Below, in pieces: positions 1-40,196 of a DNA stretch of 40,196 nt; the first letter of the stretch is position 1, and the number at the start of each line of letters is the position of its first letter. The translations under genes were made by a program, and so were the position numbers. The notes under the pieces were generated by a model. The model ran no database searches. It was not told where the DNA came from and saw only the letters and a list, made by a program, of their open reading frames with translations. This DNA is from an uncultured Pseudobdellovibrionaceae bacterium (GTDB lineage: Bacteria > Pseudomonadota > Alphaproteobacteria > UBA2400): assembly GCA_964429685.1 (NCBI GenBank), contig CAYSDE010000001.1, forward strand, positions 6,293 to 46,488. Reading direction: 5' to 3'.

Positions 1-183
1 GAGCGTTCTGCCGAAGACCTCGAAAAATCCGGTTATGCCCATGATACGGTGCTGCGGGTGTGGAAAATGCTCGACCGGGCGGAATACAAACGCCGCCAGT
101 CTGCTCCCGGTGTCAAAATAACCCCGCGCAGCTTCGGTAAAGACCGGCGGTATCCGATTACCAACGGGTTTACTGCGGCATAA
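1..183 (+). CDS. nadE: NAD+ synthase, C-terminal fragment (gene starts upstream of the window)
   Basis: Frame 1 is open from base 1 to TAA at 181-183. It reads ...VLRVWKMLDRAEYKRRQSAPGVKITPRSFGKDRRYPITNGFTAA. The AEYKRRQ..PG.KIT...FG.DRRYPITN tail is how NAD+ synthetases end. It is absent from the ORF track because it has no start in the window. Confidence 0.7.
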   Translation, partial: ERSAEDLEKSGYAHDTVLRVWKMLDRAEYKRRQSAPGVKITPRSFGKDRRYPITNGFTAA

Positions 184-721
184 TTCTTAAAGCTGGGCAC
201 GCGCTCAGAAATTTCAGGGCTTTGGCTTCTGCGGCGGGGTTGCCGGTCTGAATTGGTGTTGGGCGGATGATTCCGTCCCACAAATCGTCAGTCCCGTAGG
301 GCAGAAGCCATTCCCATTCACCGCTTTGGTCGAGACGGACACCGGTAGCCGTGGCAGTATGTAACCATTTAGAGATACCATCGGCGCTGCTCACGTAGGG
401 TTTTTGCTCAGGCCAGCGCCAGACTCCAAAACTGGCCTGATTTTTTACGTCGAAGGTATAGTCCGGGAAACGCGCCAGCAAAATTTCCTTGGCGCGATTC
501 TCTTCCGCCTGATCACCCTCCGGGTTCCAGAAGGCAATATCATAATCGTTAATACCGAGTTGGCAGGCCTCCCCAAAACGGGCCTTCCAAATGGGATTGC
601 GGATAGCCCCGCCCGCCAGCCAAGCATCTGTAAGTCCAAGCGCAGCAATAGCCGGCAGAACTTCTCCAACCGGCGATTTCTGGAGGACATTTCTCATGAA
701 GGTGAGACGAATATCTTGCAT
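170..721 (-). CDS. small stand-alone nucleotidyltransferase family protein (NTP_transf_6/DUF925-like)
   Basis: From ORF 170..928. I place the start at the ATG at 721 (MQDIRLTFMRNVL...) because the longer version would run across the gltX start at 821. LTDAWLAGGAIRNPIW...INDYDIAFW...DVKNQA resembles this family, recognised from memory only. The 3' end overlaps the nadE stop by 14 nt (convergent). Confidence 0.65.
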   Translation of the reverse strand: MQDIRLTFMRNVLQKSPVGEVLPAIAALGLTDAWLAGGAIRNPIWKARFGEACQLGINDYDIAFWNPEGDQAEENRAKEILLARFPDYTFDVKNQASFGVWRWPEQKPYVSSADGISKWLHTATATGVRLDQSGEWEWLLPYGTDDLWDGIIRPTPIQTGNPAAEAKALKFLSACPALRIMPQ

Positions 722-820
722 ATCAGCAGATTTAGTCTGATTGAAAAAGGCTGTCAATAAAGTCAGGATTCTGTCAAGCCCCCCTCGATTCTGGCAACTT
801 TTTCTGCTAGATACGGGGGC

Positions 821-2170
821 ATGACCGTAACTGTTCGCATTGCGCCAAGTCCGACCGGGCGCCTTCATGTCGGCAATCTGCGTACCGCCGTCTTTAACTG
901 GCTGTATGCCCGGAAGCATGGCGGGCATTTCCTGCTGCGGATTGATGATACCGATACCGCCCGCTCGACCAAAGAGATGGATGAAGCGATTCAGGAGGAT
1001 TTGCGCTGGCTCGGCGTGACGTGGGACAAGTTCGCCCGCCAGTCGGAGCGGCTGCCGCGCTATGCGGAAGTCATCGCCCAGCTCAAGGCCGCCGGTCGCC
1101 TCTATCCCTGCTACGAGACAGAAGAAGAGTTGGGCCTCAAGCGCAAGAGCCTGCTCGGACGCGGGCTGCCGCCGGTTTATGACCGCGCCGCGCTCAAGCT
1201 GTCAGCGGCAGAGGTTGAGAAATTCGAGGCCGAGGGACGTAAACCGCATTGGCGCTTCCTGCTCAAGGATCATCCGGTGGAATGGGATGACGGGGTGCGC
1301 GGCAAGGTCAGCATTCCGGTGCGCGAATTGTCCGACCCTGTTCTTCTCCGCGAAGATGGTTCCCTGCTTTACACGCTGGCCAGCTGTGTTGATGATATGG
1401 ACCTGAACATTACCGACATCATTCGCGGCGAAGATCACGTCACCAATACTGCGCCGCAGATTCAGATCATGCATGCCATCAGCGCGGGCACATATCTGCC
1501 GCGTTTTGCCCATTTTCCGCATATTACCGGCAAGGAGGGCGAAAAACTCTCCAAGCGCCTCGGCAGTTTCGGCATTCCGGAGATTCGGAACGAATTGCAG
1601 GTGGAGCCGATTGCCGTGTGGTGTGTGCTGGGTCGTCTGGGCACGTCCGAGCCGGTGGAAGCGCTGCAGCATCTCGATCAACTGGTTGACAGCTTTGACC
1701 TCTCCAAGGTATCGCGCACCCCGCCGAAGTTTGATCCAGAAGATTTGCTGCGCCTCAATGGCCGCATTCTGCATCATATGCCGTGGGACGATGTGCAGGA
1801 CAGGCTGAAGGCGCTGGGCTTTGCGGACATGGACGAAGAATTCTGGACTGCAGTTCGCCCCAACATCACCCATCTGGCCGAGGTGAAAGACTGGTGGCAC
1901 ATCGCCCGCGAAGTCATTCCCGGCGCGGTGACTGATACCGAGTTTGCCGCCCAAGCCGCCGCCCTGCTGCCGCCCGAGCCATGGGATGCGACGACATGGG
2001 AGAACTGGATTGCCGCCATCAAGAGCGCGACCGGCCGCAAAGGCAAAGACCTTTTCATGCCGCTCCGCCTCGCCCTCACTGGCCGCGAACACGGCCCCGA
2101 GCTTAAGGCGCTGCTGCCACTGATTGGCCGCGCCCGCGCCATTGACCGGATGAATGGGAAGGCCGCATGA
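821..2170 (+). CDS. gltX: glutamate--tRNA ligase
   Basis: 449-aa ORF. N-terminal class I signature is RIAPSPTGRLHVGNLRTA (HIGH variant), with a KLSKR (KMSKS variant) at GEKLSKRLG. The overall layout is GluRS-like. Confidence 0.95.
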   Translation: MTVTVRIAPSPTGRLHVGNLRTAVFNWLYARKHGGHFLLRIDDTDTARSTKEMDEAIQEDLRWLGVTWDKFARQSERLPRYAEVIAQLKAAGRLYPCYETEEELGLKRKSLLGRGLPPVYDRAALKLSAAEVEKFEAEGRKPHWRFLLKDHPVEWDDGVRGKVSIPVRELSDPVLLREDGSLLYTLASCVDDMDLNITDIIRGEDHVTNTAPQIQIMHAISAGTYLPRFAHFPHITGKEGEKLSKRLGSFGIPEIRNELQVEPIAVWCVLGRLGTSEPVEALQHLDQLVDSFDLSKVSRTPPKFDPEDLLRLNGRILHHMPWDDVQDRLKALGFADMDEEFWTAVRPNITHLAEVKDWWHIAREVIPGAVTDTEFAAQAAALLPPEPWDATTWENWIAAIKSATGRKGKDLFMPLRLALTGREHGPELKALLPLIGRARAIDRMNGKAA

Positions 2171-2197
2171 CCAACCCCTCAGCCCTTTCTCCAGAAA

Positions 2198-2305
2198 CGT
2201 CATCCCGGCGCAGGCCGGGATCCATGGTTGTGCAGGAAACAGCGTCTATCATGACCGGCCTCTGTTGATGCGGAGAGATGGATCCCGGCCTGCGCCGGGA
2301 TGACG
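2198..2305. repeat. 108-bp palindromic intergenic element: perfect 27-bp inverted repeats around a 54-bp spacer (REP/MITE-like)
   Basis: cgtcatcccggcgcaggccgggatcca (2198-2224) is the exact reverse complement of tggatcccggcctgcgccgggatgacg (2279-2305). Each arm also holds its own CCCGGC-n4-GCCGGG mini-palindrome. It lies between the gltX stop (2170) and the cysS start (2330). Confidence 0.9.
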
Positions 2306-2329
2306 TGCGGTGCTAACAGGAACAAAATC

Positions 2330-3742
2330 ATGACCTCCGACAAACCAACCCTCAAACTCTACAACACCCTGACTCGCGAAAAAGAAGTCTTCACGCCGAT
2401 AGACCCCAACCGCGTCCGCATGTATGCCTGCGGCCCGACGGTTTATAATTTTTCTCATATCGGGAATTTTCGCACCTATGTGTTTGAGGATGTTCTGGTC
2501 CGCACATTGAGGCATTGTGGCTATGCAGTAACTCATGTCGTGAATATTACGGACGTTGGCCACCTTCAGTCAGATGCTGATGAAGGCGATGACAAGATGG
2601 TGCTGGCGACCAAACGTGAACAGAAGTCGCCGTGGGATATTGCACGTTATTATGAGGGTGTGTTCTTTGAACATATGGATGCTCTAGGTATCACTCGTCC
2701 CACAATCGTCTGCCGTGCGACAGAACATATTCCCGAAATGATAAAAATGGTCGAGACGCTGGTTGACCGTGGCTATGCCTATGTCAGTCAGGGAAATGTC
2801 TATTTCGACGTGACCAAGTTTGATCGCTACTGCGATTTTGCGGGATTACGTCTTGACCAACAAAACCAGACCGACAGGGTTGAGGTTGATGAGCGCAAGC
2901 GGAATCAGGCTGACTTTGCCCTATGGTTCTCCCAGTCAAAGTTCCCCGATCAGATCATGAAATGGGAGTCGCCTTGGGGCGTGGGCTTTCCGGGCTGGCA
3001 TATTGAATGCTCGGCAATGGCCAGTCGCTATTTGGGTGATCATTTTGATATTCACTGCGGCGGCATTGACCATATCAATGTCCATCATACCAACGAGATT
3101 GCACAATCCGAGTGCTGCCACGGCCATAGATGGGTTAACGTCTGGATGCATGGCGAGTTCTTGAATCTTGACAGCGGAAAAATGTCGAAATCCAAGGGTG
3201 AGATCATGACGATCGATACCTTGCGCCAGCATGGTTTCGATCCGTTAGACTACCGCTATCTTCTGCTCACGGCACATTATCGTAGTGAGTTGAAGTTCAG
3301 TTATGAGGCGTTGTCTGCAGCAAAATCAACACTACAAGGCTTGCGTGAACGTGTTCACGAGTGGAAATCTGCCGCTCCTTCTGGGCAAGAGCTCTCTATG
3401 GTTGCGACAGCTTATGCACAAAAATTCTGGGCCGCAGTTTCCGATGATCTTCACATGCCAATAGCACTGTCGGTAATGTGGGCCGTTGTAAAGGCAGACG
3501 ACCTTTCTGCTTCAGAGAAACTTGCACTGCTCGGACAATTTGATGAGGTGATGGGATTAAATCTGCTTGGTTATGTTCGTCGGGAACTAACGACTGAACA
3601 AAAGGCCTTGCTTGATGAACGTACGCAGGCCCGCGCAAACAGAAACTGGGCCGAATCTGACAGGCTGCGAGATGTTCTACTGGCCCAAGGTATTCAGGTA
3701 AAAGATAACCGTGACAGCACAGAATGGACGTGGGTTAATTAA
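2330..3742 (+). CDS. cysS: cysteine--tRNA ligase
   Basis: From ORF 2300..3742. I prefer the ATG at 2330 (MTSDKPTLKLYNTLTREKEVF...), which is preceded by aacAGGAAcaaaatc. The 2300 start lies inside the inverted repeat. Motifs: CGPTVYNFSHIGN (HIGH region), WHIECS, KMSKSKG. Confidence 0.95.
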   Translation: MTSDKPTLKLYNTLTREKEVFTPIDPNRVRMYACGPTVYNFSHIGNFRTYVFEDVLVRTLRHCGYAVTHVVNITDVGHLQSDADEGDDKMVLATKREQKSPWDIARYYEGVFFEHMDALGITRPTIVCRATEHIPEMIKMVETLVDRGYAYVSQGNVYFDVTKFDRYCDFAGLRLDQQNQTDRVEVDERKRNQADFALWFSQSKFPDQIMKWESPWGVGFPGWHIECSAMASRYLGDHFDIHCGGIDHINVHHTNEIAQSECCHGHRWVNVWMHGEFLNLDSGKMSKSKGEIMTIDTLRQHGFDPLDYRYLLLTAHYRSELKFSYEALSAAKSTLQGLRERVHEWKSAAPSGQELSMVATAYAQKFWAAVSDDLHMPIALSVMWAVVKADDLSASEKLALLGQFDEVMGLNLLGYVRRELTTEQKALLDERTQARANRNWAESDRLRDVLLAQGIQVKDNRDSTEWTWVN

Positions 3743-3745
3743 ACC

Positions 3746-4474
3746 ATGACCGCCCCCATCATCATCCTGATTGAGCCGCAACTAGGCGAGAATATCGGTG
3801 CCTGTGCGCGGGCGATGCTGAATTGCGGAGTAACCGAGTTGCGGCTGGTTAATCCCCGCGATGGCTGGCCGAGTGAGAAGGCGTTGGCATCGTCGGCGGG
3901 AGCGGACCGGGTTATCAACGAGGCCCAACTGTTCAGCACCACACAGGCGGCGATTGCGGATTGTGACCTGGTTTATGCGACCGGGGCGCGGCTGCGTCAC
4001 CTCAATCTGCCGATTGATACCGGCGAAGAGGCCGCCCCGCGTCTGCTGGCGGCGGCGCGTCCGGCCATTCTGTTCGGGCCGGAGCGAACCGGGTTGCATA
4101 ATGATGATGTGGCACTGGCCTCGCGCTTCCTCACCATTCCGCTCAATCCCGGCTTTACCTCGCTTAATATCGCGCAGGCGGTGCTGCTGGTCAGCTATCT
4201 CTGGCACCGCGAGAACGGTCTGCCGCCGGTTGACCATTCCCGCCGCACCGCCAGCACCCAGCCGGCCACGCAGGAGCAGGTGGAAGGGTTGATGGTGCAT
4301 CTGGAAACCGAGCTGGAGCGGGCACATTTCTTCACCAGCCCGACCAAGAAGCCGTCCATGCTGCTGAACCTCCGCGCCGCCTTCTCGCGCATGGAAATGA
4401 CCGAGCAGGACGTGCTGACCTTCCGAGGCATCATCAAAACGCTGGTGCTGGGGCGGCGAAGCGAGAAAAGATAG
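3746..4474 (+). CDS. SpoU/TrmH-family RNA 2'-O-methyltransferase (TrmJ-like)
   Basis: 242-aa ORF starting 4 nt after the cysS stop. IILIEPQLGENIGACARAMLNCGVTELRLVNPRDGWP and a C-terminal LNIAQAVLLVSY match the SPOUT methyltransferase fold motifs. Confidence 0.85.
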   Translation: MTAPIIILIEPQLGENIGACARAMLNCGVTELRLVNPRDGWPSEKALASSAGADRVINEAQLFSTTQAAIADCDLVYATGARLRHLNLPIDTGEEAAPRLLAAARPAILFGPERTGLHNDDVALASRFLTIPLNPGFTSLNIAQAVLLVSYLWHRENGLPPVDHSRRTASTQPATQEQVEGLMVHLETELERAHFFTSPTKKPSMLLNLRAAFSRMEMTEQDVLTFRGIIKTLVLGRRSEKR

Positions 4475-4580
4475 CGTTCACGCCCCTGCCCTGCCCGCCT
4501 TTGCCCAAAAATCCCGGCTTGACGAGTCTGCGAAATGCGTGAAGATACCCCTGACCTTTTCGTAACGTAAGGAGAAAGCC

Positions 4581-4955
4581 ATGAGCAATAATCCTGTCGG
4601 CTGGTTTGAAATTTATGTTGAAGATATGACCCGCGCCAAACGCTTTTATGAAGCTGTGTTCCTGATGCCACTCACGCAGCTTGAAACGCCGACGCCCGGT
4701 CTTGAGATGTGGGCTTTTCCCATGCTGGAAGGAAAAGGAGCCTCCGGCGCACTGGTCAAGATGCAGGGAGTTCCGGCAGGCGGCAACAGCATTCTGGTTT
4801 ACTTCTCGTGTCAGGACTGCGCGGTAGAAGAGGCACGGGTGAGTGCCGCTGGCGGACGGGTTCACAAAAGCCGCTTCTCAATCGGACCCTATGGCTTCAT
4901 TGCGCTGGTAGAAGACAGCGAAGGAAACATGATCGGGCTGCATTCGATGCAGTAG
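4581..4955 (+). CDS. VOC (glyoxalase/bleomycin-resistance) family protein
   Basis: 124-aa ORF with a strong RBS (taAGGAGAaagcc-ATG). PVGWFEIYVEDMTRAKRFYEAVF...GNMIGLHS is typical of small VOC-family proteins. Confidence 0.8.
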   Translation: MSNNPVGWFEIYVEDMTRAKRFYEAVFLMPLTQLETPTPGLEMWAFPMLEGKGASGALVKMQGVPAGGNSILVYFSCQDCAVEEARVSAAGGRVHKSRFSIGPYGFIALVEDSEGNMIGLHSMQ

Positions 4956-4959
4956 AGGG

Positions 4960-6330
4960 TCAGGCGGCTTTCAGCAGTGCCGCCCGTTCATCCTTCAGCA
5001 TCTCGGCCAGCAAAAACGCCAGCTCAAGGCCTTGTGAGGCGTTGAGGCGGGGGTCGCAGGCGGTGATGTAGTTTTCCGACAGGCGCTCGGCGGTGATGGC
5101 TTCGGCCCCACCGATGCATTCGGTGACGTTCTGGCCGGTCAGCTCGAAATGGACGCCGCCGGGGTGCGTGCCCTCGCTGCGGTGAACAGCGAAGAAGTCT
5201 TTCACCTCGGTCAAGACAGAATTGAAATCCCGCGTCTTGTAGCCGTTATCGGTCTTGATGGTGTTGCCATGCATGGGGTCGCAGCACCAGACTACCGTGC
5301 GGCCCTCGACCTTGATGCGGCGGATGAGTTTGGGCATATGCTCGGCACTCTTGCCCGCCCCAACGCGACTGATGAGGGTAATGCGCCCGGCTTCATTGTC
5401 GGGGTTGAGGATGTCGAGCAGTTTTATCAATTCATCCGGATCCGAAGTGGGGCCACATTTGATGCCGAGCGGATTTTTGACGCCGCGCAGAAACTCGACA
5501 TGGGCACCGCCGGGCTGGCGGGTGCGGTCGCCAATCCATAAATAATGAGCCGACACATCATACCAGTCGCCCGTGGTGCTATCAACGCGGGTCAGCGCCT
5601 GTTCATAAGGCAGCAACAGCGCTTCATGGCTGGTGTAGAAAGCAGTTTCACGCAGAGCCGGTGTACTCTCGGCGGTGATGCCACAAGCCTGCATGAAGTC
5701 GAGGCATTGGGTCAGCTGATCGGCAAGGCTCTGATAGCGCTCGCCCGCCGGACTCTTGGCGATGAATCCCAGCGTCCATTGATGCACGCGATGCAGATCG
5801 GCATAGCCGCCCTGCGCAAAAGCCCGCAGCAGATTCAGGGTTGCGGCAGACTGATTGTAGGCCTGCACCATGCGCTCGGGATCGCAGCGGCGGGCCTCGG
5901 CGGTGAAGTCCGGGCCGTTGATGATGTCGCCCTTGTAACTCTCCAGCGTCACCCCGTTGATGGTTTCCGTTTCAGCCGAACGCGGTTTGGCGAACTGTCC
6001 GGCAATACGGCCGATCTTGACTACCGGCGTCGCCGAGCCGAAGACCAGAACCACAGCCATCTGCAGCAGCACGCGGAAGGTATCGCGGATGGTAATCGGG
6101 TGAAACTCGGCAAAGCTCTCGGCACAATCGCCGCCCTGTAGCAGAAACCCATGGCCCTGCGCTACCTCGCCCAGTGTTTTCTTGAGCGCCCGCGCCTCCC
6201 CGGCAAAAACCAGCGGCGGATAGTTGCGAAGCTTGCTGACAACAGAGTCCACCTGCGCCGGGTACTGATAGGTCGGCATGTGCTTGGCAGGCTTGGATTT
6301 CCAGCTTTCGGGGGTCCACTCGGTCATCAT
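4960..6330 (-). CDS. class II 3-deoxy-7-phosphoheptulonate (DAHP) synthase
   Basis: 456-aa [23 protein letters not shown]...[11 protein letters not shown]...KGDIING is the class II (plant-like/AroA-II) DAHPS signature. Confidence 0.95.
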
Positions 6331-6375
6331 CTGCTCCGTTTTTGAATGTCGCCTTTTATAGCGGCAAAAAGCGGA

Positions 6376-7455
6376 TCAGGCAACGGCCTGTGCATCCCGG
6401 AACGTCACCATGCGACCCTTGACCTCGTCCCACAGCGTTAGATGCATGCACTTCAAGCTGCTCAGGAAAGTCAGGCGGTTCACATTCTGCAGCTCGGGAT
6501 TGCTATCCAGACAGGCCTGCAGCTTGTAATTGGGAATCAGGGCGCAGAAATGGTGAATATGGTGCAGACCGATATTGCCGGTGAACCATTGCAGCCATTT
6601 GGGCAGAACATAATAGCTGCTGCCATAAAGCGCGGCGGCATAATAATTCCACTCCGGATCAGGCTGCCAGTAGCTGTTTTCGTATTGGTGTTGAACGAAG
6701 AACAGCCAGCCGCCCGCCCATGCCGTAATCACCACAATCGGCAGATAAGCGATAAACAGGGCGCCCCAGCCAACGAGATAGCCCATCAGGCCATAAACAA
6801 TAACAAGAGCGAGGTTGAACGACATGATGCTCTGCCACGACTGTGCCACCGGCATGGGGTGATAGTCCTTGAGGAAAGGAATTTGCTGCACCGGCAACAA
6901 ACGCTGCATGACAAAGACATGGAAAGGAGGGCCGAAAACCAGCACCACCAGCGGATGACGGAAAATCCGGTACAAGCGCTGTTTGGCGGGCGAGAGCTGT
7001 GCAAACTCCTTCACCGTCAGCGTATCAATCGCCCCGGCACTGCGGCGCGACAGATTGCCAGAGGTGGCGTGATGCATATTATGCGCTTTTTTCCAGAACT
7101 GGTAAGGCGTGAAAGTCAGGATGCCTATCAACCGACCGACCAGCGTATTGGCCCAAGCCTGATTGAAGAATGATCCGTGTCCGCAGTCATGCTGGAAAAT
7201 GAACAGCCGCACCAGCAGCCCAGCGGCGGGCAACATCCCCAGCGCCACAAACCAGTAGGCCTGATGGATGTAGGCATAAATCATGGCGCCGGTCAGGGCA
7301 AAATACATGATCGAGGTGGTAATCAGCTGAAACAGGCTGCGCCACGCCTCGGCCCCCTTGAAGGACTGGCAATGCTTGATCAGCGCTTTCATTTTTTGCT
7401 CTTCAGTACTTCCTGAGGGCGCAGCATGCGAGGGGGCGGGTACGGCAGACATCAT
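6376..7455 (-). CDS. membrane fatty acid desaturase
   Basis: 359-aa ORF with the three His boxes HDCGH, HNMHH and HHIHH separated by hydrophobic spans. The start could also be the internal MKALIKH. Confidence 0.9.
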   Translation of the reverse strand: MMSAVPAPSHAAPSGSTEEQKMKALIKHCQSFKGAEAWRSLFQLITTSIMYFALTGAMIYAYIHQAYWFVALGMLPAAGLLVRLFIFQHDCGHGSFFNQAWANTLVGRLIGILTFTPYQFWKKAHNMHHATSGNLSRRSAGAIDTLTVKEFAQLSPAKQRLYRIFRHPLVVLVFGPPFHVFVMQRLLPVQQIPFLKDYHPMPVAQSWQSIMSFNLALVIVYGLMGYLVGWGALFIAYLPIVVITAWAGGWLFFVQHQYENSYWQPDPEWNYYAAALYGSSYYVLPKWLQWFTGNIGLHHIHHFCALIPNYKLQACLDSNPELQNVNRLTFLSSLKCMHLTLWDEVKGRMVTFRDAQAVA

Positions 7456-7533
7456 CAGGACACCAAGAGTTGGTTAACAGACAGCCCTTGTATAGACCTG
7501 ATTCGCTATGTGCAATACCAAACGTTCCGGTCT

Positions 7534-8373
7534 TCAGGGGCTAAGTCCTCGGCGGCTCTTTTGCATTGCTTTCCAGAGTGGCGGATTGAGCTTTTCTATC
7601 TCCGTATCCGAAAAGATATTCTGAGCCATGCGGATCTGGACAAAGCCGCGTAGCACGCATCCGGCTCCGGCAGGGGCCACAGCAACTTCATGCGGCGTGG
7701 CACCATTGGAGATTATGACACTGCCCGGCTCATGAGTGCGGCCCCCCGCGGGGTACAAAATGCCTTTAAAGAATTCCCGTCTGGCATCTTCTTCCTCACC
7801 AAGTTCGGCTAGATCCAGATGGAGATCCGAGGCTGCAGCGGCCTTGCGGTAAGCCTGAAGGTTGAAATTTCCCAAACCGTCATAATAGATGGTGGGAATG
7901 GCGCTGGCAGCCATATAGAGTGTTGAAAGCCGAGCAGGAGGCTCCCCATCAAGAAAGGAGGTCATCCGGTCATCAATATGCGGCCCAAGTGGCGCATATC
8001 GCGCTGGGTAACCGGCCCAGACTGTTCTGCGTTCATAAAGCAGGCTCCACATTTCGTTATCGGCCTGCTCTGAAGTGGCAAAGCGATGACCCGCCACAAA
8101 CTGGGCCATGCCGCAGTCTTTGAACCAGTCCGGTACAAAAACAGGCGTCCCTGGTGCCTTGATCGGGAGGTAAACCTGATCCGGCACATCTGTGCCGCGG
8201 ATAACCAGAAGCGTGGGGTTGCCCGCTCCGACTTTCTGGGCCTTCTGCAGGCGACTGAAAACATCCATCACACGCGGCGTGTCAAGATCGAGGTCAATGA
8301 TCGGCGCGGCTGTGATGGTTTCGGGCGTGATGATGGTAAAATCGTCTGGGTGTATCATGATGGCGGGCACCAT
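7534..8373 (-). CDS. hypothetical protein (possible HxD...H non-haem iron oxygenase-like, speculative)
   Basis: 279-aa ORF with backbone-like composition and no signal peptide. No family recognised. It contains PHIDD and a later TPHEV, which could form an HxD...H triad. Confidence 0.6.
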   Translation of the reverse strand: MVPAIMIHPDDFTIITPETITAAPIIDLDLDTPRVMDVFSRLQKAQKVGAGNPTLLVIRGTDVPDQVYLPIKAPGTPVFVPDWFKDCGMAQFVAGHRFATSEQADNEMWSLLYERRTVWAGYPARYAPLGPHIDDRMTSFLDGEPPARLSTLYMAASAIPTIYYDGLGNFNLQAYRKAAAASDLHLDLAELGEEEDARREFFKGILYPAGGRTHEPGSVIISNGATPHEVAVAPAGAGCVLRGFVQIRMAQNIFSDTEIEKLNPPLWKAMQKSRRGLSP

Positions 8374-8409
8374 AAGACATAGTCCCAGACGATTTCAACC
8401 CTTACTTTA

Positions 8410-9804
8410 TTAACGCGAGCGACCCTGCGGACGACCGCCGCCCCCGCCAAAACTGCGCTTTTTGGCGTAGTCGCGGGGTGCCTGTGGGCGAGCACCCTGA
8501 TTCTGGTTAGCTTCCCCACCATCGGCACCAGCTCTTGCGGCGCTGCTGGGGCCCTTCCTGTGCGGCTTCTTTTGACCCGAACGCGGGGCCGAGGGACGTG
8601 CTCCCTCAGGGCGATAGCTCCGGGGACGGTCAGTCTGGCCTTCCGGCTGCTTCTGGGGCGGCGGTACGATGATGCCCGAGGCTGCCGGTTTTTCGATAAC
8701 AGTCAGCTTCATGCGGGTCAGGCGCTCAATATCGCGCAGGTAATTCCGCTCGTCATGATCGCAAAGGGCGATGGCAATGCCCGCTTTACCAGCACGGGCG
8801 GTACGGCCAATGCGATGGACATAGGATTCCGGTTCGTTGGGAATCTCGAAATTGATGACGTGCGTCACATCATCAATGTCAATCCCACGGGCTGCAATGT
8901 CGGTTGCGACCAGAGCGCGGATGCGGCCCGATCCGAAAGCGCGCAGCACTGCCTGACGCTGGCTCTGCGACTTGCGACCATGCATGGCTGCCGTCGTGAT
9001 ATTGAGCTTTTCAAGGGTCTTGGACACCTTGTCGGCCCCGTGCTTGGTGCGGGTGAAGATGATAACACGCTCCATTGCAGCATCGGCGAGCAAATCAACC
9101 AGAACCTGACGCTTTTCGTTACCATGCGCAAAGATGACGCTTTGGGAAATGCGATCAACCGGGGTTGCGGTCGGGGTGACTTCAATGCGGACGGGATCCT
9201 GCAGCAGATTCTTGGCCAGATCAGCCACAGCTGTGGGCATAGTGGCCGAGAAGAACAGGGTTTGACGCGGATAGGGCAGCGCCTTGGCAATTTGCTTCAC
9301 GCTGGGCATGAAGCCGATTTCCAGCATGCGGTCGGCTTCGTCGAGAACGAAGACTTCAACCTTGTCGAGCGCAATCAGGCGCTGCTCCATCAGATCGACC
9401 AAACGACCCGGCGTCGCGATAACAATATCGCAGCCGCGCTTGAGATCGTTGACCTGACGATCTTGGCTGACTCCACCAACGATCACCACGCTCGGCACCT
9501 TGACAAAGCGGCCATAAATCTTGGCGTTATCAGCAATCTGGATCGCCAGTTCCCGCGTCGGCGCCAGAATCAGCGCACGGGGATGGCGGGTCTTGTTGGG
9601 TTCGCCCGAAAGCTTATGCAGAATGGGCAGCAGAAAAGCAGCGGTCTTGCCGGTGCCGGTCTGGGCCAGACCCAGAATGTTGCGGCCTTCCATTGCGGGC
9701 GGAATCGCCTTGGACTGGATGGGTGTGGGAGTTTCATAGCCTTCGCGCTTCAGCGCATCCAGCAGTTCAGAACGCAGTTGGAGATCAGAAAAAAGCAGAG
9801 TCAT
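8410..9804 (-). CDS. DEAD-box ATP-dependent RNA helicase (RhlE-like) with RG-rich C-terminal tail
   Basis: 464-aa ORF. Motifs: AQTGTGKT (motif I), VLDEADRM (DEAD), SAT, HRIGRTARAG. The basic Gly/Arg tail is ...FGGGGGRPQGRSR. Confidence 0.95.
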   Translation of the reverse strand: MTLLFSDLQLRSELLDALKREGYETPTPIQSKAIPPAMEGRNILGLAQTGTGKTAAFLLPILHKLSGEPNKTRHPRALILAPTRELAIQIADNAKIYGRFVKVPSVVIVGGVSQDRQVNDLKRGCDIVIATPGRLVDLMEQRLIALDKVEVFVLDEADRMLEIGFMPSVKQIAKALPYPRQTLFFSATMPTAVADLAKNLLQDPVRIEVTPTATPVDRISQSVIFAHGNEKRQVLVDLLADAAMERVIIFTRTKHGADKVSKTLEKLNITTAAMHGRKSQSQRQAVLRAFGSGRIRALVATDIAARGIDIDDVTHVINFEIPNEPESYVHRIGRTARAGKAGIAIALCDHDERNYLRDIERLTRMKLTVIEKPAASGIIVPPPQKQPEGQTDRPRSYRPEGARPSAPRSGQKKPHRKGPSSAARAGADGGEANQNQGARPQAPRDYAKKRSFGGGGGRPQGRSR

Positions 9805-10029
9805 GGATTTACGCGCAAAGACGCACGCCCTCTTGAGGAGCCGTCCGCACGCGCCGGATTAAGCTGGTTCAGAAAGAAACGTTCAGAAATGCCTGTGCTT
9901 TGTAATGCAGCACAATTTGCGCGATCCCGGTAACGCCAGCACCGCCGCATCGGCAGTTGCTGCGCGCTTGTACCAGAAAGGACCATAGCAAAGCAACAGG
10001 ATAATCTGTTCTGTTCCCGTTATATTGTC

Positions 10030-11736
10030 TCAGGCCGTCTTTAAACTGCTAACGAAGCTCTTTAACCTGCTTTGCAATTCGGCTGACTGGCTGGTCAGAG
10101 CGGCTGAAGCTTTCAGCACCTGCTGGGAAATGTCGCTGGAACGGCGCGAGTTGCTGCTGACTTCTGTGATTGACTGGGAAACAATCTGCGTCCCCTGCGC
10201 CGCCTGCTGAACGCTGCTGGCAATTTCCGTTGTCGCAGCCCCCTGCTCCTTGACTGCGTCCGAAATGGAAGCTGTGATGTCGCTGATCCGCTGGATCGTG
10301 CTGCTGATACCGCGAATGGCTGTCACCGCCGTTTCCGACACCTGCCGGATACCGCCAATCTGGGCTGAGATGTCGTCAGTGGCTTTAGCCGTCTGGCTGG
10401 CGAGATTCTTGACCTCGCTGGCAACCACGGCGAACCCTTTACCGGCTTCTCCGGCGCGGGCCGCCTCAATGGTGGCATTCAAGGCCAGCAGGTTGGTCTG
10501 ATTGGCAATTTCGCTGATTAACTGGAGGACAGTGCTGATCTTCTGTGCTGCTTCAGCCATGTTGACGACGGTCTGATCCGTGGAATTGGCCTGTGCTACA
10601 GCAGCGTTAGCCGTTGCGGCAGAATCTGCCACCTGCCGATTGATCTCGTGAATCGACGCGGTCAGTTCCTCCGTTGCAGAAGCAACCGTCGCCACATTGG
10701 CCGCGGCCTGATCCGAGGCCTTGCTGACACTCACCGCCTGTGTTGTTGTTTGCGAAGAGGCTTCAACCAGTTCTTCGGCGTAGCTATGCAGGTCTGAAGC
10801 CGCCTTGACAACCGAAGCCGTCACTGCCCCAACCGCCTGCTCAAACTCTCCAGCCATCTTCACCATGGCCTCTTTTTCCCTCAACTTCTGGGCCACAGCT
10901 TCCTGTTGTTGCGCCTCATGCTTCAAGAGGGCCATTTTCTGGGCATTCTGCCTGAAAACATGCAAGGCATTGGCCATCAGTCCCAATTCATCACCCCGCT
11001 CGCGACCCGGCACCTCTACGTCCAGCTTGCCGTTAGCAAGTTCCAGCATCGCCGCAGTCATCAGTCGGGTGGACTTTGTAATTCCACGAATGAGCGGAAC
11101 GGCAATCACCAGAATAACCAGCACGATTCCCGCGCCGTATTCAGAAAACCTGATGGTTTTCTGAATCATGGATTTATTGATGTCATCGACATACACACCG
11201 GTGCCGACAATCCAGCCCCACGGCTTGAATCCCTGGACATAGGAAATTTTTGGTTGTGGTTCCTGCTCGCCGGGTTTGGCCCACATGTAGTCAACAAAGC
11301 CCCCGCCCTGCGCATTCACAACCTTGACCATTTCAACGAAAAGGGCTTTGCCATTGGTATCCAGATTTCTGCTGAGTGCAGTACCATCCAGCTCCGGCTT
11401 GATCGGATGCATGATCATGGTGGGCGTCATGTCATTAATCCAGAAATACTGGTTGCCCTGATAGCGGATTTGTTTGACCTCTCCCATCGCAGCTGCCTGA
11501 GCCTCGACCAAAGTCATCTGGCCCGCCTCGACTTTCTTGGCATAGATGCCGAGAATACTTTCAACCGACTGCACCAAATTGCGCAGAGAGGCCGAACGCT
11601 CTTCCATAATATCGTTACGAAGATTGAAAAGTGAAATTCCCGTTAGCACAACTAGACCGACAGCAAACAAAGCCAGAATGAACCCCAGTTTGGCAGCAAT
11701 ACCGAAACCAGCGTTTTTCTTAAGAACGTCAGACAT
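10030..11736 (-). CDS. methyl-accepting chemotaxis protein (Cache-like periplasmic sensor, HAMP, MA domain)
   Basis: From ORF 10030..11754, whose listed start is a TTG. The ATG at 11736 ([10 protein letters not shown]...) is more likely. There are two TM segments flanking a ~170-aa sensor region, then the invariant signalling hairpin [31 protein letters not shown]. Confidence 0.9.
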
Positions 11737-11822
11737 AATTGTGACCCCCAACAAGGATTAAAGCACTGGTACTAGACCAAGAATGATGTAGTCATGGAAT
11801 CTTAAGAAAAGATTAATCCCGG

Positions 11823-13646
11823 TTATTCCACAGTCACACTCTTGGCCAGATTGCGGGGCTGGTCGACGTCTGTGCCTTTGAGGACGGCGACGTGATAGGC
11901 CAACAGCTGCACCGGAATGGCGTAGAGAATGGGGGCGACGAAGGGATCACACTCCGGCAGGGCAATCTGCCAGCGGGATTGCGTTTTCAGTTTGGCACAG
12001 CCTGCCGCGTCTGAAATCAGAAGCACTTGCCCGCCTCGCGCCGCCACTTCCTGCACGTTCCCCGCCACTTTTTCAAACAACGCGTCACGCGGCGCAACCA
12101 CGATGACTGGCACCTTGTCATCAATCAGGGCAATCGGGCCGTGTTTCATTTCTCCCGCTGCATAACCTTCCGCATGAATATAAGAAATTTCCTTCAGCTT
12201 CAGCGCCCCTTCAAGGGCGAGCGGGTAAAGCGGGCCGCGTCCTAGATACAGCACGTCGCGGGCGGGCATGATGTCCGGTGCAATCGCGGCAATGGCCGTA
12301 TCATGTTTCAGAATCTCAGCGGCGCGGGCGGGAAGTTCCCGCAAGGCCTTGGCAATTCCGGCTTCGCGCTCGGGCGAAACAACACCTTTTTGCCGCGCAC
12401 AAGCGACCGCAATACAAGCCAGCACAGCCAGTTGGGTCGTAAAGGCTTTGGTAGAGGCCACGCCGACTTCCGGGCCCGCATGGGTGTAGAACACAAAATC
12501 GCTTTCCCGCGCAATTGTGCTTTCCGGCTTGTTGATGACAGAGAGGATATGCTGTCCCTGCCGTCTGCAATAGCGCAGAGCCTCCAGCGTATCGAGGGTT
12601 TCGCCGGATTGCGAAATGAAGAGCGCAACGCCGTCCCTGGGCATGGGCGCTTCACGGTAACGGAACTCAGAAGCAATATCCAGCTCAACCGGAATCCGCG
12701 CCACCTGCTCGAACCAGTATTTAGCCACGAAAGCTGCATAATAGGCGGTGCCACACGCCACAATGGTCAGACGCGGAGTACCGGCCAGATCAAAGGGCAG
12801 CACCGGCAAGGCGATATGACCGGTCGAGGGATGAATGAAGCTGGCCAGCGTTTCCCCGATGACTTCCGGCTGCTCATGGATTTCCTTCAGCATGAAATGG
12901 CGGTAATTGCCCTTGCTGACCATATCCGCCGTTACATTGCTCAGTTTAATCGGACGCTCAACCACCCGATCAGTCTCGTCATGAATGACCACGCCGGAGG
13001 AGCGCACTTCTACCCAGTCGCCCTCTTCCAGATAGGACAGGCGGTTCGTGAGTGGAGCCAGCGCATAGGCATCCGAGGCCAGATACATCTCTCCCTCGCC
13101 ATAGCCGACCGCCAGCGGCGTGCCTCGTCGCGCCCCCATCATCAAGCCGTCCTCGCCGGTAAAAATGGCGGCGATGGAGAACGCCCCCTTCAGCCGTTTG
13201 AGGGCGGCAGAGGTCGCCTGCACCGGGTCCATACCCTGCCGCGCATAATGACTGAGCAGATGAGCAATAACCTCCGTATCGGTATCCGAGACAAAGCGGC
13301 ACTGATGCTCTTCCAGTTCGGCTTTCAACTCCTGATAATTTTCGATGATGCCGTTATGGACCACTGCCACTTTGTCGGTAGCATGAGGATGAGCGTTATT
13401 CTCGGTCGGGCCGCCATGGGTGGCCCAGCGGGTGTGACCGATTCCGGTTTGTCCTTTCAGGGGCTGTCTGGCCAGTTTGTCAGACAGGTTAATCAGCTTG
13501 CCCTCAGCCCGCTGCCGGGTAATGACGCCGTTGTCCAGCGTAGCAATTCCGGCGCTGTCATAACCGCGATACTCCAGCCGTCTGAGGCCCTCCAGCACCT
13601 GCGGTGCGACGTCTGATTTTCCGACAATGCCGACAATACCGCACAT
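11823..13646 (-). CDS. glmS: glutamine--fructose-6-phosphate aminotransferase
   Basis: 607-aa ORF starting MCGIVGIVG (Ntn Cys2) and ending ...NLAKSVTVE. Two SIS domains are present. Confidence 0.97.
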   Translation of the reverse strand: MCGIVGIVGKSDVAPQVLEGLRRLEYRGYDSAGIATLDNGVITRQRAEGKLINLSDKLARQPLKGQTGIGHTRWATHGGPTENNAHPHATDKVAVVHNGIIENYQELKAELEEHQCRFVSDTDTEVIAHLLSHYARQGMDPVQATSAALKRLKGAFSIAAIFTGEDGLMMGARRGTPLAVGYGEGEMYLASDAYALAPLTNRLSYLEEGDWVEVRSSGVVIHDETDRVVERPIKLSNVTADMVSKGNYRHFMLKEIHEQPEVIGETLASFIHPSTGHIALPVLPFDLAGTPRLTIVACGTAYYAAFVAKYWFEQVARIPVELDIASEFRYREAPMPRDGVALFISQSGETLDTLEALRYCRRQGQHILSVINKPESTIARESDFVFYTHAGPEVGVASTKAFTTQLAVLACIAVACARQKGVVSPEREAGIAKALRELPARAAEILKHDTAIAAIAPDIMPARDVLYLGRGPLYPLALEGALKLKEISYIHAEGYAAGEMKHGPIALIDDKVPVIVVAPRDALFEKVAGNVQEVAARGGQVLLISDAAGCAKLKTQSRWQIALPECDPFVAPILYAIPVQLLAYHVAVLKGTDVDQPRNLAKSVTVE

Positions 13647-13650
13647 GATG

Positions 13651-13690
13651 CCCCCTCCCTGACCCTCCCCCGCTACGCGGGAGAGGGGAT
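13651..13690. repeat. G/C-rich palindromic intergenic repeat (same family as 25043-25170)
   Basis: ccccctccctgaccctcccccgctacgcgggagagggga fills almost the whole glmU-glmS spacer. The core CTCCCCCGC-tac-GCGGGAGAG is an imperfect hairpin. It aligns with tccctcccccaccctaaccctcccccgcaagcgggggagggga at 25128-25170. Confidence 0.7.
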
Positions 13691-13693
13691 GAA

Positions 13694-15025
13694 TTACCGC
13701 TGTTCTTTTTTTCTGCGGGTTGCCATGCCACGGTTGGCCGCGACCTTTTGCGGGCTGCGCTCAAACGCCAGCGCATCGGCAGAAACATCCGCCGTAATAA
13801 CGCTGCCTGCTGCAATCAGTGCATCGTTGCCGATGGAAACCGGTGCCACCAGTGCTGCATTGGAGCCGATAAAGGCCCCGGCCCCGATTTCGGTTTTATA
13901 TTTGCCAAAGCCGTCATAATTGCAGGTGATGGTGCCCGCGCCGATATTGGCACCTTTGCCGACACTCGCATCCCCCAGATAGGTCAGATGATTGGCTTTG
14001 GCACCAGCATCCATCACCGTATTCTTCAACTCGACGAAATTGCCGACATGACAGCCAGCGCCGATCTTGCTACCCGGACGCAGCCGCGCATAAGGGCCGA
14101 TACGTGCCCCCTCACCCACCGTTGCGCCTTCAAGATGGCAGAAAGCCAGAATCTCAACAGAGTCAGCAACAGTTACGCCGGGGCCGAACACCACATTGGG
14201 GCCGATGACCACATCCTGCCCCAATACGGTATCCCAACTGAACCAGACGGTTGAGGGGTCGGTCAACGTAGCGCCATTAGCCAGCGCCTTTACGCGCAGC
14301 CGCTTCTGCATAATGAGTTCAACCGCCGCCAGATCGGCGCGGGTGTTGACGCCCATCACATCTTCGTAATCAATTTCGACATGAGCGCAGACATGACCCA
14401 ACTGACGGGCAACTGCGATGGTGTCGGTCAGATAAAACTCGCCTTTGGCATTGTTGCTGGTGATACCAGCCAGCAGCTTGGGCAACAGCGCCCCGTCAAA
14501 CAGCATGATGCCGCCATTGCAGAGGGTGATTTTCTTTTGTCCCTCATTGGCGTCTTTCTCTTCAACGATGGAGAGAAGATTACCGCCTTCGATCATCAGA
14601 CGGCCATAACCGGTCGGGCTGGGCGGGGTCATGCCACTGACCACCACCGCCGGATTGTCCCCGGCGAGACGCCGTTCGATCAGCTTCTGCAGGGTTTCGC
14701 AACTGACCAGAGGCGTGTCACCAAACAAGACCAGCACATCACCCTTCAAACCGGCACAGGCTGACAGCCCGGCCCGCACTGCATCGCCGGTGCCTTTGGG
14801 TACAGCCTGCACTGCGGTTCTATGGGGAGCGACCACTTCCGCCAGCGCCGCCATGTCCGGCCCGATCACGACAATCACCTGCTGAGGATCAAGTTTTTCC
14901 CCCGCTGCCAGCGTATGCAGCACCATGGGACGTCCGGCCACCTTGTGCAGCGGCTTGGCCAGAGAAGATTTCATTCGGGTGCCCATGCCAGCGGCTAGGA
15001 CAATGCAGGAGAGGTTCGTTGTCAT
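13694..15025 (-). CDS. glmU: bifunctional UDP-N-acetylglucosamine diphosphorylase / glucosamine-1-phosphate N-acetyltransferase
   Basis: From ORF 13694..15061, whose listed start is a TTG. The ATG at 15025 (MTTNLSCIVLAAGMGTRMKS) is preceded by AAGAAGG. There is an N-terminal LAAGxGTRM nucleotidyltransferase motif and a C-terminal left-handed beta-helix of hexapeptide repeats. Confidence 0.95.
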   Translation of the reverse strand: MTTNLSCIVLAAGMGTRMKSSLAKPLHKVAGRPMVLHTLAAGEKLDPQQVIVVIGPDMAALAEVVAPHRTAVQAVPKGTGDAVRAGLSACAGLKGDVLVLFGDTPLVSCETLQKLIERRLAGDNPAVVVSGMTPPSPTGYGRLMIEGGNLLSIVEEKDANEGQKKITLCNGGIMLFDGALLPKLLAGITSNNAKGEFYLTDTIAVARQLGHVCAHVEIDYEDVMGVNTRADLAAVELIMQKRLRVKALANGATLTDPSTVWFSWDTVLGQDVVIGPNVVFGPGVTVADSVEILAFCHLEGATVGEGARIGPYARLRPGSKIGAGCHVGNFVELKNTVMDAGAKANHLTYLGDASVGKGANIGAGTITCNYDGFGKYKTEIGAGAFIGSNAALVAPVSIGNDALIAAGSVITADVSADALAFERSPQKVAANRGMATRRKKEQR

Positions 15026-15097
15026 GACAGCCTTCTTGCAATGAATCGGGCACCCTGCCAATTCAAGACATGTTACGGTTTGTGACTGAAAGGGTTT

Positions 15098-16315
15098 TCA
15101 GGCGGCGACTGGCATTGCTATATCCTGCCATGCCGTACCAAGAGCCGACACCAGCGCCGCCACATCCTCAGCGCTGTGCAGCGGATTGGGGGTAATGCGC
15201 ACCCGTTCGGTTCCGCGTGGCACGGTCGGATAGTTGATGGGCTGCACATAAATACGATGCTGCTCCATCAGCAGGTCGGTCAGGGCGCGGCAACGCATGG
15301 GATCACCAACCATCAGCGGTATGATATGACTGCGGTTGGGCAGAACCGGCAGACCGGCAACCTTGAGGGCAGCCTTGACCTCAGCTACCCGGCTACGCTG
15401 AGCCTGACGCTCGCTGTCCGAATTGCGAAGATGGCGGATGCTGGCCAGTGCTCCCGCACAGATGACCGGCGGCAACGACGTGGTAAAAATAAAACCAGCA
15501 GCAGAGGAACGAATGGCATCAACCAAGGCGGTCGAGGCCGTGATATAGCCGCCTACCATGCCGAATGCCTTGCCCAGCGTCCCTTCAATAATGGTGAGGC
15601 GGTGACTGTTGCCGGTGGCTTCAGCAATACCGGCACCGGTTTTGCCGTACATGCCGACCGCATGAACTTCATCCAGATAGGTCATGGCGCCAAAATCATC
15701 GGCCAGATCACAAATCGCATCAATGGGAGCAATATCACCATCCATTGAATAGACGGATTCAAACGCGATCAGCTTGGGCCGGTTGATGGGCGCAACGCTG
15801 AGCATCTCGCGCAGATGGGCCACGTCGTTATGGCGGAAAACGTGTTTCTCGCACCCGGCATGGCGGATCCCCTCAATCATCGAATTGTGATTGCATTCAT
15901 CCGAGAAGATCATCAGGTTCGGAATGATTTTGCCCAGCGTGGACAGCGTGGCATGGTTGGAGATATAGCCTGACGTGAACAACAGCGCTGCCGCCTTGCC
16001 GTGCAGCGCTGCCAGTTCCCGCTCCAGCAGAACATGCAGATGGGTCGTCCCGGAGATGTTGCGGGTACCGCCTGCCCCAGAGCCGAACTGGTCAATAGCG
16101 TCATGCATGGCCGCCAGCACCGTCGGATGCTGACCCATGCCCAGATAATCATTGCTGCACCAGATGGTGACCTGTTCCGGCTTGGCCTCGGGTGAGCGCC
16201 GCCAGAGCGCTTTCGGAAAACGCCCGGCAATCCGTTCAAGATTGGCGAAGGTGCGATAGCGCCCTTCCGCCTTGAGGCTGGAGATATGAGACTCAAAAAT
16301 ACCGTCGAAGTCCAT
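15098..16315 (-). CDS. hemA: 5-aminolevulinate synthase
   Basis: 405-aa ORF. MDFDGIF...[23 protein letters not shown]...[13 protein letters not shown]...ESVYSMDGD is the ALAS / alpha-oxoamine synthase pattern typical of Alphaproteobacteria. Confidence 0.95.
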
Positions 16316-16389
16316 CGTGCAATCCCGAAGTTAAAAAACTGAATTGCGGACGAGCCTAACACATTTGAACAGAGTTTGAAGTGTTTCTG

Positions 16390-17217
16390 TTATGGAATTG
16401 CGCCAGAAGCAACCGAACGCAAATGCGCAATAATCGTTCCCATATTGGTGGTACTCTGCACACGCACCGCAAACAGTGGCAGCCCGGGCTGCGGATGGGC
16501 TATCCAGATGATTAGGGGATTTCTTTTGTCCGAATTGTCACGAGCGCTCCAGAAGCCTGCACGTTGCTCCTTCTCGGGAAAACCGGCAACCGGCTCGAAG
16601 GTCACTTCACAGCGGATGGCCGGGCCATGGTAGATATTATAATCAGTCTGGGTCAACACGTCCTCGCCCTTGTTCTCCATGACCAGATTATAAAGGCGGC
16701 GACCGTCGAAGGCCGGAATACGACCCGAACATCCGTCCTGCCCGCCCCGCGCCAGCACCGCTACCACCGCACTGACCGGATCAAGCGCGTTCTTTATCTG
16801 CTCGGCCGTTGCCTCAACGCGACCGTCAGGGCGCTGCGGCGGCGTCGAAACCACCGACAGGGCTCCGTCTTTGGCCCAGCTCATTTCAATGGTCTTCAGT
16901 TTCTCGCGCCAAGCCGTATCATAGCGGGCGACCTGCGGTGCGATATGGCCAGCCTCCACATTTCCCCGCGCCGTAATCATATTGCGCCACGGCACCAGCG
17001 TAGCCCACATGCCGCGTGTTTTGGCATTGGCATGAATATCGTACTGGCTGTCGGAAATGGCATAACTGATGCCCACATCCACAACCTTGAGGCCGCCAGC
17101 ATAAAGGTTGTAATTCAGCAGAACGGGGGGCGGAATGGCCGGCACAGACGCCGTTCCGGCCAGAGCCAGAGCGGGGAGCAGCAGGAACAGAGCGGCAAAT
17201 ACAAACTGTTTCATCAT
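16390..17217 (-). CDS. secreted DUF3108-like protein
   Basis: 275-aa ORF with the signal peptide MMKQFVFAALFLLLPALALAG. Its size and sequence resemble the DUF3108 family common in Alphaproteobacteria, a call made from memory. Confidence 0.65.
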   Translation of the reverse strand: MMKQFVFAALFLLLPALALAGTASVPAIPPPVLLNYNLYAGGLKVVDVGISYAISDSQYDIHANAKTRGMWATLVPWRNMITARGNVEAGHIAPQVARYDTAWREKLKTIEMSWAKDGALSVVSTPPQRPDGRVEATAEQIKNALDPVSAVVAVLARGGQDGCSGRIPAFDGRRLYNLVMENKGEDVLTQTDYNIYHGPAIRCEVTFEPVAGFPEKEQRAGFWSARDNSDKRNPLIIWIAHPQPGLPLFAVRVQSTTNMGTIIAHLRSVASGAIP

Positions 17218-17228
17218 CTTTCCCTATC

Positions 17229-17258
17229 TTGACAGACACCCGGTTGCGCGACTACAAA
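17229..17258 (+). promoter_or_regulatory. candidate sigma70-type promoter of tRNA-Val
   Basis: TTGACA (17229-17234), an 18-nt spacer, then TACAAA (17253-17258). The -10 ends 10 nt before the first base of the tRNA. Confidence 0.45.
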
Positions 17259-17268
17259 CGGCCTTCCC

Positions 17269-17343
17269 GGGCGGTTAGCTCAGCGGGAGAGCACCTGCTT
17301 CACACGCAGGGGGTCGCTGGTTCGATCCCAGCACCGCCCACCA
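17269..17343 (+). tRNA. tRNA-Val (anticodon CAC)
   Basis: Hand-folded cloverleaf. Acceptor GGGCGGT/ACCGCCC, D arm GCTC-AGCGGGA-GAGC, anticodon arm CCTGC-TTCACAC-GCAGG, variable loop GGGTC, T arm GCTGG-TTCGATC-CCAGC, discriminator A and an encoded CCA. Confidence 0.95.
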
Positions 17344-17416
17344 TACTGGCAGCTTTCTGCTGGAAATACGCTGCGACATGCTGCGCATCGTCATGAAATC
17401 ACATCACATCCTGTTT

Positions 17417-17929
17417 CTATTTGTTACGCTGAGCTAGAATTTGTCCACTGCGCCAAAGCCACGGGGCTTGGGCCCGCCCCGCCCACATACCCCGTTTGGC
17501 AGCTTGAGCCACGCCCTCCATTAACGAATATTGGGGTGACAGGCTGGCAAAAGACATTGCCCAGCCAGCGCGCACAACAAGAGCCGCCAGATCAAGTCCG
17601 CCGACGGCACAGGTTCCCAGTTTCTGCCCGTGGAAATCCTGCCCCCGGACATAACAGGTAATCTGGTTCTGCCCGATCAACTGATTGAGCGCGGCCTTGG
17701 CCTTTTCAAAGCAGTTATAGCTTTGCCCGACCCGGTTGGTGCAGGTTTGCCCGTTATCCGGCGCATCAATGCCCCACAGCCTGACCACCGTACCGTTAAC
17801 AGAAATAACATCCCCCTCAACCGCCACCCCGGTACCGATGGTGGTCGGCAGCGAAGCGCTGGAGGAGGCTACTGCCGGATGGCCAAGCCCCCAGCACAAC
17901 AAGGCAGAAAGAAGAAGATGCTTCATCAT
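17417..17929 (-). CDS. secreted thermonuclease (staphylococcal nuclease, SNase-like) family protein
   Basis: 170-aa ORF with the signal peptide MMKHLLLSALLCWGLGHPAVA. VRLWGIDAPDNGQ matches the RLxGIDAPE SNase motif (Asp in place of Glu). Its start overlaps the upstream gene's stop (ATGA, 17926-17929). Confidence 0.8.
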   Translation of the reverse strand: MMKHLLLSALLCWGLGHPAVASSSASLPTTIGTGVAVEGDVISVNGTVVRLWGIDAPDNGQTCTNRVGQSYNCFEKAKAALNQLIGQNQITCYVRGQDFHGQKLGTCAVGGLDLAALVVRAGWAMSFASLSPQYSLMEGVAQAAKRGMWAGRAQAPWLWRSGQILAQRNK

Positions 17930-18993
17930 TTTGCCGAAGGACAGCTCTCTGCGCCAGCATAGGATGGCACCGCGTTCTGAAAAAATCCGGAGCGCTTGAT
18001 GAGGACAAGCATTTTATCACTGTCGACGACCGTGGCGGGAGGTTCAGCCCCGGCCAGAATAACATCCGTAAAGTCCAGCTCTTCAGAAGAATTATCGGAA
18101 GACTTTGTATCAGGGAGCATCCCCACAATGCAGTATTTGTTCTCGCGCATAAAATTGTTAATATCAAAAACCGTCGCACGGGCCAAAAAGCGAACCCGGA
18201 AACGGTTGAGTTCCCGATCCCGGGTGCAGCCTTGCGGCGTACTGACATCCTGATGCATCGTCGGATAACCCTTGCCGGAATACAGCCTGATGGCGGTGCG
18301 TGACAGATCGAAATCATCCCCGGCCAGAAAAACCCCGACCTGATTACGGGAGTCCGGGCAGGGAATCTCCGGCACCACCCGCGCCGCTACGCCAAAGGGA
18401 CGGGAAAACTTCTGGATATACAGATACGCCTGATACTCTGCCTGTTTCTTGAGGTCTGGCGTCAGAAATCTGTTGGCGTAGTCCATGTTCACATCCCTTG
18501 CAACATTGGGATTGCCTGTAAATGCGGTCTTGAACCAGGCATAGCCTTCAACCAGATCAACCGGACTGCCACATTTGCCTTCCAGATAGCTGCGCCCCAA
18601 AGCCAGTTGGGCGTTGGCCACCCCTTTTTCGGCAGCGGTGCGTAAAAGGGCGCGGGCTTCCGTAATCAGGCGAGGGTCAAGCCTGACCGCTGGCTGAAAC
18701 GAACGCGCCGCCGGGCAGCGAAGACTCTCAGCCCCAAGGCGGGCCATGCCCTGATAATCAGTAGCCAACAAGGCGGCCCGCTTGTTCTCAAAGGCCACCA
18801 GAGCGGGATCACGCGGAGGCTGCTGCACAACCGGTGCCAAAGGAAGCACGCCGTCCGCAGGCGGAAGCGGCGCCGTTGGCGGCACAACCCGCCGTATGGC
18901 AGGCGGCGCAGTCACCGGCACAGAAACACTCTGCGCCACCGCACTCCCCGCCACCACTCCCAACAGCATAACGCCAATCCAAAACCGGTGCAT
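17926..18993 (-). CDS. secreted hypothetical protein with Pro-rich linker and one or two Sel1-like repeats
   Basis: 355-aa ORF with the signal peptide MHRFWIGVMLLGVVAGSAVA and a Pro-rich stretch. AAEKGVANAQLALGRSYLEGKCG...EGYAWFKTA looks Sel1/TPR-like. The ~190-aa C-terminal half is unrecognised and visibly more AT-rich. Confidence 0.65.
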   Translation of the reverse strand: MHRFWIGVMLLGVVAGSAVAQSVSVPVTAPPAIRRVVPPTAPLPPADGVLPLAPVVQQPPRDPALVAFENKRAALLATDYQGMARLGAESLRCPAARSFQPAVRLDPRLITEARALLRTAAEKGVANAQLALGRSYLEGKCGSPVDLVEGYAWFKTAFTGNPNVARDVNMDYANRFLTPDLKKQAEYQAYLYIQKFSRPFGVAARVVPEIPCPDSRNQVGVFLAGDDFDLSRTAIRLYSGKGYPTMHQDVSTPQGCTRDRELNRFRVRFLARATVFDINNFMRENKYCIVGMLPDTKSSDNSSEELDFTDVILAGAEPPATVVDSDKMLVLIKRSGFFQNAVPSYAGAESCPSAK

Positions 18994-19057
18994 AGCCCCC
19001 CCTTAACCTAAGTTAAGCCCGAGGATAACACAGAAATTCCTTTAACCGTTATTCCCT

Positions 19058-19087
19058 TTGCAATTAACCATCTAAAAATTATATAAA
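19058..19087 (+). promoter_or_regulatory. candidate sigma70-type promoter in the AT-rich divergent spacer
   Basis: TTGCAA (19058-19063) is followed after 16-18 nt by TATATA/TATAAA (19080-19087). A GAGGGA RBS lies 11 nt before the ATG at 19126. Confidence 0.3.
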
Positions 19088-19125
19088 ATGATACGCCGTA
19101 TTTTAACCAAGAGGGACACTCAATC

Positions 19126-21381
19126 ATGTCATCGTCTTCCGACTTTAAAAAGACACTAAAGAAGCTTTCCACTGTCGCCAAGGGATCTGAGCGCTTTAAA
19201 GAAATCGAGATCAGTAAGCTCTTCTCTACACTACGGGAATCGGCGATTGGCAATGCAGATCGCAGCGCCGACCTCATCCAGACAACACTGAGTCTGTTGC
19301 CCAATACCGATGATTCTACTTCTTCCCACTTACTCGGAGAACTGGAGAAAACCAACACCGCGATGAAGGATTGGGCCGCGCAAAATAAGACATCCTTCGT
19401 CCCTACCTTTACCACACAGGGAGTGGCCGTCCTTCCTGCCCTCGTTGCCACGAATAGAAAAGTTGCCGCAGATCTCTTCCGTGCCCTATGTCATGAGGAC
19501 GACACATGGAAAAGCGATGCCGCCCCCATCAGCGCCGCCCTTGTCACAACGGGAATGGAACTCCTTTCTGAACGCATCACTGCCTCTGAGGTCTACACGG
19601 CTGCCTTCGTCGCCTATGACCTGAAGAGCTTGCTAAGGCATACTATAAAAGACGAAAGTCTTGTCTCTGCCTGTCTCAGGCAGATAGTGAACATCGTTCC
19701 TGTCCTTGCCAGGAAACATCCTGATCTCGTTTCTGAGATGGGTAAGAATCTGCAATTAACAGTCAAGTCCTATCCTAACCTCTCCGCCGTCTTTGTCAAA
19801 GAAGGAGTGGCCCTCCTTCCTGATCTCGCTGCGGCAGAAAAGGAAAAGGGCGAAGCTGCTGCGGGCACTACCGCCAAGTTCTTCTCGCACTTGCGTGAGA
19901 CAGCAAACAATAACTCTGCCCCCCTCGCATCTGACTTGATCACCGGGACACTACCACTCCTTCCTGCCGTCGCTGCCGCGAATAGCGACGCTGCCATCGA
20001 TATCATTTCAACACTGAAACAAGCATCGCATATGGGCACCACATATAAAGACATGTCCCCTGTCTTCGTCAGAGAGGGACTGCCCATCCTCTCCCCCCTC
20101 ACCACTCAGGGGGGCCACGACACTGCCGCTCACCTCGTCATCGCAATAGCAGAAAACGTGCAAGGTACTCCAGCAACCCCTCCTAATCGCCTAATAACGC
20201 GCGATAAACCCCTCAACACCGACCTTGTCACACAGGGACTGAGCATTCTTTCCGGCGTCAAAGATATCCGCCTTGCCGGTCGTATCGTCTTCGGACTGGC
20301 CAGAATAACCGCCCAGAGGATTGATGATGAGCCTCTCACCCGCACCATCGTCAAACAGGGACTGGCCATCCTTCCTGCCCTCGCCGCTAAAGATGGCGAT
20401 GTGGCCGATAAGGTAGTTTGGGCCATGGGAGAAGCCGCAAGGCACGTACAGGACGCTGTAGAATATTCCAAAAAATACAGCGATGGCCTCGTCAACGCCG
20501 CCTTCATTCCCACTTTCGTCGAAGATGGACTGGCCATCCTGCCTGAAGTCGCAGCCAAGAGAGGCAGCACTGCCGGCAAACTCGTCGTTGCAATGACGAA
20601 GGCCGCACGGGGCGATGATGCCCTGACCGCTAAGGTCTTCGCACAAGGGCTGGACATTACTTCCGGACTCGATGCCAAGAATGCTGCCGAACTCATCACC
20701 GAGTTGGCAAAAGCCGCGCAGGGAAATGACACCCTTACCGCCGCCGTCGTCACGCACGGACTGGACATTACTTCCAGACTCGATGCCAAGGATGCTGTCG
20801 AACTCGTCACCAAGTTGGCAAAAGCCGCGCAGGGAAATGACACCATCACCACCAACGTCGTCACGCACGGACTGTCCATCCTTCCCGCCCTTGCTGCCAT
20901 GGATGAGTATGAGGCTTCCAAGTTGGTCACGGTTCTGGCGAAAGCCGCGCAGGGCAATGATACCCTCGTTACCGGGATCGCCACACAGGTGCTGGCCGCC
21001 CTCCCCCCTCTTGTCGCCGCTAACAGTCCCACGCCCCCCCACCTTATCGAAGCACTGGCGGAGACCAAAGTCATTGATGTTGGAAATGGCCTGGTTTGCC
21101 AGGAATTCATGATCTCTGCTCCGGACGGAGAGGGCCAACAGACGGTCATCTGCTTTGGCAACAGTCCTGATAACACAATGCTGAAAAGAGATTATTTTAC
21201 TGGACCGTTGACCAAATTCGAGTCAGAGGTAAAATCCCGCTGGACAGAAGGATCCTCCATGGTGACACACCATCAGGGAGTTCTCGGTACCGCTTTTGCA
21301 GCGCTTGCCCACCGTGAAACCCTGCCAAGCTTTCTCGGAAATGCCGTCACCGCCAAAGCTGCTGCTCCAGCCTGCGCCTGA
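19126..21381 (+). CDS. large tandem-repeat protein, predicted alpha-solenoid (HEAT/ARM-like), function unknown
   Basis: 751-aa ORF with no signal peptide. It holds about 14 repeats of 37-55 aa anchored on G-[LV]-x-[IL]-L-P-x-L-A-A (GVAVLPALVA, GVALLPDLAA, TLPLLPAVAA, GLAILPALAA, GLAILPEVAA, GLSILPALAA, VLAALPPLVA...). A non-repeat C-terminal ~110 aa follows. Composition is more AT-rich than the neighbours. Confidence 0.8.
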   Translation: MSSSSDFKKTLKKLSTVAKGSERFKEIEISKLFSTLRESAIGNADRSADLIQTTLSLLPNTDDSTSSHLLGELEKTNTAMKDWAAQNKTSFVPTFTTQGVAVLPALVATNRKVAADLFRALCHEDDTWKSDAAPISAALVTTGMELLSERITASEVYTAAFVAYDLKSLLRHTIKDESLVSACLRQIVNIVPVLARKHPDLVSEMGKNLQLTVKSYPNLSAVFVKEGVALLPDLAAAEKEKGEAAAGTTAKFFSHLRETANNNSAPLASDLITGTLPLLPAVAAANSDAAIDIISTLKQASHMGTTYKDMSPVFVREGLPILSPLTTQGGHDTAAHLVIAIAENVQGTPATPPNRLITRDKPLNTDLVTQGLSILSGVKDIRLAGRIVFGLARITAQRIDDEPLTRTIVKQGLAILPALAAKDGDVADKVVWAMGEAARHVQDAVEYSKKYSDGLVNAAFIPTFVEDGLAILPEVAAKRGSTAGKLVVAMTKAARGDDALTAKVFAQGLDITSGLDAKNAAELITELAKAAQGNDTLTAAVVTHGLDITSRLDAKDAVELVTKLAKAAQGNDTITTNVVTHGLSILPALAAMDEYEASKLVTVLAKAAQGNDTLVTGIATQVLAALPPLVAANSPTPPHLIEALAETKVIDVGNGLVCQEFMISAPDGEGQQTVICFGNSPDNTMLKRDYFTGPLTKFESEVKSRWTEGSSMVTHHQGVLGTAFAALAHRETLPSFLGNAVTAKAAAPACA
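20530..20991 (+). repeat. intragenic in-frame tandem DNA repeats (units of 120/111/111/120 bp)
   Basis: Units begin at 20530, 20650, 20761 and 20872 (ctggcc/ctggac/ctggac/ctgtcc). By hand alignment, units 20650-20760 and 20761-20871 differ at about 10 of 111 positions. The motif ttggcaaaagccgcgcagggaaatgacacc recurs at 20704 and 20815, with a variant at about 20935. Confidence 0.85.
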
Positions 21382-21393
21382 TGTTTTCGGGGA

Positions 21394-21431
21394 GGGAAGA
21401 TTGGGTAAAAGTTGATTCACCCAATCTTTCC
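21394..21431 (+). terminator. stem-loop downstream of the repeat-protein gene (candidate terminator)
   Basis: GGGAAGATTGGGT (21394-21406) pairs with ACCCAATCTTTCC (21419-21431), giving 13 bp with one G-U and a 12-nt loop. It is followed by tcttcgcg, with no clean U-tract. Confidence 0.4.
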
Positions 21432-21469
21432 TCTTCGCGCCTATGGCAAGCTGGGCTAAGTTCGCGGGT

Positions 21470-22255
21470 ATGAACAGTCCTGTGCTTGATCTTGAACGTC
21501 TGGTCGTTGCCGCTTTTGAAGTGGCACGCGGGGCCGGGCGTGTGGTCATGAAAAAGCGGAACGAGTCGCTGCATATTCGCGGCAAACAAGATGGCTCACC
21601 GGCAACCGCTGCCGATCATGCTTCGGAAGAATACATTACCGCCGAGCTGCAGAAAATTGCCCCGCACGTTCCGGTGGTGGCTGAAGAAGCCGTGAGTGAA
21701 GGGCGTATCCCGGAATTGGGCGAAGGTCCCTTCTGGCTGGTTGACCCGCTTGACGGCACCAAGGATTTCATCGCCGGAGAAAGCGAATTTGCCATCAATA
21801 TTGCGCTGGTGATAGGAGCTGTCCCGGTTATCGGGGTTATTCACGCCCCTGCGCTGGAGGAAACCTTTGTCGGCGCTGCCGGACAAGGCGCCACCCGGGT
21901 ACGTGGTCACACGGCAGAGGATATTTCCGCCCGCGCTCCGCAGCAGAATGGTCTGGTCGTGCTGTCCAGTCGCCGCCACGGCAACGAGCCGGAACTGGCG
22001 GCCTATCTGTCGGGAATTAAAGTCATTCGCCACAAACGCGCCAGCAGCGCCCTGAAATTCGGTTTGCTGGCTTCGGGCGAGGCGGACATTTACCCGCGTT
22101 TCGGTCGGGCAATGGGATGGGATATAGCTGCCGGTCACGCGATTATCTGCGCGGCAGGTGGCCGGATTACTACGGCTGACGGACACCCGATTGTCTATCG
22201 TACCCAGCATTTTGATATTCCAAGTTTTATTGCCAGAGGCCGCCTGAACGGCTAG
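21470..22255 (+). CDS. cysQ: 3'(2'),5'-bisphosphate nucleotidase (inositol monophosphatase superfamily)
   Basis: From ORF 21443..22255. I prefer the ATG at 21470 (MNSPVLDLERLV...). Motifs: PATAADHASE, VVAEE, WLVDPLDGTKDF, and a C-terminal GWDIAAGHAI. Confidence 0.85.
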   Translation: MNSPVLDLERLVVAAFEVARGAGRVVMKKRNESLHIRGKQDGSPATAADHASEEYITAELQKIAPHVPVVAEEAVSEGRIPELGEGPFWLVDPLDGTKDFIAGESEFAINIALVIGAVPVIGVIHAPALEETFVGAAGQGATRVRGHTAEDISARAPQQNGLVVLSSRRHGNEPELAAYLSGIKVIRHKRASSALKFGLLASGEADIYPRFGRAMGWDIAAGHAIICAAGGRITTADGHPIVYRTQHFDIPSFIARGRLNG

Positions 22256-22316
22256 ACACTCCTGCGACATTTCGCTACGCTTTGCCCGCTGAACTGATTC
22301 GGAGGGGAATGCAGAT

Positions 22317-24974
22317 ATGTCTCGGTTTCGTTTTAAGGCGGCTCTGGCTGCTGCATGCGCGCTCTGGTTGCTTGGAGCTCCACTAGAGGTTTCGGCAGCC
22401 CAACAGGTTTCTACGCTTCCGCTCACTATCCAGCTCAACCTGCGGACCGCCGCCGCGCAAGGTAATCCCCAATTGCTGAATGCAGTACAGCAGGCCGTCT
22501 CAGCTAATCCCACCATCGCGCAATCCATCGTCAATCACGCCGCTGCCCTGAAACCCAGCCTCTCCGGCGAGTTGGTGGCGACTGCCAATCAAACCCTACG
22601 CAGGGCGGAAGTCACACGTAGACTGCAGGAAATTTCCAAACGTGGTGGGGCTAATCCCGTTGACTCAACAGCTTCTGTGGACGCAGCAGGTCTTTCAACC
22701 GGAGAAATGCTTGCTGGTGGCGCGCTGGCGATGGGAGCCGCCGCTGGTATTGCTGTGGCCGTCATTGGTAATGGCGATGCCACCACCAGTCCGGCAGCGG
22801 CGGAGTTCGCAGGCAATTATGCGCTAAGCGAAATCGGGGTTCGCAGTGCCTATGCGCGAGGTGCCACTGGCGCAGGCGTACTGGTCGGCGTTGTGGATAG
22901 CGGCATTGATGCCAACCATTCGGAATTTACCGGACGTATTGCAGCAGGGGGCCAGAACTTCATTACCAGTCGCACCGCCAGCAACATTCAGGATAGTTCG
23001 CTGGACGGTCACGGTACGCATGTTAGTGGAATTATTGCGGCCAACCGCAACGACGTTTCCGTACACGGCGTTGCCTACGGGGCGCAGATTCTGCCGCTGC
23101 GTATTTTCGAGACTGATTCGATGGGTATCGACTACGTAGCAAGTGGTTCTGATGTTGCCGCGGCCTGGGCTTATGGCTCAGCGCAGAGCGTTGATGTGTT
23201 TAATGGAAGTTATGGTTATTCCGGCGGCAGTGGCGTTGCGATTCAGGTTGATGTGACAGCTGCCGCTGCCGAGTTTGACGCGGTTGAATCGGCCATTAAT
23301 GCCGGAGCCATCGCGGTCTTCTCCGCCGGAAATGACGGGCTGTCCAACCCCGGCCTGCCTGCGGCCATTCCCTATATCGAAGCTGCTCATGACTCTGCCG
23401 GAATCATCTATGAGAACAATCCCGGCAAGGATTACTCGGCGCTGGCTGACCGCCTGATTGCCGTGGTTGCAACAGATACCACCGGCGAAATTGCCAGCTA
23501 CAGCAACCGCTGTGGCGTGGCCGCCGCGTGGTGTATCGCCGCGCCCGGCAGCAGCATCTATTCGACCTTTCCTGACCTGACCTACGCTACTCTAAGCGGA
23601 ACTTCGATGGCCGCTCCGCATGTCACCGGCGCCGTCGCCCTGCTGATTGATCTCTATCCCAGCCTGACTCCGGCACAGATCGTCAACCGTCTTTTTGTGA
23701 CCGCCCAGAAGACCGGGGTTTACTCCGACAGTTCGGTTTATGGTCAAGGATTCCTCAATCTGACCTCAGCCACAGCACTCGTCGCCCACGGCCTGATGAT
23801 GACCGGGAGCAGCATTGCCGACCCGGCCTACACACTGGATGCCAGCACCATTACGCTGGCGCCCGCCTTTGGCGATGGCCTGTCTGCTTCACTGGCAAGC
23901 CGCCAGATGGCCGTGGTTGACAGCTTCGATGGTGCACCCATCCGCATGAGCGCCAATACCGTGGTCAAACTGGCCGAAGCCAATAACACCATTGATGACG
24001 GCGCCCGCCGCTTTGGTCGTGGGTTCAAGGTTGAGCATTTTGACGGCCCGATGCAGGGCACTCTCAGCTGGCGCACTGTCCCCGGCAACCGCGATCATGA
24101 AGCCAAGATTGAAGGGCGACTGGTCACAGCCTTCAGCCCGACCACACAGACCACCATAGGTTATATGGATGATCCCTCGCTTGGCTTCGGCCTCAGCGGT
24201 GACGGTATGGTTGATACCAGCACCACCCGTGCCGACGGTGCTTTCCTGTCACCTTATCTGGGACTGGCTGACAACAGCATGAGTGTGGCGACAGAAACAA
24301 AACTGCATGGCCTGACTTTCCGCGCTGGCTCCTTCTTCGGCACGCAGGAAGATAACCGGAAAGCAGAAACCTACGGCGCAATGTCTGAAATGAGCTTCAC
24401 GCCGTTTGAAGGTAGCCGCGTCGGCATGCAGGCCGGTTTTGTCAGTGAAGGATCAACTTTCCTCGGTACGGAATCCGCGGGCGCCTTTGATATGGGCCGC
24501 TCCACCACCAGTTATGGCGGCCTGTCCGGCAGCCTGCAAATCGCCGGGAAAACTGATCTGGTTGGCAGCTACTTCTTCGGCATGAGTCAGATTGACCCGG
24601 TAGCGGGCTCGCTGGTAACCGGTTTCAGCGGTGTGACCTCGGACTCGTTCACCCTCGGCGTCATCCATCATGATCTTGCCTTCAAGGGCGACCGCGTCGG
24701 TCTGCTGCTGAACCAACCGCTGCGGGTGAATGGCGGCGGCGCCAGCCTGCGCCTGCCCTCCGGTGTCAACCGCGCCTATCAGGTCAGCTATGATGCCGTA
24801 AATGCCAGCCTGACCCCGAGTGGCCGCGAGCTTGATCTGGAAGCTTTCTACGCCGCCCCGCTTGACGAACAAACCAAAGTCAACGCCAGCCTGATGTACC
24901 GCCACCAGCCCGATCATGTTGCTACGGCTGATGATGAAGGGCAGATGATGGTGCGGGTGGAGCGGAAGTATTAG
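22317..24974 (+). CDS. autotransporter with subtilisin-like (S8) serine protease passenger
   Basis: 885-aa ORF with the signal peptide MSRFRFKAALAAACALWLLGAPLEVSA. Catalytic triad motifs: VGVVDSGID, DGHGTHVSGIIAA, LSGTSMAAPHVTGAVALL. The C-terminal ~280 aa has alternating beta-strand character and ends in an aromatic residue (...VRVERKY), as in autotransporter barrels. Confidence 0.9.
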   Translation: MSRFRFKAALAAACALWLLGAPLEVSAAQQVSTLPLTIQLNLRTAAAQGNPQLLNAVQQAVSANPTIAQSIVNHAAALKPSLSGELVATANQTLRRAEVTRRLQEISKRGGANPVDSTASVDAAGLSTGEMLAGGALAMGAAAGIAVAVIGNGDATTSPAAAEFAGNYALSEIGVRSAYARGATGAGVLVGVVDSGIDANHSEFTGRIAAGGQNFITSRTASNIQDSSLDGHGTHVSGIIAANRNDVSVHGVAYGAQILPLRIFETDSMGIDYVASGSDVAAAWAYGSAQSVDVFNGSYGYSGGSGVAIQVDVTAAAAEFDAVESAINAGAIAVFSAGNDGLSNPGLPAAIPYIEAAHDSAGIIYENNPGKDYSALADRLIAVVATDTTGEIASYSNRCGVAAAWCIAAPGSSIYSTFPDLTYATLSGTSMAAPHVTGAVALLIDLYPSLTPAQIVNRLFVTAQKTGVYSDSSVYGQGFLNLTSATALVAHGLMMTGSSIADPAYTLDASTITLAPAFGDGLSASLASRQMAVVDSFDGAPIRMSANTVVKLAEANNTIDDGARRFGRGFKVEHFDGPMQGTLSWRTVPGNRDHEAKIEGRLVTAFSPTTQTTIGYMDDPSLGFGLSGDGMVDTSTTRADGAFLSPYLGLADNSMSVATETKLHGLTFRAGSFFGTQEDNRKAETYGAMSEMSFTPFEGSRVGMQAGFVSEGSTFLGTESAGAFDMGRSTTSYGGLSGSLQIAGKTDLVGSYFFGMSQIDPVAGSLVTGFSGVTSDSFTLGVIHHDLAFKGDRVGLLLNQPLRVNGGGASLRLPSGVNRAYQVSYDAVNASLTPSGRELDLEAFYAAPLDEQTKVNASLMYRHQPDHVATADDEGQMMVRVERKY

Positions 24975-25042
24975 AGTCAGGGAGTTTCAAGCGAATGAGA
25001 ATCGCATCTCCTTCGTCGTAAACTCTGTTTGCTACCTTCTTT

Positions 25043-25170
25043 CACTCTCCTTCCCCCGCTTGCGGGGGAAGGTCTGGATGGGGGGAGAGTGGTGAATTGA
25101 GTCAGAAAATTCGGTGTTTTCTCAACATCCCTCCCCCACCCTAACCCTCCCCCGCAAGCGGGGGAGGGGA
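25043..25170. repeat. pair of inverted G/C-rich palindromic repeats (REP-like) between convergent genes
   Basis: Copy A core is CCTTCCCCCGC-tt-GCGGGGGAAGG (25049-25072) followed by tctggatggggggagag. Copy B core is CCCTCCCCCGC-aa-GCGGGGGAGGG (25145-25168) preceded by tccctcccccaccctaa. B is essentially the reverse complement of A, and a third copy lies at 13651-13690. Confidence 0.8.
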
Positions 25171-25196
25171 TTATCGGCTACTATGTATGGCTGCTA

Positions 25197-25991
25197 CTAC
25201 GGCCTCGGGGTCGGACGGGGTTGTTGACTACGAGATTCAACAACACCAGGATCTATAAGATACACATTGTTTATCCCATGCTCATAAACCTTGGCCGCAG
25301 GAGCCACATTCGTTTGTGCGGCCCGTGGCTGGTATCCTGCAGGCACGGTGTGCTGATACGCATAGTCGCCAGCAAGTCCGAAAGGCTTCAAAAGATTCCC
25401 GGTGTCTGACAAGTCGATCTTGCTGACTTTGCCCGAGGAATCAACGCGCAGACCTTCTACCACATAAAGCCCCTCGCCCTTGAAACTGCTGGCTTTAAAC
25501 TGACCTTGCGTGGCGGCTTCGTATTCCTGAGCATGACCGGTAGTCTGCGTGCGCCATTTCTCTTGCGCGTTCGGGTTGGGGGGTACGCTGCTGCCGACAT
25601 ACGCACGATTGAACACGTCAACATAATCTCCCTTGGTATGGACGAGAATTTCGGCCATCGTCCTGTTGCCAAAGCCAAAGTCTTTCACAAGCTCGATACC
25701 GGTAACGCATGGTTCCTTTTTGGACTGACAGGCTGCAATACGCTGCTGCAAAAGCCCAAGAGCCTGCCTCTTGTCATCAGGATGTTGAAGATACGTATCG
25801 TACTTCATCGCCTTCACGGCATTCATAATTGCCTGCGTAGAAACAGTCGGTGCAGCAGATGGCGTAGGTTTGATTGTAGATACGGCAGCGGCAGTAGTTG
25901 CCACTACAGGTGCAGCGTCAGCGGGCGCGCCAGTAGTTGCAAACAAGGTGGCAGCGGCAGCCACAACACCAGATTTTTTCATATTAACCAT
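25197..25991 (-). CDS. secreted hypothetical protein
   Basis: From ORF 25197..26021. I prefer the ATG at 25991 (MVNMKKSGVVAAAATLFATTGAPADA...), which is preceded by GGGAGA. It has a signal peptide, an Ala/Thr/Pro-rich linker and then a ~200-aa unrecognised domain. It looks more AT-rich than the backbone. Confidence 0.65.
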   Translation of the reverse strand: MVNMKKSGVVAAAATLFATTGAPADAAPVVATTAAAVSTIKPTPSAAPTVSTQAIMNAVKAMKYDTYLQHPDDKRQALGLLQQRIAACQSKKEPCVTGIELVKDFGFGNRTMAEILVHTKGDYVDVFNRAYVGSSVPPNPNAQEKWRTQTTGHAQEYEAATQGQFKASSFKGEGLYVVEGLRVDSSGKVSKIDLSDTGNLLKPFGLAGDYAYQHTVPAGYQPRAAQTNVAPAAKVYEHGINNVYLIDPGVVESRSQQPRPTPRP

Positions 25992-26071
25992 TTCAAAATC
26001 TCCCTGAAAACTTCGGGTCATTTATACCACACAGCGCTCAAGAAAATCAAAAACTTTCACCAAGTCATTGG

Positions 26072-27206
26072 TTAAACTGGAATATCCTCAACCCCCACAC
26101 TATCCTCGCCACTGATGCGGTGAGCCAGCGCGGCGGCGAGGAAGGCGTCGATTTCGCCGTCCAGTACGCCGCTGGTGTTGCTGGTTTCAACGCCGGTGCG
26201 GAGATCCTTGACCATCTGATAGGGTTGCAGCACGTAAGAGCGGATCTGGTGGCCCCAGCCGATGTCGCTCTTGTTGGCTTCAATCACCCCGGCCCGGGCT
26301 TCGCGCTTGCGCATTTCCAACTCATAAAGCTTGGCTTTGAGCATGGCGGTGGCCTTGGCGCGGTTCTGATGCTGGGAACGCTCCTGCTGACAGGCCACCA
26401 CAATGCCGGTCGGCATATGGGTCATGCGCACGGCTGAATCAGTTTTGTTGACGTGCTGGCCCCCAGCCCCGGAGGAGCGGTAGGTATCCACGCGCACATC
26501 CTTGTCTAGTACCTCAATCTCAATCGTCTCATCCAGCACCGGCGAAACGCTGACGGCGGTGAAGCTGGTATGGCGGCGAGCGTTGGAGTCAAACGGGCTG
26601 ATCCGCACCAAGCGATGCACTCCGGCCTCGGTTTTGAGCCAGCCATAGGCATTTTCGCCGCTGATCTGGATGGTTGCCGATTTAAGGCCAGCTTCTTCGC
26701 CCGGACTTTCATCCAGCCATGTCACCTTGAATTTGCGTTTCTCAGCCCAGCGCAGATACATGCGGGTGAGCATCTGGGCCCAGTCCTGCGCTTCGGTGCC
26801 ACCGGCCCCGGCATTGATTTCAAGATAGCAGTCATTGCCATCGACTTCGCCCGACAACAGGCTTTCCAGTTCGCGCTGACCGGCCTCGGCCTTGATGGCG
26901 AAGATGGCATTCTCGGCTTCGCCCACCATAGCGGCGTCTTTTTCAGCTTCAGCCATTTCGAGCAGTTCAAGCGAATCCTTCAACTGCCGCTCAATCACGC
27001 GGTAGCCGTTGACGGCTTTGTCCAGCTGGGTTCGCTCGCGCATCATTTTCTGCGCTTTGGCGCTGTCATTCCAGATGGCGGGATCTTCGGTAAGGGCATT
27101 CAACTCTTCAAGACGACGTGTGGCCTTGTCGAAGTCAAAGATGCCTCCTCAGCAGACCCAGCGACTTCTGAATGTCGCTGACTGCTGAAATAATTTCTGC
27201 GCGCAT
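26072..27206 (-). CDS. prfB: peptide chain release factor 2, made by programmed +1 frameshift (segments 27206..27138 and 27136..26072)
   Basis: The ATG at 27206 opens a 23-codon frame, [23 protein letters not shown], that stops at CTT-TGA-C. Shifting +1 gives [22 protein letters not shown]..., which joins track ORF 26072..27103. This parallels E. coli RF2 ...LRGYL/DYDAKKERLEEVNAEL. The SPF and GGQ motifs ([11 protein letters not shown]) are present. Confidence 0.95.
27134..27149 (-). promoter_or_regulatory. prfB: prfB +1 frameshift cassette (internal Shine-Dalgarno AGGAGG + CTT TGA C slippery/stop site)
   Basis: The minus strand reads AGGAGG-cat-CTT-TGA-C. AGGAGG is at 27144-27149, CTT at 27138-27140 and TGA at 27135-27137. 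Confidence 0.9.
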
Positions 27207-27259
27207 GAACCAAACTCCCTTTCAATCGGGGCGCACCATAACCAGACAACCGGCAAAAA

Positions 27260-29803
27260 TCAATAAATCTCGCCGAAGCCGCCCCCTGCCCCGTTATTGG
27301 CCGGTTCCGGTGGCGGCAGATAGCTCGGCAGACTGCCATTCCCGTTATTAACCGCTGGTGGCGCGGCCCCTGTGCTGGTTGGCATGCGGATGATTTCGGT
27401 ATTTGCACCCGTCCAGTCCAGCGCGGGATCAACCGCCTGTTCAACGGCACCGGGGCGTGGCTCGGTGCCGGGTTTGTAGGCTTCCCAAATGGCTTTTTCG
27501 TCACCCGGATCGGCCAGCCGTCCATTTGCCGGATTGACGCGAACCAGACGCAGCCCCGGTGGCACCCGGAACTGAATTGGCGGCGTGCCCGCCAAGGCTT
27601 CCTCCATGAAGGATTTGAAGACAGGCGCACTCAGAATACCGCCTGTCATATGATGACCAAGATGGGTCGGCTGGTCGAAGCCGATATAAAGACCAACCGC
27701 CATATCTGAGGAAAAGCCGACAAACCAAGCGTCCCGCTCTTCATTGGTAGTGCCGGTTTTGCCCGCCACCGGCCACGGCAGACCTTTGGCCCGGGTGCCG
27801 GTACCGCGCTGAACCACACCTTCCAGAATATGGGTCATCTGATAGGCGGTGCGCGGATCGATGATCTGGGGGCGGGTATCAGGAACGGTTGGTACCGATA
27901 AATCGGGACGCCACATCACATTCTGGCAGCCCTGACAGGGACGATCATCATGACGATAGAGAATATGACCTTCCTTGTCCTGCACGGTATCAATCAGGGT
28001 GGGCGTAACTTTACGCGCCCCGTTGACGATCTCGGCATAGGCGCTGACCTGCCGCAGCACGGTTGTTTCACCAGCGCCGAGCGCCATCGACAGGTTATGC
28101 GGCAAGCGGTCAACCACACCGAAGGCCTCGGCAATCTTGGCGACATTGGCAATACCGACCTGCTGGGCAAGGCGCACCGTCATGACATTGCGGGACTTTT
28201 CCATCCCCACCCGCAACGTGGTGGGCCCCAGATAGTCATTGGAATAATTTCCGGGTGTCCAGGCAGGCATACCGGGACCTTGGGGCAAACTGATGGGCGC
28301 ATCCAGCACCAGACTAGACGGAGTAAATCCGGCCTCCAGCGCCGCCATATAAACAAACGGCTTGAAGGATGAGCCGGGTTGACGCCATGCTTGGGTGGCT
28401 CGATTAAAGGAACTCATGCGCGGACTGAACCCGCCCACCATCGCCAGCACGCGGCCAGTATTGGCGTCCATCGCCACAAAACCGCCCTGCACCGCCGGAA
28501 TCTGGCGCAAACCGTATTTGTTGTCCCCCTCAATCTTCTCAACCAGAATAATGTCTCCGACCTGCAATACATCCTGCGGTTTGGTGATTTCCGGGCCCAG
28601 AGACGGGCCGGGCTTCCATGTGCGCGCCCATTTCAGTTCCGCCAGAGGAATTATACCCTTGGCATCATTGCGCAGAAGAATTTCGGCCATTGACGCTGAA
28701 ATATCGGTCACCACCGCCAGTTGCCAGAGCTCGCCCCCGCCGGGCATGGGGGTACGCTGAAGCGCCGTCTTCAAATCCTGCCCGCCGCCGATACGCGCCA
28801 CCGGGCCGCGCCAGCCATGCTCCCGATCATAGCTGATGAGCTTCTGACGCAAAGATTTTGTCGCAATATCCTGCAGGCGCGGATCAATGCTTGCCCGCAC
28901 CAGCAGCCCGCCGGTCAGCACCTTCTCCTCGCCGAAACGGGCGACCAGTTCGCGCCGGACTTCTTCGGTGAAATAATCGCCGCCGCGATAGAACTCTTCC
29001 TCGCCGCGGGGCCGCATCTGGATCGGATCGGTGATGGCATGGTCATATTCGGCCTGTGTGATCTTGCCGTCTTCGCGCATACGATTCAACACATAATTGC
29101 GGCGGCTGATGGCCTCATCATGATTTTTGACCGGGTGATAACTGTTAGGCGCTTTCGGCAAGGCGGCCAGATAAGCGGCTTCAGCAATCGTCAGTTCATC
29201 CAGCGTCTTGTTGAAATAAGCCAGCGCCGCTGATCCCACGCCGTAAGCACGCTGACCCAGAAAAATCTGGTTGAGATACAACTCCAGAATCTCATCCTTG
29301 GTGAAAGCTTCCTCAATACGGAACGCAATCAGTGCTTCACGGATCTTGCGGACATAACTGGTTTCGTTGCCGACCAGAAAATTCTTGGCGACCTGCTGGG
29401 TAATGGTCGAAGCGCCGACCGGGTGACGACCGCTCCCCATATTCTCGAAATTGGTAATGGCCGCGCCCAGAATGCCGCGAGGGTCAATACCGGCATGTTC
29501 GTAAAAGGTTTTGTCTTCCGATGAAAGGAAGGCGTCAATAACGCGCTGGGGCATACGGTTGACCGGCACGAAGACGCGGCGCTCCGAAGCAAACTCGGCC
29601 ATCAGGCGACCATCTCCGGCATGAACGCGGCTGACCACCGGCGGGTTGTAATCGCGCAAACTGCTGATGTCGGGCAGATTCTCGCCATAATGCCGGATGA
29701 CCAGCATGACAACGCAAATGCCGACGATACCCAGCAACATGGCTGAAGAAATAGCCCAAGAAATGAAACGCAGCACACCCAGCTCCTTGTAATGACCGGT
29801 CAT
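27260..29803 (-). CDS. mrcA: penicillin-binding protein 1A (bifunctional transglycosylase/transpeptidase)
   Basis: 847-aa ORF with an N-terminal TM anchor. Motifs: glycosyltransferase SSEDKTFYEHAGID, transpeptidase SSFKP (SxxK), and KTGTTNE. Confidence 0.95.
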   Translation of the reverse strand: MTGHYKELGVLRFISWAISSAMLLGIVGICVVMLVIRHYGENLPDISSLRDYNPPVVSRVHAGDGRLMAEFASERRVFVPVNRMPQRVIDAFLSSEDKTFYEHAGIDPRGILGAAITNFENMGSGRHPVGASTITQQVAKNFLVGNETSYVRKIREALIAFRIEEAFTKDEILELYLNQIFLGQRAYGVGSAALAYFNKTLDELTIAEAAYLAALPKAPNSYHPVKNHDEAISRRNYVLNRMREDGKITQAEYDHAITDPIQMRPRGEEEFYRGGDYFTEEVRRELVARFGEEKVLTGGLLVRASIDPRLQDIATKSLRQKLISYDREHGWRGPVARIGGGQDLKTALQRTPMPGGGELWQLAVVTDISASMAEILLRNDAKGIIPLAELKWARTWKPGPSLGPEITKPQDVLQVGDIILVEKIEGDNKYGLRQIPAVQGGFVAMDANTGRVLAMVGGFSPRMSSFNRATQAWRQPGSSFKPFVYMAALEAGFTPSSLVLDAPISLPQGPGMPAWTPGNYSNDYLGPTTLRVGMEKSRNVMTVRLAQQVGIANVAKIAEAFGVVDRLPHNLSMALGAGETTVLRQVSAYAEIVNGARKVTPTLIDTVQDKEGHILYRHDDRPCQGCQNVMWRPDLSVPTVPDTRPQIIDPRTAYQMTHILEGVVQRGTGTRAKGLPWPVAGKTGTTNEERDAWFVGFSSDMAVGLYIGFDQPTHLGHHMTGGILSAPVFKSFMEEALAGTPPIQFRVPPGLRLVRVNPANGRLADPGDEKAIWEAYKPGTEPRPGAVEQAVDPALDWTGANTEIIRMPTSTGAAPPAVNNGNGSLPSYLPPPEPANNGAGGGFGEIY

Positions 29804-29826
29804 AATAGGGATTTGCCGTAAAAAAG

Positions 29827-31122
29827 CTACTCCGGCTTTGCCATGATCAACTGCGCTTCAAAGGTCGAGCTGTGGCGAAGGAAATATTTCTGGATTGCCC
29901 GCTCAATACCGGCAACCAGCTTGCGTTGATGCTCGGGTTTGACCAGTAACCTAGCTTCGCTGCGGTTAGAGAGATAACCCATTTCAATCAGGGCCGAAGG
30001 CATATCCGGCGCCTTAAGAACGGCAAATCCGGCAGAGCGCTGGGGCCGCTCGGTCATCCGCACCTGCCGACCCAGTTCGGTGGCCAGTTGGGTCGAAAAA
30101 TCACGGCTGTTGTTCAGGCTGGCGGTATAGCTCATGGTGGTGAGCAGACTGGCGAGGCCATCATCACCGGCTACCGCCTCAAGTCCGGCCAGCTGGTCAG
30201 AGCGGTTTTCGCTTTCGGCCAAGCGGGCAGCTTCACGATCCGAGGCCCGCTCGGACAAGGTATAGATGGTCGATCCCTGCGCTTCATGGGTTTCAGCACT
30301 GTCGGCATGAAGCGAGATGAAGAGGTCAGCGCCCTGCCGTCTGGCAATCGCTACCCGCTCCTGCAGGGGGATGAAAATATCCCGCGAGCGGGTCAGGGAG
30401 ACACGATAATTGCCACTGCTCTCCAGCTTGGCAGCAAGCTGACGGGCCACAGCCAGCGTAATGTCTTTCTCCCGCGTCCCGTTAATGCCGATGGCGCCGG
30501 GGTCAACCCCGCCATGACCGGCATCCAGCACAATCAGCGGGCGCGGATCAAAATCCCGCCGCCGCTCCGGCAGGGGCGGCGGACGCAGCCCGCCCGCACC
30601 AGCTGTCGTGGCGCTGACCGGTGTTGCAGCAGCTGTCTCATCCTTGGTTACGATGGCGGAAGGGGCGCTGGCCATCGCCAAAGTCTGCTGACCCCGCTGC
30701 CCCCAGCTGCGGCCAATCAGCTGGCGGAATTCGTCCCCGCTGGCCGCCTTCAGATCAATAGCCAGACGCGGCCCCTTGCCGTCCCGAGCCGGAAGATCAA
30801 TAACAGCGGAGAGGCTAACGGCTGCCGTTAGGTCAAGAACAATACGGGTACCCTCGCCAAACTGGCCATAACGCCACCCCTTGACCAGAGCGACCCCATT
30901 CGGGGTCTGCCCCTGAGGCCAGTTCAGGCTCGGCATGTCCAGAACCAGCCGCTCGGGATTGGCGAGAAAGAACATCCGGTAATCGGCAGGACTACCCAAT
31001 TCCAGCACAAAGCGGGTCACCCCGGCTTCAGGCGAACCAAGGCGCACGCTTTTAACCTCAATCTCGGCCAAGGCCGGGAGAGTAAAGAGGGTTATCAGAA
31101 GATAAACGAACAGGCGCAGCAT
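29827..31122 (-). CDS. N-acetylmuramoyl-L-alanine amidase (AMIN domain + Amidase_3, AmiC-like)
   Basis: 431-aa ORF with a signal peptide. The AMIN-like N-terminus is VKSVRLGSPEAGVTRFVLEL...RLVLDMP. The C-terminal part is IVLDAGHGGVDPGAIG...ISLHADS...GFAVLK. Confidence 0.9.
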   Translation of the reverse strand: MLRLFVYLLITLFTLPALAEIEVKSVRLGSPEAGVTRFVLELGSPADYRMFFLANPERLVLDMPSLNWPQGQTPNGVALVKGWRYGQFGEGTRIVLDLTAAVSLSAVIDLPARDGKGPRLAIDLKAASGDEFRQLIGRSWGQRGQQTLAMASAPSAIVTKDETAAATPVSATTAGAGGLRPPPLPERRRDFDPRPLIVLDAGHGGVDPGAIGINGTREKDITLAVARQLAAKLESSGNYRVSLTRSRDIFIPLQERVAIARRQGADLFISLHADSAETHEAQGSTIYTLSERASDREAARLAESENRSDQLAGLEAVAGDDGLASLLTTMSYTASLNNSRDFSTQLATELGRQVRMTERPQRSAGFAVLKAPDMPSALIEMGYLSNRSEARLLVKPEHQRKLVAGIERAIQKYFLRHSSTFEAQLIMAKPE

Positions 31123-31451
31123 TTTGCAAGTATATCATGAGACGACTCATCCAAACAGGGGCCTTAAAACTTTGTATTGTGCCGGGGCGGCAGACAGTCT
31201 ATGGTGTTGCCGCGACCCGTTACCCCCTAGGGCTTATCTCCTGCGGCGGTGGCGGCAAAGAAACACGAAAGCCAACCGACGCTTTGTCTGCGCGGTGGAC
31301 TGTGGGGATAAGGTGTCCTGGCTGCCTTTGGCGCTGCTTCTGATGCTTTTCCTCCTCATGGCCACGGTTTTCCACAAAACGCGACACAATATCTGCCCTT
31401 GCGGTCGCCAAGGGACAGGTCAGATGGCGCGATGAAAGGTCAGGCCCCCTT

Positions 31452-34205
31452 ATGGCCAAGCGTATGTTGATTGATGCTACCCAGCCGGAAGAAACGCGGG
31501 TAACAGTTATTGATGGCAACCGTCTCGACGAACTCGATTTTGAGATTGCCTCACGGAAACAGCTCAAAGGCAATATCTATCTGGCCAAGGTGACGCGGGT
31601 TGAACCGTCTCTGCAGGCTGCCTTTGTTGATTACGGTGGTAACCGCCACGGCTTTCTGGCCTTTGCCGAAATCCATCCCGACTATTACAAGATTCCGGTC
31701 GCTGACCGCGAAAAGCTGCTGGCGCTTGAAGCCGAGCTTGAGCGGGAGGACGCCGAGCGCGAAGAGGCCGAGGAAGCCGCCGCGCTGGCTGCCGTTGTTG
31801 AAACCCCTGAGCTTGTTTCGGAAGAAGGAACGCCCCTTTCCGTCTCTGACCTTGAGCCGCTTGTGCCAAGCGCCGAAGAAGCTGGCAGCAGCCTGACCAG
31901 TCTGGCCACCGAGCCAGACTCGGTCATCCCCGCCGCCGTTGACCAGCCCGAGTTGATCAGCACCCCGGTTTCTGAAGCCGAGAGTGAGGAAGAATCTGAA
32001 AGCACAGACGGTGAAGTTGCGTCAGCTCCCGCTCCGGCACCGACAGCCGAAGAAAGCGAAGATGATGCCGAACGCCGCCGCTTCTCCCGCCGCCGTGCTG
32101 CCATTCTGCGCCAGTATAAAATTCAGGAAGTCATCAAGAAAAACCAGATCCTCCTGATTCAGGTGGTCAAGGAAGAGCGCGGCAACAAAGGCGCAGCGCT
32201 GACCACTTATCTCTCCCTCGCTGGCCGCTATTGCGTGCTGATGCCCAACACCAACCGGGGCGGTGGCGTCTCGCGCAAGATCAGTTCGCTGGAAGAACGC
32301 CGCCGCATGAAGATGCTGCTGTCGGAACTGTCCCTGCCGGACGGAATGTCGATCATTCTGCGGACCGCCGGACTGGAACGCAGCAAGGCTGACATCAAGC
32401 GCGATCTGGAATATCTGCTGCGCCTGTGGGACAGCATCCGCGAAAAGACCCTCAATTCAACTGCCCCATCCCTCATTCATGAAGAAGCCAACCTGATCCG
32501 CCGCGCCATTCGTGATCTCTATTCGCGGGACGTGACCGAAGTACAGGTTGAAGGCGATACCGGCTATCACACCGCCAAGGAATTCATGCGCATGATGGTG
32601 CCGTCGGCAGCGCGCCGCGTCCACCACTACCGCGATCCGGCCGTGCCGCTGTTCATCCGTCACCGGGTGGAAAGCCAGATTGAATCCCTTTACAGCACCA
32701 CAGTCGGCCTCAAATCCGGCGGCTATATCGTCATCAACCAGACGGAAGCGCTGGTTGCCATTGACGTCAATTCGGGCCGATCCACCCGCGAGCGCAATAT
32801 TGAAGAAACCGCGCTGCGCACCAACATTGAAGCCGCCGATGAAGTGGCCCGCCAGCTCCGTCTGCGCGATCTGGCCGGTCTGATCGTTATCGACTTCATC
32901 GATATGGAAGATTCCCGCCATAACGGTCAGGTTGAACGCCGCATGCGCGAGGCGATGAAGAATGATCGTGCCCGCATCCAGATTGGCCGCATTTCGATGT
33001 TCGGCCTGCTCGAGCTGTCACGCCAGCGCCTGCGCCCATCGCTGATTGAAACCAATTTCAGCCCCTGTTCTACCTGCGGCGGCCTTGGCCATGTCCGCAG
33101 TATTGAAAGCGCCGCCTTGCATATTCTTCGCTCCATTGAGGAGGAAGGTCTGCAACAGAAAGCCAGCGAGTTGGCGGTGCGGGTGGCTGAAGAAGCCGCG
33201 CTTTATCTGCTCAACCACAAGCGCGCTGCCCTCGGCGATGTCGAGCGCCGCTATGGCATCAAGGTTTTCATCAACGCCGATACCGAGTTGAAGATTTCCG
33301 AACACAAGATCGAGCGCCTCAAGGCCCGCCAGCCCGGTGAGTTCCAGTTCCCTGAACCGCCGCCGCCGATTGTCGAAGAAGATCCGATTATTGAAGAAGA
33401 AACGCCGGTGGATGACTGGGGTTCACCAGACGATGCCGGCAATGAAAACTCGCCGGAAGAAAACAACAAAGGCTCTGCACAGTCGGATGAGTCTGAAGGC
33501 AGCGAACGCCGGGGCCGTCGTCGTCGTGGCGGACGCAACCGCAGCCGCAGTGGCCGCCCGGCTGGCGCCTATCCTGACGTGTCCCAACCCGGTGCGCCGC
33601 AACCGGAAATTCCGTTGCTGGGCGATGGGGAAGAACTACAACCCGCCAACCTGCCCTCGCCCGAAGATCAACTCGGCTATGTCTCCATGACCATGCACAG
33701 CCCTGCCGAAGGCGCCGAAACCGCTGAAAGCCAGCGCCGCCGTCGTGGCCGCCGGGGTGGCCGTGGCCGCTATCGGGGCGGCGAAGGTCGGGGCGATCAG
33801 CCCCAGCCGGATGGCAACATCGCTGAAGCGCCAGCACCCGCAGAAGGTCAACCGGCCGAAGCCCGCGAACCGCGCAAACCCCGTGAAGACCGCCCCCGCG
33901 AAGACCGGCCCCAACGCCACCCGCGTGGTGATCGTCCGCAACGCCAGCCCCGTGAACAGGGCGGAGAACGTGGTGGGGAGAGGGGCGACCGTCAGCCGCG
34001 CTACAATTCAACTCCGCCGGGTGGCTCCGCGCCCAGCGATGGCGGAATCCGCATTGTCACCGCCATCCGGGGCCGCGACGATCCCAAGCCCGCCTCGGCT
34101 ACCAGCCCGGCTCCTGCCCCCGCCGTCACGGCACAGCCCCCCGCGCCCCCCTCCCCCCCGGACAAACCGAAATCAGGCTGGTGGAAGCGACTGATCGGGA
34201 ACTGA
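31452..34205 (+). CDS. rne: ribonuclease E
   Basis: 917-aa ORF. MAKRMLIDATQPEETRVTVIDGNRLDELDFE...GNIYLAKVTRVEPSLQAAFVDYG forms the S1 domain. An acidic insert follows, then the catalytic core (IDVNSG, CxxCxG zinc link) and a long Arg/Pro/Glu-rich scaffold tail ending ...PDKPKSGWWKRLIGN. Confidence 0.95.
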   Translation: MAKRMLIDATQPEETRVTVIDGNRLDELDFEIASRKQLKGNIYLAKVTRVEPSLQAAFVDYGGNRHGFLAFAEIHPDYYKIPVADREKLLALEAELEREDAEREEAEEAAALAAVVETPELVSEEGTPLSVSDLEPLVPSAEEAGSSLTSLATEPDSVIPAAVDQPELISTPVSEAESEEESESTDGEVASAPAPAPTAEESEDDAERRRFSRRRAAILRQYKIQEVIKKNQILLIQVVKEERGNKGAALTTYLSLAGRYCVLMPNTNRGGGVSRKISSLEERRRMKMLLSELSLPDGMSIILRTAGLERSKADIKRDLEYLLRLWDSIREKTLNSTAPSLIHEEANLIRRAIRDLYSRDVTEVQVEGDTGYHTAKEFMRMMVPSAARRVHHYRDPAVPLFIRHRVESQIESLYSTTVGLKSGGYIVINQTEALVAIDVNSGRSTRERNIEETALRTNIEAADEVARQLRLRDLAGLIVIDFIDMEDSRHNGQVERRMREAMKNDRARIQIGRISMFGLLELSRQRLRPSLIETNFSPCSTCGGLGHVRSIESAALHILRSIEEEGLQQKASELAVRVAEEAALYLLNHKRAALGDVERRYGIKVFINADTELKISEHKIERLKARQPGEFQFPEPPPPIVEEDPIIEEETPVDDWGSPDDAGNENSPEENNKGSAQSDESEGSERRGRRRRGGRNRSRSGRPAGAYPDVSQPGAPQPEIPLLGDGEELQPANLPSPEDQLGYVSMTMHSPAEGAETAESQRRRRGRRGGRGRYRGGEGRGDQPQPDGNIAEAPAPAEGQPAEAREPRKPREDRPREDRPQRHPRGDRPQRQPREQGGERGGERGDRQPRYNSTPPGGSAPSDGGIRIVTAIRGRDDPKPASATSPAPAPAVTAQPPAPPSPPDKPKSGWWKRLIGN

Positions 34206-34208
34206 TGA

Positions 34209-34763
34209 ATGATCCGGATTCTTTTCGAGGCGCATGCAACATCTTATGACAACGAAGCTGCATTAAGCTCAGGTCATAACGATGTTGCGCTTTCTCCGTT
34301 GGGACTGGAACAGGCTGCCGGATTAGGTAAGCGCCTTGCACCAGTTCCTGTTACAGCGGGTTACTGCTCTGACCTCCAGCGGTCTTATTTGACGGGTGAA
34401 ATTGCGTTCAAGGAACGTCACATTCCTGTTTTCCGGGACAGCAGGCTACGCGAGTGTGATTATGGCGATTTGACTCAAGCTCCTGCGGATAAAGTGAAGG
34501 CACTTCGAGCGAACCATGTCGATATTCCCTTTCCACATGGAGAGAGCTATACGCAAACCTGTCTAAGAATGAAATCGTTTCTCGATGAAATTGCCGTCAC
34601 GTACAAGAGCGCTGACACCATTGTTATTATCGGCCACCGGGCAACACAATACGGACTTGAACACTGGTTGAAAAACGTTCCTGTGCTGGAAGCAGTTACG
34701 GCACCGTGGACATGGCAACCCGGCTGGTTATATGACATCGCCCCCGCAACGCCTGTAACGTAG
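34209..34763 (+). CDS. histidine phosphatase (phosphoglycerate mutase-like) family protein with non-canonical active-site motif
   Basis: 184-aa ORF starting 3 nt after the rne stop (TGA-TGA-ATG). ILFEAHATSYDN...SPLGLEQA...RLRECDYGD...VIIGHRATQ aligns by eye to the RHGxT...E.D.G...SHGG layout of branch-1 histidine phosphatases. It is visibly more AT-rich than rne. Confidence 0.75.
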   Translation: MIRILFEAHATSYDNEAALSSGHNDVALSPLGLEQAAGLGKRLAPVPVTAGYCSDLQRSYLTGEIAFKERHIPVFRDSRLRECDYGDLTQAPADKVKALRANHVDIPFPHGESYTQTCLRMKSFLDEIAVTYKSADTIVIIGHRATQYGLEHWLKNVPVLEAVTAPWTWQPGWLYDIAPATPVT

Positions 34764-34913
34764 CCGGATCAACACCCGCGACACTCTGCTCCGGTGGCGG
34801 CTCCGTCATCCCCCCCACCCCAGCCCGCTGCTACCAGCACAGCCCCTTCGCCCGTGCCCCCGACAACCCCGGACAAACCGAAATCCGGCTGGTGGAAGCG
34901 GCTTATTGGTTGA
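34764..34913 (+). pseudogene. rne: displaced duplicate of the rne 3' end (RNase E C-terminal tail remnant)
   Basis: In the same frame as rne and the phosphatase, it reads PDQHPRHSAPVAAPSSPPPQPAATSTAPSPVPPTTPDKPKSGWWKRLIG-TGA. The last 14 codons (34869-34910) give the same amino acids as rne codons 34158-34199, with 5 synonymous nt differences. There is no start codon of its own. Confidence 0.7.
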
Positions 34914-35003
34914 TCTAGCGGATTGTACTTGCTTTCGATGCTGCGCGTTTTGTAGAACATCTAGACATTCGTTCAAAAACGCAATCTATGGGGGTCAATA
35001 CCA

Positions 35004-35384
35004 ATGGAAAATCGCAATATAGTTAGCATCGCCTTTGCAGCAGTCTTGGCTCTAACAGGGGAGGGAGTTCATGCGGAAAATACCCTAGAAAAACCATCCA
35101 CTTCTACTAAGGTCATTTATCCGGACCTCGAGAGCAACACCTACCACCAGGTTCTCCCCGGTATGTTTTGTTATTCAAAGGGGGGATGCAATACGACAAG
35201 ACGCGTTGTTGATTGCACTCTGGGTACCTTGCACCATGAAATGGTAATAGGAACAAGAATTGCTCAGGGTGGTGATAACATGATCCAGCCGACAGCCCCC
35301 ATCAGCGTCACGTCGCTCTCTCCGAAGGCACAGGAGACAATCCGTCGTAACTGCAGCAGCAACGGTCTGCAGGCTCTTTTTTAA
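35004..35384 (+). CDS. small secreted hypothetical protein (4 Cys)
   Basis: 126-aa ORF with the signal peptide MENRNIVSIAFAAVLALTGEGVHA. Composition is AT-rich and no family is recognised. Confidence 0.55.
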   Translation: MENRNIVSIAFAAVLALTGEGVHAENTLEKPSTSTKVIYPDLESNTYHQVLPGMFCYSKGGCNTTRRVVDCTLGTLHHEMVIGTRIAQGGDNMIQPTAPISVTSLSPKAQETIRRNCSSNGLQALF

Positions 35385-35449
35385 ACCAGTAGTCCTCCGC
35401 GACAAATCAGGCCACGCAGAAAAGTTTTTTTTCTGCTAGCCTTGGCGTT

Positions 35450-36793
35450 ATGCACCGTTTTCTGATCGCCGTCGTAACGCTCCTTCTGTTCGTCTTGCCT
35501 GCTGCCGCCCAGAACCGGCCACAGGACATGAACCTGATCCGCGATGCCGAGATTGAGCAGATTTTGCGGGATTTTGCGGCGCCGATTTTTACACAGGCTG
35601 GTATTCCGCCCGCCAATGTCCATTTCGTTCTGGTCAACAGTCCCGAGGTCAATGCTTTTGTTGCGGGCGGAATGAACATGTTCATCACCACCGGCCTGAT
35701 GCGCATGGCCAGAACGCCCGAAGAGCTGATCGGGGTTATGGCCCATGAAACCGGGCATATTGCGGGCGGGCATCTGGTGCGCTCGCAGGAGGCCATAGAG
35801 AACGCCTCAACCTCGGCCATCATTGCGACGATTGCCGGCATTGCCGCCGCTGCCGCCAGCCGCGATGGCAGCACCGGCGCCGCTGCCATCTCACTCGGCC
35901 AGCAGGTCGCCCAGCGCAACTTCCTCAGCTACAGCCGCACACAGGAGTCTTCGGCGGATCAGGCGGCGCTGGGTTTTCTTGACCGCGCCCATATCAGCGC
36001 CGCCGGAATGCGCGACTTCCTGAAACGGCTGGGCGATCAGGAACTGTTGCCTGAAGACCAGCAAATCCAGTTTGTCCGCACCCACCCGCTCACCAGTGAC
36101 CGGATTGATGCTGTTGCTGCCCATGTTACCGCCGCCCGCCCGGCAACGCCACTACCTGCCAGTTACAGCGAGCGCTTTGCCCGTCTGCAAGCCAAGCTGG
36201 AAGGCTTTATTGATCCACGTCTGGCCCTGCACCACTACCCGCCCACCGAAACCGGTTTTGCCGGTCGTTATGCCCGCTCCATTGCCCTCCATCAAACCGG
36301 CGATACCAAGGGAGCGCTGGCGCTGGCCGAAAACTTGCTGAAAACCGAACCCAATAACGCCTATCTGCACGAGTTGAAGGGCCAAATTCTGTATGAAACC
36401 GGTCAGGCCGCTGCTGCCATTCCCGAATATCGCAGTGCGATCAGCCTTGCCGAGGGTAACGGTTTGCTGCGTATCGGTCTGGCGCAAGCCCTGCTCGACA
36501 GTGGCACCTCCAGCAACCTGACTGAAGCCCAGACCCAACTGGAAGCCGCCGCCAGCAGCGAGCGCAAATCCCCGTCCCTCTGGCGTCTGCTTGCCACTGC
36601 CTATGGTCGCCAGAACCAGCTTGGCATGGCCGCTTATGCCCTCTCCGAAGAAGCGCTGGCCAGCGGGAATAAAGCTGTTGCCAAGCAACAAGCCAGCCGC
36701 GCTCAGGAGATTCTTCCGCACGGCTCGGCAGGCTGGGTCAAGGCCGGGGATGTGCTGGCCGTAGCCAGCGAGAAAGACCGCGACAGCAGATAA
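35450..36793 (+). CDS. M48 family zinc metalloprotease with C-terminal TPR repeats (BepA/YfgC-like)
   Basis: 447-aa ORF with a signal peptide. It carries the HExxH motif in VMAHETGHIAGGH and a TPR-like C-terminal half (ALALAENLLKTEPNNAYLHELKGQILYETGQ...). Confidence 0.9.
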   Translation: MHRFLIAVVTLLLFVLPAAAQNRPQDMNLIRDAEIEQILRDFAAPIFTQAGIPPANVHFVLVNSPEVNAFVAGGMNMFITTGLMRMARTPEELIGVMAHETGHIAGGHLVRSQEAIENASTSAIIATIAGIAAAAASRDGSTGAAAISLGQQVAQRNFLSYSRTQESSADQAALGFLDRAHISAAGMRDFLKRLGDQELLPEDQQIQFVRTHPLTSDRIDAVAAHVTAARPATPLPASYSERFARLQAKLEGFIDPRLALHHYPPTETGFAGRYARSIALHQTGDTKGALALAENLLKTEPNNAYLHELKGQILYETGQAAAAIPEYRSAISLAEGNGLLRIGLAQALLDSGTSSNLTEAQTQLEAAASSERKSPSLWRLLATAYGRQNQLGMAAYALSEEALASGNKAVAKQQASRAQEILPHGSAGWVKAGDVLAVASEKDRDSR

Positions 36794-36874
36794 ACCAAAA
36801 AAATGCAGTCGTGGTCTTGTTAATCTTTGCATTTCAAGGCAAAGTGCCACTCTCACTTCTGGAGGGAACTGTTA

Positions 36875-37654
36875 ATGATGATCCGTTGTTTCATGGTAGT
36901 CGCTTTGAGTGTTCTGAGCGCCTTTCCCGCGCTGGCCGGGACTACGTCTGCCGCGCCGCCGTCGGCATCCTCCAGCTTCACGGATGCCCAGAAGCAGGAA
37001 ATTCAGGCGATCATCAAGGATTATCTGGTGAGTAACCCCGCAGTAATGCAGGAATCGATTGAAGCCCTGCAGAAACACATGCAGTCAGAGCAGTCCCGCA
37101 AAATGGAAGGCGCCGTGCGTGATAATCTGGACAAACTCCAGAATACCGCTGGTCTGCCGGTGGCGGGCAACCCACAGGGTGATGTCACGGTTGTGGAATT
37201 CTTTGACTATAACTGCGGCTACTGCAAATCCGTAAACGCCGAAGTTAAAGCGCTGTTGGCCGAGGACAAGAACATCCGTCTGGTTCACCGCGAATATCCC
37301 ATTCTCTCTCAGGTTTCCAAAACTGCAGCTGAGGCTGCCCTTGCTGCCAATCTGCAGGGCAAATATCTCCAGATGCATGATCAGCTGATGGGCTATGCTG
37401 ATCACCTCAGCGAGGAAGATGTTTACCGTATCGCCGGTGAAGTTGGCCTTGACGTCACCCGGCTGCGCACGGACATGCAGTCTGCCGCCATTCAGGCTGA
37501 AATTGCCAGCACCCGCGCTCTGGCTGATGCCATCAGCATTCGGGGTACACCGGCCTTTGTAATTGGCACGAATCTTTACCCCGGCGCGCTGGATAAGAGC
37601 GGCCTCGTTGCAGCTGTTGCCCGGGCCCGCGCCGAGAAGTCCGCCCCGCGCTGA
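36875..37654 (+). CDS. DsbA-family periplasmic thiol:disulfide oxidoreductase
   Basis: From ORF 36827..37654. I prefer the ATG at 36875 (MMIRCFMVVALSVLSAFPALAG), preceded by GGAGGGA. The CxxC active site is FFDYNCGYCK. Confidence 0.9.
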   Translation: MMIRCFMVVALSVLSAFPALAGTTSAAPPSASSSFTDAQKQEIQAIIKDYLVSNPAVMQESIEALQKHMQSEQSRKMEGAVRDNLDKLQNTAGLPVAGNPQGDVTVVEFFDYNCGYCKSVNAEVKALLAEDKNIRLVHREYPILSQVSKTAAEAALAANLQGKYLQMHDQLMGYADHLSEEDVYRIAGEVGLDVTRLRTDMQSAAIQAEIASTRALADAISIRGTPAFVIGTNLYPGALDKSGLVAAVARARAEKSAPR

Positions 37655-37679
37655 ACGTGAACAGAGACAGAACATCAAC

Positions 37680-37723
37680 CTGCCGCTAGGTGACACAAAA
37701 CACCTAGCGGCAGCTGTTGTGTT
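37680..37723 (+). terminator. rho-independent terminator candidate after the DsbA-like gene
   Basis: A perfect 13-bp stem pairs CTGCCGCTAGGTG (37680-37692) with CACCTAGCGGCAG (37701-37713), with an 8-nt loop. It is followed by ctgttgtgtt. Confidence 0.65.
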
Positions 37724-37775
37724 AAAGGCCGAAATTGGCTAACACTGTCGCCCTGAGCTTTAACCAACTGTAGCA

Positions 37776-38234
37776 GTGACCTTGACCATTCAACCCAGCC
37801 CCCTCTTCATCCTTACCGGCCCCAACCTGAACCTGCTTGGCCTCAGAGAGCCGGAGGTTTATGGCGTCGATACGCTGGCTGATATTGAATCGGCCTGCCG
37901 TGACCATGCGCAGGAGCTGGGATTCGAAATCGTATTCCGCCAGACCAACCACGAAGGTGAGTTGGTGAGCTGGATACAGGAAGCGCGCACCGAGGCCGAT
38001 GGCCTCATCCTTAACGCCGCCGCCTATACCCATACTTCGGTGGCGATTCATGATGCCCTGCTGATGCTCGACATTCCGGTGGTTGAAGTCCATCTCAGCA
38101 ATATTTTCAAACGCGAGCCCTTCCGCCATCACTCCTATGTCTCGGGAGCGGCGCTGGGGGTCATCTGCGGGTTTGGTCTTGGCAGCTATGTTCTGGCCAT
38201 TTCTGCGCTCGCACGTCAACTCGGGAAGGAGTAA
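37776..38234 (+). CDS. aroQ: type II 3-dehydroquinate dehydratase
   Basis: 152-aa ORF with a GTG start. Motifs: [19 protein letters not shown]...[11 protein letters not shown]...[12 protein letters not shown]...EVHLSNI. Confidence 0.95.
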
Positions 38235-38240
38235 TCTGGA

Positions 38241-38690
38241 GTGAGCAGTTTCAAGATTGATGAGGAAGCCATCCGCAAGCTGGCGGAGATCCTGAATGAT
38301 ACCGGTCTGACCGAAGTCGAGATTGAGGATAATGGCCGCAGTCTGCGCGTCAGCCGGGGTACAGTGACTACCATGTCCACAGCCCCAATCGGGGCTCCGC
38401 TGGCCATGCAAGGTGGCAGCACTCCCGCCTCTGCCCCCACCAATGATCTGCCCTCCGGCATGCAGGTGACGTCCCCGATGGTCGGGACGGTTTATCTGGC
38501 TGGCGCACCGGGGGCGGCACCGTTTATCAGCCCCGGTGACAGTGTCAAAGAAGGCGATACCCTCCTCATTGTTGAAGCCATGAAGGTCATGAACCCGATC
38601 AAGGCGCCCAAGGGGGGCAAGATTGCCCGTATCGTCGTCAGCGACGCACAGCCGGTTGAGTTTGGCGAAGTGCTGGTCGTGATTACCTGA
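38241..38690 (+). CDS. accB: acetyl-CoA carboxylase biotin carboxyl carrier protein
   Basis: 149-aa ORF with a GTG start. It has an Ala/Pro-rich linker and the biotinylation motif LIVEAMKVMNPI. Confidence 0.95.
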   Translation: MSSFKIDEEAIRKLAEILNDTGLTEVEIEDNGRSLRVSRGTVTTMSTAPIGAPLAMQGGSTPASAPTNDLPSGMQVTSPMVGTVYLAGAPGAAPFISPGDSVKEGDTLLIVEAMKVMNPIKAPKGGKIARIVVSDAQPVEFGEVLVVIT

Positions 38691-38704
38691 ACGGATCACA
38701 CATC

Positions 38705-40045
38705 ATGATGTTCGATAAAATCCTCGTCGCCAACCGTGGTGAGATTGCCCTGCGGATCATGCGCGCCTGCAAGGAAATGGGCATTGCCACCGTTGCCGTA
38801 CATTCAACCGCCGATGCCGAAGCCATGCATGTGCGTCTGGCTGATGAAAGCGTTTGTATCGGCCCGCCGCCAGCGCGGGACAGCTATCTGAACATCCCCG
38901 CCATTCTCGAAGCCGCCGCCATTACCGGCGCAGATGCCATTCATCCCGGCATTGGCTTCATGTCCGAGAACGAGAACTTTGCCCGCATGGTCGAAGAACA
39001 TGGCTTCACCTGGATTGGTCCGACGCCTGACCACATCAACCAGATGGGCGACAAGGTAACGGCCAAGGATACGGTCAAGAAATTCGGGCTGCCGCTGGTG
39101 CCCGGTTCGCCCGGCCCGGTCGCCACGCTGGAAGACGCCAAGACCTACGCCAAAGATATTGGCTATCCTGTCCTCATCAAGGCGGCCTCGGGCGGCGGCG
39201 GCAAAGGCATGAAAGTCGCACTCAACGAAAGCCAGATTGAAGAGTCCTACAGCCTCGCCCGCATCGAAGCCAAGGCCGCCTTTGGGGACGATACGGTGTA
39301 TATGGAAAAATACCTCACCCATCCGCGCCACATCGAAATCCAGCTGCTGGGCGATATGCATGGCAATGCCGTGCATTTTGGCGAGCGTGACTGTTCCATC
39401 CAGCGCCGCCACCAGAAAGTAGTGGAAGAAGCCCCCTCCCCCGCCCTCAATGCCGAAGAGCGGGACTATATCGGTAACCTCGCCGCCGACTGCATCAAGA
39501 AGCTTGGCTATCGCGGCGTCGGCACGATGGAATTCCTCTATGAAGATGGCAAGTTCTACTTCATCGAAATGAATACCCGCCTGCAGATCGAACACACCAT
39601 CACCGAGATGATTACCGGCATTGATCTGGTGCGCGAACAGATCCGCGTCGCCACCGGTGCGCCCCTCCCCTTCAAGCAGGCAGACATCAAATTCAACGGT
39701 GTTTCGATTGAATGCCGCATTAACGCCGAAAATCCGGAAACCTTCATTCCCTCTCCGGGCAAAATCGTTGGCTACCACGCCCCCGGCGGCCTCGGCGTGC
39801 GGGTGGATAGCGCCTTGTTTGACGGCTACCGCGTCCCCTCCAACTATGACAGCATGATCGCCAAGCTCATCGTCCACGGCACCAGCCGCAACGAATGCCT
39901 GATGCGCCTGCGCCGCTGCCTTGACGAGTTTGTCATCGGCGGCATTGAAACCACCATCCCGCTGCACAAAAAGATTCTGGCCCAGCCCGACTTCATCAAC
40001 GGCGAGTATGATAATCGCTGGCTGGAGAAGATGCTGGCGAAGTAG
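38705..40045 (+). CDS. accC: acetyl-CoA carboxylase biotin carboxylase subunit
   Basis: 446-aa ORF. MFDKILVANRGEIALRIMRACKEMGI..., an ATP-grasp region with GGGGKGM, and EMNTRLQVEH-type IEMNTRLQIEHTITE. Confidence 0.97.
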   Translation: MMFDKILVANRGEIALRIMRACKEMGIATVAVHSTADAEAMHVRLADESVCIGPPPARDSYLNIPAILEAAAITGADAIHPGIGFMSENENFARMVEEHGFTWIGPTPDHINQMGDKVTAKDTVKKFGLPLVPGSPGPVATLEDAKTYAKDIGYPVLIKAASGGGGKGMKVALNESQIEESYSLARIEAKAAFGDDTVYMEKYLTHPRHIEIQLLGDMHGNAVHFGERDCSIQRRHQKVVEEAPSPALNAEERDYIGNLAADCIKKLGYRGVGTMEFLYEDGKFYFIEMNTRLQIEHTITEMITGIDLVREQIRVATGAPLPFKQADIKFNGVSIECRINAENPETFIPSPGKIVGYHAPGGLGVRVDSALFDGYRVPSNYDSMIAKLIVHGTSRNECLMRLRRCLDEFVIGGIETTIPLHKKILAQPDFINGEYDNRWLEKMLAK

Positions 40046-40067
40046 GTCGTCGTTTGAGAGGTGCAGA

Positions 40068-40196
40068 ATGCGCTGGCTTGTTTTCCTGATTCTCCTGATG
40101 TCAGCTCTCCCTGCCCAAGCCAAGCAGTCGTCAGAAGAATACAAAGCATATCTATATAAGATGGTCTATAATATGTGTCGTGGCGGTGGATACGCC
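40068..40196 (+). CDS. hypothetical secreted protein, N-terminal fragment (runs off the window)
   Basis: The ATG at 40068 is preceded by GAGAGG. It reads MRWLVFLILLMSALPAQAKQSSEEYKAYLYKMVYNMCRGGGYA..., with a signal-peptide-like start. The frame is open to the window end, and it is too short to appear in the ORF track. Confidence 0.45.
   Translation, partial: MRWLVFLILLMSALPAQAKQSSEEYKAYLYKMVYNMCRGGGYA

Follow-up and report, generated by a model that had tools for sequence, protein, structure and literature searches.

A small mobile family of HEAT-like repeat proteins with a conserved C-terminal domain and a putative CtrA-type promoter module in uncultured Alphaproteobacteria

Gene organization and sequence features of the locus

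The window analyzed in this study (the whole stretch of DNA, 40,196 nucleotides) contains, besides ordinary biosynthetic genes, an ATG-initiated open reading frame designated P0001 (19126..21381, + strand, stop codon within the coordinates) that encodes 751 aa. An SD-like AAGAGGG sits 10 nt 5' of the ATG. The frame is also backed by 10 homologs and by confident AF2 models, all of which bears out the 751-aa protein described in a first-pass annotation of this DNA. P0001 is divergent from two upstream genes, a Sel1-like gene (17926..18993, - strand; 355 aa, predicted secreted) and an SNase gene, and both products have signal-peptide-like N-termini as judged by eye only, which is in line with the earlier description of two divergent secreted neighbors. 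P0001 and the Sel1-like gene share a divergent spacer (18994..19125, + strand) of 37.9% GC, AT-rich as described before. On the other side, a strong hairpin with a 19-bp stem (21388..21437, + strand; -29.8 kcal/mol, z = -5.05) lies between the P0001 stop and the start of cysQ; it is terminator-like but lacks a T-run.

P0001 had been called AT-richer than its genomic background, which is correct in direction, though the shift is only moderate: its GC content is 54.7% (9th percentile among 722 long ORFs), falling to 50.3% in the first 660 nt (3rd percentile), with a GC3 of 58% (9th percentile) and a codon-usage distance at the 93rd-98th percentile. No TM segment was found in the protein, as proposed earlier, the maximal KD19 value being 1.73 within a repeat helix. 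Its N-terminus is hydrophilic and indeed Ser/Lys-rich, with 13 S/K among the first 30 residues. The first 46 residues (19126..19263, + strand) form a basic cap (pI 9.9) with two helices in the AF2 model (residues 2-19 and 25-40), and the cap motif DFxxxLxxLxxxA reappears at the N-termini of other family members.

Repeat array and predicted fold

Residues 47-650 (19264..21075, + strand) comprise an array of 13 detectable two-helix HEAT-like units of 37-55 aa, based on a repeat HMM and the AF2 model. The HMM was seeded with the three best copies and then iterated, and it placed repeat starts at residues 47, 94, 135, 219, 267, 310, 363, 404, 463, 500, 537, 574 and 616. It recovered 8-10 non-seed copies in the real protein versus 0.1-0.5 when the flanks were shuffled. 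A strict form of the anchor, G[LV]x[IL][LT][PS]x[LV], occurs eight times, and the string AKAAQGNDT is present at 528, 565 and 605. The AF2 model of full-length P0001 (pLDDT 83.5, pTM 0.69) contains about 32 helices, or about 16 helix pairs, which alternate across residues 44-647 according to DSSP. Both results agree well with the previously suggested two-helix solenoid of about 14 repeats of 37-55 aa. In the repeat consensus, a conserved helix A (GLxILPxLA) is followed by a turn and helix B, and the variable positions (18, 21, 22, 25, 26 and 29) map to one face of helix B.

A young in-frame tandem duplication is located at 20650..20874 (+ strand), with a 111-bp (37-codon) unit present in 2.0 copies that are 91% identical; the DNA encoding aa 500-536 and that encoding aa 537-573 agree in 96 of 111 nt. 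In addition, one family member, P0013, equals another, P0003, plus one extra 40-aa unit. These two observations indicate that the array of this family gains and loses whole repeat units.

A Foldseek search with the P0001 model yielded 164 PDB matches at E <= 1e-3 with a probability of 1.0, the top ones being karyopherins, RESC, Utp10/20, CAND1 and SF3B1 (best E values 3e-6 to 1e-4). TM-scores to solved HEAT proteins were low (0.1-0.41, rmsd 13-30 A), indicating agreement in fold class but not in exact geometry. The HEAT-like reading of the first-pass annotation gains support from the model, the Foldseek matches and the repeat consensus, and the helices of P0001 are predicted to belong to the HEAT/karyopherin solenoid class. 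Members of this class, such as importin-beta/karyopherin, CAND1, SF3B1 and Utp10/20 (PF02985, PF13646, PF13513), are likewise built of stacked units of two antiparallel helices (about 37-47 aa) with a conserved Pro in helix A and an Asp/Asn in the turn. They are non-enzymatic protein binders, a role in which P0001 may resemble them. In contrast to them, P0001 is bacterial, belongs to a tiny lineage-restricted family with a very regular and apparently young repeat array, and bears an alpha/beta C-terminal domain that is unique to its family and absent from HEAT proteins. Moreover, none of Pfam HEAT, HEAT_2, HEAT_EZ, HEAT_PBS and Arm matched P0001 or any of all 14 members scanned at E <= 10. The two helices per 37-40-aa unit (three per ~42 aa in ARM) and the lack of an Arm match in Pfam speak against armadillo repeats. 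Phycobilisome-lyase-type HEAT proteins (HEAT_PBS, PF03130; CpcE/NblB) are also bacterial and composed of short helical repeats, and they are cytoplasmic, as P0001 probably is; however, there is no sequence match, the organism carrying P0001 is not a cyanobacterium, and the P0001 family consists of accessory, mobile genes, not of housekeeping ones.

C-terminal domain

The family-defining part of P0001, by conservation and AF2, is the C-terminal domain at aa 651-751 (21076..21378, + strand), where conservation among the members is highest. When the C-terminal 210 aa were modeled separately (pLDDT 87, pTM 0.78), AF2 predicted an alpha/beta domain of about 100 aa with four short strands and two helices. 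Its motifs include (C/T)(R/Q)EFM, FG and HY..VL.TAF.AL..R..LP(S/T)F, after which the protein ends in a short tail rich in Ala and Pro. The invariant positions are mostly hydrophobic and E660 is the sole near-invariant polar residue. No PDB sequence was matched by a profile of the domain, and the best Foldseek E values for the 210-aa model were 0.25 (PDB) and 0.08 (BFVD); these weak matches were treated as noise because they covered the helical part or were themselves beta-solenoids. Neither by sequence nor by structure was a relative of the domain detected in Pfam, NCBIfam, PDB or BFVD, which substantiates the earlier impression of a distinct, unrecognized C-terminal region.

Repeat arrays that carry a small C-terminal alpha/beta domain resemble the OPR/HPR-RAP architecture. 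One could consider P0001 to be a modular nucleic-acid binder similar to TALE, PUF, PPR or OPR/HPR-plus-RAP proteins, reading one base per 37-aa unit, with the C-terminal domain acting on the bound RNA or DNA. The regular 37-aa two-helix units with few variable positions would fit such a role, as would weak Foldseek matches to Toxoplasma mitoribosome helical-repeat chains and RESC proteins. However, the protein is acidic (pI 5.8 overall and 5.5 for the array), with a pI of 4.8-6.3 in 12 of the 13 other family members, no Pfam RAP, PUF, PPR or TAL match was obtained at E <= 10, and no nuclease-type Asp/Glu/Lys triad is conserved in the C-terminal domain. We regard nucleic-acid binding as very unlikely.

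Occurrence of the family

An exhaustive search of 1.84 billion protein representatives returned 12 matches, 10 of which are true relatives, each with 2-10 repeats and the same C-terminal domain; a weak match to a fungal ARM-like protein was also seen. P0001 is the largest member found, whereas the short members have 217-266 aa (for example, 223 aa in P0003 and 217 aa in P0008). The source genome contains three copies, P0001 and two paralogs, so that P0001 is not a strict orphan as first believed. The family was detected in none of 400 genomes of the class, and pattern-based locus scans gave no match in 185,579 species-representative genomes and no relatives in JGI metagenome contigs or viral contigs. 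No relatives were found by tblastn in PLSDB plasmids or INPHARED phages either, and word-indexed searches, whose candidate lists were filled by low-complexity words, recovered no proteins other than those of the window itself. P0001 had no match in Pfam, NCBIfam or PDB (phmmer), and the statement that it could not be assigned to a family holds for these curated collections. The check on homologue distribution proposed in the first-pass annotation thus points to 10 relatives restricted to one lineage, and the family appears to be very small, previously undescribed and limited to a few uncultured Alphaproteobacteria from sludge (the sample label of one assembly is activated sludge).

P0001 could also be a decaying or non-functional ORF, its frame having escaped stop codons by chance because the DNA is Ala-rich and repeat-rich, considering that P0001 itself was found on one contig only and that its opposite strand also carries long ORFs. 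Nevertheless, 751 codons are open and accompanied by the SD-like sequence, a promoter module (see below) and the hairpin, the AF2 models are confident, the C-terminal domain is kept across 12 sequences at 17-46% identity, and the paralog P0010 is identical in six assemblies. We give this explanation hardly any credence.

Insertion and mobility

In two sister genera (G001 and G003), cysQ adjoins the SNase gene and the Sel1-like gene is missing from this site. The adjacency implies a lineage-specific insertion of 3.5 kb made up of P0001 and the Sel1-like gene. No Sel1-like gene was found near other family members. Contrary to the earlier view that P0001 lies next to a tRNA gene, tRNA-Val (17269-17343) is 1.8 kb away with two genes between, one of which, the SNase gene, is conserved in relatives. 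A tRNA-targeted island was ruled out, the insertion being between the SNase gene and cysQ and not at the tRNA.

Other family members occupy different sites. The contigs carrying P0005 and P0006 have housekeeping genes 91-98% identical to those of the source genome, and the P0005 site is empty in the latter. Comparison of the filled and empty P0005 sites revealed neither a target-site duplication nor a clean transposition signature, and pointed to segment replacement. Similarly, P0011 separates ygjP from ompA, two genes that are direct neighbors in the source genome. One plasmid-like contig with a family member encodes RepA, ParA, KfrA, toxin-antitoxin pairs, IS elements and a resolvase; a resolvase gene is directly downstream of P0003 and P0004, and TraG, relaxase and KfrA genes are near P0007. 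There was no conserved partner gene, and the 89-aa neighbors of P0005 and P0007 are unrelated to each other. The flanks of the members have no long DNA in common except for the promoter module and one hairpin of C64 and P0013.

P0001 is therefore an accessory, self-contained cassette with its own putative promoter and a terminator-like hairpin, and its sister copies are found either at different intergenic sites in near-identical strains or in plasmid, resolvase and conjugative contexts. Horizontal acquisition, as previously proposed, is supported by the insertion relative to the sister genera, the atypical composition and the mobile contexts of the relatives; neither homology to a housekeeping family nor conserved synteny, both of which the first-pass annotation had named as counter-evidence, was observed for P0001.

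Solo cargo in plasmid, resolvase, IS and conjugative contexts, with presence/absence polymorphism between near-identical strains, is also what might be expected of a component of genetic conflict, i.e. a gene carried by mobile elements for anti-phage defense, anti-defense or plasmid exclusion. The repeat array would then be a fast-evolving sensor of an invader protein, while effector or signaling activity would come from the small C-terminal domain. Helical-repeat sensors are common in defense proteins, such as the sensor regions of DSR2 and Avs, and the hypervariable helix-B face and the turnover of repeat units would suit such a sensor. However, when seven members were scanned, no significant PADLOC or PHROG match was obtained, the only PADLOC match being at chance level (E = 0.0085, 13.5 bits). 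No enzymatic or NTPase domain, partner gene or set of conserved catalytic-type residues in the C-terminal domain was found, P0010 is stably fixed, with identical copies in six assemblies, and the CtrA-type promoter described below points to developmental rather than defense regulation. A role in genetic conflict is improbable in our view.

A CtrA-type module upstream of P0001

Two CtrA-type boxes about 22 bp apart are present in the divergent spacer. Box 1 (TTAACCGT, 19042..19049, + strand, -84 from the ATG) has one mismatch to the CtrA-type 8-mer. Box 2 (TTAACCAT, 19064-19071, + strand, -62 from the ATG) directly follows a -35-like TTGCAA (19058-19063, + strand; combined element 19058..19071), and a -10-like TATATAAA (~19080-19087, + strand) is found 3' of it. 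The meaning of the CtrA-type motif and the location of activating CtrA sites near the -35 region have been described (PMC6180460). If a CtrA site is defined as TTAACCAT or TTAA-N7-TTAA near the -35 region, the P0001 spacer contains one.

The source genome encodes CtrA (C189:1700-2428; NF045991, 423.6 bits versus a cut-off of 350). Among 560 8-mers of the same composition, TTAACCAT ranks first in intergenic regions (39 occurrences versus 4.6 +/- 3.8), and it is present upstream of fliF, fliL, cheA, an MCP gene, a GGDEF gene and a pilB-like gene. The two-box module, found at only 4 of 1798 genes genome-wide, is kept upstream of P0001, P0013/P0003, P0011 and P0004, whose proteins are 21-46% identical; in front of P0005, P0006, P0007, P0008 and P0010, the boxes are degenerate or missing. 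Transcription of P0001 is thus likely to be controlled by CtrA via the predicted TTAACCAT-type boxes. On the other hand, the paralogs may owe part of this box conservation to their common descent, and boxes located in a divergent spacer could serve the Sel1-like gene instead.

The nearest parallels are the flagellar, chemotaxis and pilus promoters of the CtrA regulon of Caulobacter, Rhodobacter and Ruegeria. A box abutting the -35 element has been described for CtrA-activated promoters (PMC6180460). Unlike these promoters, the predicted module of P0001 has two boxes and travels with an accessory, partly plasmid-borne family.

Possible function of P0001

We put at about an even chance the explanation that we prefer, namely that P0001 is an accessory, probably cytoplasmic, protein-binding scaffold, likely controlled by CtrA, of a small mobile HEAT-like family. 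The architecture of the family consists of a short, conserved N-terminal cap, 2 to ~16 two-helix HEAT-like repeats of 37-40 aa and the conserved alpha/beta domain of ~100 aa. Helix A, which is conserved, would build the solenoid together with the hydrophobic core, the variable helix-B face (positions 18, 21, 22, 25, 26 and 29) would set ligand specificity, and the invariant C-terminal domain might provide a common function, such as docking, capping or oligomerization. CtrA would activate transcription via the pair of TTAACCAT-type boxes, one at the -35 region and the other upstream of it, and P0001 would be co-expressed with the regulon for flagella, chemotaxis and pili. The protein would remain in the cytoplasm as a non-enzymatic scaffold or adaptor. 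The fold class by itself suggests the scaffold role; the lack of a signal peptide or TM segment and the acidic pI argue for the cytoplasmic location; and the mostly hydrophobic character of the invariant C-terminal positions, with E660 as the only near-invariant polar one, argues for the non-enzymatic reading.

We also considered the possibility, raised in the first-pass annotation, that P0001 is a translocated effector or a host- or prey-interaction protein, i.e. an exported eukaryote-like solenoid that would bind a protein of a protist, host or prey. Its conserved C-terminal domain or its tail would then either direct secretion or act on the host. A HEAT/karyopherin-type fold is typical of eukaryotes, and the weak sequence match is to a fungal protein. 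The family is lineage-specific and multi-copy, diverges fast and varies between strains, its termini are conserved while the middle is variable, the neighbors encode predicted secreted proteins, and activated sludge is presumably rich in protists. Known effectors, including the Ank and ARM-like Dot/Icm substrates of Legionella and Coxiella and the HEAT/ARM-like type III effectors RipS/SKWP of Ralstonia and XopAD of Xanthomonas, likewise have eukaryote-like helical repeats in varying numbers, form paralog families, are horizontally mobile and lack a Sec signal.

However, P0001 has no homology to these effectors, the one sample label available is activated sludge and not a known host, and the genome, 79% complete, yielded no cognate T3SS, T4SS or T6SS marker. 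VirB4 (PF03135), VirD4 (PF02534) and TssC (PF05943) were all missing, and the only FHIPEP gene is beside fliG/fliF and is therefore flagellar; a secretion system might still be encoded in the 21% of the genome that the assembly lacks. TolC homologs exist in the source genome, and P0001 contains no RTX GG.G.D motif (GGxGxD) of T1SS substrates. AF2 models the conserved C-terminus, apart from its Ala/Pro-rich tail, as a confidently folded domain and not as a disordered signal. No member was linked to secretion genes except for conjugative-transfer genes. The organism itself is flagellated and chemotactic by gene content and looks free-living and motile, and it has about four ankyrin-repeat proteins, a count similar to that of its relatives. 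Its best GlmS matches, at 72% to a contig in an Azospirillum sp. assembly and at 69% to a Micavibrio sp. MAG, place it no more precisely than in Alphaproteobacteria and are slight evidence for a predatory lifestyle like that of Micavibrio. An injected-effector role of P0001 is unsupported, and we consider the broader export reading doubtful. Eukaryote-like repeats, the lack of a signal peptide and an odd composition are insufficient to call an effector; in the present case, the needed machinery was not found.

A more elaborate version is that P0001 is a portable, CtrA-timed "programmable binder" cassette that moves between chromosomes and plasmids with its double-CtrA-box promoter, is retuned to new targets as helix-B faces of its repeats are gained, lost or mutated, is exported by the flagellar type III apparatus and has a C-terminal domain of new fold. 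Flagellar export is conceivable because of the inferred co-expression with the flagellar regulon and the lack of a Sec signal, and, if true, it would be an effector route for bacteria without an injectisome, T4SS or T6SS. We think that this scenario has a very slim chance of being correct.

The overall significance of this family of putative scaffolds is modest at present. It does represent a new small protein family that combines a HEAT-like solenoid with a C-terminal domain lacking detectable relatives, and its evolution can be followed unusually clearly, through solo insertions at differing sites, gains and losses of whole repeats and copies in plasmid or resolvase contexts. The CtrA-type promoter module appears to travel with the accessory gene; if true, this would be a case of mobile cargo plugging itself into the cell-cycle/motility regulon of Alphaproteobacteria. 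With their 217-266 aa, the short members lend themselves to structure determination of the C-terminal domain.

Repeats and family architecture

P0001 belongs to a tiny, fast-turning-over and partly mobile accessory family, in which a solenoid modelled as HEAT-like is combined with a novel conserved C-terminal domain. Its gene, at positions 19126-21381 of the plus strand, has 751 open codons and a Shine-Dalgarno-like AAGAGGG 10 nt before the ATG; that it is a dead ORF is hardly credible. The strict anchor pattern of the repeats occurs eight times in the protein, and an HMM seeded with the three best units and then iterated detected 13 copies, spaced 37-56 aa apart except for one 84-aa gap. Non-seed copies numbered 8-10, against 0.1-0.5 when the flanking residues were shuffled, and the repeat structure proposed by the first-pass annotation is therefore well founded. 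The AKAAQGNDT repeat ends described there were found in three units (residues 528, 565 and 605). The N-terminus is hydrophilic and, as described, Ser- and Lys-rich; a search for TM segments found none, again as described.

When 1.84 billion representative proteins were searched exhaustively with phmmer, only 12 matched: P0001 itself, ten true relatives (217-522 aa) and a fungal ARM-like protein matched weakly and in the repeats only. The description of P0001 as an orphan without an assignable family thus holds in that Pfam HEAT or ARM models matched no family member, but not in view of these ten relatives. All of them share an N-terminal half-repeat that fits the pattern (D/S)Fxx(x)LxxL, 2-10 repeats, the conserved C-terminal domain and a tail. 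Motifs in this domain follow the order (C/T)(R/Q)EFM ... FG ... HY..VL.TAF.AL..R..LP(S/T)F, before the short Ala/Pro-rich tail.

Over 61 family repeats, helix A (GLA[VI]LPA[VL]AA) and the core Leu/Ala of helix B were conserved. The most variable positions (18, 21, 22, 25, 26 and 29) are spaced i, i+3/4, i+7 and therefore lie on one face of helix B. Repeats are gained and lost as whole units: the P0001 array contains a 111-bp tandem duplication (91% identity), and P0013 differs from P0003 by one additional 40-aa unit.

Predicted fold

AlphaFold2 models built from a 14-sequence family alignment were confident for both full-length P0001 (pLDDT 83.5, pTM 0.69) and its last 210 residues (pLDDT 87, pTM 0.78). 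Residues 1-647 were modelled as about 32 helices in consecutive pairs, and residues 650-746 as four short strands and two longer helices, with a short C-terminal helix of lower confidence. In a Foldseek search of the PDB, the full model gave 164 matches at E <= 1e-3, nearly all of them HEAT-type solenoids (Kap114, TNPO3, Kap95, CRM1, exportin-4, RESC, Utp10/20, CAND1 and SF3B1), which places P0001 by its predicted structure in the same fold class, although TM-scores were low (0.1-0.41). The two-helix solenoid suggested earlier is consistent with the paired helices and these matches.

P0001 thus lies within a known class of helical-repeat solenoids, and the novel part is the conserved C-terminal domain. 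A sequence-profile search with this domain gave no match, nor did its fold, taken within the model of the last 210 residues, in PDB or BFVD, in agreement with the distinct C-terminal region lacking a recognisable relative that had been noted. Invariant positions of the domain are mostly hydrophobic, a near-invariant Glu being the only polar one, and 13 of the 14 family sequences are acidic (pI about 4.8-6.3). These properties argue against an enzyme and against a nucleic-acid binder, the latter being very improbable.

Distribution and strain variation

Three copies were identified in the window's own genome (a 2.04-Mb assembly of 264 contigs, estimated 79% complete): P0001, the 414-aa P0010 between proS and pflB on contig C49, and a fragment on contig C64 cut by the contig end. 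No member was found in 40 relatives, in 400 genomes drawn from across the class or in 185,579 species-representative genomes, or in scans of PLSDB, INPHARED, IMG/VR and JGI contigs. Housekeeping genes on the contigs carrying the family proteins P0005 and P0006 were 91-98% identical to those of this genome, so both are from this species or a sister one. They lie at other loci (sucA-kamA and atpH-priA) than the copies of this genome, where the P0005 site is empty (62 bp in place of 1.17 kb); no target-site duplication was found on comparing the filled and empty sites. Similarly, the genes flanking P0011, ygjP and ompA, are direct neighbours in this genome. On the other hand, P0010 was identical and at the same locus in six independent assemblies. 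One record's name gives activated sludge metagenome as source. The organism of the window is an uncultured alphaproteobacterium, and its GlmS has best matches of 72% and 69%.

The P0001 locus

Synteny around cysQ and the SNase gene is conserved in genomes of two sister genera, G001 and G003. In G001 one flank is PBP1A-prfB-cysQ and the opposite one SNase-DUF3108-aminotransferase-glmU-glmS; the contig of G003 stops shortly after the SNase gene. Because cysQ and the SNase gene are only 100-165 bp apart in both, the Sel1-like gene and P0001 (about 17930-21442) are a lineage-specific insertion. No Sel1-like gene was found near other family members. P0001 is indeed divergent from two genes for putative secreted proteins (Sel1-like and SNase, both with signal-peptide-like N-termini), and it is AT-richer, if moderately so: its GC (54.7%) and GC3 (58%) are both at about the 9th percentile of the genome's long ORFs, and its codon-usage distance at the 93rd-98th. 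The 132-bp upstream spacer has 37.9% GC. A strong hairpin (-29.8 kcal/mol, z = -5.05) lies between the P0001 stop codon and cysQ.

The statement that P0001 is next to a tRNA gene was loose, since 1.8 kb with the Sel1-like and SNase genes separate it from the tRNA-Val (17269-17343), which stands between the genes for DUF3108 and SNase. In the 16 kb of syntenic sequence from G001, ARAGORN detected no tRNA, so the tRNA position is itself lineage-specific. The gene for an 885-aa autotransporter-like S8 subtilase (22317-24974) is matched at this site in G003 by a counterpart of 46% identity and by none found in the 16-kb stretch of G001, and is therefore another variable gene at this locus.

Mobile contexts

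A serine-recombinase gene directly follows three family members from two distinct clusters. One of these settings is a 13.3-kb plasmid-like contig (JGI 3300056855; L015) with a family member as cargo before the recombinase (resolvase), together with RepA_C, ParA, KfrA, IS fragments and three toxin-antitoxin pairs (RelB/YafQ, ParD/ParE and BrnA). Another member lies beside TraG, relaxase and KfrA genes. That P0001 is a component of a conflict system is quite unlikely.

The C64 copy (L002:567-604) and the plasmid-borne P0013 (L015:10793-10830) share the first 38 bp past the stop codon, an inverted repeat included. This stretch is 89% identical and the proteins only 65%, which suggests that chromosome and plasmid exchanged DNA recently. 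In addition, an 87-bp element whose hairpin core measures 30 bp (CATGGACTCCGGCTTTCGCCGGAGTGACGG) is dispersed in the window's genome (C92:4511-4597; shorter copies on C201, C69, C81, C143, C20 and C165) and resembles a REP or MITE-like repeat. In the P0005 locus (L006:9891-9977) it separates the P0005 start from the degenerate promoter module.

Promoter module and CtrA

P0001, P0013/P0003, P0011 and P0004 have a common upstream module of two TTAACCA(T/C)-type boxes on the sense strand, at a spacing of 21-23 bp, the second directly after a -35-like TTG(C/A)AA. For P0001, box 1 (TTAACCGT) is at 19042-19049 and the -35-like element with box 2 (TTGCAA-TTAACCAT) at 19058-19071, both on the sense strand. 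The module is degenerate upstream of P0002 and P0005 and partial upstream of P0010, and boxes are missing upstream of several members; it appears to move with the family gene. In the whole genome, just 4 of 1798 genes have a pair of these boxes between -110 and -38.

TTAACCAT corresponds to the CtrA motif in its ungapped form; CtrA sites that activate transcription are located close to the -35 region (PMC6180460). In intergenic DNA of this genome it is the most frequent of 560 8-mers of the same composition (39 occurrences; mean 4.6, sd 3.8). Of its 63 occurrences, 41 fall in intergenic DNA, which makes up only 10.7% of the genome. It occurs upstream of fliF, fliL, cheA and genes for an MCP, a PAS-GGDEF protein and a GspE/PilB-type ATPase. 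The genome encodes a CtrA ortholog (NF045991, 424 bits; cut-off 350). Because of the double boxes, this enrichment and the ortholog, P0001 is a credible candidate member of the CtrA regulon. The spacer boxes could also serve the divergent Sel1-like gene.

A second exact TTAACCAT in the window (25984-25991) may not be a regulatory box, as its reverse complement ATGGTTAA may simply contain the start codon of a minus-strand orphan secreted-protein gene. Each of two adjacent ankyrin-repeat genes (C32:14192-15915; L124 covers 14256-15263) has a TTAACCAT box upstream, double for the first, so another eukaryote-like repeat protein may belong to the CtrA-type regulon of P0001. Like P0001 and the ankyrin gene, C47:6214-6576 and C146:1710-2699 are preceded by a pair of TTAACCAT-type boxes at a spacing of about 22 bp, and no further gene of the genome is. 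These two encode orphans of 120 and 329 aa, the latter without a Pfam match.

Possible function

The first-pass annotation had read P0001 as effector-like. Here, VirB4, VirD4 and TssC were absent from the 79%-complete genome, and the single FHIPEP gene adjoins fliG and fliF and is therefore flagellar. TolC homologs are present, but P0001 has no RTX motif, and the genome, like its relatives, has few ankyrin-repeat proteins (about four). With no T4SS, T6SS or injectisome marker found in an assembly lacking 21% of the genome, the effector reading lacks mechanistic support, and a translocated effector is unlikely. We give about even chances to a joint alternative, that P0001 is a non-enzymatic protein-binding scaffold acting in the cytoplasm: the variable helix-B face would set specificity, the C-terminal domain would provide a common docking or capping function, and expression would accompany the CtrA motility and cell-cycle regulon.

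Many members end in a short Ala/Pro-rich tail, such as AAAPACA, AAVPANA, TAPVAA, QAPAAA or NPSVA; for that of P0001 (aa 737-751), AlphaFold2 confidence is below 50. These tails are reminiscent of non-polar C-terminal degrons, and by this analogy proteolytic control of the family proteins is possible.

What the first reader, a model, noticed from the sequence alone, without database searches (positions are those of the whole stretch)
34098..34913. AT-richer gene inserted in frame into the 3' end of rne, bracketed by two copies of the RNase E C-terminal GWW tail
rne ends ...PDKPKSGWWKRLIGN-TGA, with tail codons at 34158-34199 and the stop at 34203-34205. A second TGA follows, then immediately the ATG (34209) of a 184-aa histidine-phosphatase-family gene that looks clearly more AT-rich than rne. 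Directly after that gene's TAG (34761-34763), in the same reading frame, the sequence reads PDQHPRHSAPVAAPSSPPPQPAATSTAPSPVPPTTPDKPKSGWWKRLIG-TGA (34764-34913). That is a second copy of the Pro/Ala-rich end of RNase E. Over the last 14 codons the two copies differ at 5 of 42 nt (tca/tcc, cga/cgg, ctg/ctt, atc/att, ggg/ggt), and all 5 differences are synonymous. Further upstream only gct-acc-agc and Pro/Ala-rich similarity remain, with a 7-codon length difference. Purely synonymous divergence implies both tails evolved as real coding sequence. One explanation is an inserted segment that carried its own replacement 3' end for its target gene, as integrative elements do at tRNA genes and some protein-gene 3' ends. 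Another is import of a foreign rne end by recombination. Either way the displaced native end would remain as a remnant. No integrase or recombinase is left. To my recollection, a C-terminal GWW peptide is the PNPase docking site of Caulobacter RNase E, which would explain pressure to regenerate this tail. Because the phosphatase ORF and the remnant share a frame, TAG readthrough would fuse a GWW tail to the phosphatase; that is speculative.
Basis: partly seen in the sequence, partly recalled or inferred. Interest (0 to 1): 0.7.

Follow-up and report, generated by a model that had tools for sequence, protein, structure and literature searches.

The report
Recombination scar: displaced RNase E tail
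The second "GWW tail" is the leftover last 41 codons of a different strain-type's RNase E gene, stranded behind a small acquired phosphatase gene by an off-register recombination between two versions of this locus; it is an ordinary evolutionary scar, not a mobile element or a new coding device.

Summary
An AT-richer histidine-phosphatase gene follows at 34209-34763. A second ...PDKPKSGWWKRLIG-TGA lies at 34869-34913, with 5 of 42 nt different, all synonymous.

The headline interpretation does not hold.
- Close relatives show two versions of the rne-to-M48-peptidase interval.
- Type A has an rne tail ending GN*, followed directly by a conserved spacer element, either without the phosphatase (L084) or with it (L085, L001, L122). 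None has a second tail.
- Type B has an rne tail ending ...PVAAPSSPPPQPAATSTAPSPVPPTTPDKPKSGWWKRLIG*, then a small orphan secreted-protein gene (ORF126), and no phosphatase (L096, L121, P0148).
- The phosphatase cassette (34206-34775, 570 nt) sits after the intact rne stop, not inside rne.
- Window 34789-34959 is 98-99% identical to the functional type-B rne end plus its spacer.
- The join at 34789/34790 fuses 14 nt of type-A spacer to the inside of a type-B rne tail.

The window is therefore a type-A-plus-phosphatase / type-B recombinant with one illegitimate junction. The synonymous-only divergence arose while the two tails were functional alleles in separate lineages. Interest is low.

The parts
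31452..34205 (+). rne (RNase E, 917 aa) with a type-A C-terminal end ...PDKPKSGWWKRLIGN*
   Evidence: ORF. Pfam RNase_E_G E 1.8e-98. The tail is 99% identical to L085 and is of the same type as the phosphatase-free L084 and the outgroup L123 (GN* ending).
34158..34205 (+). Functional GWW tail (tail 1) and stop. This is the predicted PNPase-docking peptide.
   Evidence: A GWW C-terminus is found in nearly all of 80 alphaproteobacterial rne loci. GWW peptide binding to PNPase was shown for Caulobacter (PMC3376730).
34206..34775 (+). 570-nt phosphatase cassette. It is present in type-A1 relatives and absent from L084. It holds the gene 34209-34763.
   Evidence: Boundaries come from L084 versus L085 and the window. 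The only close relatives are the 6 members of its 90% cluster. The next-best homologues are 65% identical or less.
34209..34763 (+). Histidine-phosphatase-superfamily gene (184 aa), GC 0.505. Probably co-transcribed with rne.
   Evidence: Pfam His_Phos_1 E 1.4e-26. It falls below every NCBIfam equivalog cut-off. Subfamily-invariant residues H9, R58, E82 and H143 are intact.
34776..34789 (+). 14 nt (CCGCGACACTCTGC) of the ancestral type-A intergenic element that normally precedes M48.
   Evidence: It follows the rne stop directly in L084 and follows the cassette in L085, L001 and L122. It is also conserved in the spacer of outgroup L123.
34789..34790 (.). Illegitimate recombination junction between the type-A spacer and the interior of a type-B rne tail.
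   Evidence: Homology with L085 ends at 34789. Homology with L096 and L121 starts at 34789. The same junction appears in three other independent assemblies, L087-L089.
34789..34913 (+). Displaced 3' end of a type-B rne allele (last 41 codons plus TGA). It is a young pseudogene fragment.
   Evidence: Over 34789-34959 (171 nt) there are 2 differences to L096 and 3 to L121. The encoded peptide is identical to the functional tails of L121 and P0148.
34914..35003 (+). Type-B spacer that follows rne in type-B genomes.
   Evidence: Nearly identical to L096 and L121 (one difference to L121) up to 34959, then diverges.
35004..35384 (+). ORF126, a small signal-peptide-bearing orphan protein. It is part of the type-B haplotype.
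   Evidence: Only 6 clusters are found in 5.8 billion proteins, all from this clade. It has a conserved C-terminal half and two invariant Cys. It lies between rne and M48 in L096, L121 and L086.
35385..35506 (+). Type-B version of the conserved M48-upstream element, plus the type-B M48 signal-peptide codons. This is the right end of the block that differs from type A.
   Evidence: Alignment with L085 resumes at 35507.
35450..36793 (+). M48/TPR peptidase gene. It is the conserved downstream neighbour of rne.
   Evidence: Pfam Peptidase_M48 E 8e-32. M48 lies on the rne locus in 27 of 80 distant relatives and DsbA in 28, and the order rne-M48-DsbA is seen in L084, L085 and L123.

Best explanation
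The locus is a recombinant between two divergent versions (haplotypes) of the rne-to-M48 interval that circulate in a strongly recombining, uncultured alphaproteobacterial lineage.
- The left parent was type A1: an rne with a GN* tail, a 570-nt phosphatase cassette immediately after the stop, then the conserved spacer element CCGCGACACTCTGC....
- The right parent was type B: an rne with a ...PVAAPSS...GWWKRLIG* tail, then ORF126, then an M48 gene with a different signal peptide.

One crossover used ordinary homology, either in rne upstream or in the M48 body downstream. The other was an illegitimate, at most microhomology-guided join, between position 14 of the type-A spacer and a point 41 codons before the end of the type-B rne. 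The mechanism is most likely homology-facilitated illegitimate recombination after DNA uptake from a related strain.

Because the join was out of register, the last 41 codons of the type-B rne were retained behind the phosphatase as a promoterless, start-less fragment. The two tails differ only synonymously because they diverged as functional alleles under purifying selection on the PNPase-docking GWW peptide in separate lineages. They were brought together only recently.

Shown: the anatomy, both parental haplotypes, the junction position and the youth of the remnant. Inferred: the mechanism (HFIR), the direction of transfer and the non-expression of the remnant.
For: - Parental haplotypes exist:
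  - A0 is L084. The rne stop is followed directly by CCGCGACACTCTGC.
  - A1 is L085, L001 and L122. They carry the cassette, the same spacer, no second tail and no ORF126.
  - B0 is L096, L121 and P0148. They have a functional rne ending in the 'tail 2' peptide, then the same spacer and an ORF126 homologue, with no phosphatase.
- The window equals L085 (99-100%) over 33800-34789.
- The window equals L096 and L121 (98.2-98.8%) over 34789-34959.
- Alignment with type A resumes at 35507.
- In the alignment of ten rne ends, the remnant groups with the B0 functional tails and the live tail groups with A1.
- Outgroup L123 (rne 75% identical) shows that CGCGACACTCTGC is ancestral intergenic sequence. 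It continues there as GCCGGTG, which suggests a 7-of-8-nt microhomology with the type-B CTCCGGTG at the join.
- The population is mosaic, with 100%-identity tracts of about 1-2 kb to different relatives along the window.
- L086 holds an independent example. It has the cassette followed, 3 nt after its stop, by an rne fragment that starts at the GDRQPRYNS motif (29/34 nt, 0 of 2000 shuffles). That fragment has two deletions, one of which removes GWW, and it is out of frame.
- The junction is present in four assemblies from different samples.
- HFIR with 3-10 bp microhomology is documented (PMC6382021).
Against: - No sampled type-A haplotype has the outgroup-like GCCGGTG continuation. With the sampled parents, the demonstrable overlap at the join is only 1 nt.
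- The exact type-B parent has not been sampled without the phosphatase. The window's ORF126 allele is only 50-70% identical in protein to the other family members.
- The direction of transfer cannot be decided, because the flanks are mosaic.
- Whether the L086 and window remnants come from one or two events rests on a 26-nt stretch that is too short for a powerful test.
- Competence or any other transfer route is unknown for this organism.
Confidence: 0.8

Rival explanations
1. A site-specific integrative element, now reduced to its cargo, inserted into the rne 3' end and brought a replacement tail, leaving the native tail as attR.
For: The gene is flanked by two direct, partly identical tail copies with a 19-nt identical run. 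The cargo is AT-richer than its surroundings.
Against: - The cassette's left boundary is after the stop codon, and its right boundary lies 14 nt before the remnant begins.
- Three cassette-bearing relatives have no second tail.
- The type-A tail exists without the cassette (L084).
- L001 has the cassette with an L084-like tail variant.
- The remnant continues seamlessly into type-B downstream DNA for about 700 nt.
- There is no integrase among the neighbouring genes.
Confidence: 0.03
2. There was one ancient event. The original acquisition of the phosphatase itself duplicated the rne 3' region (Campbell-type or duplicative insertion). All other haplotypes (A1, A0, perhaps B0) derive from it by deletions or by recombination between the two tails.
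For: - L086 and the window both have cassette + rne fragment + ORF126 + type-B M48.
- Recombination between the direct tail repeats could cleanly delete the cassette and give a B0-like gene (inference).
- The 26 nt after the phosphatase stop can be aligned at about 65-70% to the L086 remnant start by eye.
Against: - That 26-nt similarity is not significant (965 of 2000 shuffles).
- Fourteen of the 26 nt are ancestral intergenic sequence that is also present in the outgroup.
- The window remnant is 98-99% identical to living type-B alleles with no indel or nonsynonymous change. The L086 remnant is heavily decayed. This indicates different ages and different junctions.
Confidence: 0.1
3. The second tail is expressed and functional. 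Either TAG readthrough gives a phosphatase-GWW fusion that docks on PNPase, or a GTG-initiated 39-aa GWW peptide (34794-34913) is made.
For: The remnant is in frame with the phosphatase, with no intervening stop other than TAG. An in-frame GTG sits at 34794. The GWW peptide alone binds PNPase in Caulobacter.
Against: - The frame match has a 1-in-3 prior.
- No Shine-Dalgarno-like sequence lies before the GTG.
- A1 relatives hit a stop 17 codons after TAG.
- The L086 remnant is out of frame and has lost GWW.
- The intactness of the remnant is explained by its youth.
Confidence: 0.03
4. It is an assembly chimera of co-occurring type-A1 and type-B strains.
For: The source looks like a metagenome-derived contig, and both haplotypes circulate in related samples.
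Against: The junction lies where the two parents share no k-mer. The identical junction is found in three further assemblies from different sequencing runs at 99.9% identity.
Confidence: 0.01
5. It is a local tandem duplication of the resident rne 3' end, with the phosphatase captured between the copies.
For: There are two direct copies in the same orientation.
Against: The copies are only about 80% identical over 73 nt and are not alignable upstream. Copy 2 is 98-99% identical to another lineage's functional allele and carries that lineage's downstream DNA.
Confidence: 0.02

Closest known systems
Homology-facilitated illegitimate recombination (HFIR) scars after uptake of DNA from related strains (de Vries & Wackernagel 2002; Prudhomme 2002; Meier & Wackernagel 2003, as cited in PMC6382021)
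   Same: One flank is homologous and the other join has no or very short microhomology. A gene absent from one parent ends up in a new context. A nearby resident sequence is duplicated or displaced.
   Different: The evidence here is comparative only. The transfer route, RecA dependence and direction are not known. The demonstrable microhomology with the sampled parents is 1 nt (7 of 8 nt if the parent resembled the outgroup).
Integrative elements that regenerate the 3' end of their target gene (tRNA/tmRNA-gene and some protein-gene integrases)
   Same: A functional target-gene end lies upstream of the insert, and a displaced partial copy lies downstream.
   Different: There is no integrase. 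The repeats are not at the insert boundaries. The insert occurs without the second copy in relatives. The displaced copy belongs to another allele together with 700 nt of its downstream region.
Alphaproteobacterial RNase E C-terminal GWW PNPase-recognition peptide (Caulobacter crescentus; PMC3376730, PMC3045602)
   Same: Both copies encode a basic-GWW-basic motif at the very C-terminus. The motif is conserved in nearly all of 80 alphaproteobacterial rne loci examined.
   Different: Only tail 1 is attached to RNase E. Tail 2 is a detached fragment. Binding was not tested for this organism.

Membership tests
Site-specific integrative element with target-gene 3'-end regeneration | An integrase or recombinase gene in or beside the insert | tested here: not met
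   The insert is 570 nt with one His_Phos_1 gene. Its neighbours are an amidase, rne, ORF126, M48 and DsbA.
Site-specific integrative element with target-gene 3'-end regeneration | Direct repeats (att core) lie exactly at the two insert boundaries | tested here: not met
   The cassette boundaries are TGA|TGAATG... and ...CAACAC|CCGCGAC, with no repeat. The second tail starts 14 nt beyond the cassette.
Site-specific integrative element with target-gene 3'-end regeneration | Occupied sites always carry both repeat copies, and the empty site carries one | tested here: not met
   L085, L001 and L122 carry the cassette with a single tail.
Illegitimate / homology-facilitated recombination scar between two haplotypes | Both parental arrangements exist independently | tested here: met
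   A1 is L085, L001 and L122. B0 is L096, L121 and P0148.
Illegitimate / homology-facilitated recombination scar between two haplotypes | An abrupt switch of parental identity at a point without extended homology | tested here: met
   The L085 match ends at 34789 and the L096/L121 match begins at 34789.
Illegitimate / homology-facilitated recombination scar between two haplotypes | A homologous anchor on the other side, and evidence that the population recombines | tested here: met
   Sliding-window identity shows 100% tracts to different relatives on both sides.
Illegitimate / homology-facilitated recombination scar between two haplotypes | Short (3-10 bp) microhomology at the illegitimate join | tested here: inconclusive
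   The overlap is 1 nt with the sampled A types. It is 7 of 8 nt if the A parent carried the outgroup-like CGCCGGTG.
Illegitimate / homology-facilitated recombination scar between two haplotypes | RecA-dependent integration of taken-up DNA | not testable with these tools
   This needs genetics in a cultured strain.
RNase E GWW PNPase-recognition peptide | A C-terminal basic-GWW-basic motif on RNase E | tested here: met
   Tail 1 is ...KPKSGWWKRLIGN*. Comparable tails occur in nearly all of 80 relatives.
RNase E GWW PNPase-recognition peptide | Binds PNPase | not testable with these tools
   Shown only for Caulobacter (PMC3376730).
Histidine phosphatase superfamily, branch 1 | Pfam PF00300 match above the gathering score | tested here: met
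   93.8 bits against a cut-off of 21.7.
Histidine phosphatase superfamily, branch 1 | Canonical N-terminal RHG catalytic motif | tested here: inconclusive
   The motif reads F-E-x-H-A/G-T. The His is invariant, but the preceding Arg is absent throughout this subfamily. No NCBIfam equivalog cut-off is reached.

The most novel reading that the evidence does not exclude
The stranded GWW tail is not silent. Low-level TAG readthrough, or initiation at GTG 34794, would yield a GWW-tagged phosphatase or a free 39-aa GWW peptide. Either could dock on, or compete for, the PNPase site used by RNase E and so tune degradosome assembly in strains carrying this recombinant.
Probability: 0.03. Interest if true: 0.6.

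Novelty: new member of a known kind. Interest (0 to 1): 0.22.

Why it matters
The main value is as a correction. It removes a tempting 'integrative element that repairs its target gene' reading. It also shows how synonymous-only divergence between two adjacent copies can arise with neither copy being under selection in its present place.

It is also a clean natural example, with both parents and an outgroup available, of out-of-register recombination between divergent haplotypes. That event moved an accessory gene, the phosphatase, into a new genomic background.

The rne-M48 spacer in this lineage is a small hot spot for lineage-specific genes. The phosphatase sits there in type A and the orphan ORF126 in type B.

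None of this changes understanding of RNase E or of mobile elements.

Tried and rejected
- The genome-contig scan with rne returned only distant relatives (68% identity or less). It served only for tail conservation and synteny.
- The DNA pattern for the tail found nothing in metagenome contigs. The phosphatase scan there gave only relatives at 55% or less.
- The exact look-up of the window phosphatase found no contig. The close relatives came from cluster members instead.
- I considered that 34764-34789 ('PDQHPRHSA') was also rne-derived, from either the DRQPRYNS or the DDPKPATPP region, which would imply a Campbell-type duplication. I rejected this because the similarity is not significant and the outgroup shows that 14 of these nt are ancestral spacer.
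- No Rfam family matched in 30900-35600.
- No sigma-70-like promoter was found, and only one weak terminator-like site inside the remnant, fewer than the shuffles give.
- The post-remnant spacer does not fold better than shuffles.
- Neighbours of the 65%-identical phosphatase homologues (L002, L003) were checked for GWW tails. The upstream ORF there is an unrelated small lipoprotein.


Full report
**1. The observation**

Reading 33700-35300 and listing ORFs confirms the coordinates.
- rne is 31452-34205 (917 aa; Pfam RNase_E_G E 1.8e-98) and ends ...PDKPKSGWWKRLIGN-TGA.
- A second TGA (34206-34208) is followed by the ATG at 34209 of a 184-aa His_Phos_1 protein (E 1.4e-26), which ends at TAG 34761-34763.
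- The same frame then reads PDQHPRHSAPVAAPSSPPPQPAATSTAPSPVPPTTPDKPKSGWWKRLIG-TGA up to 34913.
- The last 14 codons of the two tails differ at 5 of 42 nt with identical peptides.
- The similarity is far beyond chance: local score 47, against a maximum of 27 in 1000 shuffles.
- The phosphatase gene has GC 0.505 and GC3 0.47, against 0.613 and 0.66 for rne and 0.571 for the window. The stretch 34914-35450 is also AT-rich, at 0.48.

So the duplication and the compositional contrast are real.

**2. Finding relatives**

- The species-representative genome scan gave only distant alphaproteobacteria with rne 68% identical or less. The nearest named genera are Azospirillum, Skermanella and Arenibaculum, at about 60-70% over the catalytic part. 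The lineage is an unnamed relative of the Rhodospirillales/Azospirillales.
- Exact-sequence cluster look-ups and contig look-ups recovered close relatives at 90-99.9% nucleotide identity from independent public assemblies.

**3. Haplotypes of the rne-to-M48 interval**

- **A0 (L084).** rne ...GWWKRLIGN-TGA is followed directly by CCGCGACACTCTGCACACGC..., a REP-like hairpin, and M48 with the N-terminus MQFRMRFHLVAL.... There is no phosphatase.
- **A1 (L085, L001, L122).** Identical to A0 except that 570 nt (TGAATG...phosphatase...TAGCCGGATCAACAC) sit between the rne TGA and CCGCGACACTCTGC. There is no second tail and no ORF126.
- **B0 (L096, L121; P0148 for the rne protein).** rne ends ...DDPKPATPPVAAPSSPPPQPAA(T/A)STAPSPVPPTTPDKPKSGWWKRLIG-TGA. 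It is followed by TCTAGCGGATTGTACTTGC..., a 121-125-aa homologue of the window's ORF126, and M48 with the N-terminus MHRFLIAVV.... There is no phosphatase.
- **W (the window, L087, L088, L089; 99.9% identical to one another).** rne(A)-cassette-CCGCGACACTCTG|CTCCGGTGG...type-B tail-type-B spacer-ORF126-type-B M48 start.
- **L086 (about 90% identical).** rne(A-like tail)-cassette-decayed rne fragment-ORF126 homologue-type-B M48.
- **Outgroup L123 (rne 75% identical).** rne ...GWWKRLIGN-TAA, a 200-nt spacer, then M48. It has neither the phosphatase nor ORF126.
- **Distant relatives.** Of the 80 distant rne loci, none has the phosphatase or ORF126. M48 lies on the rne locus in 27 and DsbA in 28. 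Nearly all end in a GWW tail.

**4. Where the pieces come from**

- BLAST of L085 against the window is collinear up to 34789 and resumes at 35507. Between these points the window has 717 nt where L085 has 184 nt.
- Window 34789-34959 (171 nt) differs from L096 at 2 positions and from L121 at 3. The encoded 41-residue peptide is identical to the functional tails of L121 and P0148.
- In a ten-sequence alignment of rne ends, the remnant groups with the B0 tails and the live tail groups with L085 and L122.
- The 14 nt at 34776-34789 are ancestral intergenic DNA. They follow the rne stop in L084. In the outgroup they form part of a conserved element, GCGCGACACTCTGCGCCGGTG...ACAAAAAGCTGCTAGGCT, just upstream of M48. 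The type-B version of that element lies after ORF126 at about 35398-35449.
- The 26 nt after the phosphatase stop show no significant similarity to rne. The remnant therefore starts at 34789, not at 34764.

**5. What this excludes**

- The phosphatase is not inserted into rne. It lies after an intact stop, and the same tail type exists without it in L084 and in the outgroup.
- The cassette does not bring its own tail.
  - L001 carries the cassette with an L084-like Pro/Ala stretch, whereas L085, L122 and the window carry another variant.
  - Three cassette-bearing haplotypes have a single tail.
- There is no recombinase and no boundary repeat. The integrative-element model therefore fails three of its defining features.
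- A local tandem duplication is excluded. Copy 2 is about 80% identical to copy 1 but 98-99% identical to another lineage's living allele, and it is contiguous with that lineage's downstream DNA.
- An assembly chimera is excluded. The junction recurs in four assemblies from different runs, and it lies where the parents share no k-mer.

**6. Best explanation**

Sliding-window identity shows a strongly mosaic population.
- The window is 100% identical to L084 over 31800-33400.
- It is 99-100% identical to L085 over 33800-34789 and over 36800-37400.
- It is 100% identical to L090 around 35600-35800.
- It is only 88-97% identical to every relative in the M48 body.

In such a population, a type-A1 segment and a type-B segment were joined. 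One crossover was homologous, in rne or in the M48 body. The other was illegitimate, at 34789/34790.

The A and B haplotypes are not alignable between the Pro/Ala-rich linker of rne and codon ~20 of M48, apart from the short GWW island. Any event that keeps the phosphatase while adopting type-B downstream DNA therefore needs such a non-homologous join.

With the sampled parents the overlap at the join is 1 nt. If the A parent still had the outgroup-like CGCCGGTG, the join lay in a 7-of-8-nt microhomology with the type-B CTCCGGTG (this is an inference). This pattern fits homology-facilitated illegitimate recombination, which is described for several naturally transformable bacteria and uses 3-10-bp microhomologies (PMC6382021). 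The direction of transfer cannot be decided.

L086 has a second junction of a different kind.
- The cassette's stop is followed after 3 nt by an rne fragment that begins at the GDRQPRYNS motif (29/34 nt identical to rne; 0 of 2000 shuffles reach the score).
- The fragment has an internal deletion, and a 10-nt deletion that destroys GWW.
- It lies in a different frame from the phosphatase.

This looks like an older, probably independent event of the same kind. It shows what becomes of such remnants: they decay.

**7. The synonymous-only divergence**

The GWW peptide is the PNPase-recognition site of Caulobacter RNase E, and it is 'strikingly conserved' in alphaproteobacteria (PMC3376730). The survey agrees. 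Tails A and B diverged as functional alleles under that constraint in separate lineages, so only synonymous changes accumulated in the last 14 codons.

The remnant has no indel, no stop and no nonsynonymous change relative to L121 and P0148. It is therefore young, and its intactness is not evidence of selection in place.

The shared frame with the phosphatase is a 1-in-3 coincidence.
- A1 relatives meet a stop 17 codons after TAG.
- L086 is out of frame.
- No Shine-Dalgarno-like sequence precedes the in-frame GTG at 34794.
- No promoter-like site was found.

**8. The genes themselves**

- **Phosphatase.** It belongs to a well-conserved 175-185-aa subfamily of histidine phosphatases with invariant H9, R58, E82 and H143-R144. 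The subfamily reads FExHAT instead of RHG. It reaches no NCBIfam equivalog cut-off. Outside its own 90% cluster of six, its nearest relatives are 65% identical or less, and some of the named ones come from Patescibacteria-group (candidate phyla radiation) genomes. Together with its GC content, and with its absence from A0, B0, the outgroup and 80 distant loci, this marks it as an acquired accessory gene. Its ATG lies 3 nt after the rne stop, so it is probably co-transcribed with rne (inference).
- **ORF126.** It belongs to an orphan family of six clusters in 5.8 billion proteins. It has a signal-peptide-like N-terminus, a conserved C-terminal half and two invariant Cys.

**9. Verdict**

The title interpretation (in-frame insertion into rne, an element carrying a replacement end) is wrong. 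The feature is a recombination scar of a known kind. Interest is low.

Noticed in passing
window 35004-35384 (also L096 1168-1533, L121 1570-1935, and L086 between its phosphatase and M48 genes): ORF126 is a small signal-peptide-bearing protein in an orphan family: only 6 clusters among 5.8 billion proteins, all from this lineage. The family evolves fast (50-70% identity between strains that are otherwise more than 90% identical). It has a conserved C-terminal half (QPTAPISVTSLSPKAQ..RRNC) and two invariant Cys. It is AT-rich and occupies the rne-M48 spacer only in type-B haplotypes.
   Followed up: partly
window 34141-34146; L087 (Logan SRR9107545): One otherwise identical assembly has an extra C in the C6 run of the rne tail. 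This gives a frameshifted 932-aa RNase E that loses the GWW tail and reads into the phosphatase gene (P0124). It could be a sequencing or assembly error, or a real homopolymer slip.
   Followed up: partly
window 25049-25072 and 25145-25168; type-A spacers in L084, L085, L001, L122, L090: A REP-like G+C-rich palindrome, CCCTCCCCCGCAAGCGGGGGAGGG, occurs as an inverted pair near 25.1 kb in the window (0 matches expected by chance). It also lies just upstream of M48 in type-A haplotypes but not in the window's own rne-M48 spacer. The L085 spacer that contains it folds better than shuffles (z -2.3).
   Followed up: partly
window 25000-40000 versus L084, L085, L086, L090, L096: There is striking mosaicism. 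Tracts of 1-2 kb at 100% identity to one relative alternate with tracts at 85-92%. The M48 body (35800-36400) is 79-95% identical to every relative. This indicates very frequent recombination among co-circulating lineages.
   Followed up: partly
window 34360: The window's phosphatase has Gly50 (GGT) where all five other cluster members have Val (GTT). It is the only difference from L088 and L089 across their whole length.
   Followed up: no
window 34769-34960, minus strand: A 63-aa antisense ORF across the remnant was called as a gene in two public assemblies (L088, L089). It is most likely an artefact of the G+C-rich, stop-poor remnant.
   Followed up: no
L002 3-146 and L003 3403-3525: In the nearest phosphatase homologues outside this lineage (65% identity), the gene sits 5 nt after a 40-aa lipoprotein-like ORF (MRIIMTILTLAVATATLSACNTIEGAGRDLTSLGQTMKGE). 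As here, it is tightly appended to the end of an upstream gene.
   Followed up: no
window 17269-17343: A tRNA-Val(CAC) gene, the only tRNA in the window.
   Followed up: no
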